A program made the translations under genes and the position numbers. Positions 1 through 59,310 of a DNA stretch of 59,310 bases are shown piece after piece. How positions within the stretch are numbered: the first letter of the stretch is position 1; every line of letters starts with the position of its first letter. The notes beneath the pieces are model-generated. The model was not told the DNA's origin. It worked only from the letters and a program-made list of their open reading frames with translations, and ran no database searches. Source of the DNA: a virus (taxonomy: Duplodnaviria > Caudoviricetes); IMG/VR virus record IMGVR_UViG_3300010366_000014, positions 1 through 59,310 of that record. One strand, 5' to 3'.

Positions 1-20
1 GTGCGATACCGGTGAACCGA
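1..20. repeat. Left arm of 20-bp inverted repeat at window ends
   Basis: GTGCGATACCGGTGAACCGA (1-20) is the exact reverse complement of 59291-59310. Confidence 0.95.
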
Positions 21-1284
21 CGGCCGCGCGCGTGATGATCGTCTGCTTGCGGCCCTTGTACTCATCGTGGGCCTTCACGGTCGCCTTGACGCGGTAGGTG
101 ACACCCTCCTTGTAGTCATCGGAGGTGCCGGTCCACCAGTTCACGGCGTTGCCGGTGGGGTCTTCCCACTTGTTCAGGTAGCGATCGCCCCAGTCACCCT
201 GGAACGCCCGGTAGCCCATGAATGTCAGCTCGAAGGTCTCGCGCTTGCCGACGGTGCCGACCCACTCGTTGGTGCGGGTGGCGGCGCGGCGCTCCTCGGC
301 CTGACGCGCGGCGCGCTGCTCGTGCAGCCGCTTGATGTAGCCGTAGACACTGGCGACGTAGCCCTCGTTACGCGCGCGGACGTAGTCGAGCTGGAGGAGC
401 ACACCGAGGTTGTGCTGGTAATCGTTGGGCTGTTCCACCAACGCCAGGGTCGCGCGCGCTTCGGTAATGATGGATTCGGCCTCGGCCGTGTCGGCCTCAG
501 TGATCGTCCAATCCTCGTCCCACTTGGCGCGCTGGGTCTCGCCCGCGTCCAGGCGCATCTGGTGCGACGCGCGGCCACTGGTGGACTTCCCATCGCCGTT
601 GCGGGCCTGGGAGGCGCTGAGGTAGCCGTGCTCGCGCACGGCCGCGCAGACGTAGGCGAGGTATTCGCCCAGCTCGTGGACACGCTCGCCGGAGCCGCCG
701 AAGCGCTCGCCGGCGGACGAGAGCGATTGCAGGTACTCAGCCATGGCCGCGAGCGCCTGGGGGTCGAGGCCGCCGAGGAAATCCTTGATGCACTGCCTGC
801 CCACTTGGAGCGTCCGGCCGTCCTCGTGGACGAGCACGAACGTGGCGGAGCGCCGGCGGCGCTTGCCGCAGTGCTCGCACAGGGTGGGGTCGGCCGTCTG
901 GTACTGGGCGGGCAGCTCGACGCCCGGGACGGAGCGGACGATCGTGCCGGCCTCGGTGCCCTCGAGGGTGCCACCGAGCGACCAGCCATCGTAGCGGGGC
1001 GTGGTGCCGGTGACGCGGACGCGGACGTGGAGGAAGTCACCCTTCTTCTCGAAGGGTTGGCCGTCGGCGTCGTAGGCGGTATACCAGCGGCGCTTGACGA
1101 TCTCGCCCAGGCGCTCGAGGGTGACGGGCGGGCAGCCGATCTTCGCTGCCTTGCGGTTGATGGCATCGATCTCGCGCTCGAAGCGGGCGACGTTGACCTC
1201 GGGGATCTCGTACTCGCCGATCGTGATTGCGTCATCCTGGGGCGCTGCGGTTGCGGTAATAGCGGAATCGGTGCAGACTGTCAT
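1..1284 (-). CDS. Conserved phage hypothetical protein (CxxC motif, C-terminal OB-fold-like region); 3' end runs off the window
   Basis: Own translation, missing from the ORF track because it is open-ended: AGGAG RBS then MTVCTDSAIT...CEHCGKRRRR...QVGRQCIKDFLG...WVGTVGKRETFELT...KATVKAHDEYKGRKQTIITR. No stop before base 1. Confidence 0.85.
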   Translation of the reverse strand, partial: MTVCTDSAITATAAPQDDAITIGEYEIPEVNVARFEREIDAINRKAAKIGCPPVTLERLGEIVKRRWYTAYDADGQPFEKKGDFLHVRVRVTGTTPRYDGWSLGGTLEGTEAGTIVRSVPGVELPAQYQTADPTLCEHCGKRRRRSATFVLVHEDGRTLQVGRQCIKDFLGGLDPQALAAMAEYLQSLSSAGERFGGSGERVHELGEYLAYVCAAVREHGYLSASQARNGDGKSTSGRASHQMRLDAGETQRAKWDEDWTITEADTAEAESIITEARATLALVEQPNDYQHNLGVLLQLDYVRARNEGYVASVYGYIKRLHEQRAARQAEERRAATRTNEWVGTVGKRETFELTFMGYRAFQGDWGDRYLNKWEDPTGNAVNWWTGTSDDYKEGVTYRVKATVKAHDEYKGRKQTIITRAAVGSPVSH

Positions 1285-1305
1285 CGGTGTGCTCCTTGTC
1301 AGGGA

Positions 1306-1373
1306 TTTGGTTCGCCGGTATCGCACAACAAGCCGTTTGACGGACAGCGGCAGTGCGATACCGACGAACCAAA
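1306..1373 (-). repeat. Long intergenic hairpin (21-bp arms, 26-nt spacer), related to the terminal inverted repeat
   Basis: TTTGGTTCGCCGGTATCGCAC (1306-1326) / GTGCGATACCGACGAACCAAA (1353-1373). The single mismatch is a U-G wobble on the minus strand. Confidence 0.85.
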
Positions 1374-1415
1374 CGGACGCGCGTCGGCGGCAACCGGCGC
1401 GCGTCGCTCTGTCGG

Positions 1416-1829
1416 TCAGACCGCGATCGCGGCGCGGCCGCGCGCGGTGAGGGTGATGATGCCCCGGTCATCCCAGGCGATGGCGATCAGGCGCTCGCGC
1501 TTGCACCAGTTCTGGACGTTGCCGTTGACCTTGATCTGGGGCAGGCCGGCGTTGCGGTAGTAGCTGTTCGTGCCGGTAGCGGCGATGGCCTCGAGGTAGG
1601 CGCGCTGCTTGTCGTTGAGCTTGGGCGGAGGCGTCTGGTCGATCGCGGCATCCTTGAGCGCGGTGATGCGGCGGTAGATGACATCGCGGCGCTCGCGGTA
1701 AAACGAGCAGTCATTGCCAGCGCGCTGGTAGGCGTCGATCTTGTCCTGGGCGGCCCGGGCCTCCTCTCGGAGGATGTCGAGATCGGTGAGGGTGGCGACG
1801 GAGCTGTGGTCGAACTGCGTGGTGTTCAC
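1416..1829 (-). CDS. Hypothetical early protein, C-terminal winged-helix-like
   Basis: AGGAG RBS, GTG start; KLNDKQRAYLEAI...ITLTARGRAA resembles a wHTH end. Confidence 0.7.
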   Translation of the reverse strand: MNTTQFDHSSVATLTDLDILREEARAAQDKIDAYQRAGNDCSFYRERRDVIYRRITALKDAAIDQTPPPKLNDKQRAYLEAIAATGTNSYYRNAGLPQIKVNGNVQNWCKRERLIAIAWDDRGIITLTARGRAAIAV

Positions 1830-1839
1830 GGTGGTCTCC

Positions 1840-2064
1840 TTAGCTGTTGTCTCGGACGGTCATGAGCGCCTGAAAGCGCGCGCGCAGGATGCCGCGATCG
1901 CTCAGGCAGGCCAGTAGCTCCTCATCGGAGTAGCGGGGATTGGCGATCGCCTCCTCCAGCTCATCGAGGACGGCCGCGATCAGATCGAGCGCGGCACCGG
2001 GATTCTCGGGGAGGGTGATGGTCTCATCACCCAGGACGATCGGGGCGAACGGGTCGGTATTCAT
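1840..2064 (-). CDS. Hypothetical early protein
   Basis: GAGGAG RBS then MNTDPFAPIVLG... Confidence 0.7.
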   Translation of the reverse strand: MNTDPFAPIVLGDETITLPENPGAALDLIAAVLDELEEAIANPRYSDEELLACLSDRGILRARFQALMTVRDNS

Positions 2065-2119
2065 GGGGGCGCTCCTCGAGCGGTAAGCATGCTTACGAAA
2101 GCATGCTTTTTCGTGGATA

Positions 2120-2422
2120 TCAGGCGATCGCGGCGGAGCCGGTCTCGGGCCAGCCAGCACGCCCGAGGGCGCGCTGGAGGGCAGCGAACTCGACCTGATG
2201 GTCGATGACGAGCCGGTGGGTTGCCGGCGTGTAGTGGTGGGTGCGGACACCGTGATACCACGTCTCATCGTGGTGGCCGTCGGTGGTGCCGACCCACATC
2301 GGCACGCCCGTCTGGCTATGATCCTTGGCCAGGACACGCGCGCGGGTGAGGGTGGAGCAGACGATCTCCTCCTGATGGTAGAGGGCGCGCGGGAACATGA
2401 CGCGGAAATACTTGTGTCGCAT
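2120..2422 (-). CDS. Hypothetical early protein downstream of hammerhead HH3
   Basis: GGGAGAG RBS then MRHKYFRVMF... Confidence 0.75.
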   Translation of the reverse strand: MRHKYFRVMFPRALYHQEEIVCSTLTRARVLAKDHSQTGVPMWVGTTDGHHDETWYHGVRTHHYTPATHRLVIDHQVEFAALQRALGRAGWPETGSAAIA

Positions 2423-2432
2423 GGTGGTGACT

Positions 2433-2505
2433 CTCCCGTTTCGCGCTTATTGGCCGTAGCCACGCGCGCATTCAGCGCCGGCACCGATTAGCCGGTAGAC
2501 GGGAG
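2433..2505 (-). ncRNA. Type III hammerhead ribozyme HH3 (variant core)
   Basis: Minus strand: CUCCCG-UC | UACCGGC-uaaucggu-GCCGGCG | CUGAAUGC | GCGC-g-UGGC-uacg-GCCA-auaa-GCGC | GAAA | CGGGAG. Predicted GUC cleavage between 2498 and 2497. Confidence 0.75.
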
Positions 2506-2529
2506 GGCGGCGGGTGCCGCCCGGGGAAA

Positions 2530-2766
2530 CTAGGCCTCGTTCACGCGGCCGCGCATGAGGGTGATGTAGTTCGTCTCGAAGCTCATGACGGTGACCTCGC
2601 GCTGCCGGAGAACGGCGGCGACGGCCTGACGCTGCCACGTCTCGCGGATCGGCTCGGTGGTCTCACCGCGAATATCCAGTTCCATGTTGATGGACTGGAT
2701 GCGATTCTTGAGGCGCTCGGAGCGCTGGAGCTGGGCGATGTGCGGGTGAACGGCGTGCTTTGCCAT
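2530..2766 (-). CDS. Hypothetical early protein
   Basis: GGGAG RBS then MAKHAVHPHIAQ... Confidence 0.75.
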   Translation of the reverse strand: MAKHAVHPHIAQLQRSERLKNRIQSINMELDIRGETTEPIRETWQRQAVAAVLRQREVTVMSFETNYITLMRGRVNEA

Positions 2767-2832
2767 GGTGGTGACTCCCTGATGGTGAAGGTGGCGGACC
2801 GGCCCGAGCGGCCGGCCCGATGTCATATCCCC

Positions 2833-3066
2833 TTAGCTGGCGCTCTCGGCGGCCGGCCGGACGCGGACGATGAGATCGTCCGAGTAGATCTTGAGCACCT
2901 CGAGCGGGGTCTCGCGATCGATCATGCGCATGGCCTGCCGATCGATGCCGGTGCGGATCGAGATCGCGGTCTCGCCCCTGGTGTTGAGATTGAAGCGGAT
3001 AACGCGGGCCTTGGCCTGCGCGCGCTTGATGTCGTTGACGGTCTTCTGGACGGATGTGGTGCTCAT
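2833..3066 (-). CDS. Hypothetical early protein downstream of hammerhead HH2
   Basis: GAGGAG RBS then MSTTSVQKTVNDIK... Confidence 0.75.
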   Translation of the reverse strand: MSTTSVQKTVNDIKRAQAKARVIRFNLNTRGETAISIRTGIDRQAMRMIDRETPLEVLKIYSDDLIVRVRPAAESAS

Positions 3067-3080
3067 GGTGTGGTGTGACT

Positions 3081-3139
3081 CCTCGTTTCGCGCTACTGCG
3101 CTCATTCAGCGCCCGGACCTGTAACCGGGACAGACGAGG
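3081..3139 (-). ncRNA. Type III hammerhead ribozyme HH2 (core with one extra A)
   Basis: Minus strand: CCUCG-UC | UGUCCCGG-uuacaggu-CCGGGCG | CUGAAUGA | GCGC-agua-GCGC | GAAA | CGAGG. Predicted GUC cleavage between 3133 and 3132. Confidence 0.85.
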
Positions 3140-3419
3140 GTTGGGGTCGCTGGCGCGCCGGTAATGTTGGAAAATCCCGGGGCGCGGTACGAACGGTAAT
3201 ACTGGATCGGGCGGGGGGAATTTTCCGGGGCGCGGGGGAGGCGGTATAGACGGAATGCGGCGGCGCGCGCGGGCGGGATCGGCGGGGCGGAGGCGATCGG
3301 CGGCTGGCCGGAGCGTGGGCGTACGTACACAGCGGGTCTGGCCTGATGCGCGCGGCCGGCCGGACACTGCCGGCAGCGGCCGCGATGCGCGTGGGGACGG
3401 ATCGGCCGGCCGGCCGGAC

Positions 3420-4154
3420 CTATTGGCCGGCCGCGATCGCGGCCGCTTTGGCCGCGTCCTTGCGTGCTTTGGTGGCCGCGCGCTTTGCAGCGGTCCGGGC
3501 CTTTGCGGCCGCGCGCGCGACCATATCGGTCGGCGGGGTCGGCGGGACAATCAGCGTGCCGGCAAGCGCGGCCGCAAGTGAGTTGAAATAGATCGCGTGT
3601 CCGCTGCCGGCGTAGGTCGCCTGCCAATCAGCGTACGCGCGCCATTGATTGGCGGCCGATCCGTCAAACAAGAGGAACGCATCGGTGATGTACTCATTCC
3701 ATGTCGCCCAATCACCGCGCAGCTTTTCCGCGTCCGCTTTGGAAAGTCCCATGCCTTTGCGCAAAGCCAGGATATCGATGCAGGGACAATCGTATCCCAT
3801 GCATGCGGCCGCAAAGGATGCCTTTGCAAAGGCCAGACCGGTGATATTGTCCTTGATGAACGCGGCCATATCCCAATCGGATCGGCGGAAATCGGCCGTC
3901 GTAAGCTTTGGCAAGAGCGCATCCACGTCCTGAAGGCCGTCATGCGTCATGCTGAAGAACCGCTTGTGATGGGTCTCCCCATCAACCGTCCATTCACCGA
4001 AGTGCTCCTCGTGAGGAGCTACCTTCTCATTGACGCTGTGCAGCGCAAAGCCGCACCCAAAGCGAAAGAGCGTCCGCAGTCCGGCCGTATCGTCTTCCTC
4101 AATCATCGCGATACGGACCGCAGACAGAACCTGAAGATTGTCCAACGCTTGCAT
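3420..4154 (-). CDS. HhH-GPD DNA glycosylase-like protein with Ala/Lys/Arg-rich C-terminal tail; first gene of the early operon
   Basis: ITGLAFAKASFAAACMGYDCPCID resembles the HhH...Asp motif of Ogg2/EndoIII-superfamily enzymes. Start moved to MQALDNL (AAGGA RBS) because the upstream ATG lies inside HH1. Confidence 0.6.
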   Translation of the reverse strand: MQALDNLQVLSAVRIAMIEEDDTAGLRTLFRFGCGFALHSVNEKVAPHEEHFGEWTVDGETHHKRFFSMTHDGLQDVDALLPKLTTADFRRSDWDMAAFIKDNITGLAFAKASFAAACMGYDCPCIDILALRKGMGLSKADAEKLRGDWATWNEYITDAFLLFDGSAANQWRAYADWQATYAGSGHAIYFNSLAAALAGTLIVPPTPPTDMVARAAAKARTAAKRAATKARKDAAKAAAIAAGQ

Positions 4155-4192
4155 GGTACACATCCTTGCCGGCAGCGGCCGGCCACATTCAT

Positions 4193-4252
4193 ACGCGCTG
4201 ATTTCGCCATCCATGGCTCATCAGACCGGATCACATCCGATTATCATCGCGT
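4193..4252 (-). ncRNA. Type III hammerhead ribozyme HH1 (canonical core)
   Basis: Minus strand: ACGCG-a-UGAU-A | AUCGGAU-gug-AUCCGGU | CUGAUGA | GCCA-ugga-UGGC | GAAA | UCA-g-CGCGU. Predicted AUA cleavage between 4242 and 4241. Confidence 0.9.
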
Positions 4253-4531
4253 CCGGTCCGCGTCCTACATCCGGCCGGCCGTATCTACCCTGCTTTGGCT
4301 ATCTAGGCCATGCGTCGATACGGCCGCGTGTATTCCGCGTCCGGTGATTGCTACTCGCGCACATCAACAGTACTCCGGCTTTTCACATAGCAGCGTGTCC
4401 GCCGTACTTTCAGGTATGGGTACAGAGGTTGCCTATGCGGCCGGGATCATCCCATGAATGGGGTCCGCGCGAGGGGCGGGCGTCGCGCGCGTGGGACTGC
4501 GCGTCGCGCCCTGGCTTCAACTGTCAAGGAC

Positions 4532-4561
4532 AGTATAGCAGGCGAAGCGCCTACCTGTCAA
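4532..4561 (-). promoter_or_regulatory. Strong sigma70-type early promoter with palindromic operator in the spacer
   Basis: Minus strand TTGACA-18 nt-TATACT with TGn extension; spacer contains TAGGCG-CTT-CGCCTG. Confidence 0.8.
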
Positions 4562-4732
4562 GCGCCTAGGGCATGCAATTTTCCGCGTCCGGACCCGGAA
4601 TACGGCCGGCCGATCGGACCCTACCGCTTAGTGGCAGCAGTTACCGTGTGAGACATAATCCCCATGGAATGATAGCCGCGCGCGCAGGCCTGTGGGGGAT
4701 GATAGCCGGACGTACCATCACCCGGGCGTATC

Positions 4733-4981
4733 TAGGCGTCTCGCCTATACCCATGGGGATCGATAGCCTCGGCCAATGGTGCAGGGCGGATGTTATCGCC
4801 ACGCTACGGATCGGCGTGGGGCCGGCGGGATCGATCGGACCCGACACCGGACCCGGACCCCGGGGCACGCGCGCCGATCGGCCGGGACGATCCATACCAC
4901 TATGCGAACATTCCCCATAGGCGCCTCGCCTAGGCCTGGAGGCACGGACCCCGGGAAGATCGTCCCTAGGCGTCTCGCCTA
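4733..4981. promoter_or_regulatory. Three copies of palindrome TAGGCG-N3-CGCCTA
   Basis: Copies at 4733-4747, 4918-4932 and 4967-4981. Confidence 0.75.
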
Positions 4982-5126
4982 TAGCTGGTAGCTGCCACCG
5001 TGCCGGAGGATCCCGCCGTGCCGATATATAGCGTTCCGCCAAAGATTTGGGCGGGGCTAGGCACCCCGGAGGCCGCCGGCGTCATCGTATCCATCCCGAG
5101 TCGGGGAGTTGAATGAGGAGCATTGC

Positions 5127-5786
5127 ATGAACCGTAAGGACCGACCTAAGCCTTTGCCCCCACCCCGCCCGAAGAGCAAGGGGCTGATCCCACTCGGCTG
5201 GAAGATCGACCCGCCCGCGCTCGAGCCGGCCGAGGTGCCGAAGGGCCGGGTGGTGGGCCGGGGCACGGCGAACCGCACGCTCGGGATCACGGCCCGGGAG
5301 GATCGGCTGGACCGCGCTGCGGGAGGGCCGGTGGCGCAGGGAGCACCGACGGCGAAAGCGATGGCGGCGGCCCTGCGGGCGAACCGGGGGTTATACGCAC
5401 CGGCGGCGCACGCGCTCGGGGTCTCGCTCAACCTCGTCACGCGCTACTGCGAGAAGTACCAGATGTGCCGGATCGCCCGAGACGAGGCGCGAGCGGCGAT
5501 GAAGGATGTGACGGAGGCGAAGCTCTTCGACTCGATCGAGGCCGGCCAGCCGTGGGCGATCCAGTTCTTCGCGAAGACCCAGATGCGGGAGCGGGGCTAC
5601 GGCGACGAGCGGGTGGTGGATGTGCACGTGAAGCCCGAACCGCCGGCAGCGCCGGTGGAGGAGATCGACTATGACGATTTCAACCGACGCACCGAGAACG
5701 CCCTCCGACTCGTCGCACGCATTGACCGCGCTCAGGGGGCTGAACCCGGAGCGGAAGCGGATCATCAGGAAGACGCTACTGGATAA
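5127..5786 (+). CDS. terS: Terminase small subunit
   Basis: HTH (AAHALGVSLNLV) and EAKLFDSIEAGQPWAIQFFAKT..RERGY motif; directly before TerL; GAGGAG RBS. Confidence 0.8.
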   Translation: MNRKDRPKPLPPPRPKSKGLIPLGWKIDPPALEPAEVPKGRVVGRGTANRTLGITAREDRLDRAAGGPVAQGAPTAKAMAAALRANRGLYAPAAHALGVSLNLVTRYCEKYQMCRIARDEARAAMKDVTEAKLFDSIEAGQPWAIQFFAKTQMRERGYGDERVVDVHVKPEPPAAPVEEIDYDDFNRRTENALRLVARIDRAQGAEPGAEADHQEDATG

Positions 5787-7055
5787 CCCGTACATCCCCC
5801 ACTCCCCGACCGAGCGGCAGGCGGAGTTTTTGAGCCTGATGCTGCGCGAGGCCTTCTATGGCGGCGCAGCGGGGGGGGCAAGTCGGACGCGCTGCTGATG
5901 GCGGCGGCGCAGTTCGTGGATAAACCCGGCTACGCGGCGCTCCTCCTGCGGCGGACGTACGCGGATCTCTCCCTGCCGGGTGCCATCATGGATCGATCGC
6001 ACACGTGGTGGGACACGACGGACGCCCACTGGGACCGGGTCGAGAAGGAATGGACCTTCCCCGCTGGCGGCCGCGTCTCCTTCGGCTTCTTGGCCAACGA
6101 TCAGGATCTCGAGCGCTACAAGAGTGCCGAGTTTCAGTTCATCGGCATGGATGAAGCGACCCAGTTTACGGGCTACCAGTACACCTATATCGGCTCGCGG
6201 CTCCGGCGGGCGGTTGGCTCGAAGATCCCGATCCGCATGCGTGGGGCGTCCAACCCGGGCGGCATCGGCCACGAGTTCATCAAGGGGCGCTTCCTCGGCG
6301 AGCACGCCGATCCGGCCCTGCCGTTCATTCCCGCCAAGCTCACCGACAACCCGCACCTCGATCAGGTCGAGTACCAGAAGTCGCTCGAGAACCTCGACCC
6401 CGTCACCCGCGCCCAGCTCCTCAACGGCGACTGGGATGCGCGCCACGAGGGCGGCTTATTCGATCGCACCAACTTCCGCGTCATCGACCATCTGCCCGAG
6501 CAGGCCACCCGCGTGCGTTACTGGGATCTCGCCGCCACCGTCGCCAAACCCGGCCGCGATCCCGACTGGACCGTCGGCGCGCGTGTCGCCCGGACCCCGC
6601 AGGGGCGCTTCGTGATCGAGGACATCATCCGCGTCCGCGTCTCTCCCGCCGAAGTCGAAGCGCTTCAGCGCCGCACAGCCGAGCGGGACGGCACCGGGGT
6701 GAGTGTCTATGTCGAGCAGGAGCCGGGTGCCTCGGGCAAGATCGTCGCCGACCGGCTGATTCGCGAAGTGCTTGTGGGATATGCCTGCTACGCCGTCCGC
6801 GCCACCGGCTCGAAGGAGGAGCGCGCGCGGCCGTACTCGGCACAGGTCGCCGCCGGCAATGTGGACATCCTGCGCGCCGGGTGGAACCTCCCGTTCTACG
6901 ACGAGCATGAGGCATTTCCCTTTGGCGCACATGACGATCAGGTCGATGCCAGTTCCGGCGCGTTCTCGCAGTTGGCCGTCCGCCGCGTCGTCATCGAGGC
7001 GTTCGCCGGCGGCACCCGCTACACCCCGTCCGTCACCCTGGCCAATATCCGATGA
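5671..7055 (+). CDS. terL: Terminase large subunit, frameshifted in a G8 run within Walker A
   Basis: Joining ORFs 5671-5898 and 5898-7055 with one extra G gives PTERQ...YGGAAGGGKSDALL. Also FIGMDEATQF (Walker B), ASNPGG, and nuclease motifs YWDLA and HDDQVDA. Confidence 0.92.
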
Positions 7056-7311
7056 AAAAGGCCCGGGCCGTTGCTCATAGCGGCCGGGGCCATGGTGCCG
7101 GCTGTGCGTGCAGCCGACGCCACGATTGTACTGCATTCCGCACCACACGCCCTCCCCACCGGAGTGCGCCGGCGGGGCCGCCTGCTCCGTCAGATGCGGG
7201 TTGAATGATCGAGGGTGCGCCAGATAAAAAGACGTACATGGGGCTTTTTCCAGAAGATAACCCACGCACAACGACCCGACGCCCGGATAGCGTAACACAG
7301 GAGGCAAGCCC

Positions 7312-7554
7312 ATGTGGGACGACTGGGACAAACCTGTCTGGCTGCTCAAGTTCACACCGGAGGAGCAGCAACTGATCGCCATGGCCCGCGAGCACCTCCT
7401 CCACCCCGTCGGTGAGAAAACCGGCCACTTCTCCCTCAAGGCGTACGGCGTCATCGGCAAGCTCGTACAGCTACTGGAGGAGCGCGATCGATGCCACGAG
7501 GACACTTCAGCACCCACCCCGTATTCACCGACCCTGCGAGCGGCGAGCGACTGA
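7312..7554 (+). CDS. Hypothetical protein
   Basis: AGGAGG RBS; ORF track. Confidence 0.7.
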   Translation: MWDDWDKPVWLLKFTPEEQQLIAMAREHLLHPVGEKTGHFSLKAYGVIGKLVQLLEERDRCHEDTSAPTPYSPTLRAASD

Positions 7555-7844
7555 AGCACTGCCCGGGATGCGATCGCGATCGCTCCGTCGATCGGGGCGA
7601 GTACTCGATCCGGCCGGAAGGACACCCCTCGGCGCGCTGCAAGGAGTGCATGGCCGCCGAGAAACGGGCAGAACGCGCCGCGATGAGTGACGACGAGCGT
7701 CGCTTCTTCTATCGCCATCGCTGGAAATCCGAGCTGCGCCGGCGCGCGGCCATGAGCGACCGCGAGCGGCGCGCGTTCAACCTGATGCGCAGATGGCGCG
7801 CGCGCGCGCGTACCGCCCGTGCCCGCGTCGATGAGGGAGCATGA
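7491..7844 (+). CDS. Zn-ribbon protein with basic helical tail
   Basis: KHCPGC...RCKEC; GGAGG RBS. Confidence 0.7.
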   Translation: MPRGHFSTHPVFTDPASGERLKHCPGCDRDRSVDRGEYSIRPEGHPSARCKECMAAEKRAERAAMSDDERRFFYRHRWKSELRRRAAMSDRERRAFNLMRRWRARARTARARVDEGA

Positions 7845-7848
7845 ATCG

Positions 7849-8163
7849 ATGGCACAGAACCCACCCTTCGCCGGAGCCTTCGTCATCCTCCACGATGCCG
7901 TCGGCGGCTGGCCGACCGGCTGGTGGTCCGGCCGCGTCGTGCTGCCCGACGAGTACAACGAGCCGAATGTCACCGATACGCCCTGGTGGACGCTCGATGA
8001 CACCCAGCTGCAGCGGCTCGCCGATCTCGGCGCGGCGCGCGCCGCCACCCCGGAGGAGGAGGCCGCCGCCCAGGCTGCCAAGGATGCCGCCGCCCAGGCC
8101 GGCGAGGAGTGGACCGGCTACTACCTGCCCGATGTGCCCGCAGCGGCCGGGAGGTTCGTATGA
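7849..8163 (+). CDS. Hypothetical protein
   Basis: GGGAG RBS then MAQNPPFAG... Confidence 0.7.
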   Translation: MAQNPPFAGAFVILHDAVGGWPTGWWSGRVVLPDEYNEPNVTDTPWWTLDDTQLQRLADLGAARAATPEEEAAAQAAKDAAAQAGEEWTGYYLPDVPAAAGRFV

Positions 8164-8405
8164 GCGCGTCTGAGCAGGCCGAGGGCTGGATGGAGCAGTT
8201 CAGCGAGCGCGAGCAGCAGGAAATCCGCTTTAGTCAGCTCTACGCCCGCGACTTCGCCCACGGCACCGACGGCCATACTGCCAAGCTCCTGATCGCCAAG
8301 ATGGCCGGCCTGCTCAACAACGCCACGGCCACCATGCAGACCCAGGCCTCGCTGATCGACGCGATGAAGCGCACCGGAGGAGAGCCGCCCGTTGTCAATC
8401 GATGA
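8160..8405 (+). CDS. Hypothetical protein
   Basis: GGAGG RBS, ATGA overlap with the previous gene. Confidence 0.7.
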   Translation: MSASEQAEGWMEQFSEREQQEIRFSQLYARDFAHGTDGHTAKLLIAKMAGLLNNATATMQTQASLIDAMKRTGGEPPVVNR

Positions 8406-8423
8406 CCGCGAGGGAGTGACGCC

Positions 8424-8657
8424 ATGCGCTGGGATCAAGATGCCTCATCGTGCTACCTCAGTATCCTGCGCATCCTGAGCGAGGACGGTGAGCTGACGGG
8501 CGAACACCGGGAGTGGCTCACCCACCAGATCGAGGCCTACGCCCGCGAGCGGCACCACCGGCGCGTCACCTTCGCCGATCTCGATACCTGCCTGCGTACC
8601 CTGATCCGCGACGCCAAGCTGATCCTACCCCGAGGACCGATAAGGATGCCCACATGA
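8424..8657 (+). CDS. Hypothetical protein
   Basis: GGGAG RBS. Confidence 0.65.
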   Translation: MRWDQDASSCYLSILRILSEDGELTGEHREWLTHQIEAYARERHHRRVTFADLDTCLRTLIRDAKLILPRGPIRMPT

Positions 8658-8947
8658 GACAGCGCACCTTCGATGAGATCTCCGCCTGCCCGCACGATCT
8701 GCCCCTGGTCGAGGTCTGCACGCACTGGGAGTACGGCCGGCGCGGCGACTTCGCCTACAAGATCCTCGGCTGCACCCAGTGCGGCGGCTTCGCGCAGCAA
8801 CTCTCGCTCCACATCAATCGTGGCGACACGCGGACACGCGAGCGTCAAGACCAGCTCAATGACGCGGACGCCTCCGCGACCGAGATCGCCGTCAAAGCGT
8901 GGCGGGACGCCCTGCCCGAGCCGGAGGTGGCCCATGCTGCGCCGTAA
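8654..8947 (+). CDS. Hypothetical protein (CPH...CxxC)
   Basis: ATGA overlap, MRQRTFDEISACPH... Confidence 0.65.
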   Translation: MRQRTFDEISACPHDLPLVEVCTHWEYGRRGDFAYKILGCTQCGGFAQQLSLHINRGDTRTRERQDQLNDADASATEIAVKAWRDALPEPEVAHAAP

Positions 8948-9344
8948 AGGGGTCCGGATCGTCAATGAGACCGGCATGCCGCAGGATTTCATCGTCTACG
9001 ACGGCGAGACCGGCGAGCGCATCCACCGCGTGCGCGCCATCAGCCTCCATGCCGTCGCCGGCGAGCCGCCGATCGCCTCGATCGCCATCAACCTCCCCGA
9101 GGTCGATATTGCCATCGAGGCCGACATCCACGAGAGCAATGCGGAGATCGAGCGGCTGCGCACGCTCCTGACCGACGCGCGCGCGTCGCTCGCCTTCGTG
9201 CGCACGTGGAGTGAGGAGCCGGCCCTGCTCGCTCACACCGCGCCCCCGTCGCGTCTCCTTGACCACTTCTGGGCCTGGGCCGAGGGCTGGGACTGCGACT
9301 TGGAGCTGCGGATCGCGGCCGCGTTGGACCCGCCGGAAGAGTGA
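8934..9344 (+). CDS. Hypothetical protein
   Basis: GGAGG RBS then MLRRKGVRIV... Confidence 0.65.
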   Translation: MLRRKGVRIVNETGMPQDFIVYDGETGERIHRVRAISLHAVAGEPPIASIAINLPEVDIAIEADIHESNAEIERLRTLLTDARASLAFVRTWSEEPALLAHTAPPSRLLDHFWAWAEGWDCDLELRIAAALDPPEE

Positions 9345-9623
9345 GACGGCGTCTCAATGTCGCATAATGTCTCTTAGGCGACATTGCAAGCCCTTTTTTG
9401 TCCACTTTTCTGTCCATTTTCAGAACACCGACCCGAAAACAGCTCCGTGAAACACTCTGAGACGGGGTCTCGCGCGCTGTTCTACTCGAACGGTTGAAAA
9501 AGGGGGGTCAAATGCGGGGAAAAAGGGAAATAATCCCCTCCAAACCCGCTTTTTGCCCGATTTGAACCGATTTGAACCGACATTTCCGTATTTTCTGGCC
9601 AGATCGCGTCTGGAGGCCTCCTC

Positions 9624-11246
9624 ATGCCCGATACCGTGCTCAAAGAGCCGATCGAGACCGGTGGCACGCCGTCGCTGCCCGGAATGCCCGGACAGCCCGC
9701 GAAGAAGAGCACCCTGGTCGCGCCCCTGACCGTCGAGGCCGTTTCCGGCGGCCGCTGGGGTGCCTGGGCCAATGTGCCCACGACCCTGCCGTACGCCTTT
9801 GACGACCTCACGCGCGACTTTGGGGACGATATCTATCAGAAAATGCTCTTGGATCCCCAGGTCTCCGCCGCGATCGACACCCTCAAAACGGCGATCCTGG
9901 CCGACGGCGTCGAGGTCACGCCGGCGATCATCGACATTACCCAGCCGGGTTACAAGCGCGCGCAGACCGTCGCCGATTTTGTCCGCGAGAACATGGACCA
10001 GCTCCAGCCGAGCCTGGACATCGTCCTCTGGGACATGCTCGACGCCTACGCCTTCGGCTGCAAAGTCGCCGAGCAGATCTACGCCCTCTCCGACGGCAAG
10101 CTGCGGCTCACCTCACTCAAGGTCAAGCCGCGCCACGTCACCGCGTTCGTCGTCGATGCCTTCATGAATGTGCTCGGACTCTTGGCGTCGATCCCGGGCG
10201 ACGCGGGTGCCACCACCGTCCCGGGCATGATCGTCCTCGACCCGAAAGAGGCTCCGAACCTCCTGCCGCGCGACAAGTTCGCCATCCTTAGCTCCTGGCC
10301 GAAGAACAGCGACCCGCGCGGCGTCTCCCTCCTCAGGCCCGCCTACCGGCCGTGGTGGGATAAGCAACAAATGATTCCGGAATACCTCAAGTATCTGACA
10401 CAGTTTGCGTCGGCAAGCATTATCGCCACCGCGCCGGAGATCACGCAGCCGTACGGTACGGATACCGCGCAGCCGCCCGCGCAGCCCGACCAGATGACGA
10501 CGATTGTCTCGCAGATCGCGCGCGCGCTGGAAGGCTTCCGGAATGGTTCCTACGTCGTCCTGCCCTACGGCACCGTGGCGAAGCCGGTGGAAGTGGCCGG
10601 CGAGGGCGTGCCGTTCCAGCACGCTTTTGAAAGATTCGACCGGCAGATCTCGACGGCGATCCTGCACCAGACCCTGGCGACGCAGGAGTCACAGCACGAG
10701 ACGCGCGCCGCCGCCCAGGTCCATCAGGACGTGCTCGCGCTCTTGGTCCGGATCGGCAAGCGGACGGTCGCCGCGATGCTCCGGCAGGATGTCTTCTATC
10801 CGCTCGTGAAATACAACTGGGGCGAGGCCGACGCGCGCCGCTTCACGCCGACCGCGAACCTCTCCGAGGTCGAGGCCGAGGACATCAGCCCGCGCATGCA
10901 GGCCGTGGCCAACCTCGCCGATAAAGGCCTCATCTTCCCCTCGCAGTTGCCCGATTTGTTCGCCGATCTCGATCTGCCGCCCGCCAGTGCCGAGGATCTG
11001 GCCGCCTACGCGAAATCCTTTGCCGCGCCACCCCTCCCGCCCCCGGCTCCACCGGCGGGTGCGGGCACTCCTCCCCCCTCTTCCTCCCAGCCCGGGGGTT
11101 TGATCCCCCGGGCTGGGCAAGATGGTTCCCCTGGTCGCGCGGGGGAACCATCCTCCCCTTCTTCCCCTCCCAGTTCCCCAACTTCCCCGAGGCCGCCGGG
11201 GCGTCCGGTAGCGCCTCAGGCGCAGGCAAAGGAGGCGCAGCCATGA
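9624..11246 (+). CDS. Portal protein (Mu gp29/DUF935-like) with Pro/Ser-rich C-terminus
   Basis: IYQKMLLDPQV, MLDAYAFGCKVAE, PRGVSLLRPAY, ISTAILHQTL motifs; position before head genes. Confidence 0.9.
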   Translation: MPDTVLKEPIETGGTPSLPGMPGQPAKKSTLVAPLTVEAVSGGRWGAWANVPTTLPYAFDDLTRDFGDDIYQKMLLDPQVSAAIDTLKTAILADGVEVTPAIIDITQPGYKRAQTVADFVRENMDQLQPSLDIVLWDMLDAYAFGCKVAEQIYALSDGKLRLTSLKVKPRHVTAFVVDAFMNVLGLLASIPGDAGATTVPGMIVLDPKEAPNLLPRDKFAILSSWPKNSDPRGVSLLRPAYRPWWDKQQMIPEYLKYLTQFASASIIATAPEITQPYGTDTAQPPAQPDQMTTIVSQIARALEGFRNGSYVVLPYGTVAKPVEVAGEGVPFQHAFERFDRQISTAILHQTLATQESQHETRAAAQVHQDVLALLVRIGKRTVAAMLRQDVFYPLVKYNWGEADARRFTPTANLSEVEAEDISPRMQAVANLADKGLIFPSQLPDLFADLDLPPASAEDLAAYAKSFAAPPLPPPAPPAGAGTPPPSSSQPGGLIPRAGQDGSPGRAGEPSSPSSPPSSPTSPRPPGRPVAPQAQAKEAQP

Positions 11247-11431
11247 TCCCGGTCCTGGCACTCACATTCAACCTGAAGGCGCTGCTGCTCCTGATCGCGG
11301 CAATCGTCTTCGGCATCCTGGCACTCGTCGGTTTTTTCGTGCCGCCCAAGGACGACTGGAAGCGCGCGGTGGCCTTCGCGGCGAGCTGCCTCGCGCTCAT
11401 CGCGGGCTTCATCTGGGCGGCTGGCGGCTAG
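11243..11431 (+). CDS. Small two-TM membrane protein (holin candidate)
   Basis: Two hydrophobic segments; AGGAGG RBS. Confidence 0.55.
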   Translation: MIPVLALTFNLKALLLLIAAIVFGILALVGFFVPPKDDWKRAVAFAASCLALIAGFIWAAGG

Positions 11432-11485
11432 GTCTCGACATCCACGTCTCCGCATTCTTCCGTCACTCGAGCAAGGGAGACACCG

Positions 11486-12862
11486 ATGAGCAAATGGGGG
11501 ACGGCGAGCGCGAAGGAACGCCTTAGCGCGCCCGCGAGCATTTTCTGCGGACCGGATCGCACCTTCCCGGTCGGCGATCAGGAGGATCTCAACAACGCGG
11601 TCCGCAGACTCAACAGCACCAACCACGCCACCGGCCCGATCAAGAGCTGCATCATGGGCAAAGCGAAGGCCAACGGCTGGAAGATGCCGGAGGCCTGGAT
11701 GAGCGCCGGCGAGGCGATCTCCGTCGTCACCCTGGCCGCGTTCGCTTCATCCGACGCGACCGTCACCCGACGGGGCAAAATCTTCGAGGCCGGCGATTAC
11801 CCGGACAAATCGTTCAGCGCGGACATCGAGGATCTCTACCTCGCTGCACTCGATTTCACGGCCGTACCGAACGATCTCGAGCACACGCCCACCATCTTGG
11901 ATGGCAAGCTGGGGCAGCTCACGAAGGTCGAGCTGGATCCGGACGGTTCTCTGGTGGGCGAGGTGGAGATCCCGCGCTGGCTGGACGACATCATCGGCGT
12001 CGATCCCGTCAAGACATCCCTGATGTGGGACCGTGAGACGAAGCGGATCGTCGGCAACGCCCTCGTCCTCGAGCCGCGCATCGCCGACGCCATGCTCGTC
12101 TCCGCGTTCAATGCCGTGACGCCCGGAAACCACAACCACACGCTCAATATCCCAGCGTTTTCCCCGGCCACCGAAGAGCCTCATGCCGTGTACCGCCAAC
12201 ACGGTCACATGCATGAGGCTCTTCGCGCGCCGGTTGAGGAGACTGCGGATCCGGTCGGCCTCCTGGCCACCATCAAGGCCTTACTCATGGGCAAGGATCC
12301 GAAACCGGCTGCGACTTTGCCGCCGGTCGTGACAGCGCCGGCGACGGCGGAGGAGGTCACCGTGGCGGACGCGGTGGAGTTCAAAGACACCCAGGAATAC
12401 AAGGACATGGCGGCCCAGATCGCTCAGCTCCTCGAGCAGGACAAGGCGCGCGCGGCGCGCGAGGCGACCCGGGACGCGGAGGTGATTCGTGAGCGAGCGG
12501 CAACGTGGGCGGAGGCGGAAATCGCGGCCTTCCGGGCACTTCCTTCCGAACGGGCAGCGCTCATCGCCGCCTACGCGGATGCCGCGACCGATGACCAAGC
12601 CGCACCCCGCGTGGTTTCCTTCACCGGCAAGGACGGCGCGGAGACCACGGGGAATCGCGTCGATGCCCTCAAGGCACGGCAGGCCGCGCGCCCGCAGCAC
12701 ATGCTGACCCAGGAGCAGCTCCGGATGACACCCGAGCAGCTCAGGGAGGCCGGCGTCGTCTTCGCCCAGCGGCCGAGCACGGCCGATACCGGCACGATGA
12801 ATACGGCCCGCCACGATGAGCTGATCACGCTCTCGGGCTTCTCCCTCCAGCACAACGATTAG
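11486..12862 (+). CDS. Capsid maturation protease/scaffold protein
   Basis: Between portal and decoration/capsid genes; GKIFEAGDY..VPNDLEH protease-like region and coiled-coil C-terminus. Confidence 0.75.
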   Translation: MSKWGTASAKERLSAPASIFCGPDRTFPVGDQEDLNNAVRRLNSTNHATGPIKSCIMGKAKANGWKMPEAWMSAGEAISVVTLAAFASSDATVTRRGKIFEAGDYPDKSFSADIEDLYLAALDFTAVPNDLEHTPTILDGKLGQLTKVELDPDGSLVGEVEIPRWLDDIIGVDPVKTSLMWDRETKRIVGNALVLEPRIADAMLVSAFNAVTPGNHNHTLNIPAFSPATEEPHAVYRQHGHMHEALRAPVEETADPVGLLATIKALLMGKDPKPAATLPPVVTAPATAEEVTVADAVEFKDTQEYKDMAAQIAQLLEQDKARAAREATRDAEVIRERAATWAEAEIAAFRALPSERAALIAAYADAATDDQAAPRVVSFTGKDGAETTGNRVDALKARQAARPQHMLTQEQLRMTPEQLREAGVVFAQRPSTADTGTMNTARHDELITLSGFSLQHND

Positions 12863-12930
12863 TGATGAACCGTTATCACATTTCCTCCTGATCTGAGGCC
12901 ATTGGCCGAAATGTGATAACGATTCATCAC
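12862..12930. repeat. Long intergenic hairpin (23-bp arms)
   Basis: GTGATGAACCGTTATCACATTTC / GAAATGTGATAACGATTCATCAC, one mismatch. Confidence 0.85.
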
Positions 12931-12990
12931 CCTTCCCCGATTCCTTCCCCTACTTACCAGCTACTTACCACCCGTCAGGGAGGGATAGAC

Positions 12991-13410
12991 ATGGCGAATG
13001 CACCGGTTTCGACGTGGAGCAACACGCGACTCGATCCCTACATGGACCCGGAGGACGCGCACGAGAACGCGATCCAGCTCGTCGCCAGCCAGACCTACGT
13101 CGCGGGGCAGGTGCTCGGCGAGGTGACCGCGTCACCGGGAACCTACGGCAAGTACGCCAGCGGCAACTCCGACGGCACCCAGGTGCCGAAGCTGCTGCTG
13201 CGTGAGGCGTGCGTCACCGATTCCTCGGGAAACATCACCGGCGCGGACAACCTCGGCGACACCCGCAAGGACACCCACGCCTTCTTCAGCGGCACGTTCA
13301 AATGCTCCGACCTCACCGGCCTCGACGCGGCCGGCCTCACGGCCTCCGGCTGGCGGCTGATCTCCGGCGCGACCGTCGGCGCGGCGAACGCGATCGTGCG
13401 GCTCGGCTAA
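12991..13410 (+). CDS. Head decoration protein (lambda gpD-like)
   Basis: AGQVLGEVTASPGTYGKY..GNSDGTQVPKLLL; directly before the MCP. Confidence 0.85.
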   Translation: MANAPVSTWSNTRLDPYMDPEDAHENAIQLVASQTYVAGQVLGEVTASPGTYGKYASGNSDGTQVPKLLLREACVTDSSGNITGADNLGDTRKDTHAFFSGTFKCSDLTGLDAAGLTASGWRLISGATVGAANAIVRLG

Positions 13411-13461
13411 CCAACGCTCCCCCTGCTTCCTTCCTTCTTCCTACCCTAAGGGGGCAACAAC

Positions 13462-14475
13462 ATGGCGGACCTGATCTATCCCAAAAACTGGGAGCTAACC
13501 CAGATCGCCCAGGAGCTGATGCCGCGCCTCGAGGCCGATCGGCCCATCTTCTCCCTCTTCCCCACCGTCACGACCGACGCGGGGATCCTGATGTGGGATC
13601 AGGAGGACGATTACACCGGCCTCCAGTACGCCCGTGGCCTCAACGGCATGCCGACCCGCATCAAGAAAATCGGTGCCAAGCGCTACATGATGCAGCCCGG
13701 TTTCTATGGCGAGTTCGAGAATATCGACGAAGCCGAGATGACGATGCGGCGGGCCTGGGGATCGATCAACACCCCGGTCAACCTCACCGATCTCGTCGCC
13801 AAGGCGAACAGCCGGCTGCTCGGGCGCGAGGTCGATCGCAAGGAGGTCACGCTCTGGCTCCTGCTGACGACCGGGACATTCTCGGTCCAGGGTCCAACCG
13901 GCGCGATCGTCCACACCGACATCTTCCCCTTGCAGACGATGACCCCGACGACCGCGTGGTCCAACCGGGCGACGAGCACGCCGCTCGCCGATCTCCAGGC
14001 GCTCGCGCTCCTCGGTCGTGGCCGGTCCGTCAACTTCGCGGCCGGTGGACAAGTCTGGGTCAATCAGGTGACGGCGAACAACATCGTCGGCAACACCAAT
14101 GCCAATGACCTCGGCGGCCGCCGGCTCGGCCTGGGCACGATGAACAACCTGCGGGACATCAATACCCTGCTCACGGGTGACGGCCTCGCGAACATCGTCG
14201 TCTATGACCAGGGCTACAAGGATGAGTCGGGGACATTCCAGCTCTACATTCCCAACGGCAAAGCGGTCGCCATCGGCCAGCGTCCCGCCGGCCAGCGGAT
14301 CGGCGAGTACCGGATCCTGCGCAACGCCAACAACGCCGATTTCTCGGCGGGCAGCTACTCGAAGGTGATTGACAACGTCGATGACGATGTGCCGCGCGCC
14401 GTCGCGGTCCACCGGGGTCACAATGGCGGGCCGGTGATCTACTACCCGTCCGCGATCGTGACGATGAACGTTTGA
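13462..14475 (+). CDS. Major capsid protein (lambda gpE-like)
   Basis: 337 aa; LFP, PLADL, IVVYDQGYKDESG...YIPNGK motifs. Confidence 0.9.
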   Translation: MADLIYPKNWELTQIAQELMPRLEADRPIFSLFPTVTTDAGILMWDQEDDYTGLQYARGLNGMPTRIKKIGAKRYMMQPGFYGEFENIDEAEMTMRRAWGSINTPVNLTDLVAKANSRLLGREVDRKEVTLWLLLTTGTFSVQGPTGAIVHTDIFPLQTMTPTTAWSNRATSTPLADLQALALLGRGRSVNFAAGGQVWVNQVTANNIVGNTNANDLGGRRLGLGTMNNLRDINTLLTGDGLANIVVYDQGYKDESGTFQLYIPNGKAVAIGQRPAGQRIGEYRILRNANNADFSAGSYSKVIDNVDDDVPRAVAVHRGHNGGPVIYYPSAIVTMNV

Positions 14476-14477
14476 CG

Positions 14478-14544
14478 CTGGGTTGAGCGGCGGGGATCGC
14501 TTACGTTCGCACCGAGGCGTCCACACCTCGCCGCTCACCCCCAG
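14478..14544 (+). promoter_or_regulatory. Long hairpin after the MCP gene (mRNA stabiliser or processing site)
   Basis: CTGGGTTGAGCGGCGGGG...CCTCGCCGCTCACCCCCAG; no U tract. Confidence 0.55.
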
Positions 14545-14558
14545 TCCAGGGGGTTGTC

Positions 14559-14948
14559 ATGTCTCACACCAGCAGCTCCAGCTCCAGCAAGCCGGCCGCT
14601 TCCTCGACTTCCGCGTCCAGTTCCGCAACTGCCGCGAAGAAGGGTGGCGGCGGCTACGTCGTCGCCCACGAAGCGGTTGGCACGTGGCTGAAGAACCGCG
14701 TGCTCGTCGCCGGCGAGGATTACAACGTCGAAGGCAACGAGGACGCGACCCAGAAACTCGATGAGGCCCAGATCGCTCGTCTCCAGCGTCTCGGCGGGCT
14801 GCGTGACGCCACCGGCGAGGAGCTGAAGGCGCGCGCCGAGGCGAAGGCGGCGGCCGAGGAGGCCGGCGAGGATTTCCAGGGCTACTCCGTGCCCGAGCCG
14901 CCACCGGAGGAGCCGACGATGACTGCGGGCGGCGGACAAGTGGGGTGA
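14559..14948 (+). CDS. Hypothetical head-associated protein
   Basis: Position after MCP; Ser-rich N-terminus. Confidence 0.7.
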   Translation: MSHTSSSSSSKPAASSTSASSSATAAKKGGGGYVVAHEAVGTWLKNRVLVAGEDYNVEGNEDATQKLDEAQIARLQRLGGLRDATGEELKARAEAKAAAEEAGEDFQGYSVPEPPPEEPTMTAGGGQVG

Positions 14949-14952
14949 TCCC

Positions 14953-15411
14953 ATGACCGTCACCACCCCTCCGACCGACGATGAGCTGAAGCAGCTCATC
15001 ATCACGACCGTCGGCGACGTGAACGGCATCATCGCGGCGAACATCGATCTCATCTGGTCGTTCAATGGCGTCTACGCGGCTTACCCGCCCTTGCAGTTCC
15101 TCTATTCGACCCGGATGGCGCTCGACATGCTCGCCGGTCAGGTCTGGCAGCAGGTTGACGCGGCCGTCGATGATGCCCGCGAGGCGCTCAGCGACAAATA
15201 CAAGGCGCTCCGCAGTCGGATCAACGATCTCGATGACCAGATCGCCGCGACCACGCCCGCCGCGATGGCCGCCACGGGGCTGTCCGTGGCCGCCGGCCTC
15301 CTCGCCACCACCGCGCCCAGCACCCCGCCCTACTGGTCGCGCGACGCCAATGACCCGCGCTATATCGGCTGGGTTTACAGCGTGTATACCAGTTACGGGT
15401 GGGACTCATGA
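14953..15411 (+). CDS. Head-tail adaptor
   Basis: Size, synteny and helical pattern (LSDKYKALR). Confidence 0.65.
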   Translation: MTVTTPPTDDELKQLIITTVGDVNGIIAANIDLIWSFNGVYAAYPPLQFLYSTRMALDMLAGQVWQQVDAAVDDAREALSDKYKALRSRINDLDDQIAATTPAAMAATGLSVAAGLLATTAPSTPPYWSRDANDPRYIGWVYSVYTSYGWDS

Positions 15412-15785
15412 GCGACCCATTTATCAGCGATGCCGCGCGTGACAGCCTGCGCGCGCTCGCCGAGCGGGCGATGCTCTCGCGGTGCAACATCCACCGCTTC
15501 GTGCCCGGTCCGCCCAATCTCGACAACAGCCCGGGCGACGATGTCGATCAGGTCCAGTACGACATCCCCTGCCGCTTCACCGAGGGACTGCTCCGGGGCG
15601 TGGAAACGCTGATCGATCTCCGCCTCACCGGCGAAGCGCGCTACTCGCTGCGGCTGCCGCTCGGCACCGACGTGCTCACGAGCGACGTGATCGAGCTGAA
15701 CGGCAATCGCTACGAGATCCTCGCTTCGAATAGCGGCCGGACGCAGACCACCTCGATCCTCCTGACCCTGCATCTCCTCCAGTAA
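15408..15785 (+). CDS. Head closure/stopper protein
   Basis: MLSRCNIHR...IPCRF...LRLPLGTDV..SDVIELNGNRYEI. Confidence 0.75.
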   Translation: MSDPFISDAARDSLRALAERAMLSRCNIHRFVPGPPNLDNSPGDDVDQVQYDIPCRFTEGLLRGVETLIDLRLTGEARYSLRLPLGTDVLTSDVIELNGNRYEILASNSGRTQTTSILLTLHLLQ

Positions 15786-15796
15786 CGGAGCGCACC

Positions 15797-16162
15797 ATGT
15801 CGATCTACTCGAATGAAATCGAGGTTTCCTACCATCCGCGCCACCGGCGCAGTCGCCGTGCCGAGATCGCGCACGTGCTCGACACCTTCGCGGACCTGAT
15901 CTGGAGCCGCGCGCGCGAGCTGGTCCCGGTCGAGACCGGCGATCTCAAAGAGTCGATCGACGTGCAGGTAGACGACGGCACGATCGTCCTCCGCGCCGGT
16001 GAAGGCCTGGAGGATGACCGCGCACGCTTTCAGGAGTTTGGGTTCGTCCACTATCAGACCGGGCACTTCATCATCAATCCCTACGGCCGGCCTGCGGTCG
16101 AAGAATATAAGCGGCCACTGCGGGAGGCGATCAGGAATGCCCTGGTCGGACGATCGTGGTAG
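15797..16162 (+). CDS. HK97 gp10-like tail completion/neck protein
   Basis: ARELVPVETGDLKESI, ARFQEFG, PYGRPA motifs. Confidence 0.85.
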   Translation: MSIYSNEIEVSYHPRHRRSRRAEIAHVLDTFADLIWSRARELVPVETGDLKESIDVQVDDGTIVLRAGEGLEDDRARFQEFGFVHYQTGHFIINPYGRPAVEEYKRPLREAIRNALVGRSW

Positions 16163-16665
16163 CGCAGCCCTACGCCCGCCGCCTCGACGTGGACCCGCAG
16201 CCGGTGACGGAGGCGATCGTCCAGGCCTTGCTCGCCGACCCGGCCGTCACGGCCGATCGCGCGACCAACGGCTACGCCGGCGTCGGCACCCGGATCTACC
16301 CGGACAGCAACACCGCGCCCGATCTCTCCGGCCAGGGGCAGGACTTCCCCTTCCTCGTCGTCGTCTGTGTGTCTTCCGTTGTGCTTGTGGACAACACACA
16401 CGCACGGCTCGACGCGCTCTTCGACATCACCACCATCGATCGCGGCCACACGCCCAACAACTTCGTCGGTGGCACCCAGAACGTCGTCGGTGTCGCCCAG
16501 GCCGCCTGGGCGCGGCTCACCCAGCACGCGCTCACCGTCACCGGCTACACCGAGGTCGAGGTTGTCCCCGTCGCCGCCCCGCGCGGCACCTCGCCGATCC
16601 AGGCCGGCGTCGTCTACCGGCAGCGGCGCTGTTCCGTGCGCGTGCGCGGCAACTGGGATCCCTAG
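16156..16665 (+). CDS. Tail terminator
   Basis: AIVQALLADPAV...GTRIYPD...FPFLVV; synteny. Confidence 0.7.
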   Translation: MVAQPYARRLDVDPQPVTEAIVQALLADPAVTADRATNGYAGVGTRIYPDSNTAPDLSGQGQDFPFLVVVCVSSVVLVDNTHARLDALFDITTIDRGHTPNNFVGGTQNVVGVAQAAWARLTQHALTVTGYTEVEVVPVAAPRGTSPIQAGVVYRQRRCSVRVRGNWDP

Positions 16666-16779
16666 CGGGAGGAGGACTCGGGAGACCACAACTAAATAAG
16701 CCACTGTGATTAGACTCAGTCTAAAGTGGCGCCTTCACTTCCTTCCCACCCACTCATGCATCTAGCACGGAGGGAAACA

Positions 16780-17562
16780 ATGGCATCCACACCTTCCAAT
16801 GGGGGCACCACGCCCGCCAGCGGTGGCGCGGTCGCGACACCCCAGGTGCTCGGCTCCATCGCGCCGCCCGTCGGTGCGATCACCGGCCTGAATGGCTACA
16901 TCGCGATGCTCAACGGGGCGTCGTCCAAGGTCACAGCCGATGCGTTCGAGGAGATCCTCAACCCACCGGGCGGCGCGCTCGCGCTCCCGGCCCACTCGCT
17001 CTACCGGGTGACGGATCGGACGCACAAAGTCGGCGACTCGAAAGCGCCGATCGTCGTCTACGGCGGCGCAACCGGCGTCACCGTCGTCTCGCCAACCGAG
17101 TACCAATGGCTACCGGGGGGCAATTATATTTTGTTCCGGACGCCACGCACCGCGACGGACGTGATCAAGGCCGATGTGAGCTACATCGACACGTCTGGCG
17201 CGGTCGCGACCAACATTTACGGATTGGTCCACGTCCTGAACTGGCAGCTCAACATGACTGCCAACCCGATCCCGGGCGATGAATACGGGACGCAGATGAT
17301 CCCCCAGTATCGCGGGAAAATGTCCGGTACGTGGCAGTTCGAGCGTTACAGCTCGTCCACTGCGTACGACCTCTATTTCCAGATGATGCTGAAGAATCAC
17401 TTTGTCTTCGCGCTCTACGAGAGCTTGCTCGAGAACCGGATCTGGCTCGTCTACGGCGACATCGGGGCCAACCCGATCAACACGCCGACGAACGGCATGG
17501 TCTCCGGCGTCATCACCGGCACCATGGACGCGATGCCGTCCATGATCGTCGAACCCATCTAA
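16780..17562 (+). CDS. Major tail tube protein
   Basis: Synteny before the tail chaperones and tape measure; strong RBS; beta-rich sequence. Confidence 0.7.
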   Translation: MASTPSNGGTTPASGGAVATPQVLGSIAPPVGAITGLNGYIAMLNGASSKVTADAFEEILNPPGGALALPAHSLYRVTDRTHKVGDSKAPIVVYGGATGVTVVSPTEYQWLPGGNYILFRTPRTATDVIKADVSYIDTSGAVATNIYGLVHVLNWQLNMTANPIPGDEYGTQMIPQYRGKMSGTWQFERYSSSTAYDLYFQMMLKNHFVFALYESLLENRIWLVYGDIGANPINTPTNGMVSGVITGTMDAMPSMIVEPI

Positions 17563-17662
17563 GGAGGGGTTGGCCGGTGGCGCGTCGAGTCCGAACCTGC
17601 TTACTCCCTTCCCAAGCTCGGCAACCCACCGGCCTATCCCTTTGCATGATGGAGGCCTCACC

Positions 17663-18151
17663 ATGCCCGCACGCACCGTCTCACCGAACGGCACGATCAT
17701 CTCTGCCGAACAACTGATGACCCGCATCCAGGCGCGCTACGCCGGCGTCGCCTACGACGTGCCCGACTACGACACCCCGATCCGGGTGCAGGCGATCACG
17801 ATGGGCGACGAGGAGCACTGCGCCGACTACGCCCGCCAGGATGACGGCGAGCGTGACTGGGAGGCCTACGCCCGCATCTGGGTGGCCTACGGTCTCGCGG
17901 AGCCGAAGCTCTCCGAGGAACCGAACCGGATCGTCGCCGCCGAGATCGTCGCCGACATCCTCCTCGGCTTCCCGAAGGACTGGGTGGAACTGGTCTTCTA
18001 CAAATCGCTCGAGATGACGAACGAATATCGGCGGCGGCGCGCGGATCGCGAGCGTGAGCTGGCGCGCGGCGAGGCGACGGTTTTTCCGAGTCCCGATTCC
18101 GCGCCCTCGTCATCGGAGACCGGCTCGGAATCGTCTACACCAGCATCCTAG
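17663..18151 (+). CDS. Tail assembly chaperone (G)
   Basis: GGAGG RBS; lies between tail tube and tape measure genes. Confidence 0.75.
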   Translation: MPARTVSPNGTIISAEQLMTRIQARYAGVAYDVPDYDTPIRVQAITMGDEEHCADYARQDDGERDWEAYARIWVAYGLAEPKLSEEPNRIVAAEIVADILLGFPKDWVELVFYKSLEMTNEYRRRRADRERELARGEATVFPSPDSAPSSSETGSESSTPAS

Positions 18152-18411
18152 CGTTGCCGCAGTACCAGCAAGACGAGCTGTACGACTTCTATTGCCAGTT
18201 CGGGAACCACGACGAAAAGGGCCGCGTGATCGGCCTCTTCCGCGCGCGCGCCTCCGTCACCGGACTGGAGCGGGACATCTCCTGGGCCGACTTCAAGGCC
18301 GGCAGGCTGCCGGCGGAGATGCGCGCCCAGGAGGCGAAAGAGGACGCGGCCGCGCGCTCCCACCGGACGCGACAGGCCGACGCGGTCTTCGGCATGCTCC
18401 TTGGTAGGTGA
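18079..18411 (+). CDS. Tail assembly chaperone GT extension via -1 frameshift
   Basis: GGTTTTTC at 18079-18086; the -1 frame is open from here (FSESRFRALVIGDRLGIVYTSILALPQYQQDEL...) to 18411. Confidence 0.75.
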   Translation, partial: GFSESRFRALVIGDRLGIVYTSILALPQYQQDELYDFYCQFGNHDEKGRVIGLFRARASVTGLERDISWADFKAGRLPAEMRAQEAKEDAAARSHRTRQADAVFGMLLGR

Positions 18412-21400
18412 AAGTGGACGAGGATAATCTCCACATAGGCATAACTACCGACGCTGAGAAGGCGATCCAAGATCTGGATCGGCTCGATCAGAAACTGGAG
18501 GGTCTTGGCCAAAAACGGGTCAAGACACAGGTTGAGATCGACCACGAACAGGCGAAGCGCGATCTCGCGGAACTGGAGAACCTGACGGCCCGGATGCGGG
18601 CGCAAGCGGTCGGCATCGAAGTGGATGTCGTGGGCGACGCGGATCGCGACCTCCAGGCGCTGATCGATGATACGAAGTTCCTCAACGCTTCGGTTGTCAA
18701 TGTCAAGGTAGGGCTTGACACCTCGGAGGCCCGCCGCCAGCTTGCACTGTACGAGCAGGAGACGGCACGCCTCGCGCTGGAGAAGCTCGGTGTCACGGTC
18801 ACCCTGGAAGATCAGGCGTCGAAACCGCTCCACGAGATCGAGCTGAAGATCCGCGAGTTGAACGCGATGCGGGCGCGCGTCAACCTCACCGCGACGGCGG
18901 ATTCCGCCCCCGACCCGTTCGAGGGTCTGAGGCGGGAAGTGGCGGAGATCGACAACCAGACCGCGCGCATGCGGGCGCAAAAGGTCGGCCTCCAAATCGA
19001 CAACGCCCAGGCAGAGCGCTCGCTTCAGGAGGTGCAGCTCGACACCCAGAAGGTCAACGCGCTCGTGGCCCAGAAGCGCGCGCTCGAGATCGACACCACC
19101 CAGGCCAGCGAAGGCCTCGGCCAGACGTTGCAGCGCCTCCAGGCGATCGTCGCCTATTCCGCCGGCTATCAGGCGTTCCACGCGATCGAGCAGGGCGCAC
19201 AGGCCGCGATGGGCGCGATCATCGGCTTCAACGACACCCTCGAGCGCACCCAGATCGCCTTCACCCAGATGCTCGGCTCATCGTCGGCCGCGACGGATAT
19301 GCTCGCCCAGCTCAAGCAGTTCGCCATCTCGACCCCGTTCCAGTTCGATGGGCTGACCCAGAGCGCCCAGCAACTGATGGCGATGGGCGTGGCCGCGCGC
19401 GACGTGATCCCCGACCTGACCGCGATCGGCGACGCGGTGGCCGGCGTCGCGGGCGATCAGGAGGTGCTGAACCGGGTTGTCCTGGCCTTCGGGCAGATCT
19501 CCGCCGCCGGCAAAGCCACGGCCCAGGATCTGCGCCAGCTCACCCAGGCCGGCATCCCCGCCTACGAGATGCTGGCCAAAGCCCTCGGCACCGATGTGGC
19601 CGGCGCGATGAAGCAAGTGACGGCCGGCGCGGTCGATAGTCAGACGGCGATCGACGCACTGATCTCGGGCATCGAGGAGCGCTCCGGTGGCCTGATGAAG
19701 GCCCAAATGGGCACCCTGCAAGGCCAGCTCTCGAACCTCAAAGACACGATGCAGCAGGAGCTTGCCGACCTGGGCAAGCCGATCTTCGAGAGCGTCAAGC
19801 AGCTCGTCGCCGGCCTCGGCGAAGGCCTCTCCTCCGAGAAGTTTAAAGCAGTCGCCACTGACATTATTCAGGTGGTGGAGGAGCTGCTCGGTGCCTTCAC
19901 GAAGCTGGCCGAGTTCCTGGCCAATGTGCCGACGGGCCTGATCGAGTGGGGCATCCGGGCGGCCGAGGTCGCCGTCGGCCTGCGCGCGATCAACACCGTC
20001 GTCGGCGGGGTCCAGACCGCGCTGCGCGCCACGGCCACCTTCTTCGCGCTGGAGACGGCCGCGACGAAGGCCGACACCGTCGCCACCGAAGAGAACACGA
20101 TCGCCCACGTCGCCAACGCGGCCTCGCGCCAGAGCATCACCATGGGCGGCGCGATCGGCGCGCCGATCCAGTCCGCCGTCACCGCGACCCGGGGCGGGCT
20201 GGCTGCGGGCACGGCCACGGCCGCAGAGGCGGCGGGTGCCCTGGCGATGCCCGTCACCGTGGCGGCCACGGTCCTCTTCGTCTCCGCCGCGATCGGCGAC
20301 CAGATCCAGCAGCACCTGAATAAGGAAGCGGCCAAAGCGCACGAGCAGCTCCGCGACCAGCAACTGAACTTCGAGGTGAGTGCCGCGCTCAATGTCGCGG
20401 GCGTCGATAGCGTGACGGCCGAATACGAGAAGCTCGGCCGGCAGATCCAGCAGACGACGGATATGCAGAAGGCCTTCGCGCAATCCTCGAGCGGGCTGGC
20501 GAACGCGGTCGCCCCGGGGCTGACCGGTGACATCAACGCGCTGAAGGCGGCCCAGGCACAGGTCGATCCGAACTATCTCCAGCGGCAGGCCGATGAAGGC
20601 TTGCAGAAGATGATGGATCAGGCCAAGCGCTCCGTGGAGGACATTCACGGCAAGGGGTCCACCGAGGAGATCGCGAAGAACGCGCAAGCGGCGAAAGACG
20701 CCATCCTCGGCATGGGCACGGCCTATGTGATGGCGCACGGTGATATTGAGGAGTTCACGAAAGCGGTCATCGCCTTCAATCAGGCGATTGACGATCAGAC
20801 CATTGCCAGCCAGAAGCGTCTCGTCCAGCAACAGCAACAGCATGACCAGATGGTCAAGGACGCGGCGGAGATCGCCAAGGAAGCGAGCGCCACCGGTCTG
20901 GCGCAGCCGGTCGATGTCATGGCAGGCCTCGAGGGCACCGATAAGGCGAGTGCCGACCAGATCAAGCTGATCAAGGATCACTATTCCCAGCTCGAACAGG
21001 AACAAAAGGATGCGCAGCAGCGCATCTTGGAGAGCGCGCGCAAGTTCGATCAGGATCTTTCCCAGGCCGTCCAGCAGGCGCAGCAAGCGGTCGGGCGTGT
21101 CGATCTCTCAAAGGGTCTGACCGGCCTCGCCAATGTCGCGCCCGATCTCCAGAAGGCCCAGGAGGCGCTCTCCGAGCTGGGTCGTAGCTCGGGCGCGCTC
21201 GACAACCTGACGGCGATCGCCAGCTCATTCCAGGCGATCACGGACGCGGAGCACGATGCCAGCGAGGCCTTCGATGGCTACCTGACCCTCTTCGATGAGA
21301 CCGATCGCCGCATCAAGGTGCTGGACGATCTGAAGAAGAAACTGGACGATCAGGTCAAGGCCGCGCAGGATGCGCAGAAGATCGGCACGGCCACCCCCGA

Positions 21401-24400
21401 ACAAACCGAGCTACTCGGCAAGGCCGCGACGGCCTACGCGAATATCGACGCGATCCGGGGCCGCTTGCAGAACAATCAGATCCAAGACCTTTTCGGCATG
21501 GGCCAGAACGTCGAGGATCTCCTCACGGCCGACAACACGATGCGCTCGATCGCGAGCCAGTACGGCTCGATGAAAGACATGCGCATCACGGTCGAGACGA
21601 ACGTCAAGCAAGTCGAATCCGATCTCGACGCGCTGACGAACAAGCCCCGCACCGTCTATCTCGATGTCAAGACGCGCGGCGGCACCGGTGGCCCGGGCAT
21701 CGACTACGCCGGTGGCGGCGATTACGGCGGCACCGGCTCGGGTTTCGATCCCTACGGCTATGCGCGCCAGATGCTCGGTGCCGGGGTCGGCGGCAACACG
21801 GCGACTCCGCGCGGCGACGCCACCGCGCTCAAGCAGTACTACGACATCATCCAGCAGGCCGCGAGCACCTACCACGTCGATCCGACCCTGATCGGCGCGA
21901 TCATCATGCACGAATCGGGCGGCACGGCCGGCGCGGTGCAGCAGGGCGGCCTCGGCCGTGGCCTGATGCAGGTTGATCTCGGCCAGCACCCGGGAGAGAA
22001 CGAGACCCTCCTCACCGGCACCACCCGCGAGGCCGTCACCTATCAGATCATGGAGGGCGCGAAAATCCTCGCGCAGAGCCTCGCTGCGGCCGGAGGCGAC
22101 ATCGCCAAGGGCATCCAGGGATACGCTGGCAGCGCCTACGTCTCCCAGGCGAATCAGGAGTTCGGCGTCCCCGCCGGCCTCTCCTTCTCCCAGGAGCTGA
22201 GCGGCTACTACACCGGCCCGGTCGGCAATGTCTTCGCCGGTGGTGGTGGCGGCGGCGGCGCAACGACGAACGTGTCGCCGCAGCTCCCCCAGGTCAACCG
22301 GGTCTCGCTCACCCAGCCAACATCCAACCCGCTTGCGGGCAGCAACATCAACGTCGCCGCGATGCGCAAGCGCGCGCAGGAGCTGGCCGGCCAAGCGTAT
22401 GTCTACGGCGGCGGCCACAGCGCCGGCGACACCGGCGGCTTCGACTGCTCCGGCTACGTCGCCGAAGTGATGCGCGCCGGTGGCATCAACGTCCCCTGGA
22501 CCGACGCGGGCGGACTCTACAAGTGGGCGCAGACGAGCGAGGGGCAGGCGGCGCTCGCGGCCGCCGGGATCCAGCTCGGCTTCTATAACCCGGGCGCGGG
22601 CGGCATGAACGAGCACGTCGCCATCAATGTCGGCGGCGACTGGTTCGAGTCCGGCGGCATGCGCGGCGACACCAGCGGTCCCAGCCCGAACGCGGCGCAG
22701 GGACTCAACACCTTCGTCGGCACGCCGCGCGCGCTCGGCGGCGGGGGCGGCGGGGTCGCCGGCCTCCAGACCACCGGTGGCGGCGGCGCGGCCGGTCCGT
22801 TCGGTACGACCAACATCTTTGCCGAGAGCGCCGACTCGATCGCGGCCGCGACGCGCGCCGCCGAGGCGCAGGGCAAGCTCCAGTCCGCGATCGACGGTGC
22901 GAAAAATGCCCAGCAGGCGTTCAACGATTCGCTCAAGAACGTCGATCCCCGGAATGTTGCGAACATCACCGAACAGTTCTCGAAGCTCCTGCCGGTCATG
23001 CAAAAGGCCGAGCAGACGAAGCTGCCCGATAACGCCACTGCCCTGGAAAAGCAGACGGCGATTATGACGGCCTACCAGAAGACCTACGAGGGCGCGCGCC
23101 TCTGGGGTGAAGCGATCACCGAGATCGATACCGGCACCGGTGACCTCGCCGCCACCGAGCAGAAAATTGCCGAGACGATCGGCGGCCCCGTCAGCGACGC
23201 GATGAAGGCCCAGCTCGACATCATGAAGGAGCAAAAGGCGACCGCTGACCAGATCGCCATGCTCACCCAGCGCAAATCGGATCTGGAGACCCAGTACAAA
23301 CAGATACAGCAGGGCGAACAGGACGCGGACCGGCAACGACAGCGCGACCAGCAGCTCCAGCAGCGCCAGCAGCAGGATGCCGACACCCAGCGGCAGCGAT
23401 CCCGCACGCTCGAGCAGCGGCAGATCGAGGATTCCCGCACGGCCGCCAACCGGCAGTATCAGGCGGAGACGGACGCGATCCAGAATGCCGATCGGCTCCG
23501 ACAGGTCGCGCACCAGAACGCGATGCGCGGCATCGAGGATCGTACCAACGCCGAAAATGATGGCTGGACGCAACGGTCCCGCCAGCTCCAGCAGCAGCAG
23601 GAGCAGCTCCAGCACTACGGCACGCTCCAGAAGCAGCAGCTCCAAGACGCCCAGAAGGCACGGGACGAGGCGCATACGGCCGATGAGCGCCAGCGATCGG
23701 CGCAGGGTCAGCTCTATTCCGTCTCGGCCCGGGTCTCGACCACCGAGACCTCCGCCCTCTACTGGGGCGCGGCGGCCTCGGCGCTCAAGGATCTCCAGAC
23801 CACCGCTGACGAGCTTTACCAGAATCAAACGGACGACAATAAAAAGTTACAGGATGAACAGGATCGCGCGGCCGCCGAGCAGCTCTACCAGCTCCAGCAA
23901 CAGGTGGAGGCGGAGCAGAATGCCCATGAGGATCGGCTGAAGGCGATCGAAAAAGAGAGTACAACGCTCCAGCGAAACTATGAGGACGAGACGAATCGTC
24001 TCACTGAGGAAGCAGACATCCGGCAGAAGACCCATCAGATGCAGATGGATCTCTGGCAGGATGAGGACACGGCGCGGCAACGTGCCTACGAGGACGAGCA
24101 GTTCAATATCGAGCAGACCCGCCAGCAGCAGCAGCGGGCGAACGAAGACCAGCAATACGCGCTGGAGCAATCCCGCATCGCGGAGCAGCGGCAATATGAG
24201 CAGGCGCTGCAATCGATTGACGATGAAATCACGGCCCAGAAAGCACTCGCCCAGGAAGAGCAAAACCGGCTCGACGGGGCGCAGCGCGCGCTCTCGCTCT
24301 GGCAGCAGGCGGACAATGCCGTCGGCGATGCCGCGCAGACCCTGCTCGACGCCCTCGGCTCGATCGGCGGCCTGGGCACCCCGACGCACAAGGCCACGGG

Positions 24401-24743
24401 CGGCACGGTGGGCGGCACGGCGATCGTCGGCGACTCACCGGGCGGCGACCTTTCGACGGCCGAGGTCGTGACGGGGAACTTCAACGTCATCCCGCACGAT
24501 CAGGCGGCGGCCTTGGGCTACATCCCGGGCGGCGGCATGGGCCGCTACCTCACCGGCGGCCAGGGCAACGGCGGCGACTCGTACACGCTGAACTTCAATG
24601 CCTCGGGCAACCGGGACAGCGATCAGGAGATGTTCGCCAAGCTCACCGAGTGGGTGGAGCAGCGCCAGCGTGCCAGTGACATCACCATCCGGCGCAACAG
24701 CCTGAGCGCGCGCTCCGCCGCGCAGGGCGGGCCGCGCTACTAA
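18408..24743 (+). CDS. Tape measure protein with lytic transglycosylase and NlpC/P60 domains
   Basis: 2111 aa; AFTQMLGS/FAISTPFQF tape-measure motif; SLT motifs IMHESGG and GLMQV; NlpC motifs YVYGG, GFDCSGYV, EHVAI. Confidence 0.95.
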   Translation: MKVDEDNLHIGITTDAEKAIQDLDRLDQKLEGLGQKRVKTQVEIDHEQAKRDLAELENLTARMRAQAVGIEVDVVGDADRDLQALIDDTKFLNASVVNVKVGLDTSEARRQLALYEQETARLALEKLGVTVTLEDQASKPLHEIELKIRELNAMRARVNLTATADSAPDPFEGLRREVAEIDNQTARMRAQKVGLQIDNAQAERSLQEVQLDTQKVNALVAQKRALEIDTTQASEGLGQTLQRLQAIVAYSAGYQAFHAIEQGAQAAMGAIIGFNDTLERTQIAFTQMLGSSSAATDMLAQLKQFAISTPFQFDGLTQSAQQLMAMGVAARDVIPDLTAIGDAVAGVAGDQEVLNRVVLAFGQISAAGKATAQDLRQLTQAGIPAYEMLAKALGTDVAGAMKQVTAGAVDSQTAIDALISGIEERSGGLMKAQMGTLQGQLSNLKDTMQQELADLGKPIFESVKQLVAGLGEGLSSEKFKAVATDIIQVVEELLGAFTKLAEFLANVPTGLIEWGIRAAEVAVGLRAINTVVGGVQTALRATATFFALETAATKADTVATEENTIAHVANAASRQSITMGGAIGAPIQSAVTATRGGLAAGTATAAEAAGALAMPVTVAATVLFVSAAIGDQIQQHLNKEAAKAHEQLRDQQLNFEVSAALNVAGVDSVTAEYEKLGRQIQQTTDMQKAFAQSSSGLANAVAPGLTGDINALKAAQAQVDPNYLQRQADEGLQKMMDQAKRSVEDIHGKGSTEEIAKNAQAAKDAILGMGTAYVMAHGDIEEFTKAVIAFNQAIDDQTIASQKRLVQQQQQHDQMVKDAAEIAKEASATGLAQPVDVMAGLEGTDKASADQIKLIKDHYSQLEQEQKDAQQRILESARKFDQDLSQAVQQAQQAVGRVDLSKGLTGLANVAPDLQKAQEALSELGRSSGALDNLTAIASSFQAITDAEHDASEAFDGYLTLFDETDRRIKVLDDLKKKLDDQVKAAQDAQKIGTATPEQTELLGKAATAYANIDAIRGRLQNNQIQDLFGMGQNVEDLLTADNTMRSIASQYGSMKDMRITVETNVKQVESDLDALTNKPRTVYLDVKTRGGTGGPGIDYAGGGDYGGTGSGFDPYGYARQMLGAGVGGNTATPRGDATALKQYYDIIQQAASTYHVDPTLIGAIIMHESGGTAGAVQQGGLGRGLMQVDLGQHPGENETLLTGTTREAVTYQIMEGAKILAQSLAAAGGDIAKGIQGYAGSAYVSQANQEFGVPAGLSFSQELSGYYTGPVGNVFAGGGGGGGATTNVSPQLPQVNRVSLTQPTSNPLAGSNINVAAMRKRAQELAGQAYVYGGGHSAGDTGGFDCSGYVAEVMRAGGINVPWTDAGGLYKWAQTSEGQAALAAAGIQLGFYNPGAGGMNEHVAINVGGDWFESGGMRGDTSGPSPNAAQGLNTFVGTPRALGGGGGGVAGLQTTGGGGAAGPFGTTNIFAESADSIAAATRAAEAQGKLQSAIDGAKNAQQAFNDSLKNVDPRNVANITEQFSKLLPVMQKAEQTKLPDNATALEKQTAIMTAYQKTYEGARLWGEAITEIDTGTGDLAATEQKIAETIGGPVSDAMKAQLDIMKEQKATADQIAMLTQRKSDLETQYKQIQQGEQDADRQRQRDQQLQQRQQQDADTQRQRSRTLEQRQIEDSRTAANRQYQAETDAIQNADRLRQVAHQNAMRGIEDRTNAENDGWTQRSRQLQQQQEQLQHYGTLQKQQLQDAQKARDEAHTADERQRSAQGQLYSVSARVSTTETSALYWGAAASALKDLQTTADELYQNQTDDNKKLQDEQDRAAAEQLYQLQQQVEAEQNAHEDRLKAIEKESTTLQRNYEDETNRLTEEADIRQKTHQMQMDLWQDEDTARQRAYEDEQFNIEQTRQQQQRANEDQQYALEQSRIAEQRQYEQALQSIDDEITAQKALAQEEQNRLDGAQRALSLWQQADNAVGDAAQTLLDALGSIGGLGTPTHKATGGTVGGTAIVGDSPGGDLSTAEVVTGNFNVIPHDQAAALGYIPGGGMGRYLTGGQGNGGDSYTLNFNASGNRDSDQEMFAKLTEWVEQRQRASDITIRRNSLSARSAAQGGPRY

Positions 24744-24747
24744 GGAG

Positions 24748-25731
24748 GTGGTCGTGTACCTCGACTATGCCGTTCACCCGACCACCCGGGCGATCTACAC
24801 CTTCCCGAAGCGGCAGGCGGACCTGACGGTGGCGAACAACCGCCGCAACAGCACGTTCATCGTGCCGGGTGGCGGCGGACCGATCAACCCGAAAGGCCTC
24901 AACCCCTTCGATCGCGAGCCGAACATCATCACCTACCAGTTCCAGCTCAACCCGCTCGGCGATCGCGCCCACGGCACGGTGGACGATCAGCGCGAGTCCT
25001 TCCTGCGCGCCGTCGATCACGGCGTGCCGCAGACGCTCGCATTCCGGGCCGATGACGGCACCGCGTGGTTCGCCACCTGTGCCCTCGTCGGCGACCCGCA
25101 CCACCAGACGGCATTCAGTAACGCCAACCACGTGATCGAGGCGAGCTGGGTGATGCTGGCGGACTTCCTGCGCTCGCCGGCGACCCCGGGCACCTCCGTC
25201 TATGGCCAGCACATCAAGTACGGCAAGCCGGCCAACGCTATCTACGACTCCGGCCGGCAGCAATGGTACGGCGGCACGCCGGACGGCATCCACGGCAAAT
25301 ACGGGGCGAACGCGATCAAGCTGGCGCTGAGCGGGCAATGGAACACGCTGCTCTTGGACAACACGACGCTGGGCGCGACGGCACCGACGACCGACCCGAT
25401 CATCACGATCAAGGGGAACTTCGGCTCGACGGGCGCGGCGACGGGCGACCCGACCTGTGTCACGTGCCAGGAGAGCAACACCGGCTTCACGATCCCGTTT
25501 GTGATCGGCCCGAACGACACCCTCGAGGTCAATCTGGCCGCGCGCCGCGTGCTGCTGAACAACCAGCCGGTGTTCGGCAAGATCGCGAAGACGAACCCGG
25601 CCGCCAACGCCTACCTCGCGATCCTGCCCGACATCATCAACACCGTGCAGGTTTTCTGGCGCACCGGTCCGGCCTCCGGCACCCAGAACGGGCAGGCCTC
25701 ATTCAACTGGCAACCGAAGCGGACGTTGTAG
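24748..25731 (+). CDS. Distal tail (Dit)-like protein
   Basis: Follows tape measure; PIITIKG...TLEVNL...ILPDIINTV. Confidence 0.7.
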   Translation: MVVYLDYAVHPTTRAIYTFPKRQADLTVANNRRNSTFIVPGGGGPINPKGLNPFDREPNIITYQFQLNPLGDRAHGTVDDQRESFLRAVDHGVPQTLAFRADDGTAWFATCALVGDPHHQTAFSNANHVIEASWVMLADFLRSPATPGTSVYGQHIKYGKPANAIYDSGRQQWYGGTPDGIHGKYGANAIKLALSGQWNTLLLDNTTLGATAPTTDPIITIKGNFGSTGAATGDPTCVTCQESNTGFTIPFVIGPNDTLEVNLAARRVLLNNQPVFGKIAKTNPAANAYLAILPDIINTVQVFWRTGPASGTQNGQASFNWQPKRTL

Positions 25732-25743
25732 AAGGAGATCCAC

Positions 25744-27996
25744 ATGCCGGTCCCCATTCTGCCCGTGCCCGTCGATGATCAGGACTGGGTCACCGAGGCG
25801 AGCATTTTCAACCCGATGGACGGCATCCGGCTGGCGATCAACTCCCACATGGGTGGCGCGGTCACCGGCACGAACTACTCCGACCGGCACAACCACAGCC
25901 ATATCGATGTCGGCTCATTGCCGGAGACGGCCGGGGCGGGCACGCAAGCGCCGGCGAACCAGGGGGTCTACAACGACCAGACCTACATGCTGCTCTCGAA
26001 GTGGCTCGGCTACGCCCCGAGCGGCTTCGTCGCCAAGATCGCCCAGGTGGGCACGAACACCTATAGCTGGCTGGTGGCCTTTGCGAAGAACCACACCCAT
26101 CAGGATGCGAACAACGGCGGCCAGCTCAACTGGGCCTACACGCACCTCAATGGCAGCGGCAACATGTCGCCGCCGGCGGACGCGGACACCTCGGCCGCAG
26201 CGGTCCACCACACGCTCGGGACGGGCGCGAATCAGGCGGCCGCCGGGAACCATCTCCACACCGGCGTCTACGCACCGGTGGGCGGCGCGGGCACGTCCGG
26301 CACGTGGCCGATCAGCGTCTCGGGCAACGCGGCCACCGCGAGCACGGCCGCCGCCATCAGTGCGAACGGCGTCAGCACCGCGTCACTTCAGGATGGCGCG
26401 GTGACCTCGGCGAAGATCCAAGACGGCACCATCGTTGGCACCGACATCGCGCCGAACACGATCACCTCCGGCAACATCCTCGACGGCACGATCACCGGCA
26501 CGGACATCGCGCCGAGCACGATCACCTCGGCCAATATTCTCGATGGGACGATCGTCGCGGCGGACCTCGCCGACGGATCGATTCTCTCGACCAAGCAGGC
26601 GGCCGGCCGCGTGATCGCCAAGGGCAGCCTGCTCGTGGACATCAACGGCTTCATGGACTACCCGCTCGATTTCAGCCGCTTCATCAGCTACGCGGGTCAG
26701 CTCAACTATGACCTCTCCAGCTACGTCCCGGGGGTGACCAATAACCGTCACTACATCCTGATCGCGCTGGACGTGAATGGCCTGATCGCGGTCAAGAGCG
26801 GCAACCTGACGACCGGGACGGCCGTGGAGCCGGCACCGGACGCGGACACCACACCGCTGGCGGCGATCCTCCTCCAGTTCGGGCAGACCTCCATCGACCA
26901 GACACAGGTGCTGGATCGGCGCGCCAGCCTCCGGCGCGTCGGGGCGACGGCCGGTGGTGGTGGCGGCTCGGGCGGCGCGCCGGCGGACGGCCAGTACTTC
27001 ACCTATGCGACCAACTCGAGCATGACGAAGGAAATGGTGCTCTCGACGTGGCTCGATGGCACGACGAACACCGCGCCGGACGGCACGGACCTGTCGAGCT
27101 GGCGCATCTCTCCGGCGCGCGTCGTGCGCGGCGTGACCAACTCCGCAACCCTGGCCGATTACGTCAATAACTCGATCGCCGGTCCGTATCTCGGATCGCT
27201 CAAGCCGAACGGCACCTATTGCATGGTGGACATCAGCCAGGGGCCGCTCTTCATTGACGGCGGTTCCTTAGGTGCCCGGATGCTCGGCAGCGCGCAGACC
27301 GGGGGCATTTCGCAGATTTCCACGGCCACGGGCGGCGCGGGCACGAACGGGCAGGCGTCCGCGAGCGGCAGCGGCACGAGCGTCTGGGCCGTCTGTGCCG
27401 ACTTCACGGTGCCCCTGGCGACATGGAACGCGGGCGGCGCGGTGATCACCCTCGTCAACCCGGTCTACTCGCCGGGGCCGGGGCTGGTCGTCCTCGGTCG
27501 CGCGATCTTCTCCGGGCCGAACAATGCCTTTGTCTATGTCTCGCACTCCGCGCACGGCGTCCTTCCCGGTGACCGACTCAGTCAGATGACCTTCTGCACG
27601 CCGTACGCCTTCGGCAACTTCCTGACGACCACAGCCTCGATCATCAACTCCTCGATGGGCGACTACTACTTCTACAACGCCGTGCCCGTGAAGGGTGAGA
27701 TCGTCCTCCAGGCCAACTTTGTCACCGGGGCGGCGGGCGCGACGAGCTTCGGGATGGGCCTCGGCGTGGACGGCACGCTCGTCAACCCGCAGCTCTCCTG
27801 GGCGGCGCAGCAGGCCGCGCAGACGATCCAGACCTACACCCTCCATGTCCCGTTTGAGGCGGCGACCAATAACGTCCTCCAGCCGGGGCTGCATCGGTTC
27901 ACCTTTTTCCAGCTCATCTCACAGTACAGCGTGATGCCGAGCTATCAGTATTGCTTCCTGCGCGGCTCATTCTCCGCAGCGGGCGTGCTGCCGTAA
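25744..27996 (+). CDS. Tail fibre/minor tail protein
   Basis: HHTLGTGANQAAAGNHLH motif and tandem D(G/N)TI(T/V)xx(D/N)I 10-aa repeats. Confidence 0.8.
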   Translation: MPVPILPVPVDDQDWVTEASIFNPMDGIRLAINSHMGGAVTGTNYSDRHNHSHIDVGSLPETAGAGTQAPANQGVYNDQTYMLLSKWLGYAPSGFVAKIAQVGTNTYSWLVAFAKNHTHQDANNGGQLNWAYTHLNGSGNMSPPADADTSAAAVHHTLGTGANQAAAGNHLHTGVYAPVGGAGTSGTWPISVSGNAATASTAAAISANGVSTASLQDGAVTSAKIQDGTIVGTDIAPNTITSGNILDGTITGTDIAPSTITSANILDGTIVAADLADGSILSTKQAAGRVIAKGSLLVDINGFMDYPLDFSRFISYAGQLNYDLSSYVPGVTNNRHYILIALDVNGLIAVKSGNLTTGTAVEPAPDADTTPLAAILLQFGQTSIDQTQVLDRRASLRRVGATAGGGGGSGGAPADGQYFTYATNSSMTKEMVLSTWLDGTTNTAPDGTDLSSWRISPARVVRGVTNSATLADYVNNSIAGPYLGSLKPNGTYCMVDISQGPLFIDGGSLGARMLGSAQTGGISQISTATGGAGTNGQASASGSGTSVWAVCADFTVPLATWNAGGAVITLVNPVYSPGPGLVVLGRAIFSGPNNAFVYVSHSAHGVLPGDRLSQMTFCTPYAFGNFLTTTASIINSSMGDYYFYNAVPVKGEIVLQANFVTGAAGATSFGMGLGVDGTLVNPQLSWAAQQAAQTIQTYTLHVPFEAATNNVLQPGLHRFTFFQLISQYSVMPSYQYCFLRGSFSAAGVLP

Positions 27997-28009
27997 CGGG
28001 AGGAACGCC

Positions 28010-29896
28010 ATGGCGATCATCCGCAAGGAGGGTCACGTCACGTCCGCTCCGGTCACCGTCACCTTCGCGGGTGCGGGCTGGACCGGCGCGAACGCCGCGA
28101 ACCAGACCTACTCCGATCCGGCGTGCTCGGGCAGCAACATGTCATTCACGTACGGCGCAAACGATACCGCCACCTATGCGGTCGCGGCGGGATCCGGCTT
28201 CACGGGGTGCCTGCTCGTCGGTCGCTGCACCTACGCGGGTGATCCGAACATCACCGTGATCGTGGACGGCGTCACCCACGGCACGTGGAGCCAGCAGATC
28301 GTCACCCAGACAGCCGGGGTGCCGCAGTATTTCCTCTATTGGTACTTGTACAAACCGATCGACTGGATCACGACCGACCCGACCGGAGCGAACGCCCACA
28401 CGATCGTCGTGCGTTGTAGCGGCGGCGGGCAGCTCTGCATCGACTGCCTCGACTTCTATGACGCGGCGCGCAACGCCACCCTCGAATCCGTCTATGTCTT
28501 CGGGAACTCCCTCGCCTACGGCAGCGATCCGACCAACCCGCCCACGGGCCAGTACGCAAGCCCCGCCGGGATGGAGCTGGCCCGCCTCCTCGGCCTGGGC
28601 AGCGCGCTGAACGCGGGTGTCAATGCCGCCGATCTGACGAACGGGCAGAACGGCGCGTACGGCCCCGGTGGCGTGTCGAACATGCAGTTCTTCTCCAACG
28701 GCGCGGTCGCGCTCCCCGATTACTCGCGCGCCTACGGCAACTGGAACAATGACCAGCGGCGCTACGGCGTCCTCTTCCACCAGCACAATGATGTCGGCTA
28801 CAGCCAGCTCTACAACGATCCGGTCGGCTGGGGCTACACGGACAACCACTCGAATGGCGCGGCACCGTGGAAGTCGGGTTCCGTGATCTACTGGAACCCG
28901 CCGATCACCTCATCCGGTGGCAACGCCGTCTGGACGCTCAACTACAACAGCCTGACGACCGTCATCTCCTACACGGACGCTGTCTCCGTCATCAATAACA
29001 AGATGCAATCCGCGAACATCCCGTACACCTGTTTCCGGCTCGGACAGGATCAGTCAGTCGGGCCGGGGTGCTTCTACTTCATCGCCAACAACGCGCGTGC
29101 CGAGCCCGCCGGGGCAACGAACGGCCTGATTACCCAGACCAATGTGCTGAACGTCACCACCGGAGCGTACGGGCAGATTCAGCCGAACAACAATGAAACC
29201 GTCCTGCTCCATTCCGGTTCCGTCCCACCGACGAGCGGCACCTTCACGACCACCTGGGGGAGCAAGACCGCCACCCACAACGTCGGTGACACCGCCGCGC
29301 AGATGAACACCACCTTCGGCGCGGCGGGGTTGCCGTACAGCGCCGCCTCGATCACGGGCACCGCGCTGATCACCGCGAACAGCCTGCGCCAGTTCACCAG
29401 CAGTGCCTTCGCCTACGGCTCACACGGCTACCCGCTGACCTTCAACTTCGCCAACGTCCTGCCCGTGAACCACACGCTGACGGTTTCCAGCGATCTGGTC
29501 GTCGGTCGCAACGCGGCACCCGCCGGGACGGGCTGGGCGGAGAACCGTTTCTTTCTCCGCTTGCGCGAGATGCTCTGGCGGCGGCAGATGAGCGTGCGGG
29601 ACGGCTTCGTCCTCTGCGTGCCGTCCCCGCCCAGCAACGACCTGAACGTCGGCGCGAACCAGTACTACAACCTGCTGATCCAGCGGGCCTGCGCCGACCC
29701 GTCCGTCAAGAACGCGGTCTGTGTGGACATCTGGAATGCCCTCTCCAGCGGCAGCGGGCCGGGGAACAACCAGGGCACGATGAACGCGGACGGCGTCCAC
29801 TACACCCAGGCGGGACACAGTGTCGTCGGTTCCTTACTCTACGACGCGGTGCGGATGACGCGGCTCGAGCAGCAGAAAGTGCGCGCCGCGCGCTAG
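28010..29896 (+). CDS. Virion-associated SGNH/GDSL esterase-like protein
   Basis: VFGNSLAYG (block I), HNDV, DGVHYTQAGH (block V); large insertion between blocks. Confidence 0.75.
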   Translation: MAIIRKEGHVTSAPVTVTFAGAGWTGANAANQTYSDPACSGSNMSFTYGANDTATYAVAAGSGFTGCLLVGRCTYAGDPNITVIVDGVTHGTWSQQIVTQTAGVPQYFLYWYLYKPIDWITTDPTGANAHTIVVRCSGGGQLCIDCLDFYDAARNATLESVYVFGNSLAYGSDPTNPPTGQYASPAGMELARLLGLGSALNAGVNAADLTNGQNGAYGPGGVSNMQFFSNGAVALPDYSRAYGNWNNDQRRYGVLFHQHNDVGYSQLYNDPVGWGYTDNHSNGAAPWKSGSVIYWNPPITSSGGNAVWTLNYNSLTTVISYTDAVSVINNKMQSANIPYTCFRLGQDQSVGPGCFYFIANNARAEPAGATNGLITQTNVLNVTTGAYGQIQPNNNETVLLHSGSVPPTSGTFTTTWGSKTATHNVGDTAAQMNTTFGAAGLPYSAASITGTALITANSLRQFTSSAFAYGSHGYPLTFNFANVLPVNHTLTVSSDLVVGRNAAPAGTGWAENRFFLRLREMLWRRQMSVRDGFVLCVPSPPSNDLNVGANQYYNLLIQRACADPSVKNAVCVDIWNALSSGSGPGNNQGTMNADGVHYTQAGHSVVGSLLYDAVRMTRLEQQKVRAAR

Positions 29897-29907
29897 GAGG
29901 ATGATGG

Positions 29908-32535
29908 ATGGCCCAGCTCAGCCTCGTCCTCTGTGACCTGATGCTCAACCCGATCGCGCAGGAATGGGCGATCGAGGAGATCCTCTCGGCGACGATCCAG
30001 ATGGAGGAGCTGGATCAGTTCTCGCCGCACTCGGTGACCGTCTCCGGCTCGTTCCGGCGCAACCTCAATCTCCTCAACGGCATGACGGCCGTGCAGATCA
30101 TCGACGCGGATGTCGGCACGATCGCCTACGGGCTGATCGTGGACCCGGAGAATCAGATCACGGCCGAAGACCAGCACACGATCACCCTCAATCTGCCGAA
30201 CATCACCGAGCTGCTCCGCTACTCCACCACCGGCCAGGGCTGGGTCGCGGGCTACGTCTCCAGCACGCCGCTCGCCGGCGCGGGAGGCCCGACCGACGGG
30301 CTGACGCTGGCCCAGATCGTGGAGCGGCTCGGCGCGATGCGTGCCGGCTGGTTCGCCCGCTGTGTCGATTACGGCCACGACGCGCAGTACGTCCTGCGCT
30401 TCGAGGATGCCACGCTGCTCGGTGCCCTGCTCGACGCGGCGGAGAAGACCGGCGGCCACGCCCGTCAGGTCCACCTCGAGGATCAGCGGCCGACGATGGG
30501 GATCGAGCTGGGCGTCTTCGGCGCGGCACCGGCGATGGAGATCATCACCCCGGAGGGCGGCGACGCGCAGCAGATCCTCACCGACAATCCGAACGCGCGC
30601 CTCGCGGAGACGATCACGATTCATCCGGCGGACTACTCGAAACTCGTCAACGTGATGACGCCCCTCGGGGCGGGCAGTGGCATCAATCAGGTCCGCTTCC
30701 GCCGGCTCTTCAAAATCCTCTACGACATCACCTATGACCACTGCCGCTACAAGAACGGCATGGACCCGACCAATGTGGCCGCGCTGATGGCGCAGTATTT
30801 CCCCGAGTATGACCCGGCCTACGAGATCCCGGGCGCACCGGGCGGCGATCAGCGCTGGCACCCGACGCGGCCATTCAAAGGCAACTCCTGGGCGGACGAG
30901 TTCGCGATCCGCCTCGACACCGGCGCGGATGGCTATGAGTACTGCATCCGCGACGTGCAGTCGCTGCACGACTGGAACCAGCGGCTCAGTCCGCCGCCGA
31001 ACCCCGGCCAGGGCGAGTTCCGCGCTCCCTTCACCGACGCCTCGATCAGCTACGTCGATAGCAACATCAACAATCAGGAGCTATCGGAGCGCGCGCTCTA
31101 TGTCGCGGCAAAGGCCCAGCTCCAATGGTACTCGCAGCCGCAGCGATCGGTGAGCGTGACGACCGTCGGCACCCGCCGGCCGCCGCGTGCCGGTGACAAG
31201 GTGCTCGTCAACTACGGCCGCACCGGCCTGGATGCACTCGGCAGCTTCCCCGAGATCGATGAGCGCAACGAGTACTACGTCGTCGGCGTCGTGCGCGAAT
31301 ACGGCGATGTCGTCCGCGACACGTGGACGCTGACGAGTAACGGCCGCCACCCGCCGGACGCGACCTCGAGCGCGCGCGACACGACACGCGGCATGATCGA
31401 GGCGATCCGGATCGTGCCGACGACGAGCGTGGCGATCTACCCGTTTGAATCCGGCCGCGTCAAGATCGACGCCACCCACCCGCACACGATCTACTGGGAG
31501 ATCCCGGCCTCGGCCTTCCGGATCCAGCAGGCCAAGTTCCACCTGACGACCTACCCGGTCCGGCATGACATACAGGAATCGACGACGGACGACGGCGCGC
31601 ACCGGCACGACGTGACGATCCCCGCGCTCAAGGTCAACGTCTTCCCGATGATCAACCACGTCCACGAGGCACCGATCCCGAACCACACCCACGGTGGGGT
31701 CCATCAGGCCTACAGCACGACGGGGGAGACGAACATCGGCCACGGCCAGGGCAGAAGCGTCGATGCCTACGGCGGCGGCGACGTGGCGAACAGCGGCCGC
31801 GCGAATCAGGCCCAGCTCGACAACCAGCTCCTCAACCACCAGCATACGATCGGCTTTATCTCCGGCGGCGATCCGGACTCGCTCAACCCGAAAGGCATCT
31901 TCTTCTATTCCGGCTCGGCGAATCCCTCATCCGGCGGCGCGCAGATCCAGTCGCAGGGGCGGGGCGGCACGATCAACACCAACTACTGGAACGCCTCGAT
32001 CAACAGTGACCACGGCCACGGCTCCTCGGTGAAAGCGGGCGGCGGCGGTATCGTCAACGATCTGCCCTACACGACCCGCAACCTGGGCAGCGGCGCGACA
32101 CCGGTGGCCTGGGACACGATCCCCTACTGGTCCCCCTATAACGCGACGGACTACACGGACACGAACTTCTATTTCCAGGGCGTGACGACACCGGAGACGG
32201 TCAGCACGATCATGGGCGGCCAGGGGACCGGCGAGGAGAGCGACCATCACCACGCCTTCGTTACCGGCATCTTCGAGGAGCCGTTCACCCCGAACGTCAA
32301 CATCACCCTGAATAACGGCAAGGGGCTGACGCACCTCTGGTCCTTCCCGGGCTGGGTGCTCGGCTCGACCGAGTTCACGCAGTACGTCGAGGACTCCTGT
32401 GGCGTGACGATCACCTTCGAGCTGCGCGGCGTCGGCGATGACAGCAACAACAAGGACGGGCTGTGCGAGGTCTCGCTCAGTGGCTTCGCGGTCGTGGAGC
32501 TGCTCGGCGTCGGCTCGCAAGTGCTGCAAGGATAA
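29908..32535 (+). CDS. Tail tip/baseplate hub (Tal-like) protein
   Basis: LVNVMTPLGAG, RAGDKVLV, His-repeat C-terminus; tail module. Confidence 0.7.
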   Translation: MAQLSLVLCDLMLNPIAQEWAIEEILSATIQMEELDQFSPHSVTVSGSFRRNLNLLNGMTAVQIIDADVGTIAYGLIVDPENQITAEDQHTITLNLPNITELLRYSTTGQGWVAGYVSSTPLAGAGGPTDGLTLAQIVERLGAMRAGWFARCVDYGHDAQYVLRFEDATLLGALLDAAEKTGGHARQVHLEDQRPTMGIELGVFGAAPAMEIITPEGGDAQQILTDNPNARLAETITIHPADYSKLVNVMTPLGAGSGINQVRFRRLFKILYDITYDHCRYKNGMDPTNVAALMAQYFPEYDPAYEIPGAPGGDQRWHPTRPFKGNSWADEFAIRLDTGADGYEYCIRDVQSLHDWNQRLSPPPNPGQGEFRAPFTDASISYVDSNINNQELSERALYVAAKAQLQWYSQPQRSVSVTTVGTRRPPRAGDKVLVNYGRTGLDALGSFPEIDERNEYYVVGVVREYGDVVRDTWTLTSNGRHPPDATSSARDTTRGMIEAIRIVPTTSVAIYPFESGRVKIDATHPHTIYWEIPASAFRIQQAKFHLTTYPVRHDIQESTTDDGAHRHDVTIPALKVNVFPMINHVHEAPIPNHTHGGVHQAYSTTGETNIGHGQGRSVDAYGGGDVANSGRANQAQLDNQLLNHQHTIGFISGGDPDSLNPKGIFFYSGSANPSSGGAQIQSQGRGGTINTNYWNASINSDHGHGSSVKAGGGGIVNDLPYTTRNLGSGATPVAWDTIPYWSPYNATDYTDTNFYFQGVTTPETVSTIMGGQGTGEESDHHHAFVTGIFEEPFTPNVNITLNNGKGLTHLWSFPGWVLGSTEFTQYVEDSCGVTITFELRGVGDDSNNKDGLCEVSLSGFAVVELLGVGSQVLQG

Positions 32536-32539
32536 CGGC

Positions 32540-32842
32540 ATGAAACTGAAAGACCTCCGGGCGCTCGTGCCGCTGACGCGGCTGCGGCCGCCGCATACCA
32601 ATGGGCACCATCCGGACGAGCCGGAGTCGCTGATCGTCTCCTTCGACGCCCGCGACGGCAAGCGCCGCGTGCTGATCGTCGTGGACGGCGAAGGCGCCTT
32701 CGAGCCAGTCCAGTACTACGGCGTCCGGGGCGCGAACGGCGACCAGGGTCTGCACGAGGCCGCGACGATCGCCGCCCACGGTGCCCTGATGTGCGCGCAG
32801 CGCTCCTGGGCGCACGCGGCGGCGCAGGACGGTGCGCCATGA
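32540..32842 (+). CDS. Hypothetical protein
   Basis: MKLKDLRALV..., AAGGA RBS. Confidence 0.6.
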   Translation: MKLKDLRALVPLTRLRPPHTNGHHPDEPESLIVSFDARDGKRRVLIVVDGEGAFEPVQYYGVRGANGDQGLHEAATIAAHGALMCAQRSWAHAAAQDGAP

Positions 32843-33198
32843 CCGTCTCGATCCGTTCGCTGGTCGCTCGGGTGGTTGAGCCGTTCCGGACCCCGCCCCC
32901 GCCGGCGGTACGCCACATCGACGCGGGCGCGCTGCTCCGGCCGGAGTCGCACTTCCCGCTCGTCTATGTCACCAACATCAGCGGCTGGAGCGAGGATCCC
33001 CGGACCTCCCAGGTCTCGTTCTCGCTCAAGCACGGCGCGGAGTACGTCCACGAGGCGGCCAGCTTTCAGGTGAAGGTGCCCGGACCCGACGGCGACCTCT
33101 TCGACAAGCGCGGCGCGTACGTCGTCGTGCTCGCGCCGGTCACCTCGCAGGCCCAGGTCGATCAGATCCTCCGTCTGGCGCGGCAGTTCCACACCTAG
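32839..33198 (+). CDS. Hypothetical protein
   Basis: ATGA overlap with the previous gene. Confidence 0.6.
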   Translation: MTVSIRSLVARVVEPFRTPPPPAVRHIDAGALLRPESHFPLVYVTNISGWSEDPRTSQVSFSLKHGAEYVHEAASFQVKVPGPDGDLFDKRGAYVVVLAPVTSQAQVDQILRLARQFHT

Positions 33199-33291
33199 CA
33201 CCACAGTCGTTTCCATCCCGAACGACGCTCCTGGGCGATCCTGGCGCGTTTACGGGGCATTCGCGCGCGCGCGCGAGAACACGAGACACCG

Positions 33292-34899
33292 ATGCAGCTC
33301 GGCATTCACGCACCGACGCAGGGATGGACCGGCCGCGCCCAGCAGACGGCGGCGGCGCTCGACGCGGAGGCCTTCCTCTGGCTGGCCGCCGAGCGGGTCA
33401 CGGACGCCTACCCGTACACGACGGCGCTGCACATCGTGCGGCTGGCGAACTGGGCGACGACGGACACGCCGATCGGCTACACCAACGCGGTGGCCGGCAC
33501 GGTCAATAGCTGGGCGAGCCTGCCCGGGGTCGTCTTCCAGTGCGGCAACGAGCCGGACGCGGAGGCGGGCCACAACGGCGAGATGTTCCCCCAGATCGCG
33601 GCGGCGATGCGATCGCGCTGGCCGACGATCCTCCTGGCCAATCCCCCGCTCCGCCCCGAGAACTGCGGCGCGCTCACGGACGAGACCTGTGAGGCGGCCG
33701 ACTTCATCGCCTGCCACTGCTACTGGCAAGTCAATCACCCCGAGGACGAGGCCAACCCGGGCCTGGGCGCGGCCTACCGCCAGCTCCTCGACTACGGCAT
33801 CCCCGTGATCGTGACGGAGGTCAACGCCGTGCCGGCCTCGGGCAACGGCAATGACCCGAATGTGCCGTGGGACGAGCGCAACACCCAGGTGGCGGACTGG
33901 GCCTTCCAGGCGATGGCGGACGGCGTCGCCGCGTGCTGCATCTACCTCGCGGACGCGGCCCCGGACTGGGCCGGCTTCGATGTCGGGCCGGAGGCGGCGG
34001 CGGACATCCGCGCCCAGTACGACGAATGGATGGACGATCCCGACCCCGCGCCGCCGCCGCCCGAACCACTCCCCGACCCCCGACCCCCCGATGGAGGTGG
34101 CACGATGGTCAGCGCGCAGGATGTCATCGACATGGCATCCACCCAGCTCTACTGCCCGCGATCAGGTGCGTATGATTCGCTCAACGGAGACCATCCGTGG
34201 GCCTATTGGTGTTTGGCTTTCGTTGAAAGTACCCATAGGAACTTAGGGCTAGACGTACCACCTCAATCCTCGGCGTATCAGGCTGGTCTGTCGTTCGACC
34301 TGAATGGCGGCCCCGCACCATTAGGTGCAGCCATGTTTTTTGGGCAGTCCTTTTATTACCCCGATGGCCATGTTGCCTTCAGCACCGGCGATGACTGGTG
34401 CCTGGGGACGGTGACGAACGGTGAGGGTGTCGATTACTGCTACTGGAACTCCACGACCAATGGCTACATGGGTTGGACCTATTACCCGGGGGTGACCCCG
34501 GCCGATGCGCCCGCGCCCGATCCGCCGCCGCCGACGTGGCTGGTGCAGCCGGGGAATCCCTATCAGGAGGGGAAGCCCGACGAGATCGGCATCGGCGGCG
34601 GGTTCCTCAGGTACTACAACGCGATCGCGATCGGCCAGGATCCGATGGTCGCGCTCGGCTACGCGCGCGAGCGGGAGTGTGATGCCTACGTCACCGACGC
34701 GGACGGCACGACGAACCTGCGCACGATTCAGCGCTTCGAGCGCGCGACCCTGATCTATCAAGAGGGTGAGCCGTTCCCGTGGGATGTCGTGGCCGCCCTG
34801 TTCAATCAGCAGATCGCGAACGCGGCTCCGCTGTCACAGGGCGCTCCGGAAGGCGACCCTGACGCCAGTCTGGATGTATCTGCGGATGACGCGACTTGA
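33292..34899 (+). CDS. Modular endolysin: glycoside-hydrolase-like domain, CHAP/NlpC-like peptidase, Chloroflexota-type 'FERA' repeat
   Basis: GNEPD, HCYW and VTEVN (clan-A GH-like); Pro linkers; WCLAFV...GHVAFS; GGGFLRYY...LGY...IQRFERATL. Confidence 0.8.
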   Translation: MQLGIHAPTQGWTGRAQQTAAALDAEAFLWLAAERVTDAYPYTTALHIVRLANWATTDTPIGYTNAVAGTVNSWASLPGVVFQCGNEPDAEAGHNGEMFPQIAAAMRSRWPTILLANPPLRPENCGALTDETCEAADFIACHCYWQVNHPEDEANPGLGAAYRQLLDYGIPVIVTEVNAVPASGNGNDPNVPWDERNTQVADWAFQAMADGVAACCIYLADAAPDWAGFDVGPEAAADIRAQYDEWMDDPDPAPPPPEPLPDPRPPDGGGTMVSAQDVIDMASTQLYCPRSGAYDSLNGDHPWAYWCLAFVESTHRNLGLDVPPQSSAYQAGLSFDLNGGPAPLGAAMFFGQSFYYPDGHVAFSTGDDWCLGTVTNGEGVDYCYWNSTTNGYMGWTYYPGVTPADAPAPDPPPPTWLVQPGNPYQEGKPDEIGIGGGFLRYYNAIAIGQDPMVALGYARERECDAYVTDADGTTNLRTIQRFERATLIYQEGEPFPWDVVAALFNQQIANAAPLSQGAPEGDPDASLDVSADDAT

Positions 34900-35089
34900 T
34901 CTGCGCGCACAGGTCCGGATCGTCCAGGCAGGCCGTGATGAACATGCCGATCCAGCCGGAGCGCGCGCCGCCGGCCTCGACGACGAAGCTGTCCAGGCGC
35001 GCGAGCAACTCCCGCTCGATATTGAGCGTAATCGGTTGTGTGTGGGTGGTGCGCCGGCGGCGATCGCCGGTCTCAGCCCGTGTTGCCAT
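34802..35089 (-). CDS. Ribbon-helix-helix/CopG-like DNA-binding protein
   Basis: PITLNIERELLARLDSF...RSGWI. Confidence 0.55.
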   Translation of the reverse strand: MATRAETGDRRRRTTHTQPITLNIERELLARLDSFVVEAGGARSGWIGMFITACLDDPDLCAQIKSRHPQIHPDWRQGRLPERPVTAEPRSRSAD

Positions 35090-35091
35090 GC

Positions 35092-35484
35092 TTATTCCTG
35101 TCCTTCCTCTTCCCTATCTGCCCCCTGGTCGTGCTCCCACACGATCAGGGGTTTTTTTACGCCCAGCATTTCAGCCACGTCGGCCACCATTTCCGTGTGG
35201 AGTAGCTCGGCCGTCTCCCAGGTGAGGGCGCGCTGATAGTAGGTCTGCCCGTCCGGCAGGAAGACCATCGTCTCGAAGCAGCAGCCGTGGAAGCCGAGGA
35301 ACTGCCCGAGGAAGACGGTCGAGACGCGCGCCGCGCCGACCATCGTCTTCGCGACCCGCCGCTCCGCGTGATGCCAGTGCATCCACTCGTTCCACACGTC
35401 GTAATCCTCGATGCCGAGCGGCACGACCGTGCGGCCGTCCTCGGCCAGAATGCAGATGATGTAATGGCGATCAGCGTCCATCAT
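35092..35484 (-). CDS. Conserved phage hypothetical protein
   Basis: VSTVFLG...FETMVF...TWETAELLH pattern. Confidence 0.7.
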   Translation of the reverse strand: MMDADRHYIICILAEDGRTVVPLGIEDYDVWNEWMHWHHAERRVAKTMVGAARVSTVFLGQFLGFHGCCFETMVFLPDGQTYYQRALTWETAELLHTEMVADVAEMLGVKKPLIVWEHDQGADREEEGQE

Positions 35485-35755
35485 TCCAGGCGCTCCCCCA
35501 GAGGCTGCCGCAATAAAAGTTCGCCTCGTTGCGATTGAGCCGGATCTGGATGCCCAGCTCTCCCGCCAGCACGACGACCAGTGCGTCACCCGTCTCGGGA
35601 TGGGTGCCGATGTAGACGCGCTCCGCGTCGATCGTCCCCTGGATCAGGAACTCCGGCCACTCGCCGTCGTTCACGAGGGTGATCGTCGCGCCGCATGCGA
35701 GGGTGCCGGCCACGCCGGCGAGAAAACGCAGCCGCCGCTCATCCGCTTCATTCAT
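35471..35755 (-). CDS. Hypothetical protein
   Basis: GGGGAG RBS; overlapping operon structure. Confidence 0.65.
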   Translation of the reverse strand: MNEADERRLRFLAGVAGTLACGATITLVNDGEWPEFLIQGTIDAERVYIGTHPETGDALVVVLAGELGIQIRLNRNEANFYCGSLWGSAWNDGR

Positions 35756-36000
35756 GGCGTCTCCCCGTCATCGGCCAGATACGACGCGCCCAGCTCGGCG
35801 TAGTAGGCCTCGTCCAGCTCGACCATCGCGCCGAGGATGACCCGCATGATGTACCGCCGGGTCCAGGCGCTCTGGCGGAGGGTTTCGTCGTCGTAGACGT
35901 TCATGAAGCTGCGCATCAGGCGGAAGACCTGCATTTCCGCCTCGAACACGACGCGCTGCCGGCCGCGTCGCGCGGCCTCGCTGTGGTCACGGCCGTCCAT
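35752..36000 (-). CDS. Hypothetical protein
   Basis: TGATG overlap, MDGRDHSEA... Confidence 0.6.
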   Translation of the reverse strand: MDGRDHSEAARRGRQRVVFEAEMQVFRLMRSFMNVYDDETLRQSAWTRRYIMRVILGAMVELDEAYYAELGASYLADDGETP

Positions 36001-36383
36001 CAGGCGTCGGGCGGGCGGCGCGGCGGCGCGTGCCACGCGGGCGTGTAGCCGGCCGGCCAGTCCTCCGGGTAGCGCGCCGTGTCCGCGAGGATCAGGCCAC
36101 CGGTGTCGGCGATGAAGATCCCGAAGGCGGGGTGCCAGACGACACCGACGTGGTGCTCCTCGCGGCAGTGCGGGCAGAGGCAATCGACCCAGACGAGCGT
36201 CTCGATCTCGTTCGGGTCGCCGCCGTCGGCCTCGCCGTAAAGCATCTTCTCTTTGAGATCGAGCTGGACCATGAACATCCCGCCCTGGATCGAGAAGGCG
36301 AGCAGCTCCATCGTGTCGAACGAGAGCAGCGGCATCAGCGCCCCGGGGAGCACCGCACCGGGCGGCAGTTTCTTACGGGGCAT
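36000..36383 (-). CDS. Hypothetical protein (CPHC)
   Basis: GGAGG RBS. Confidence 0.65.
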   Translation of the reverse strand: MPRKKLPPGAVLPGALMPLLSFDTMELLAFSIQGGMFMVQLDLKEKMLYGEADGGDPNEIETLVWVDCLCPHCREEHHVGVVWHPAFGIFIADTGGLILADTARYPEDWPAGYTPAWHAPPRRPPDA

Positions 36384-36645
36384 CGGGCACCTCCGGCGTG
36401 CGGACGTACGGCGTCCAGCCGATCCCGGCCAGACAGGCGTCGGCGCAGGCGCGCAGCTCCGCCTCGGTGAGCAGGATGCGCTGGGTGACCGTGCCGGCCG
36501 TGGCGATCGAGAGCATGAACAGGTCGCCGCCGTTCGGGCTGACGATGAAGGTGCGGGCGCTGCGGCCGGCGCTAATCGTCCGCTTCGATCCGCTGGGGCG
36601 GGGTTGGCCGTCTGCTGGCTGCGTCGAGGAAGGCTGCCCGGGCAT
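36373..36645 (-). CDS. Hypothetical protein
   Basis: AGGAGG RBS; overlaps the neighbouring ORF end. Confidence 0.5.
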   Translation of the reverse strand: MPGQPSSTQPADGQPRPSGSKRTISAGRSARTFIVSPNGGDLFMLSIATAGTVTQRILLTEAELRACADACLAGIGWTPYVRTPEVPDAP

Positions 36646-37225
36646 CGTCGTCCTCCTGAGTGCTGACCCGTTCGTATTCATTGAGCAGATCGGTGGCGGC
36701 CATCGCCAGCCGATTGAGCGCGCCGGTGACCGCGAACCGGACCACGTGATAGGGATACTTGAGCCGCAGCCCCTTGATCACCTGATTGACCGCGACCGCG
36801 AGGATCCGATAGGCGCGCTCGTAGGCGAGCTGCTGCTGCGGGCTGCTGTAGGCGGCCGCCTTCGCGCGCTCCTGCACCCCCCGCCGACGCTCCTCCGGTG
36901 TCACCTCCGCGCGGCGCTCGACGTAGTTCGTCGGCTTCGGTTTCTCCCTCGGGTTCTCGATCCGGTTGTCCACGTCCGTGAGGATCTCGCGGATCCGATA
37001 CGTATCGAACCCCGTGTCCTCCATCGCCTCCACGGCCTTGCGCAGCGCGCGCTGCACCTTGATGACGCCCTGCCTCTCCACCTTTGCTCGCTCCTTCTCC
37101 AGATCCGCAAGCGTCACCGCAGCGAACGCATGGCCAACGCGGGCCACATCCTCGGGTGTCATCCACGCGGGGATCGCGGGCGGCCGTGGCGGGTTCTTGT
37201 TCCGCCGATAGACGACCATCGTCAC
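36572..37225 (-). CDS. Hypothetical helical protein
   Basis: GAGGGG RBS; ORF track. Confidence 0.7.
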   Translation of the reverse strand: MTMVVYRRNKNPPRPPAIPAWMTPEDVARVGHAFAAVTLADLEKERAKVERQGVIKVQRALRKAVEAMEDTGFDTYRIREILTDVDNRIENPREKPKPTNYVERRAEVTPEERRRGVQERAKAAAYSSPQQQLAYERAYRILAVAVNQVIKGLRLKYPYHVVRFAVTGALNRLAMAATDLLNEYERVSTQEDDDARAAFLDAASRRPTPPQRIEADD

Positions 37226-37692
37226 CCCTCTCTGTCCCAGCGACTGAGACTGCGTGCGTTGATCTTGTAGTCGAACTGTGCCGCGTCCGCCGGCAGCGTG
37301 CCGGTCTGCCAGTGGTGGCGCAGCCCCTCGCGCAGCTCGGCGACCACCTGATCGTTGGCGTCGTCGCGCCAGCGGCCCGGCTTCTGCATCGTGAGCAGAT
37401 CGGCGACGTACGCCGCGAAGTCGATCTGCTCGTGGAAGGCGTAGATGTCGTACTGGACGCCCATGTCCCAGTACGGTGACTGGAAGATCGCGAGCAGGTA
37501 GCTGCCCGGGACGGTCTCGTCCGTTCGCACCAGAATCACGGCCGGTGCCAGCGCGAAGACGGGGTCGAAGAGCAGCGTGTGATAGCCGGTCCAGGGCGGC
37601 ATCTCCTCGAGCGCGACGAACATCTGGGCCGTCGTCAACCCGGAGGTGTTCCGGTAGGTTTTGATCCGCTTGCCGCTACTGAACTTGCGCAT
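37222..37692 (-). CDS. Hypothetical protein
   Basis: ORF track; operon continuity. Confidence 0.7.
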   Translation of the reverse strand: MRKFSSGKRIKTYRNTSGLTTAQMFVALEEMPPWTGYHTLLFDPVFALAPAVILVRTDETVPGSYLLAIFQSPYWDMGVQYDIYAFHEQIDFAAYVADLLTMQKPGRWRDDANDQVVAELREGLRHHWQTGTLPADAAQFDYKINARSLSRWDREG

Positions 37693-37703
37693 TGAGTCCC
37701 CCG

Positions 37704-38375
37704 CTATGCAGCGCCGCGCTTCATGTCGATCACGTTCGTATTGTCGCGCTTTTCCGCCAGTTCGCGATCGCGCGCGCGCCGCTTCTCCTTCGCGTCCACC
37801 TCTTTCTGTTTGCGTGCCAGGACGGCCGCGTTCGTGTCGGCGGCCGAGAGCACGACCCGGCCGTCCTCGGATCGGTAGCGCTGGATGTCGAGCTGCTGCG
37901 GCGATGACTGCGTGAGGTAGACCTGAAGCGAGGAGGTCGCGATGTTCAGCATCCGCGCCGCCTCGGCGTAGCTGTAGCAGAGGATACCGGCCGGCTGCTT
38001 CGGCAGCGGGTCACGCTTCTGGCGCTGCTCGGGTGGCGGCACGACGATGCCGCCCCGGATCTGCTCGCGCCGGACCATGTTGCCGAGCCGGATCGCCTGC
38101 TTCTGCCAGCGGTCCTGCTGATCGGTCGCCACGTCGTGCGCCCACTGGAGCGCATCGAGCCGGTGCACAAACCAGCGGTCGCCTCTCTTCACCCCGAAGA
38201 GCGGCCGTTTCTTGCCGTACTTCAGCGCGTAGTGGATCCGGGCGTGCTTGAGGTGGGTCACCCGGGTCAGCTCCGAGAGCATGAGATAGTCGCTGATCTC
38301 GGGCGCGCTCTCCTCGATCCCCGAGCGGATCTCCTCCAAGAGTTGCAAATCAATCTGCTGAGCTTCTTCCGCCAT
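37704..38375 (-). CDS. DNA-binding protein with two excisionase-like HTH domains
   Basis: YLMLSEL...VKRGDRWFV and YSYAEAARMLNIATSSL. Confidence 0.7.
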   Translation of the reverse strand: MAEEAQQIDLQLLEEIRSGIEESAPEISDYLMLSELTRVTHLKHARIHYALKYGKKRPLFGVKRGDRWFVHRLDALQWAHDVATDQQDRWQKQAIRLGNMVRREQIRGGIVVPPPEQRQKRDPLPKQPAGILCYSYAEAARMLNIATSSLQVYLTQSSPQQLDIQRYRSEDGRVVLSAADTNAAVLARKQKEVDAKEKRRARDRELAEKRDNTNVIDMKRGAA

Positions 38376-38556
38376 CCTGTCCTCCGTCCTCAAACCCCAG
38401 GTCGCGAATCCGTTGCAGCAAATAGCCGACGTGCCCCTCCTCGTGGCGTACCCGCCGCTCCGCGTCCTGGCGGATCGCGATGATGCGGCGTCGCGTGTTA
38501 TCGATCGCGTGGAGCAGGTAGTCGCGTTCCTGCTCCTTCGTGTAGGTCCACTTCAT
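38350..38556 (-). CDS. Hypothetical protein
   Basis: ATGA overlap. Confidence 0.6.
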   Translation of the reverse strand: MKWTYTKEQERDYLLHAIDNTRRRIIAIRQDAERRVRHEEGHVGYLLQRIRDLGFEDGGQDGGRSSAD

Positions 38557-38801
38557 CGGCGCTTGCGGGTGCGGACCGCGATCACGAACTCGGTGCCGTC
38601 CACGTTCAGCGTCCAGCGTCGGCCGTCGATCACGCGGCCGACCCGGGAGGTGAGCACGATGCGGGTGTAGGCCGCGTTGGTGCGCCAGTCCTCCGGGCTG
38701 AGCTGGGTGCCGCGCAGCTCGCGCAGGAGCCGGAACGCGGCCAGGAGGATGTAGGACACATCTTCGGGCGAGACGCGCCCCTCCGCAGCGCTCAGAGCCA
38801 T
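38553..38801 (-). CDS. Hypothetical protein
   Basis: AAGGAG RBS then MALSAAEGRV... Confidence 0.6.
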   Translation of the reverse strand: MALSAAEGRVSPEDVSYILLAAFRLLRELRGTQLSPEDWRTNAAYTRIVLTSRVGRVIDGRRWTLNVDGTEFVIAVRTRKRR

Positions 38802-39058
38802 CCCTGCCACTCCTTCGTGCGCATGCGCTGCCGCATCTCCGGGGTGATCCAGTTGCCGCTGCGGATCGCGTCTGCGGTCTCGCGCAGCGTCATCCCCTGC
38901 CAGTCCTCGCCCTCGGCCGCGCGCTTCTCGAGATCCATCCGTGCCGTCTGGGCACTCACCGTGCCGTCGATGAACGCGGCGATCGCCATGTCGAGATCGC
39001 AGAAGATCTCCAGGCGCTCCGTGCCGCCGATCGTGCGCTGTGTGACGCGGTACTCCAT
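38792..39058 (-). CDS. Hypothetical protein
   Basis: MEYRVTQRT...; RBS lies inside the adjacent hairpin. Confidence 0.65.
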   Translation of the reverse strand: MEYRVTQRTIGGTERLEIFCDLDMAIAAFIDGTVSAQTARMDLEKRAAEGEDWQGMTLRETADAIRSGNWITPEMRQRMRTKEWQGWL

Positions 39059-39118
39059 CGTGAACCCCTATCACATTGCAACAAACCCTCTACCACCCAA
39101 TGTGATAGGGGTTTACGA
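39058..39118. repeat. Long intergenic hairpin (21-bp arms)
   Basis: TCGTGAACCCCTATCACATTG / CAATGTGATAGGGGTTTACGA, one mismatch. Confidence 0.85.
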
Positions 39119-39463
39119 CTACCCTCTTCCTTTCACTTCGATCGTCCGGCCGCTGCTGCGGATCGCCGCGCTCGCCTCGAGGAACGCCTCCAGCGACGCG
39201 AGCGTGCGCTTCGCCTGGGCGATCGTGATCTGCGCCCGGGTCGTCACCGCGCCGAGCGTGAACGCGCAGCCGGCCAGGAGCGCCGCCAGGAGCCACGCGC
39301 CGTGTGGGTAGCGCACGCAGAGCCACGTCACGGCCGCTACCAGGGCGATAAAGGCGACGTGCTGCGCGATCAGCCAGCGCTGCGCCCGCGCGATCGCGAC
39401 GCGGGTCTGGGCGATCTGCGCCCGGGCGTCGGCCTCGTTGCGGGGCGCGAACATCGTGATCAC
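39119..39463 (-). CDS. Two-TM membrane protein
   Basis: Two hydrophobic helices. Confidence 0.65.
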   Translation of the reverse strand: MITMFAPRNEADARAQIAQTRVAIARAQRWLIAQHVAFIALVAAVTWLCVRYPHGAWLLAALLAGCAFTLGAVTTRAQITIAQAKRTLASLEAFLEASAAIRSSGRTIEVKGRG

Positions 39464-40491
39464 GAGGCTGTCCTCGGCGCTTTGACGCGGTAATCGTGCA
39501 TGCTGACCCCCTCCTTGGCGTTGCCGCGCACGTGGGGCGGCCGGAAGAACACGCCGGCGTATTTCCCAAACAAGCGCTTCCCGTCTTCATCGTGGTAGGT
39601 CACCAGGGTGCCCCGGACCAGATGCACCGGCATTTTCCGATCGTCGCCCGGACCGGGCAGCGTGGGCTTGCTCGTCCGGCTCGGGTCCACCACCACGGTG
39701 TGGTAGCGGACCAGGGGCTGCTCGTGTTTGCGCTCCCAGCTCCGCGCGAACTTCACCGGCGCGTGCGCGGCCGCCGGCGCGAGTGTGCCGTTGCGGAGAT
39801 TGAGGAACACCAGCGTGAGCAGGCAGGGGTGGATCCACAGCGGCGCTTCGTGGCCGAGGAGATCCACGTAGGGCTGGCCGGTGATGCTGGTCGCGTTGGA
39901 GAGCGCCGTGCAGAGGAACTTGGTGACCTTCCCGGCCGCGTCCACCGCGAGCCAGAAATGGCCGGCGACCAGGGCGAAGATCTCGGGCACGCCCATCAGC
40001 TTCGTCATCTCGTTGTCGCGGGCGTAGCCGATCGGTTGCAGCCGATAGAGCCAGCGCGCCCCCGCGACGAGATCGCGATAGGCGGCGAGCTGCTCGCGGC
40101 CCCAGAGCGCCACACCCTCCTCGGGGCTGACCGCGTCCACGAGCACGCCGGAGAACGGGAAGGTCGTGGTGGCCGGATCCGAGACCCCGTGGACCTCGGA
40201 GCGGACCGTGCTCGGCCGGCACCACTCGATCCAGAACTGCGGGAACGGCGGCACGAGTCCCGGGAAATCGTGATTGACATCCCAGTTCTCTTTGTCCGTT
40301 CCGGCATAATAGAACTCCGCAATATTATCGCCCACGATAACGGGCACGCCGCGCCGGAGCGCCTCGCCGATGCGGGTGCTGATCGCCCGGAGGACGGGCG
40401 TGGTGGATTGATCCATGGTGATCGGGTCGAAGCCGGGGACGAAGTCGAGGGCGCGGATGCGGTCGGCCAGACGGATAAGCGGGGCGGCCAT
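39460..40491 (-). CDS. Conserved phage protein, paralog B (C-terminal H-x-x-RG...H-x-RG...HDY motif)
   Basis: MAAPLIRLADRIRA...MPVHLVRGTLVTY...LFGKYAGVFFRPPHVRG...HDYRV. Confidence 0.8.
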   Translation of the reverse strand: MAAPLIRLADRIRALDFVPGFDPITMDQSTTPVLRAISTRIGEALRRGVPVIVGDNIAEFYYAGTDKENWDVNHDFPGLVPPFPQFWIEWCRPSTVRSEVHGVSDPATTTFPFSGVLVDAVSPEEGVALWGREQLAAYRDLVAGARWLYRLQPIGYARDNEMTKLMGVPEIFALVAGHFWLAVDAAGKVTKFLCTALSNATSITGQPYVDLLGHEAPLWIHPCLLTLVFLNLRNGTLAPAAAHAPVKFARSWERKHEQPLVRYHTVVVDPSRTSKPTLPGPGDDRKMPVHLVRGTLVTYHDEDGKRLFGKYAGVFFRPPHVRGNAKEGVSMHDYRVKAPRTAS

Positions 40492-41531
40492 CAGGTTTCC
40501 TTCTCTTTCGGTGGGCGGACATTGTAGTCGTGCAGGCTGACACCGGCGGACCGCTTGCCGCGCAAATGCTGGTGGATAAAGAACTTGCCGGCGTAGCGGC
40601 CGAACAGCAGGCCGCGCCCGTCGGTGCCGTACTCGGCCATGTGGCCGCGCACCATGTGGACGGGCATGACGCGGCCGGAGCCGGGACCGGGCAGGGGCGC
40701 GAGCGCCGTGCCGCCGCCCTGGACTTGGACGGTGCGATAGCGGACTAGGGGCTGGTCGTGCTTGCGCTCGTGGGCGCGCGCGAACTTCTCCGGCACCGGG
40801 AGGCCGGGGTCGGAGAGGCGGACGTTCTTGAGATTGAGGAAGGTGAGCGTCATCTGGATCGGGCCGGCGAACATGTCCGCCGATGCCGTGAGGAGCGACA
40901 TGTATTGGTCGCCCAGCGGCGAAGAGAGCTGTGCGCGCAGTTGCCGACCCTCCGCGTCCATGGCAACGAGGATGATCCCGTGCGGGATGAAGAGATCGCG
41001 CTCGATGAGCGCACAGGGGTAGATCGTCAGCACCCAGCGCGCGCCCTCGACAAACTCGTAGTAGGCGTCGGTGCCGGTTTCGATCGGCAGGAGGTCGCGC
41101 GGGTTCTCGAGGTCTTCCGCCATCACCAGCCCGCCCGTGAACGACGGCAGGTAGAAGTGCGCGCGATCGGCCGCGAGCACTTCCGGGGGCGGGCCGGCCA
41201 GCGCGCGCGCAGCGGCACCGAGCGCCCATTCGATCCAGAAGTCCGTGAACGGTGGCACGAGTGTCAGGGTTGTGGTGTCCAGCGAGCTACCGACCCCGTG
41301 GCGCTGCGCCTCGGTGAAATACCAGTCCGCGACGTTGTCCGCCACGATCACCGGCGTGCCCGTCTGAAGCATGCCCTGGATCAGCTCGAACTGATTGCGC
41401 AGCACCTCCGCGTTGCCGCCGAAGTCTTTCGTGCCGACCAGCGTCGGATCGAATGAGATCGGATCAAAGATCCTGGCCCGGGTCTCGTGCGCCCGGACGC
41501 GGTCCGCGAGTCGGATCATCGGTGCGCTCAT
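40491..41531 (-). CDS. Conserved phage protein, paralog A
   Basis: MSAPMIRLADRVRA...MPVHMVRGHMAEY...LFGRYAGKFFIHQHLRG...HDYNV. Confidence 0.8.
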   Translation of the reverse strand: MSAPMIRLADRVRAHETRARIFDPISFDPTLVGTKDFGGNAEVLRNQFELIQGMLQTGTPVIVADNVADWYFTEAQRHGVGSSLDTTTLTLVPPFTDFWIEWALGAAARALAGPPPEVLAADRAHFYLPSFTGGLVMAEDLENPRDLLPIETGTDAYYEFVEGARWVLTIYPCALIERDLFIPHGIILVAMDAEGRQLRAQLSSPLGDQYMSLLTASADMFAGPIQMTLTFLNLKNVRLSDPGLPVPEKFARAHERKHDQPLVRYRTVQVQGGGTALAPLPGPGSGRVMPVHMVRGHMAEYGTDGRGLLFGRYAGKFFIHQHLRGKRSAGVSLHDYNVRPPKEKET

Positions 41532-41761
41532 TCGTCCTCCTCCCCCCATTGGTCGTGCAGGAGCATCCAGTCGCAGATCAGGTGGATGACCTGAATGCGG
41601 CGCGCCGAGATCGCCCCGGCCGCGTCCCAGTGCTCGGCGCGCGCGGCGATGCCGAAGCCGCGCTCGAGCCGTTGCAGCTCGCGCAGATGGTTGAGCAGGA
41701 TCCGGAAAGATGCGGCGTCCAGTTCGATCGGTGGCAAGCATCTCCCTCCTCCGGTCCTCAT
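41528..41761 (-). CDS. Hypothetical protein
   Basis: ORF track; start uncertain. Confidence 0.5.
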   Translation of the reverse strand: MRTGGGRCLPPIELDAASFRILLNHLRELQRLERGFGIAARAEHWDAAGAISARRIQVIHLICDWMLLHDQWGEEDE

Positions 41762-42006
41762 ACGCCCACCGGGCGCGGCCGGAGAAGGGGTAGCGGGGGT
41801 GTGCTAGGATGTGGCATGAGCGTGACCTCCGTAACAGGTTGCTCTCTCAGCCGTGCGCACCACACGCACGGCTTCAGTTTGTGCCCCAGATACTACGCAT
41901 TGTCGCAGGAACCATGCCCCCGCGCCACGCGCTGTACCCGGGTATTGGGCGAGTATACTCTCAGGTAAGGCCGCCCGCAAACCCTTAACGACAAGGATGT
42001 GGTTCG

Positions 42007-42228
42007 ATGGTCGAAGGATCGTTCTATACGGCCGCCCAGATGGCGGCGGCGCGGGGCGTGACGATCGGGGCGATCTATCAGGCCGTGCGCTCCGGCACGT
42101 TGCCGCGCCGCTATGCGCCGATCGCGCCCCCGCCGAGGGGGAATAAGTACATGCTCGTGTTCACCAGGGAGGAATACGAGGCCTACCGTGACGGGCTACC
42201 CGTCCCCGTCTCAGAGGCGCATCAGTGA
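42007..42228 (+). CDS. Excisionase-like HTH protein
   Basis: FYTAAQMAAARGVTIGAIYQAVRSGTLP. Confidence 0.7.
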   Translation: MVEGSFYTAAQMAAARGVTIGAIYQAVRSGTLPRRYAPIAPPPRGNKYMLVFTREEYEAYRDGLPVPVSEAHQ

Positions 42229-42606
42229 GCGCAGCCAGTTCCGGCGCGGCGTGTAGTCGCCGTCCGGGGTCGGGCGCAGGAGGGCCAGCTCTTTCTCGGC
42301 CGCGCCCAGCTCACGCGAGAGTCGCGCGACTTCCCCGAGCGTTGCCGCAGCCCAGGTGCGCATGAGGAAGCCGCTACCGGGGCTTGCCGGCTCGGGCACC
42401 GGCGGCGGCTGGGGAAGTTCCTTAGAAAGTTCCACAACTTCCTCGGCCGGTTCATCGACCGGGATCGCTTCCACGCCGGGGAGATCCACCAGCCACTCGC
42501 GGCCGACCATCACCGCAGCTATCCGCTTTTCCTCGATCCGCATCCGCACGCCCCGGGGCGTGATGCCCAGGATCGCTGCCGCCTCTTTCACCGTGAACTG
42601 CCCCAT
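42211..42606 (-). CDS. HTH_17/MerR-like DNA-binding protein with coiled coil
   Basis: FTVKEAAAILGITPRGVRMRIEEKRIAAVMVGREWLV; GGAGG RBS. Confidence 0.8.
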   Translation of the reverse strand: MGQFTVKEAAAILGITPRGVRMRIEEKRIAAVMVGREWLVDLPGVEAIPVDEPAEEVVELSKELPQPPPVPEPASPGSGFLMRTWAAATLGEVARLSRELGAAEKELALLRPTPDGDYTPRRNWLRSLMRL

Positions 42607-42629
42607 CGGAACCTCCCTCCTTGACCGCA

Positions 42630-42658
42630 ATCGTACAATGTGTACGGACGTTGTGCAA
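42630..42658 (-). promoter_or_regulatory. Sigma70-type promoter with overlapping palindrome
   Basis: Minus strand TTGCAC-17 nt-TACGAT; CGTACA-ATG-TGTACG at 42632-42646. Confidence 0.65.
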
Positions 42659-42736
42659 GCGTCGGGCATAAAAGATCGCCCCCACCCGTGGCAAGCGGGT
42701 AAACGGGGGCGCAAGCGACCTGAATAGGAGGTCTGC

Positions 42737-43108
42737 ATGGCTACTGTAACAGGTGAACGTACAGAAGGCAATCCCCCTGGCGGTATGAAGGTGCGGGTGC
42801 GCGACAAGCGCCAGCAGCCCTTCTTCATCGTCTACAACGATCTGGTGGACTGCCACCTCGCCCGCATGGGCATGAGCGCATACGTCGTTTACACCGCGCT
42901 CTGCCGCTTCGGCTGGAACGACAGTGTCCTGATCTCCTACACCCAGCTCGCTCGCCGGCTCGGGATCGCGCGCTCCACGCTCTGGCTCGCACTCAGCTAT
43001 CTCGAACGCGAGCGCTACATCACCGTCGAGCGCGAGATGGACGGGCCGGTGCATACCGCGAACACCTACTTCATCGAGGAGCTGCCGGAGTTATCCACAG
43101 GGGGGTAG
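42737..43108 (+). CDS. Winged-HTH replication initiator (Rep-like)
   Basis: FFIVYND...AYVVYTALCRF...SYTQLARRLGIARSTL...L..LE...YI...NTY; AGGAGG RBS; followed by iterons. Confidence 0.75.
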   Translation: MATVTGERTEGNPPGGMKVRVRDKRQQPFFIVYNDLVDCHLARMGMSAYVVYTALCRFGWNDSVLISYTQLARRLGIARSTLWLALSYLERERYITVEREMDGPVHTANTYFIEELPELSTGG

Positions 43109-43279
43109 TTCGAAATTCGAACTAGGGGTAGTTCGAAATTCGAACTAGGGGTAGTTCGAAATTCGAACTGTATTAAAGACATAGAGAGAAGACATGGGAA
43201 GAAGACGGGACGACTACGAGCGCGCGCGTGCGCGCGTAGGGGAGATCTTTTCCACAAACTTATCCACGAGTTATCCACA
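43091..43279. promoter_or_regulatory. Replication origin 1: three 23-bp palindromic iterons and four DnaA boxes
   Basis: GGGGTAGTTCGAAATTCGAACT(A/G) x3 at 43102-43170. DnaA boxes: TTATCCACA at 43091 and 43271, TTTTCCACA at 43248, TTATCCACG at 43260. A-rich stretch between. Confidence 0.85.
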
Positions 43280-43481
43280 TGGGTCTCCGGTCACCGATGC
43301 GCGCACATGAAAGCCGGAGTGTTTTCACTCTCCGGCAGTTCTGTTGCCAGTGGCACGCTTCGATCCTAGAATAGCTCCCACGTCCGAAACGAATGGGGGT
43401 GGCGCATGGCAGGCGCGTCTGACCGGCACCCACGGAACCTTGAGGAAACCGATGACGACATCCGGCTCCAGCTCTGGGCGT

Positions 43482-44006
43482 TCACGCGGAACCGTTTACG
43501 CGCTCGCGCGGCCGTGACTGCTCTTGATCGAGACGGGACACCGTTGCCGCTGTGGGTGACGCCACGGATCGAGGCGTGGACGCGGGACGATCTCGCCGGC
43601 GCGGACGCGCCGCAATGGCTGCCTGCTGGAGCTTGAGATTGTCCGTGTGAATCTTCTTGAGCATCGGCCCGCCGAGCGTCTGGAGCCAGCTCCGGAACTC
43701 CACGAGGTCGTCGGCCGTGATCGTCGCGGCGAAGTCGTCCTCGAGCGAGAACAGCTCGCGGATCCTCAGGTCGCGCCAGTCCGCCGGCGGCGGCTCGAGA
43801 TCGAAGAACGGGTAGAACCGCCGCAGCTCCGCCTCCGGCACGCCGAAGAGGCGCGCCAGCGCGGGGATGTGGTTCGGGTGCGGGATCGTCTCCCCCTTGA
43901 GCCACTTCTTCACCGACGGCGCGGTGATCCCCAAGGCGGCCGCAAGGCGCGCCATAGTCCATTCCCGCTCGGCCAACTTCTCAGTCAGCCAACTGCTGAA
44001 ATCCAT
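43482..44006 (-). CDS. XRE-family immunity repressor (CI-like)
   Basis: FSSWLTEKLAEREWTMARLAAALGITAPSVKKWLKGETIP...LARLFGV; divergent from a Cro-like gene. Confidence 0.85.
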   Translation of the reverse strand: MDFSSWLTEKLAEREWTMARLAAALGITAPSVKKWLKGETIPHPNHIPALARLFGVPEAELRRFYPFFDLEPPPADWRDLRIRELFSLEDDFAATITADDLVEFRSWLQTLGGPMLKKIHTDNLKLQQAAIAARPRRRDRPASTPRSVASPTAATVSRLDQEQSRPRERVNGSA

Positions 44007-44188
44007 GACACCCTCCCATGTCCGGCGCGGCACCCCCCGGTACACCGCTACGACCAAAACCCCTCCAACACTCCACTGACCGTTGTATTGCCCGTTTCCG
44101 TTGCCCTCGTTCAAATCGCGACGGTGACACAGGTTACGGTGGGAAAGGCCACTGCCCGAGCAGTTGCGCCGATCCAACTATGATCGAG

Positions 44189-44336
44189 TTACCTGAGTAT
44201 CTTAGCACAAGTCGCAAGTGACGCCCCGAGCGATCCCCCGCCCCGCGCGCCCTCCCGCAAGATCCGGGCCGACCCCGCGTGTCCGTACATCTAGACGGGT
44301 GTTACATGAGGGTATAGGCTGACCATACCAGAGTAT
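44189..44336. promoter_or_regulatory. Divergent switch region with ATAC-N4-GTAT-type operators and rightward promoter
   Basis: TTACCTGAGTAT at 44189-44200, ATACCAGAGTAT at 44325-44336; TAGACG-17 nt-TAGGCT at 44292-44320. Confidence 0.6.
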
Positions 44337-44357
44337 GCATCCGGGGGAGGTCGCCCG

Positions 44358-44609
44358 ATGGAACGGGAGTCTCGCTATTTCGTCTCCGCCGCGTTCTGGC
44401 ACTGGTGCCACGAGAACGACGTGTCGCTGCGCGAGCTGGGCCGGCTGTCCGGCTACAGCGGCACGTTCCTCGGCAGTGTGCGCAGCCACGGCCACTACAC
44501 CGTCTCGCAGCGCTTCGTGGACGCGGTGCTGCGCGAGCTATTGCTGCCCGAGGGCATGCTCTTCTTCCGCCCCGCCGGCTACCGGTGGCGGCTCCGACTC
44601 GCCGCGTAA
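44358..44609 (+). CDS. Cro-like HTH protein
   Basis: VSLRELGRLSGYSGTFL...LPEGMLF; GGAGG RBS. Confidence 0.75.
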   Translation: MERESRYFVSAAFWHWCHENDVSLRELGRLSGYSGTFLGSVRSHGHYTVSQRFVDAVLRELLLPEGMLFFRPAGYRWRLRLAA

Positions 44610-44611
44610 AT

Positions 44612-44640
44612 CGACCGGGTGTGCTCGCACCCGGTCGTTT
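44612..44640 (+). terminator. Intrinsic terminator-like hairpin after cro
   Basis: CGACCGGGTG-tgctcg-CACCCGGTCG-TTT; short U tract. Confidence 0.55.
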
Positions 44641-44773
44641 CGCCTGCCATTCGCTGCAAGAAAGGAGGACAGTCTCATGATAGGCGACCCTATCCCACCT
44701 GTCAAGTAACTCGCCTGATACTAGGGATCCTTTGATCCCCTGGCTACCGCCATGTCTCCGGAAGGAGGTCTCG

Positions 44774-45067
44774 ATGGCATCGGAAGTGACACCCCGCTGG
44801 TGGGGGACATTCGAGCTGGAACGGCGCACGGAGCAGGAGGCGCGGGACGCCAAGCGCGCCGTGCAGGAGCGCGACTACCGGCAGGCGCTGCTGGCCGACG
44901 TAATCCGCGACGGCGAGAGTTTCGTGCAGCAGCTTCGCGCGCATTTCACCCACGCGAGCCAACTCTCCAGCGAGGACATCGCGGCGCTGCGGGCGGGCGC
45001 GGTGACGCTGGGCACCCAGCTCGCGGCCGTAGAGAGCGCGCTCGCGTTCGCGGAGAAACTGCAATGA
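44774..45067 (+). CDS. Hypothetical protein
   Basis: AAGGAGG RBS. Confidence 0.7.
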   Translation: MASEVTPRWWGTFELERRTEQEARDAKRAVQERDYRQALLADVIRDGESFVQQLRAHFTHASQLSSEDIAALRAGAVTLGTQLAAVESALAFAEKLQ

Positions 45068-45759
45068 CGGAGCAGCCGCAGCCGGCACCGGAGTTCGACG
45101 CCTCACGCTACCTGCGCACGATCAAGGTGCGCGGCGGCGGCGAGGCCCAGTACCTGCCGGCGGCGGCCCGGATCCTCTGGGCGCGGCACGATCACCCGAC
45201 GGCGCAGATCGTCACGGAGATCGTGCTCGCCTCCGAGAACATGGCCCGGTTCAAATGCACGATCACCCTGCCGACCGGCGCGGTCGCCACCGGCCACGGC
45301 CAGGAGACGGCGAGCAGTTTCGCGGACTTTTTCGAGAAGGCCGAGACCGTCGCCGTCTCCCGCGCCCTGGCGATCCTCGGCTACGGCACCGAGGGCGCGT
45401 ACGACCTCGAGGACCGGCAGCCCGAGCAGACCGGCCGCGCCAGCACCGGCGATCGGGTGCGGAAGACCGACCCGATGCACGGATCGGCGGCGAGCTGGTT
45501 CCGCCGCGAGCTGCCCCGTCGCGGCATGACGCTGCCGCAGCGCTTCGAGCTGTGGGGCGATGTCGTCGGCGTCCTCGACTCCGCCGGCCACGCGGTCGGC
45601 GAGGCGAGCGACGAGCGCGGCATCGACTTCGCGGCCGTCAAGGCGATCGTGGAGGCGCTCCCGCTCAGCAAATTCCCGGGCGCGGAGGTCGTCCCGGCCG
45701 CCGAGCAGAAGCCGATCCAGCGGCAACGCGCGCAGCGCTCCGGCGGAGGGGACGAGTGA
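45064..45759 (+). CDS. Rad52/Sak-like single-strand annealing protein
   Basis: YLPAAARILW...VATGHG.E...FEKAETVAVSRALAILGYG. Confidence 0.8.
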   Translation: MTEQPQPAPEFDASRYLRTIKVRGGGEAQYLPAAARILWARHDHPTAQIVTEIVLASENMARFKCTITLPTGAVATGHGQETASSFADFFEKAETVAVSRALAILGYGTEGAYDLEDRQPEQTGRASTGDRVRKTDPMHGSAASWFRRELPRRGMTLPQRFELWGDVVGVLDSAGHAVGEASDERGIDFAAVKAIVEALPLSKFPGAEVVPAAEQKPIQRQRAQRSGGGDE

Positions 45760-45764
45760 GTGCC

Positions 45765-46568
45765 ATGAGCGAGGAAGCTACGCGCTGGGCGTGGGGCATC
45801 CGTGGCCTCGACCTCGGTCCCCGCGTCATCCTCCAGGCACTGGCCTGGATCGCCGACGCCACCGGTGCCGGGGAGATCAAGCTTGAGACCCTCGGCTTCA
45901 TGGCCGATTGCAGCCGGTCCACCGTGCAGCGCCACATGCGCGTGCTTGAGGACGGCCAGCTCGTCACCCGCGAGCAGCAACACGGTCGTGGCCGCACGAG
46001 CCGGTTCCAGCTCACCATGCCGGAAAAGGTGTCAGCGCTGACACCTTATCGCCCCGAAAACGTGTCAGAAAACGTGTCAAAAAACGTCGCACCTTTGACA
46101 CGTTATCCCGAAAACGTGTCAACAAACGTGTCAGCGCTGACACCTTTTCCTGCGTCTACGCACGCGGGCGCGCCTGTGCGCGGAGAAGTTATTACCCAGG
46201 AAGAAGTCTTCAGAGAAGAGAGATACGGGGCGCGCTCTCTGAACGGCCGGGAAAGTCCCCAAGGCGCGCGCGCACGCGAGGTGGCGGCATACGAACCTGC
46301 GGGCGATTTGATCCAGCACCTCCTGGCCCGGGGCATGACGATCGATGAGGTGATCGCGGCGCTCGTCCAATGGCGGGAGGTCCGCACCCGCAACGAGGGC
46401 GTGGTCAGTGACGCCAACTTCCGCGTCTACTGCCTCCAGACCTACCTGCCCCGGATCCTCGGCCGCGATCCCCTGCCCGACATGCGCCACCCCGCGCCCT
46501 CGAAACGGATGGCGGAGAACCTCGCCACCGGCATGAACTGGCAACCGCCGGAACGGAGGCGGCAATGA
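45765..46568 (+). CDS. Phage replication initiator (HTH_36, lambda O-like architecture)
   Basis: EATRWAW...RVILQALAWIAD...CSRSTVQRHMRVLEDGQLV; internal iterons. Confidence 0.85.
   Translation: MSEEATRWAWGIRGLDLGPRVILQALAWIADATGAGEIKLETLGFMADCSRSTVQRHMRVLEDGQLVTREQQHGRGRTSRFQLTMPEKVSALTPYRPENVSENVSKNVAPLTRYPENVSTNVSALTPFPASTHAGAPVRGEVITQEEVFREERYGARSLNGRESPQGARAREVAAYEPAGDLIQHLLARGMTIDEVIAALVQWREVRTRNEGVVSDANFRVYCLQTYLPRILGRDPLPDMRHPAPSKRMAENLATGMNWQPPERRRQ
46023..46148. repeat. Replication origin 2: iterons inside the initiator gene
   Basis: Repeated AAA(C/G)GTGTCA units and two GTGTCAGCGCTGACAC palindromes. Confidence 0.8.
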
Positions 46569-46786
46569 TGAAACCGTTGCCCGAGACCCATCTGGTCGTC
46601 GTCACCCATCTCTACGATCGGCTCGGCGGCTATCTCAACGACGTGGCGACCGAGTCGTCCATCGTCGTGGTGGAGCGCTACAAGACACCGGTCGCGGCGC
46701 TGATCTCGATCGGCCAGCTCAACGAGTACGCCCGGTTGCGTCAGGCGGAGCAGCAGCGCCAGGAGGCGGAGGAGGCGCGCGAATGA
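46565..46786 (+). CDS. Phd/YefM antitoxin-like protein
   Basis: LGGYLNDV...IVVVERYKTPVAALIS. Confidence 0.7.
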   Translation: MMKPLPETHLVVVTHLYDRLGGYLNDVATESSIVVVERYKTPVAALISIGQLNEYARLRQAEQQRQEAEEARE

Positions 46787-46837
46787 CTCCTTTGCATGTG
46801 ACCGTTTATTGCCGGTACACGGCAAAGGAGTCATTCG

Positions 46838-47386
46838 GTGCAGGACGTTGAGCGCTTCCAGCACAACCTGCTCAAGGCCTGCGTCGCCTTCGATCGCAAG
46901 CTCGACGGCATGCTCTCGGATGTCTGGTGGCAGACGTGCGCGTCGCTCTCGGACGACCAGTTCGAGCGGGCGATGGACGAGCTGCTGATGGAGGCGCTGC
47001 GCTTCCCCGCACCGGCCCAGCTCCGGGCGATGGCCTACCGGATGCAGGAGGACCGCGTCAGCAAACGACAGGCCGAACCCGCGCCACCCGGTTCACCGCT
47101 CCTGGCCGCCGGCGATCTGACGAACGTCGCCGTCGTCCTGGCGAAGCGCGAGGGCGCGAAGTACGCAGCCAACCCGGTCGCGATCCCGCTCTTCGAGTGC
47201 CTCCGCTGTCGCGACCGGCATCACGTCCGCATCGACACGATGGTCGGCGCACCCCACTTCGGCGCGTCGATCCCGTGCCCCCACTGCCGGAGCGAGGCAT
47301 ACGACCGGTACGTGGAGAAGAACGGCGTGCCCCCCGGGATGCCGAAGTGGGCCGCCGGTGAACGGTTCGCGACCGGAGGTGACTGA
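46838..47386 (+). CDS. Helicase loader/inhibitor-like protein with Zn finger
   Basis: VWW...LSDDQFERAM...RFPAPAQLR; CLRC...CPHC; follows the initiator. Confidence 0.65.
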   Translation: MQDVERFQHNLLKACVAFDRKLDGMLSDVWWQTCASLSDDQFERAMDELLMEALRFPAPAQLRAMAYRMQEDRVSKRQAEPAPPGSPLLAAGDLTNVAVVLAKREGAKYAANPVAIPLFECLRCRDRHHVRIDTMVGAPHFGASIPCPHCRSEAYDRYVEKNGVPPGMPKWAAGERFATGGD

Positions 47387-47736
47387 TGTACGCCATCTGG
47401 ACCTTCGTGATGAAAGAGCGCCGGGTGCCGGTCGGGTCGGGGATCGCGACGATGTACCCGGACATCGAGCTGTGGGAACCGTGCCCGGACGGGTGGAACG
47501 GCGAGCGCGCCCGTGCCCGGGCGGAGAAACTCTCGCAGCGATCGGGCGGGGTCTTCGTCGTCCGCCGCAAGCTCTCCGGCGACAAGTGGAGCGACGTGCC
47601 GAAGGACGACTGGCAGCGCGGCATCACCGCAGCCCAGCATCTCTATCGCGAGGATCAGGCCAGAAAGGCCCAGCGAAGGCTCCAGAAGCGTCTCTCGCAG
47701 GCGGGGATGCCACCACCGAAGGCGGATGGGTCATGA
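47386..47736 (+). CDS. Hypothetical protein
   Basis: GGAGG RBS, TGATG overlap. Confidence 0.65.
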   Translation: MYAIWTFVMKERRVPVGSGIATMYPDIELWEPCPDGWNGERARARAEKLSQRSGGVFVVRRKLSGDKWSDVPKDDWQRGITAAQHLYREDQARKAQRRLQKRLSQAGMPPPKADGS

Positions 47737-48311
47737 GTGCCGAACGCCCCGTACGGACGACTACAGCGCGAAATCCGCATTATGCGTACGTACAGCGTCG
47801 TCGGCTCTGGGGCGCGCTCGCGGTGGTCTTGTATTTCCTGAGCATCTGGCTCGCCAACTGGCTGATCGTCCGCTTCGGTCTCGTCCCGGTCGGCTTCGGC
47901 CTGCGCGCGCCGGCGGGGGTGTTCGTGGCGGGCGCGGCTTTCGTCCTGCGGGACGTGGTGCAGGAGGAGCTGGGCCTGGGCTGGGTGCTGCTGGCGATCG
48001 CGGCGGGCGCGGTCCTCTCGACGGCCGTGGCACCGGTGCGGATCGCCCTCGGCTCGGGGCTGGCATTCCTCTTCTCGGAGCTATGTGACCTCGGTGTCTA
48101 CACGCCGCTGCGCCGCCGGAGCTGGGTGGCGGCGGCCGTGCTCTCGAACACGGTGGGCGACCTCGTGGACTCGGTGTTGTTCCTGACGATCGCCTTCGGG
48201 ACGCTGGCGAACGTGCTCGGGCTGATCGTCGGGAAATGGTACGTCACCCTCCCGATCGTCGTGTGGTGGGGCATCCGCCACGCGGGAAAGGAGCTGTCAT
48301 GGCAGTCCTGA
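47733..48311 (+). CDS. VUT (Vut_1/YhhQ-like) queuosine-precursor transporter family protein
   Basis: LANW...VPVGFGL.APAGV..AG..FVLRDVVQ...AFLFSELCDL.VYTPL...SN.VG..VDS..FL.IAFG...GK. Confidence 0.85.
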   Translation: MSAERPVRTTTARNPHYAYVQRRRLWGALAVVLYFLSIWLANWLIVRFGLVPVGFGLRAPAGVFVAGAAFVLRDVVQEELGLGWVLLAIAAGAVLSTAVAPVRIALGSGLAFLFSELCDLGVYTPLRRRSWVAAAVLSNTVGDLVDSVLFLTIAFGTLANVLGLIVGKWYVTLPIVVWWGIRHAGKELSWQS

Positions 48312-48709
48312 TCGCGGCCACGGTCCTGCTGACACCGGTGGGGTCGGCGCAGATGGAGGTCGGCAACGCGGCGTACTACGCGCCGAGCTTCGACACCGGC
48401 AGCCCCTCGGGCTGGGAGCGGATCATCCAGCGGCGGGTGGACTGGGGCCAGATCGACGCGGAGACGTTCCCGTACTCCGGCGATGGGTACTACTGCGTGC
48501 ACCCCGGCTCGGACCTGGGCGACCAGCTCCACGTGATGAACGCGATCACCGGCGAGTCGGTGGTCTGCACGGTGGCGGACGCGGTCGCGCCGCGCGACAT
48601 GGCGCACTGGCAGTCCAGCGTGGTGATCGAGCTGAGCTACGCGGCGTACGTGGCTGCGGGCGGCAAGGCGTTCAATCGCTTCGTGGTCTGGGAGGCCGAT
48701 GATGGCTAA
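48299..48709 (+). CDS. RlpA-like double-psi beta-barrel secreted protein
   Basis: Signal-like N-terminus, GNAAYY, G.SVVCTVAD, IELSYAA. Confidence 0.7.
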   Translation: MAVLIAATVLLTPVGSAQMEVGNAAYYAPSFDTGSPSGWERIIQRRVDWGQIDAETFPYSGDGYYCVHPGSDLGDQLHVMNAITGESVVCTVADAVAPRDMAHWQSSVVIELSYAAYVAAGGKAFNRFVVWEADDG

Positions 48710-48974
48710 CCCGGACGTGGTGTCGAGCACCGTGTTCCAGCGGGCGATCGGCACTTACCTCGACGCGGCCCGGTCCGACGATCGCACCTATCTGGTCACA
48801 GCCCACAACCGGCCGGTCGCGGTGTTCATGTCGATCCGCGAGTACAACCGGCTCAAGCAGTGCGAGGCGCTGACGCGACACGAGTTGGCACGAGGGGGAG
48901 ACGCAGATGGAAGAATGGCCAATGGAGCAACTGACACCGGACCCACGGAACCGGGAGATCTTCGACCCGGTTGA
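48699..48974 (+). CDS. Phd/YefM antitoxin-like protein
   Basis: VVSSTVFQRAIGTYLDAA...YLVTAHNRPVAVFMSIREYNRL. Confidence 0.8.
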   Translation: MMANPDVVSSTVFQRAIGTYLDAARSDDRTYLVTAHNRPVAVFMSIREYNRLKQCEALTRHELARGGDADGRMANGATDTGPTEPGDLRPG

Positions 48975-50052
48975 GGGCGACGATTTCGAGGCGCTCGTGG
49001 AGAGCATCCGCACGAACGGCATCATCAACCCGATCAGCATCACCGCGACGGGGCTGATCATCGCCGGTGAGCAGCGCTACCGGGCGGCGCGCACACTCGG
49101 GCTGGAGACGGTGCCGGTGATCGTCCACTACGATCTGGACGATGACGACCCGAAGGTAACGCTCCTGCGGGTGGACGAGAACATCCGCCGGCGCTCGCTG
49201 AAGATCTCCGAGACGGCCCGCGCGGTGAAGGCGTGGCACGACGCGACGGCGAAGCCGGTCGGGACCAACCGGTACACGAACGGTAGCTCATCGACCGTCG
49301 ATGAGCTAGAAATGCCCGAGGCGATCGCGAGCATGTCCCCCTCCACGCGCACCATTTACACCAAGCTCGCCGCGCTGATCGAGCCGCTCGCGTTCATGCT
49401 CGACACGAAACAGATTGGCACCCAGGTGGCCTATCAGCTCGCGCAACTGAGCAAGGAGAACCAGGAGGCGCTCGCTGCGGCCACGAGCGAGGAAGAACTT
49501 GCGGAGCTGACGGAGTCCGATGCGAAGGAACTGAAAGAGCGGCTGAAGGCGCGGGACGCGGAGGTCGCGGAGCTGCATCGTCGCCTCGAGCAGACGGCGG
49601 AAGGGCAGCAGTCGCTCGACATCATGGGTCTGGCGCTCGCGGGCATGCGCGAGCAGCACGCGAAGGAGCTGGCCGCGCTGGAGGCGAGCGTCGAGGATCG
49701 CGTGGCGGAGCGGACCGAGCACTTCGAGGCGGAGGCGGACGCGGCGGACGCGGCCCGGGCGCGCAGCGAGCAGTTGGTGACGACGCTGCGCGCCCGGATG
49801 AACTACGAGGCGAAGGATCCGGTCCACAACGCGATCAAGCTCTTGGTCGGGGTGATCGCCTCGGGGCCGGAGGCGCATGCACGCTTCACGATCCAGCTCG
49901 GCGAGCAGGACGGGTTTATGTGGCCGTTCATCGACATGGACGCGCAGCAGGCGCTCTCGGTCGCGAACGTGCTGACGGAGTACTCACGTCTCTTACGCGC
50001 GGCGCTCGATGAGAAGGGGTTGAGCATCAGCGGGCTAAGGAGCCTCACATGA
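48907..50052 (+). CDS. ParB N-terminal domain protein with coiled coil
   Basis: LVESIRTNGIINPI...IIAGEQRYRAA..LG...VP...DENIRRRSL. Confidence 0.85.
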   Translation: MEEWPMEQLTPDPRNREIFDPVEGDDFEALVESIRTNGIINPISITATGLIIAGEQRYRAARTLGLETVPVIVHYDLDDDDPKVTLLRVDENIRRRSLKISETARAVKAWHDATAKPVGTNRYTNGSSSTVDELEMPEAIASMSPSTRTIYTKLAALIEPLAFMLDTKQIGTQVAYQLAQLSKENQEALAAATSEEELAELTESDAKELKERLKARDAEVAELHRRLEQTAEGQQSLDIMGLALAGMREQHAKELAALEASVEDRVAERTEHFEAEADAADAARARSEQLVTTLRARMNYEAKDPVHNAIKLLVGVIASGPEAHARFTIQLGEQDGFMWPFIDMDAQQALSVANVLTEYSRLLRAALDEKGLSISGLRSLT

Positions 50053-50609
50053 CGACAGCAACGATCACCGGCGAAGTCCTGGCCGAGGCGCGTGCCGCCG
50101 TTCATCGGACCGGCCGCGTGATCGTCTCCGATGTGGCCGCGAAGGCCAATGTGCGCGCGGCCCAGAACCGCAAGAAGTCGCAGCCGAAGCGTGCGGAAAG
50201 CGATCGCAAGCGACAGGTCGGCAGCGTGCTCACGCAGTCGATGCAGGCGGACGGCACCCACGAGTTCATCGGCTACAAGGAAGTGCAGGAGTGCCTGGAG
50301 CTTCCGGGCATCGACTGCCGGCCGAAGGTGATCGATATCCGCGTGCCGCAGTCGCGCCTGGAGACGGACTACGATCTGCGGGCGTTCAAATGGAACCGGA
50401 TGTTCCACAACATGCAGAGCGAGTTTCGCAAGACGGGCTTCGGCACGGACTGCGACGCGGCGATGCAGGCGCACTTCCAGGCGTTCTATTGGACCGGGCT
50501 AAACACGGTGATGCGCCGGATGCAGCCGCCGCCACCCCCGCCGAACGTGCGGAAGCCGAAGAATCCGAAGCCGGGACACGGCGCGCCGCGCGTGCGGGCA
50601 GTCGCATGA
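50049..50609 (+). CDS. Hypothetical protein
   Basis: AAGGAG RBS, ATGA overlap. Confidence 0.7.
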   Translation: MTTATITGEVLAEARAAVHRTGRVIVSDVAAKANVRAAQNRKKSQPKRAESDRKRQVGSVLTQSMQADGTHEFIGYKEVQECLELPGIDCRPKVIDIRVPQSRLETDYDLRAFKWNRMFHNMQSEFRKTGFGTDCDAAMQAHFQAFYWTGLNTVMRRMQPPPPPPNVRKPKNPKPGHGAPRVRAVA

Positions 50610-51031
50610 TGAAGGGTTATCGCACCGACGCGGTGAAAACAACGGAGGGTGCGACAACCCTTCATCAGATCCCGCGCTTCCATCTCGAGATCCGTGCCCT
50701 GGAGGTGGGCATCCTGATTGACCGGGCCTGGACCAACGAGCGGATCGCGGACGTGTTGGATGCGGAGTTTGGTGCGCGTGGGTCGGACACGCGCACCGGC
50801 CGCCGCTCGGATGGCAGCGTGCCGGACGAGGCCTTGTATTTCGCCTTCCGTTCGATGCCGGTGATCTGGCCGGCCTCCGGCGAGGTCATCTCCCAGGCGG
50901 AGGCGCGCGACCGGGTGAATGTCGGCATCGATCGGGCGATTGCCGCCCGTGTCAGGGGGGCGACGGATGGGGGTGAAGTATCCGGCGGGGATGGTGAACC
51001 GGGCAGCGCCCCCACCGGAGGACTGGGGTGA
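50606..51031 (+). CDS. Hypothetical protein
   Basis: ATGA overlap, MMKGYRTD... Confidence 0.6.
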   Translation: MMKGYRTDAVKTTEGATTLHQIPRFHLEIRALEVGILIDRAWTNERIADVLDAEFGARGSDTRTGRRSDGSVPDEALYFAFRSMPVIWPASGEVISQAEARDRVNVGIDRAIAARVRGATDGGEVSGGDGEPGSAPTGGLG

Positions 51032-51419
51032 AAGTCCGGGTCGCCAGCATTCCGAGAACCGTGATGCCGTGGACCGCAATGAACGGTCACATGCATCACG
51101 GTTCTCGGACGGTAACAGAGCGGGCAACAAGCGCCACGCCGCGTGGCTCGCGACGATCCGCCGGCTCGCCGACGCGCGCGGCTGGGTGGTCGCCTGCTGG
51201 TGGCGCTCCGATCATTCGCCGCCCGGGTTCCCCGACATCGTCGCGGTCCATATCGCGCAGGGCCGGCTGATCTTCATCGAGGCGAAGACGGGCAAAGCCG
51301 AGCTGAGCGAACACCAAGAGCAGTGGCGCGACGTGCTGCTCGCGGTCGGGATGGAATGGTACGTGATGCGGCCCGGGGACGAGCGCGAGCTGGTCCGGGT
51401 CTTGGAGGGGGACGAATGA
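50967..51419 (+). CDS. VRR-NUC (PD-(D/E)XK) nuclease/resolvase; start uncertain
   Basis: SPPGFPDIV...IFIEAKT....LSEHQEQW...VMRP.D. Confidence 0.85.
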   Translation: MGVKYPAGMVNRAAPPPEDWGESPGRQHSENRDAVDRNERSHASRFSDGNRAGNKRHAAWLATIRRLADARGWVVACWWRSDHSPPGFPDIVAVHIAQGRLIFIEAKTGKAELSEHQEQWRDVLLAVGMEWYVMRPGDERELVRVLEGDE

Positions 51420-51679
51420 CGCGCGTGCTCACGACGGTGCCCCTGGCCCGCCAGCTCCCGCACCCTACGCTGCTGCTGATCTGGGAGCCGCGCGACTGCT
51501 GGCTCGGCCTCTTCTGGGACCGCACCGAGGATCCGGGCGACCCGCGCCGGCAGGCGTTCATCCTCTACGTCTGCATCGTCCCGTGCCTGCCCGTCTGTCT
51601 GGTCGTGCCCCGGGCGCGATCGCGCTGGCCGGAGGCCAAGCGGCAGGCGGCTGAGCCTGAGATTGTGGGGCCGTCGTGA
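51416..51679 (+). CDS. Hypothetical protein
   Basis: WEPRDCWLGLFW...YVCIVPCLP; GGAGG RBS. Confidence 0.65.
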   Translation: MTRVLTTVPLARQLPHPTLLLIWEPRDCWLGLFWDRTEDPGDPRRQAFILYVCIVPCLPVCLVVPRARSRWPEAKRQAAEPEIVGPS

Positions 51680-52122
51680 GCGAGTCGTATGGGGAGCGGG
51701 TGCTGAAGCTGATCGAGCGCAACACGGAGGCATTCATGGTCTCCGCGCGCGACGGCGACGACCACGTGATCGGCGTCTACTTCCACGCCGACTTCATCCT
51801 CGGCGTGAACGAGATCGAGCTGCGCATGGCGATCGTCACCATGCCCCGGCACCCGCGCAAATGCTGGCTCGCGACCGAGGTCGGCTACCTCGAGGACGCG
51901 GACGTGGTCGGCGGCCGGCTGATGCCGCTGGAGCGCGTGACGGAGCCGCTGTCGATCGAGGAGTGCATGGAGTGGTACGGCTACACCCGCAGCACCGTGG
52001 AGACGTACCTCTCGCAGGCGCGCCGCCATCTGGACCAGCGGTTATCAAGCGAGTCAAGTAGGCGGAGCGCCGGGGTCGCGGGCGCTGCGGCCTTGCTGCG
52101 CAAGGTAATGAACCCCGGTTGA
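51676..52122 (+). CDS. Hypothetical protein, C-terminal sigma4/HTH-like (possible late activator)
   Basis: LSIEECMEWYGYTRSTVETYLSQARRHL; last gene of the operon. Confidence 0.6.
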   Translation: MSESYGERVLKLIERNTEAFMVSARDGDDHVIGVYFHADFILGVNEIELRMAIVTMPRHPRKCWLATEVGYLEDADVVGGRLMPLERVTEPLSIEECMEWYGYTRSTVETYLSQARRHLDQRLSSESSRRSAGVAGAAALLRKVMNPG

Positions 52123-52147
52123 CAGCAACCATACCAGGGTATAGATT
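52119..52147 (+). promoter_or_regulatory. Sigma70-type promoter with perfect operator palindrome
   Basis: TTGACA-17 nt-TAGATT; ATACC-AG-GGTAT at 52131-52142. Confidence 0.75.
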
Positions 52148-52151
52148 GTTA

Positions 52152-52272
52152 CCGTGCCCAACTCCGCTTCACCGCAGTGGGTACGGGTTGACCCGACGCC
52201 TCCCGCCGCCGCAACGGTAACAGGCCTCGGGTCAACCAACGCAAAAAGGGCAGCCACTACGGCTGCCCTTTG
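52152..52272 (+). ncRNA. Candidate ~120-nt small RNA
   Basis: Own promoter; hairpins CCGTGCCCA/TGGGTACGG (G-U on + strand) and GGTTGACCCGA/TCGGGTCAACC; ends at a terminator hairpin. Confidence 0.55.
52243..52271. terminator. Bidirectional intrinsic terminator
   Basis: AAAAAGGGCAGCC-actac-GGCTGCCCTTT between convergent operons. Confidence 0.8.
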
Positions 52273-52297
52273 GGGTTCCAGCGATCCGGTAAGGGAG

Positions 52298-52684
52298 TTA
52301 TTCGGGCTTGCCCGGGATGCGCGGCGGCGGCATCGGTTTGAAGTCCGGTGGCGGCGGCATCCCCGCGAAGGGCAGGCGCTCCGGGTCGCGATCGTCGGCC
52401 GGGATATCGAGCGCGGCCTCCGCCCAATCGAGCAGGAAGGTGCGCGCGCCGGCGTGGGTCGTGAAGACCCGGTCCGCGTCGTCGGCCTCCGCGTGACAGA
52501 CCCAGTTGCCATCGGCGTCCTCGCGGACCTCGGCGCTTGCGCGGCCGGTCTCGGCCGTGGTGTCGATGTAGAGCGACATCGCACCGGTGGCGAGGTCTGT
52601 TCTCACGCTGGCGACCCGGCCGTCGTGGGTGATCTCCAGCTCGGTCCAGCCCTCGACAGGCCGGCGGTTGTATGCGGTGGTCAT
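52298..52684 (-). CDS. Hypothetical early protein
   Basis: GGAG RBS then MTTAYNRRPV... Confidence 0.7.
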   Translation of the reverse strand: MTTAYNRRPVEGWTELEITHDGRVASVRTDLATGAMSLYIDTTAETGRASAEVREDADGNWVCHAEADDADRVFTTHAGARTFLLDWAEAALDIPADDRDPERLPFAGMPPPPDFKPMPPPRIPGKPE

Positions 52685-52926
52685 GCGGGTTCTCCGATCT
52701 CCTCGGGGGCTTCGCCCAGCCGCAGCCGGTTGGCGAGACCCTCGAGGGTGAGCTGCATATAGGGCGGCATCGTGTACAGGTCTCGCTCCCAGTTGGAGAC
52801 GGTCTGGACATTCACGCCCAGCGCGCGCGCCAGCTCGGACTGCGAGACGTTGTTCTGGTAGCGCCACTGCTTCAGGTGCGCGCCGGTGAACGGCCGTGGC
52901 TTGACGGGTCGCTGGGCGCTGTTCAT
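52681..52926 (-). CDS. XRE-family HTH regulator
   Basis: LKQWRYQNNVSQSELARALGVNVQTVSNWER. Confidence 0.9.
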   Translation of the reverse strand: MNSAQRPVKPRPFTGAHLKQWRYQNNVSQSELARALGVNVQTVSNWERDLYTMPPYMQLTLEGLANRLRLGEAPEEIGEPA

Positions 52927-53657
52927 CAGGCAACCTCCTCCTTGGGGCGTTGTCGCGGGTGCGACTCGTAGTACGCGGCCAGCTCGATCTCCCAGGCCGC
53001 CTGGGCAGCGGCGATCTCCTCCTCGGTCGGGGCGACCTCGGTCGGGTGCTCGGTGAGATCGGCCTGGGCGTCCAGCGCGGCCAGCTCGGCGCACCAGTGG
53101 CCGTAGGCGCGGACCGCATCACCGTAACCGGCGAAGTCCTCGCTCTCGGTATGCGTGTCGAAGCACCACGTCACCCGCCAGCCGCGCTGCGGATAGCGGT
53201 GCTCGTGCGTGGTGATGTCGAGCCGGTAGAGCCGGACGCTCGGGTACGACCAGTGATCGCCCAGGTGCCGGTTCTTGCCCTTCATCTCGCTGACGCTGTG
53301 GGCGCTCTCGGCGCGGAACGGCCGGTCGGGCGCGTCGCGCATCGCGACATAGAGGTAGTCCGGGTTGCCGGGGCGCTTGACCTCGTAGCCCTGCGCCTCG
53401 AGCGCCGCGACCGCGCGGTTCATGAGCTGGTCGCGGCGGGCGTTCAGCTCATCGATCTTCTCCGGCGGGAGCGTGGCGCGCTGGTCGCCGGTGAACGGGC
53501 CGCTGTATTCGACGGCCATGTGGTTGCTGCCGTACCGCGACTCGCAGCGGAACCCCTCCTTGCCCGTGAAATAGCTGCGGTATTCGAGGCCGGTCGCCTT
53601 GCGAATGATCGCGGCGACGGTCTGCCAGTTGATCTTGAGATAGCCCTGTTTGGTCAC
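52926..53657 (-). CDS. Hypothetical early protein
   Basis: GGGAG RBS, GTG start. Confidence 0.7.
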   Translation of the reverse strand: MTKQGYLKINWQTVAAIIRKATGLEYRSYFTGKEGFRCESRYGSNHMAVEYSGPFTGDQRATLPPEKIDELNARRDQLMNRAVAALEAQGYEVKRPGNPDYLYVAMRDAPDRPFRAESAHSVSEMKGKNRHLGDHWSYPSVRLYRLDITTHEHRYPQRGWRVTWCFDTHTESEDFAGYGDAVRAYGHWCAELAALDAQADLTEHPTEVAPTEEEIAAAQAAWEIELAAYYESHPRQRPKEEVA

Positions 53658-54127
53658 GATCGTTCTCCCTGCGCCGGTGCGACGCCCTTTCGTTTCATCC
53701 AATCGCGGACGATGCCCTTGCACAGATCGGGCACGCCGTAGCGATCGTCGTCGATCCCCTGCTCCTTGAGAAACTCGTAGAGCGCGAGGATCTCGCCCTG
53801 CGTCAGGTAGACGCGGACGAAGGCGAGCGTGTCCGGGTGCTGCTCGGCCTCCTTGTGGAGCGCGCTCTTGCGATCCCAGTATGCCTGATGGTTATCGACC
53901 CCGGCCTCCTGGCGTTGCCGGCGGCGGGCCTTCTCCATCGTCGCCATCCGCTCCATCGTGCCCAGCCCTTGCCAGTGCGGATCGGCGCGGACCTCGTCCA
54001 TGATCCAGCGCTCGTCCTCCTCGGCGCGGTGGAGCTGTGCGGTGTGCTCGCGTTCGAGTGCCTCCCGCTCCGCCACGATCGCCGCGAGCGGCCGGCGGTT
54101 GACCAGCTTCTTACGCACGATCGCCAT
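53654..54127 (-). CDS. Hypothetical early protein
   Basis: AGGAGG RBS. Confidence 0.7.
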   Translation of the reverse strand: MAIVRKKLVNRRPLAAIVAEREALEREHTAQLHRAEEDERWIMDEVRADPHWQGLGTMERMATMEKARRRQRQEAGVDNHQAYWDRKSALHKEAEQHPDTLAFVRVYLTQGEILALYEFLKEQGIDDDRYGVPDLCKGIVRDWMKRKGVAPAQGERS

Positions 54128-54674
54128 CGGCGGCCTCCTGCGGTGTCATGTGGGCGCGCATGCCGTCGTTCCAGCCGCGATCCCACGGGGTCGTCTCCAC
54201 GGCCAGCTCGACGCGGCCGGGGAACTGCTCGTAGTAGCGGTGCGCGGCGATGTTGCCGTTGCGGTATTCCTCGTCTTCGGTCAGGGGCGTATGGTTGAGC
54301 ATCGCCAGGGCGTGATCGTTCAGCACCTTGGTGACCGCGATCGCTTTGGTGATGGCCTCATCGATCTCGGTGGCCGCCGGCATGCTCGGCAGCTCCCAGG
54401 CGATGTTGCGGGCGTTGAGCAGCCAGCTCCGGATGTTGTCGGTCTGGCGGCGGATCTTGTCGTAGCTGGGCAACGGATTGTCCTCTCGATCGAGTCGCAC
54501 CGAAAAGCGCGACGTGTCGGGGAGGCCGCCACGGGCGGCGGCCTCCGCATGGCGCATGGCCTCGTCTTCAGCGACGGCCAGGGTCAGGTTGGTGGCGATG
54601 AAGCGACCGGCGTCGCTGTCGTAGACGCCCCAGATGGGGCGCTGCTCTTCGGGTAAGGGGGCGAATGCGGTCAT
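54111..54674 (-). CDS. Hypothetical early protein
   Basis: GGAGG RBS. Confidence 0.7.
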   Translation of the reverse strand: MTAFAPLPEEQRPIWGVYDSDAGRFIATNLTLAVAEDEAMRHAEAAARGGLPDTSRFSVRLDREDNPLPSYDKIRRQTDNIRSWLLNARNIAWELPSMPAATEIDEAITKAIAVTKVLNDHALAMLNHTPLTEDEEYRNGNIAAHRYYEQFPGRVELAVETTPWDRGWNDGMRAHMTPQEAADGDRA

Positions 54675-55024
54675 GATGCCGCCTCCACCTTCGGTCCGCC
54701 TGCACGCCATTCGGCGTACCACGCGGCCGCGTCCGTGTAGGTCAGGAACCGCTCGCCGTCTTCGGTCAGCCGGTAGACGGTGCCGCCGATGATGCGTTGG
54801 CGCGCGACCAGCCCGAGCTTCTCGAGCGCCTCCAGGGCGTGCTCGATGCGGTAGGTGTAGATGTCGAGCCGATCGGCGATGCGAAACTCGTCCAGGCTCC
54901 AGTTGTGGCTGAAGTAGCGCGTCTCGCCGGCCTCGTGCAGGACGATCTCACGCTCGCGCGCGGCCGTCAGCGCCACGATCTGGCGCATGACGGAGAGTTG
55001 CAGGGTGGTGACGTTGCGGGTCAT
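54671..55024 (-). CDS. Winged-HTH protein
   Basis: IADRLDI...IEHALEALEKLGLVAR...YRLTEDGERFL. Confidence 0.75.
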   Translation of the reverse strand: MTRNVTTLQLSVMRQIVALTAAREREIVLHEAGETRYFSHNWSLDEFRIADRLDIYTYRIEHALEALEKLGLVARQRIIGGTVYRLTEDGERFLTYTDAAAWYAEWRAGGPKVEAAS

Positions 55025-55025
55025 G

Positions 55026-55439
55026 TCAGGTGCTCTCCTTCGGTGGAGCGACGTACTCGTCGCCGATCGCGGTGGTGGCCAGCTCGCGGATGCGCCCCAG
55101 GCGCAGCCACAGCTCATTGCTCGTAATCCCCCGGGTGGGGGAGGCCTCGGTGAGGATGTCGTGCATGGCCAGGACGCAGCGGGCGGCCTTCGCCTGCTCG
55201 TGGGCTTTGAATGCCGCGAGCTGTTCGCGCAGCTCGTCCTGCTGGCGCTCGTCCAGGCCGCCGTAGAAATAGGTCGGCAGCGCCGAGCCGCCGCCCTTGC
55301 GGGCCTCGATCGCGTAGGCGCTCTGGTGCTCCTTGGACAGCTCGCGCGCCCAGGCGCAGGCCTCCTCCTTCGTCTCACGCTGGCCGGCCATCATGTAGGG
55401 GTGGCCGCCGTTGACGCGGCTGCGATAGACGCGGTACAT
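55026..55439 (-). CDS. Hypothetical early protein
   Basis: TGATG overlap. Confidence 0.7.
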   Translation of the reverse strand: MYRVYRSRVNGGHPYMMAGQRETKEEACAWARELSKEHQSAYAIEARKGGGSALPTYFYGGLDERQQDELREQLAAFKAHEQAKAARCVLAMHDILTEASPTRGITSNELWLRLGRIRELATTAIGDEYVAPPKEST

Positions 55440-55621
55440 CAGGGTTGCTCCATTCCTTTGGTGAGGACGACCGGTCCGACAACCGCTCGCCCGCTCTTGT
55501 TCTCGATCGCCTTGCGCGCGTACTGCGCGAGCCGGTCATAGTCGATCTCGACGCGGACGTTGAACTCCTTGCCGTCCGCGTCGCGCGCGCTCGTCCACAT
55601 GACGTGGAACCGATTGCTCAT
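55439..55621 (-). CDS. Hypothetical early protein
   Basis: AGGAG RBS then MSNRFHVMW... Confidence 0.7.
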   Translation of the reverse strand: MSNRFHVMWTSARDADGKEFNVRVEIDYDRLAQYARKAIENKSGRAVVGPVVLTKGMEQP

Positions 55622-55632
55622 GGTGTGCGCTC

Positions 55633-56049
55633 CTATTCGTATCGGTGCCACCGCTGGTTCCAACGGCGGATCGTCACCTCGCCACGGAAACCGTCGCGTG
55701 TGAGGAAGTCGTCCCGCCAGCTCTGGGCGGCCTCGGCCGTGTCGGCATACGCGGTCTCCTCACGACCCACGCCATCCCAGGTGCCGGAGAAATGGATCTG
55801 GTATTCCCGCGTCCGGTCGTTCGCGATCCGCTCCGCCAGCCGCTGCTCGAAGACTTCGCGAGCGCGGGCCTTGGCCAGCTCAATCGTCGGACGAACACCG
55901 AGGTGCTCGTTGCCAGCGGCGCTCAGGCGGTAGACGCTGAAGCGACCGGCGGGGGTCTGCCGGATCTCGTAGTTGCCGCCGGTGCTGGGGGCGCTGCGGA
56001 TCGGGTAAGGCCGGCGATCACTCACCGGGAACCAGGGCATGTGTGCCAT
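55633..56049 (-). CDS. Hypothetical early protein
   Basis: AGGAGG RBS. Confidence 0.7.
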   Translation of the reverse strand: MAHMPWFPVSDRRPYPIRSAPSTGGNYEIRQTPAGRFSVYRLSAAGNEHLGVRPTIELAKARAREVFEQRLAERIANDRTREYQIHFSGTWDGVGREETAYADTAEAAQSWRDDFLTRDGFRGEVTIRRWNQRWHRYE

Positions 56050-56050
56050 C

Positions 56051-56287
56051 TCAGTCCTCCTTGGCCAGCTTCCAGACCGCGATGATCGCGGCCCGCAGCG
56101 TGCGCAGGTTCGCCGCTTCCATCTCGACGTGCGTCGTCCGATCGTCGTCATCGAGCCAGTCGAGCCGGTTGATGATCGCGTTCGTCGGGCTGAGCACGTC
56201 GCGCACGTCGCGCTTGAGCTTGGCCGTCTCCTGCTTGGCGGCGGCGATCTCGTTGCGAAACAGTTGGTTGGTGGTCGGGCGTGCCAT
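56051..56287 (-). CDS. Hypothetical early protein
   Basis: AAGGAG RBS. Confidence 0.7.
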   Translation of the reverse strand: MARPTTNQLFRNEIAAAKQETAKLKRDVRDVLSPTNAIINRLDWLDDDDRTTHVEMEAANLRTLRAAIIAVWKLAKED

Positions 56288-56289
56288 CG

Positions 56290-56733
56290 TTAGCGCTCCT
56301 TGTCGGGCGGATCCAGGCGGAGGATCCAGTCGAGATCGATCGGCTCCGGCTCGGGTGCCGGTGCCAGGAACAGCATCGTCGTCTTGAGGGCGTACGCGAG
56401 CCGCGCGCGCGCGAGCCGGACGTTGTACGTCTCGAGTGCGTCGGCCACGGGATGCGCGATGTGCAGGGCGATGCCGTCATCGCTCGAGATGCCCATCCCG
56501 TCGGCGACGCTCGCCCACATGCGGCCGCAGGCCTGCCACGCGAGCGCGTGGGCGCGGACCGCGTGCGGCCGGTAGTCCTGGGCGCTGTCGATCGCGGCGA
56601 TGCCGTCCTCCAAGTGGTAGGCGATCGCGCACAGCATCGGCTCGTGCGAGATCCCGCGTGGGCTGGGGACGAGGACGGTGTCGAGCACCCGGGAGGGTGA
56701 CCCCTCCCGGGTGTGGGTGATGTACGCGGTCAT
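56290..56733 (-). CDS. Hypothetical early protein
   Basis: ATGA overlap. Confidence 0.65.
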   Translation of the reverse strand: MTAYITHTREGSPSRVLDTVLVPSPRGISHEPMLCAIAYHLEDGIAAIDSAQDYRPHAVRAHALAWQACGRMWASVADGMGISSDDGIALHIAHPVADALETYNVRLARARLAYALKTTMLFLAPAPEPEPIDLDWILRLDPPDKER

Positions 56734-57038
56734 ACTCCCTGGTCCTTGTTGACGATCGACCGGTAGGCATCCACGAGCTGGCGCTCGGCCTCGTCCTGGC
56801 CGATCCGGTAGCCGTTCATCACGCCGGCCTCGAAGGCCTTGGCGATGATCGCGAGGAGCGCCGCGCGCTTCACGTTGCTGTACGTGTAGGCACGCGCCGC
56901 GTCGTCTGCGGACTCCATCAGTTGGTGGATGAGATCCGGCGCGATCGTCTCCGGCGTCTTACCCGCGAGCGCGCAGATCCGCTCATACTCCGCGTCTTGC
57001 GCGGACTCATCGTCGGCCGGGTTGTACGTCCGATCCAT
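56730..57038 (-). CDS. Hypothetical early protein
   Basis: AAGGAG RBS downstream of an internal promoter. Confidence 0.7.
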   Translation of the reverse strand: MDRTYNPADDESAQDAEYERICALAGKTPETIAPDLIHQLMESADDAARAYTYSNVKRAALLAIIAKAFEAGVMNGYRIGQDEAERQLVDAYRSIVNKDQGV

Positions 57039-57127
57039 GTGTTGCTCCTTGCGGTATCATGACCGCTGTACGGGGTGGTGGCTCCCCTCGTTCAATCGGC
57101 CAGGGGCACTCACCCCTGGCCAGTCCA

Positions 57128-57156
57128 ATTCTAGGCGGCGCGCCTAGCCGATGCAA
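57128..57156 (-). promoter_or_regulatory. Internal early promoter with TAGGCG-N3-CGCCTA operator
   Basis: Minus strand TTGCAT-17 nt-TAGAAT; palindrome CTAGGCG-GCG-CGCCTAG at 57131-57147. Confidence 0.8.
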
Positions 57157-57165
57157 GCGAATGAC

Positions 57166-57615
57166 CTATGCCTCCTTCCTGCTGTCGATCACCCAGGAGG
57201 TGACGACGTTCGGCATGCGCGCCCAGGTGCCGGCGCACTTCAGCGCCTCCTCGCGGGTGGCGTACGACGCTTCGATCGTCTGGCAGTCATCGGCGAACCA
57301 GTCGAAGCTGCGCAGCACCATCACCCGGTAGCGGCGCTTACGGTTGAGGGTGTGGATCCCGGGCAGGTAGGGGAGATCGAGCGCCACCTGGGCATCGATC
57401 TCCTTGCGCTGACGGATGGCCTCGAGCATGTCGGCCTCGCGCACGCGGCCGTGGAGCTGGCCGTCCTTGTGCAGGCGCTCGGCGGCGATCTCGTGGGCGA
57501 CGAGCTTGACCCCGTCACCCTTGTCGGCATCCCAGGCGGCCGCGATCGGATCCTTCGCGAGCGCTCCGAGCGCGCCGAAGGTGAACGGGAGCGGGCAATA
57601 ACCAAAGCGGGGCAT
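57166..57615 (-). CDS. Hypothetical early protein
   Basis: GAGGA RBS then MPRFGYCPLP... Confidence 0.7.
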   Translation of the reverse strand: MPRFGYCPLPFTFGALGALAKDPIAAAWDADKGDGVKLVAHEIAAERLHKDGQLHGRVREADMLEAIRQRKEIDAQVALDLPYLPGIHTLNRKRRYRVMVLRSFDWFADDCQTIEASYATREEALKCAGTWARMPNVVTSWVIDSRKEA

Positions 57616-57616
57616 G

Positions 57617-57841
57617 TCAGTCCTCTTTCGTAATGCGCTCGATCTCACGGCGGATCTCGAGCAACTCGGTAAGGAGACCGTCGGCCTCCTCGCGGAAGAT
57701 CTCGTCCACGTCGGGATCGAGATCGGCATAGGCGCGGGTCTCGGCGATGCCGTCCAGCTTGGCGCGGAGGCGATCGGCCTCCTCCTCGAGGACGGTGAGC
57801 CGGAGCGGGTGCTCGGGCATGGGAAACATTGGGTGCCTCAC
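57617..57841 (-). CDS. Hypothetical coiled-coil protein
   Basis: ORF track; operon continuity. Confidence 0.65.
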   Translation of the reverse strand: MRHPMFPMPEHPLRLTVLEEEADRLRAKLDGIAETRAYADLDPDVDEIFREEADGLLTELLEIRREIERITKED

Positions 57842-58083
57842 TTCCAGGCATCGATCGTGAAGGTGTAGCCCCAGTCGCGGAACACCTGATTGATGCCCAA
57901 CGGGTTGGTGGTGGTCCGGGTGTGCAGCGGCGGGCCGTCCTTGCCGATCTCCCAGACGGAGCAGACGAAGCCTCCTTCGGTCAGCTCCATCGTGAAGATC
58001 ACGCGCGGCACGGCGGCTGCGGTCAGGTTGGTGACGGTCCGGGCATTGAACCGGTACTGCTTGCGAATCTGCTCATCGTTCAC
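57838..58083 (-). CDS. Hypothetical early protein
   Basis: AAGGAGG RBS, GTG start. Confidence 0.7.
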   Translation of the reverse strand: MNDEQIRKQYRFNARTVTNLTAAAVPRVIFTMELTEGGFVCSVWEIGKDGPPLHTRTTTNPLGINQVFRDWGYTFTIDAWK

Positions 58084-58414
58084 GGGGAACCTCCTTGATG
58101 ACGTTCAGGCCGCGCACGGCGGCCGTGTCGCTCTCCCACAGGTAATGCCACGCATCGACAACGTGGCGCTCGGTCACGCCGACCTCGGTGCTGCTCTCGA
58201 GGCTTTCGAGGAGCCGGTGCGCGGCGGCGCTGCCGGCGTGGGCCTGGAGCCGGAGCCGGATGAGCGCGCGCTGGTAGGTCTCGATCGCCAGGAGCGCGGC
58301 GCAGTCGGTAAGGAGCGCCTGCTCGACGCTGTCCAGCGTGCGGCGCTCGAGGATGACGGCCACCGCGTGGTGGCCGTCGGGTCGGAACACCGGTGTCAGG
58401 GGCGCTGTGGTCAC
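58073..58414 (-). CDS. Hypothetical early protein
   Basis: GAGGAG RBS. Confidence 0.7.
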   Translation of the reverse strand: MTTAPLTPVFRPDGHHAVAVILERRTLDSVEQALLTDCAALLAIETYQRALIRLRLQAHAGSAAAHRLLESLESSTEVGVTERHVVDAWHYLWESDTAAVRGLNVIKEVPRER

Positions 58415-58428
58415 GGTAAGGACTCCTC

Positions 58429-58752
58429 TCAGCTCAGGATCCGGAGCAGGCGCTCGGTCGCTTCGAGCGTGCCGCGCGCGTACTCGCTCCGGTCCGGGTC
58501 GGGGTTGAACAGGCGCGCGAACCGCAGCGCCTCCTCCACGTCGTAGCGCATCTGGCTCACCCCGAGGGTGAGCGCGCGCTTGGCGTAGATCTCGTACGTG
58601 GCTTCCTTGGCCAGGAAGTACATCGGGTCGGGCAGGCGCTCATCGCGCGCCTGCTCGGCGATGCGGCGGTTCTGCTGCGCCTTGACGGTCTCGGTGACGA
58701 TCTCCCAGTACCGGCGGTAGTCGGCCTGGGCCAGCGGGGTGGGGGCGCTCAT
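58429..58752 (-). CDS. Hypothetical early protein
   Basis: GAGGAG RBS. Confidence 0.7.
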   Translation of the reverse strand: MSAPTPLAQADYRRYWEIVTETVKAQQNRRIAEQARDERLPDPMYFLAKEATYEIYAKRALTLGVSQMRYDVEEALRFARLFNPDPDRSEYARGTLEATERLLRILS

Positions 58753-58946
58753 TGGTTCAGCTCCTCGACGACAGCGGCGATCACGTCGCTCTGGGTGACG
58801 GTGTCATGCTTGTTGTCCCAGGCGATCACGCGGGCGTTGTCCGCGACGGCCTCGGTCTTGACGCTGGGCCAGCGCTCATCGCTGGCCGCGCGGATCAGGT
58901 GCTCGACGGCGTCGAGCGTGTAGGTGGTGGGCAGTGTGCTGATCAC
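58749..58946 (-). CDS. Hypothetical early protein
   Basis: AAGGAG RBS. Confidence 0.65.
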   Translation of the reverse strand: MISTLPTTYTLDAVEHLIRAASDERWPSVKTEAVADNARVIAWDNKHDTVTQSDVIAAVVEELNQ

Positions 58947-58958
58947 GGTGTGTGCTCC

Positions 58959-59273
58959 TTAGAAGTTGAGGTAACGGTAAACGAGGCGCTCGATCTCGCC
59001 GATCTGGCGGATCTGGTCGCGCAGGCCGGCGGCCCGACGGGAGGCGTAGTCGCGATCTCCCTCGAGCCGGTACTCGGTGGCCATGTAGTCGCGCAGGGCG
59101 AAGTCGTTGCCCTCGGGGACGGTCTCGAGCGTGGCGCGGTGCGCGTCCAGGCGCTCGTCTGCGGTCACCAGACCGGCCTCCCACTGGTGGAGGTCGGTCC
59201 GGAGGTTGGCGGCCATCTTGGCCAGCTCGGCGTCGAAGGCACGGCGGCGCTTGCGGTAATCGGCGACTCTCAC
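58959..59273 (-). CDS. Hypothetical coiled-coil early protein
   Basis: GAGGAGAGG RBS next to the terminal inverted-repeat arm. Confidence 0.7.
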   Translation of the reverse strand: MRVADYRKRRRAFDAELAKMAANLRTDLHQWEAGLVTADERLDAHRATLETVPEGNDFALRDYMATEYRLEGDRDYASRRAAGLRDQIRQIGEIERLVYRYLNF

Positions 59274-59290
59274 TTGGTCACTTCCTCTCC

Positions 59291-59310
59291 TCGGTTCACC
59301 GGTATCGCAC
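59291..59310. repeat. Right arm of 20-bp inverted repeat at window ends
   Basis: TCGGTTCACCGGTATCGCAC is the reverse complement of 1-20. Confidence 0.95.

Follow-up and report, generated by a model that had tools for sequence, protein, structure and literature searches.

How is a prophage maintained when its phage carries an immunity switch and no recognisable integrase? The question is raised by a 59-kb uncultivated soil phage record, analysed here as one stretch of 59,310 nt (the window), which holds 76 ORFs, 54 of them without a Pfam match. Our searches agree with an initial annotation that had recognised no recombinase or ParA and had proposed an HMM check of all ORFs for integrases: none of the 76 ORFs matched an integrase or ParA Pfam family at E<=0.01, and six-frame profile searches of the window returned no match to PF00589, PF00239, PF00665, PF16684 or PF13614 at E<=10, or to PF01656 at E<=1. 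In all, integrase, transposase, protelomerase and ParA were sought by six-frame HMM search in the 59-kb record, and none was found.

The following features mark the ends of the record:

1 to 20: left arm, 20-nt inverted repeat of the contig ends
59291 to 59310: right arm, terminal inverted repeat
1 to 1284, - strand: RPA/SSB-like OB-fold protein (phrog_2319)

The k=31 contigs of run X1 extend past the record by 10 nt each, which gives the terminal inverted repeat a length of at least 30 nt in the reads. The SSB-like gene (AF2 model pLDDT 81; best Foldseek matches, OB-fold ssDNA binders) runs past the contig end without a stop codon, and its homology to G006, one of two syntenic relatives considered below, ends at the start of the left terminal repeat. 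Read by eye, the joined contig ends give a tidy stop-RBS-start junction. The record is probably complete, though a piece may be missing between the ends because these form an inverted repeat. The Chloroflexota host initially proposed is no more than a candidate: it is based on a single MAG contig (13 kb, TerL identity 52%), and a capsid relative occurred in one of 401 sampled genomes of the phylum, namely that of the same MAG. This is a phage without a cultured relative; its portal identity does not exceed 28%.

Beside the repressor, the initial annotation had placed a small winged-helix Rep gene, three 23-bp palindromic iterons and four DnaA boxes, and these elements are indeed clustered there:

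42007 to 42228, + strand: small HTH protein, 73 aa, at the far edge of the slot (weak HTH_17, E 0.085)
42211 to 42606, - strand: HTH_17/excisionase-family DNA-binding protein, 131 aa (PF12728, E 2.7e-6)
42607 to 42736: divergent regulatory region with palindrome, leader hairpin and RBS
42737 to 43108, + strand: one-domain winged-helix initiator, 123 aa, lambda-O/DnaD-type N-domain (PHROGs families)
43091 to 43099, + strand: DnaA box 1, TTATCCACA, within the last initiator codons
43102 to 43170: three 23-bp iterons, each GGGG plus the 19-bp palindrome TAGTTCGAAATTCGAACTA
43171 to 43215: A-rich, purine-rich low-GC stretch, candidate unwinding element
43248 to 43279, + strand: DnaA boxes 2-4, TTTTCCACA, TTATCCACG and TTATCCACA, head to tail

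The winged-helix gene stands as annotated; its identity as a plasmid Rep does not. Pfam gave weak winged-helix matches only (HTH_24, E 3.5e-4; HTH_36, 6.8e-3), no ORF of the window matched a Rep-family Pfam, and residues 17-117 matched phrog_270 (5.1e-8), the DnaD-like phrog_186 (2.1e-6) and the O-like phrog_678 (2.1e-5) in PHROGs. We thus rejected a plasmid Rep, the matches being to a one-domain O/DnaD-type N-domain. No BLASTP likeness to the window's own 267-aa O-like initiator was found, and tblastn against 50,697 phage records gave no match; a search of 1.84 billion representatives returned 155 relatives at E<=1e-3. Among the best 150 of these 155, the winged-helix domain mostly occupies the N-terminus, the proteins being about 100-1450 aa long, and in sampled relatives it is directly followed by peptide repeats, so that iterons lie within the gene. 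The stop of the 123-aa ORF falls inside the first iteron, whereas the relatives' ORFs read through theirs, and no remnant coding for a C-terminal part was found downstream. A homodimer model of the protein reached a median score of 0.44, versus 0.00 for the best of three controls, with a partner pLDDT of at least 75 and contacts agreeing to at least 89% between runs; in the tool's calibration the dimer-score mark was reached by 20 of the 30 solved homodimers and by one of the 23 single chains, counts that are only rough here because our own alignment was supplied. A one-domain initiator is atypical, and an inactive or inhibitor role is conceivable.

The iteron units are 100, 100 and 96% identical (68 of 69 positions; TRF score 136), and with up to three mismatches their 17-nt core matches the window at these three sites only (0.08 expected). 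The count of three rests on a single assembly, since an independent k=31 assembly breaks within the array. On direct reading, TAGs at 43106, 43129 and 43152 occupy three different frames, so that the array closes every reading frame. The exact 19-bp palindrome was absent from the related viral contigs searched and had one match, the unrelated phage L081, which carries it at two promoter-like places. Regional GC is at its minimum (43%) at 43100-43199, and the A-rich stretch contains a 13-bp tandem repeat (43176-43206). The starts of DnaA boxes 2-4 are spaced 12 and 11 bp apart, with TTATCCACG at 43260. The DnaA box consensus TTWTCCACA, from which the box of the host may differ, is matched exactly three times, each time on the + strand (43091, 43248 and 43271), where 0.14 matches are expected in the whole window; at least three were reached in 0 of 100 shuffles, and with up to one mismatch 4 of the 7 window matches fall within 189 bp around the iterons. 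In the one MAG of the candidate phylum, the strict box is no more frequent than its control (7 versus 6).

The nearest initiator relatives (40-46% identity) are encoded on three metagenomic elements, L093-L095 (P0005 group). Their iterons are in register with those of the window, at a 23-bp period, and the purine-rich stretch is also kept, with GTATTAAAGA(C) directly 3' of the last iteron in L093, L094 and L095; the iteron sequence of the window is not the same as theirs. On these alignments, the window's iteron and A-rich layout is homologous to the origins of metagenomic elements. The L093-L095 initiators read through four iterons into a C-terminal tail of about 60 aa, which the window protein lacks. 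The four DnaA boxes also set the window apart: none of this kind was found in L093-L097, G005 or G006, and DnaA involvement would therefore be peculiar to the window phage. Box 1 lies in the place of the first of four iterons in L094. On the 11.8-kb L094 contig, which has an HTH_17 gene upstream of the related initiator and, near it, an unassigned 996-aa protein with a primase-helicase look (by eye), no phage genes were seen.

The position of the cassette can be compared across three genomes, the window and the syntenic G005 and G006 (31-73% identity for structural genes, 29-63% for matched early genes). Rightward of the cassette, the window carries:

43482 to 44006, - strand: CI-like repressor, 174 aa (HTH_3, E 1.3e-9; PHROG repressor families)
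44358 to 44609, + strand: cro-like gene, first of the rightward early operon, so called by its position divergent from the CI-like gene
45765 to 46568, + strand: full-length O-like initiator, 267 aa, second origin (phrog_391, 2.1e-7)
48907 to 50052, + strand: ParB_N-domain protein, 381 aa, early operon (PF02195, 3.8e-12; phrog_4715, 3.3e-27)

The CI-like gene lies directly downstream of the iteron/DnaA-box region, divergent from the cro-like gene, and its homologs in G005 and G006 (31-32% identity) are in the same place. The cro-like gene also has homologs in both (44-46% identity); apart from a weak match to phrog_30822, it matched no family. At the far edge, the 73-aa HTH protein has slot-flanking homologs in both genomes (43-46% identity). 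Between the CI-like gene and this conserved small HTH gene, G005 encodes a 405-aa tyrosine integrase (PF00589, 1.9e-22; phrog_1, 9.8e-60), in agreement with the initial view that the window's locus sits in a frequent place for an integrase. This integrase lies in the slot and outside the variable block, which is where the window's ends fall. G006 is a circular assembly (123-bp DTR, CheckV 100); PF00589 and PF00239 had no match in it at E<=1, and a scan of 46 ORFs showed no recombinase. Its slot is filled by two divergent genes, one for an HTH_17 protein and one for an initiator of 187 aa (phrog_6493, 1e-39), the latter with palindromic repeats inside the gene and with an AT-rich stretch; this initiator is an extra one, G005 having the early-operon initiator only. 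The SSB-like protein is 70% identical in G006, its gene there coming immediately after that of the slot initiator. By tblastn presence/absence, the integrase occurs in G005 only, and the HTH_17 and SSB-like genes in the window and G006 only.

The 131-aa HTH_17 protein scored above the TIGR01764 cut-off (34.1 versus 28.8 bits) and is probably the regulator of the cassette; its homolog is present in G006 and absent from the integrase-bearing G005. The divergent region contains the palindrome CGTACAATGTGTACG (42632-42646) and the leader hairpin (about 42677-42711; folding z -2.55 in the window and -3.71 in G006). It aligns with the G006 intergenic region between the xis-like gene and the initiator at 76% column identity (42607-42736), through the ATG and the first four codons. 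Judged from this alignment, the window and G006 have a common regulatory region and different payload initiators. The window's cassette is inverted relative to that of G006, which shows that the events were independent and the design not conserved.

The separate O-like initiator with internal iterons that had been assigned to the lytic operon is present, with homologs in G005 and G006; its gene holds repeats D1, D2 and I1 at 46011-46153, and GC falls to 49% at 46050-46149. One correction to the initial annotation is that a ParB_N-domain protein does exist. Its TIGR00180 score is under the cut-off, and it has a homolog in G006. ParA-family searches of the window found no ParA partner for it, and no toxin was found next to the window's Phd-like antitoxin, both of which weigh against a stably inherited plasmid.

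With moderate confidence, we propose that a DnaA-assisted lambda-type prophage-maintenance replicon took the integrase's place and that the prophage is most likely a plasmid, 42.2-43.3 kb being a self-contained replication cassette beside the repressor, in the integrase slot of the lineage. In a lysogen, the CI-like repressor would silence the cro-side operon, including the gene for the full-length O-like initiator and the origin within it. The cassette would be active from a divergent promoter region of its own, under the control of the HTH_17 protein and perhaps also of the conserved leader hairpin. A dimer of the 123-aa protein would bind the three dyad-symmetric 19-bp sites at their 23-bp spacing, as lambda O does at ori-lambda, and thereby put stress on the adjoining A-rich stretch. 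Because the protein has no C-terminal domain, helicase recruitment would pass to host DnaA, at one gene-side box and three phased far-side boxes.

Both initiators are phage-type (O/DnaD-like) in PHROGs, neither a partition ATPase nor an addiction toxin was found in the window, and many of its ORFs, including the 54 of 76 without a Pfam match, are functionally unassigned; all this would fit a working second DnaA-dependent origin for lytic or early replication with no bearing on lysogeny, the phage being virulent, or lysogenising by an unrecognised route, as it then may. We consider this unlikely, given that the cassette is not part of the cro-side operon, has its own regulator and sits in the slot occupied by the integrase in G005, and that G006, the only other integrase-less relative, has an extra slot initiator, whereas G005 has the early-operon one only. 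Less probable still is the view that a mobile replicon once inserted here and is now decaying, the initiator shortened by a stop, in a phage that is non-lysogenic or whose integrase was left unassembled. The ORF does stop in an iteron that relatives read through, the contig-end inverted repeat continues for at least 10 nt in reads, and a related module resides on L094, a non-phage-looking element; however, 68 of 69 identical iteron positions and three exact-consensus boxes are not expected from decay, RBS, ATG and leader are kept in G006, residual C-terminal coding was not found downstream, the G005 integrase is in the slot rather than in the variable block holding the window's ends, and the joined ends are tidy.

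A protein that is a DNA-binding domain alone could also, together with the iterons, form a device for exclusion or incompatibility and not for replication, by which the initiators of related incoming elements with the same sites are titrated or blocked. A plasmid-borne lambda ori fragment with iterons is described as excluding rep-lambda phages (Hayes 2012, PMC3349717), and metagenomic elements with homologous iterons exist. Yet titration needs neither four consensus DnaA boxes nor a conserved A-rich stretch, the known relatives have a different iteron sequence, and the exact palindrome was in no related viral contig, its one match being unrelated, which makes such a device quite improbable. 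Very improbable, in our estimate, is a transcription factor with the palindromes as operators and the DnaA boxes modulating transcription near the repressor. Palindromic sites and a dimer such as the one predicted here are typical of repressors, the Pfam matches are to generic winged-helix families only, and L081 has the palindrome at promoter-like places; against this, the sites lie at the gene's 3' end rather than in a promoter, the window has no other copy, the PHROG names of the family are replication initiators, and the iteron and A-rich layout is that described for ori-lambda (PMC7466680) and is kept in relatives.

The maintenance replicon that we favour shares parts with several known systems. 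P1 has separate plasmid (oriR/RepA) and lytic replicons, and its maintenance origin comprises initiator sites, an AT-rich part and DnaA boxes on both flanks; P1 RepA, a Rep-family protein, is a monomer when bound to its direct 19-bp iterons, and ParAB/parS and Cre/lox adjoin. The window likewise has two probable replicons in one phage and a proposed maintenance origin with initiator sites, an AT-rich part and flanking DnaA boxes, but its sites are palindromes, and no Rep-family Pfam match, partition ATPase or recombinase was found in it. The P1-type likeness initially drawn thus holds for the architecture and not for the initiator, a lambda-O-type N-domain on dyad sites rather than RepA on direct iterons. 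Lambda iterons are dyad-symmetric, and lambda O has a C-terminal domain for its P-type helicase loader. Lambdoid O/ori regions are described as able to replicate as plasmids, and the window resembles lambda O and ori-lambda in its N-terminal winged helix, sites of ~19 bp, spacing of ~23 bp and adjoining AT-rich stretch; an origin within the initiator gene is common to lambda and the window's relatives (PMC7466680). Unlike lambda O, the window protein ends where the first iteron is reached and so lacks such a C-terminal domain, and, unlike ori-lambda, the array is flanked by DnaA boxes in a module outside the early operon.

Integrase-less actinobacteriophages, temperate siphoviruses with extrachromosomal prophages, are described as keeping dedicated prophage origins, RepA-type in Miko, Rachaly and Jeeves and RNA-based in RedRock, Alma and others (Wetzel 2020, PMC7157519). 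The window is like them in its proposed separate prophage replication function in the lysogeny region, its lack of an integrase and its integrating relatives. It differs in having ParB_N only, with no ParA found, where they have parABS, in that a one-domain winged helix of O/DnaD type, accompanied by DnaA boxes, takes the place of RepA-like or RNA-based initiators, and in that their plasmid state was established by experiment and that of the window is inferred (PMC7157519). Phage-plasmids are listed by Pfeifer 2021 (PMC7969092) for Firmicutes, Actinobacteria and Proteobacteria, 'Chloroflexi' having 0 occurrences in its main text; with this class, as described there, the window shares a phage gene set joined to plasmid-like replication, for which an integrase is not needed. 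Because the cassette fills the integrase slot beside the repressor, the phage would probably persist as a plasmid and not integrated. An additional replicon next to the immunity switch, together with no integrase, makes it a probable phage-plasmid, as initially proposed, and the slots of G005 and G006 strengthen that proposal.

The window is an entire IMG/VR virus record of 59,310 bases, classed as 'linear' and put at 100% by the IMG/CheckV estimate; its GC content is 66% and it carries no tRNA genes. We called its genes by GC3 bias and ran the 76 ORFs against Pfam, which gave the following layout:

5.1-34.9 kb, + strand: structural block, with the large terminase (TerL), a Mu-type portal, capsid, tape measure and tail genes (Pfam)
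35.1-41.5 kb, - strand: genes without assigned function, between the structural block and the slot region
44.4-52.1 kb, + strand: rightward early operon
52.7-59.3 kb and 0-4.2 kb, - strand: leftward genes without assigned function

The virion and packaging gene set is complete (Pfam; CheckV 100%), and NCBIfam and PADLOC contributed nothing beyond matches to the excisionase family, Phd and the ParB domain. The tape measure (18408-24743, + strand, 2111 aa) contains SLT and NlpC/P60 domains, and a tail protein (28010-29896) has a GDSL esterase domain. Cultured phages are remote from this virus, with portal identities of at most 28%, and a portal scan matched three short contigs only.

Two syntenic viral relatives, G005 (56,557 bp, CheckV 99) and G006 (57,245 bp with a 123-bp direct terminal repeat, CheckV 100), were reached via homologs of an unassigned protein (39460-40491) and then compared by tblastn with the 76 window proteins. 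Their structural proteins are, respectively, 73% and 69% (TerL), 61% and 60% (portal) and 61% and 64% (capsid) identical to those of the window. The early genes common to the window and G006 comprise the cro-like gene, the CI-like gene (31-32%), the 45064 gene, the O-like initiator (29-34%), the 46838 gene, and the Phd-like, VRR-NUC and 51676 genes; G005 has the same set, with no ParB-like match found there by tblastn. The CI-like gene marks one border of a slot and a conserved small HTH gene (window 42007-42228) the other, and what fills this slot was compared in these three genomes. In G005 it is a 405-aa tyrosine integrase (PF00589, 1.9e-22; phrog_1, 9.8e-60). G006 yielded no match to PF00589 or PF00239 at E≤1, and a recombinase in 0 of the 46 ORFs scanned; in its slot, an HTH_17 gene and the gene of a 187-aa initiator (phrog_6493, 1e-39; phrog_11233, 5.4e-20) are divergently oriented, an RPA/SSB-like gene comes after the initiator, and within the initiator gene itself there are an AT-rich stretch and palindromic repeats (TCGCGGAATCGCGATCTC twice, with neighbours of the TCGCGAATTCGCA type). 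The slot of the window is occupied by an HTH_17/excisionase-family gene (TIGR01764 above cut-off) divergent from a 123-aa initiator and its origin. An integrase is also present in G001, a more distant relative by its head genes.

When searched by tblastn across the three genomes, the integrase was found in G005 only and each slot initiator in its own genome only, while the HTH_17 gene and the SSB-like gene (70% identical) were shared by the window and G006 only. In G005, the winged-helix family profile matched the O-like gene of the early operon and nothing else. The window and G006 show 76% column identity in the intergenic DNA that separates the HTH_17 gene from the initiator, and the similarity takes in the RBS, the ATG and the first four codons, beyond which the two slot initiators are unrelated; the whole slot unit is inverted in the window relative to G006. 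Within this conserved DNA, a leader hairpin (window 42677-42711; about 1870-1898 in L121) carries paired differences (z -2.55 and -3.71), and may serve as an attenuator or as an antisense-RNA target for copy control. Together, the presence/absence pattern and the shared intergenic DNA indicate that the 'excisionase-like' protein goes with the replication cassettes and not with the integrase. On the metagenome contig L094, too, the related initiator has an HTH_17 gene ahead of it; BLASTP detected no similarity between the small HTH proteins of the window and of L094. This 11.8-kb contig (2807-5797, - strand; 8678-9734, + strand) encodes, apart from the HTH_17 protein, the 202-aa initiator, a WYL-domain protein and a protein of 996 aa that matched nothing in Pfam and by eye resembles a primase-helicase; phage genes were not observed on it.

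The initial annotation had recognised neither an integrase nor ParA in this genome, and had proposed a phage-plasmid. HMM searches bore out both absences: six-frame searches of the window with PF00589, PF00239, PF00665, PF16684, PF13614 (E≤10) and PF01656 (E≤1) returned 0 matches with positive controls, PF02914 returned 0 matches with a control that also matched nowhere, and Pfam detected no tyrosine/serine recombinase or DDE transposase family among the 76 ORFs. A caveat to the missing recombinase is that the contig ends in an inverted repeat. As for partition, the ATPase profiles PF13614 and PF01656 had 0 matches in the window, where a ParB_N-domain protein (48907-50052) is the only candidate present and no parS-like repeat cluster was seen. 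The phage-plasmid proposal itself was strengthened by the slot synteny, while the plasmid state is still one that we infer. Since the cassette (the 42.2-43.3 kb replication segment) takes the integrase's place, the prophage is, judging from sequence, most likely kept as a plasmid.

Adjoining the slot are two tandem paralogs (39460-40491 and 40491-41531, - strand; phrog_20769, ~40% identical) with homologs in G005 and G006. They were considered as cryptic recombinases and rejected, Foldseek returning nothing at E≤1e-3. With an AF2 model of the paralog (pLDDT 79.5), VIA gave AcrVA2 (7ci1_A) as the sole standout (Z 6.2, rmsd 5.1, 184 aligned; next Z 3.6), a weak lead towards a predicted anti-CRISPR-like fold.

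The slot initiator (42737-43108, 123 aa) matches initiator families over residues 17-117, namely phrog_270 (5.1e-8), the DnaD-like phrog_186 (2.1e-6) and the O-like phrog_678 (2.1e-5), and also phrog_18020; in Pfam it matches generic winged-helix families only. No Rep-family Pfam match was obtained at E≤0.01 among the 76 ORFs, and 123 aa leave room for one domain only. An exhaustive phmmer search recovered 155 relatives at E≤1e-3 (4 at E≤1e-10); in most of the best 150 of these 155 the matched domain is N-terminal, in proteins of ~100 to 1450 aa. The relatives' sequences that we inspected have a winged helix followed directly by peptide repeats (e.g., PSPETELTLVQ, PSAPDELALVQ, GGSSPNEL), which we read as translated iterons inside the gene. 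The nearest relatives, 40-46% identical (alignment A1), are coded on the metagenome contigs L093-L095, which came from a scan with the single query P0003. Closer ones were not found: the 90% clusters hold only the protein itself (called from M17), neither the viral contigs searched by alignment nor the cultured phages yielded a relative, a plasmid collection gave just three weak matches (27-28% identity, E about 1e-3, Bacillus cereus-group plasmids), and a PDB sequence search gave nothing below E 0.2.

The protein ends at residue 123, without a C-terminal helicase-loader-recruiting domain, and tblastn of its relatives against 43100-43700 produced nothing better than E 0.01 as a remnant of one. 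A homodimer model of residues 17-123 reached a median score of 0.44 against 0.00 for the best control, with a partner pLDDT of at least 75 and agreement between runs in at least 89% of contacts; in calibration the mark was reached by 20 of 30 solved homodimers and by 1 of 23 single chains, counts that hold roughly given that our own alignment was used. The predicted dimer would fit dyad-symmetric sites and lends support to the predicted DNA binding.

Such sites lie immediately downstream. The initiator ORF ends on the TAG inside the first of three 23-bp units (43102-43170; 100/100/96% identical; TRF score 136; copy number from one assembly), each consisting of GGGG plus the palindrome TAGTTCGAAATTCGAACTA, of which the window contains no further copy at up to 3 mismatches (0.08 expected). 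The three iteron TAGs fall in three different frames, so that no frame reads through the array. The GC minimum of the region, 43%, is at 43100-43199. Exact matches to TTWTCCACA, which we take to be the DnaA-box consensus, occur at 43091, 43248 and 43271, all on the + strand (0.14 expected in the window; three reached in 0 of 100 shuffles), and a further DnaA box, TTATCCACG, is at 43260; at up to 1 mismatch, 4 of the window's 7 matches lie within the same 189 bp. The boxes flank the array, one on the gene side and three on the far side with 12- and 11-bp phasing. A 22-nt alternating G/C tract (GAGCGCGCGCGTGCGCGCGTAG, 43218-43239) is located between the A-rich stretch and the three downstream boxes. 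The array and its surroundings match what the initial annotation had described: the small winged-helix initiator belongs to PHROG initiator families, the three palindromic iterons and four DnaA boxes are in place, and the CI-like repressor (43482-44006, - strand) follows directly after the origin.

A DNA alignment places the iterons of L093-L095 in register with those of the window, with an equal 23-bp period (TAGTCCAGAAACTGAACTA versus TAGTTCGAAATTCGAACTA), and after the last iteron all of them have GTATTAAAGA(C) and a purine-rich stretch. The in-register iterons and the kept A-/purine-rich stretch indicate that these origins are homologous, beyond being alike in layout. The genes of L093-L095 read through four iterons into a ~60-aa tail, whereas the window gene stops at the first iteron. 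No DnaA boxes were found in the five metagenome loci (L093-L097), and one DnaA box of the window occupies the position of L094's first iteron. Among viral contigs, the exact 19-bp palindrome had one match, in an unrelated low-GC phage (L081, 62 kb; 5001-5019, with a near copy at ~5369-5387), just 3' of two repeated promoter-like sequences, where it is probably an operator identical by chance.

The CI-like gene (HTH_3, 1.3e-9) is divergent from the cro-like gene, and this pair, which adjoins the integrase in G005, would control lysogeny. The motif TCCGTACA occurs at 42641-42648, in the regulatory region of the cassette, and at 44282-44289, in the CI-like/cro-like gap, and nowhere else in the window; as a shared CI operator it was set aside, two or more matches arising in 16 of 100 shuffles, which is not significant alone. 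GTAC-rich palindromes are found at the matching place in G006. At 43344-43636 (+ strand), a promoter-like TTGCCA-17-TAGAAT (10/12) precedes a 76-aa ORF antisense into the 3' end of the CI-like gene; with 0 family matches and 0 homologs in G005 or G006, it is doubtful whether this ORF is real.

A second initiator is encoded in the early operon, as the initial annotation had also noted: the O-like gene (45765-46568; phrog_391, 2.1e-7) contains 12-bp and inverted repeats at 46011-46153, where the GC content dips to 49%. BLASTP detected no similarity between it and the 123-aa protein, and the window thereby carries two unrelated initiator/site sets (42737-43279 and 45765-46568), one of which, judging by position and synteny, would serve lysogeny. 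Viral contigs searched with 45064-45759 held no relatives. Further along the operon, a Phd/YefM-family antitoxin gene (48699-48974, + strand; PF02604, 3.6e-11; TIGR01552 above cut-off) extends into the start of the ParB_N gene; it has homologs in both G005 and G006, and no toxin was recognised beside it. A second ORF (46565-46786, + strand) matches the same family weakly (E 0.034). A Vut_1/queuosine-precursor-transporter-like membrane protein (47733-48311, + strand; PF02592, 5.4e-12; TIGR00697 below cut-off) had no tblastn match in G005 or G006.

The record terminates in an exact 20-nt inverted repeat (1-20 and 59291-59310), without a direct repeat; the 20 nt of the inverted repeat may correspond to k-1 of a k=21 graph. 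In Logan k=31 contigs of run X1, which is probably the source sample and so not independent of the record, one contig extends 10 nt past position 1 and another begins 10 nt before the repeat copy, indicating that the inverted repeat continues at least 10 nt further in the reads; these two end contigs have 30 nt, i.e., k-1, in common. Three models could account for this: the genome is circular or permuted and contains a perfect palindrome, its ends are hairpins, or a longer inverted repeat encloses a piece that was not assembled. The block in which the ends fall is variable and, in G005 (10.7 kb) and G006 (4.5 kb), contiguous, which favours the perfect palindrome, and we lean towards a direct joining of the contig ends. 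Joined, they would make a 40-bp perfect palindrome covering the last codons of the SSB-like gene; in favour of the same model, the stop of this gene would then come five codons on, followed by an RBS-like stretch and, 22 nt later, the start of the next gene. The SSB-like homology to G006 stops about where the repeat begins. An insertion sequence is a less likely source of the repeat: no target duplication is visible, and without the repeat two genes would be fused in frame. Viral contigs gave 0 matches to the end 20-mer.

The end protein itself (1-1284, - strand; L121:2533-3855) belongs to phrog_2319, labelled 'unknown function' in PHROGs, and its model has OB folds like archaeal SSB and RPA domains; its candidacy as a protelomerase or recombinase was rejected on this account. 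It has an invariant Cys/His cluster (C136 H138 C139 C165; alignment A4), and its gene directly follows the slot initiator in G006 and is absent from the integrase-bearing G005. Relatives were found at 12 loci (~30% identity, no synteny), the Atlas holding only unnamed viral clusters and the PDB sequence search nothing below E 0.2. The sole genome link to a host is a 13-kb contig of one Chloroflexota MAG (TerL identity 52%); a capsid relative was present in 1 of 401 sampled genomes of that phylum, namely the MAG's own, and a search of the MAG for a host-type oriC box cluster gave 7 scattered matches versus 6 for a control pattern.

Set against known systems, the window resembles each in part. 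Like phage-plasmids, it has virion genes, a putative repressor switch and a separate, predicted second replicon, as P1 has two replicons; ParA/parS, common but not obligatory in that class, were not found. With lambda O and ori-lambda it shares an N-terminal winged helix and a dyad-symmetric site array beside an AT-rich stretch, but its protein has no C-terminal domain and its origin is not inside the initiator gene, as it is in L094 and G006. Its DnaA boxes are like those of iteron plasmids of the Rep_3/RepA type (P1, F, pPS10), whose two-winged-helix Rep protein was not found. For a linear plasmid prophage of the N15 type, the end inverted repeat fits a palindrome and fits a plain assembly break equally well, and no protelomerase (PF16684, E≤10) was matched in the window. 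An integrating temperate phage would be expected to differ from the window, in which no recombinase or transposase was matched, with the inverted repeat at the contig ends as a caveat. Neither phage-plasmids nor integrase-less prophages that have maintenance origins of their own are new as a kind: earlier papers describe dedicated prophage origins in integrase-less actinobacteriophages (PMC7157519), plasmids driven by lambdoid replication regions (PMC7466680), and phage-plasmids in general as not needing an integrase (PMC7969092).

The plasmid prophage would rely on a lambda-type origin whose initiator is cut down to its site-binding domain, with DnaA boxes on the flanks, and a regulated promoter belonging to the cassette, separate from the repressed early operon, would drive it; every functional step here is one that we infer. 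A broader reading, which we offer tentatively and consider rather unlikely as a whole, is that this clade has a 'socket' beside the repressor gene that takes either an integrase or one of several cassettes, which would have a common HTH_17 regulator and structured leader and differing initiator/origin payloads. The payload of the window would be a lambda-type origin with its initiator reduced to the DNA-binding domain and helicase recruitment passed to host DnaA, and, with the implied end palindrome and the RPA-like protein, may support a plasmid of unusual form in a high-GC, uncultured soil host. If true, the origin of the window would be a natural hybrid of a phage and a chromosomal origin.

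For high-GC soil bacteria without genetic tools, the segment is also a candidate replicon of compact size (~1.3 kb). A one-domain lambda-O-type binder with consensus DnaA boxes, compared with relatives that have a C-terminal tail and no boxes, suggests how an origin changes its helicase-recruitment route. Finally, three syntenic phages differ in one slot, which contains an integrase in the first and a replication cassette, of a different kind each time, in the other two; this natural comparison allows a direct test, in a lineage without a cultured member, of the switch between lysogeny by integration and lysogeny as a plasmid.
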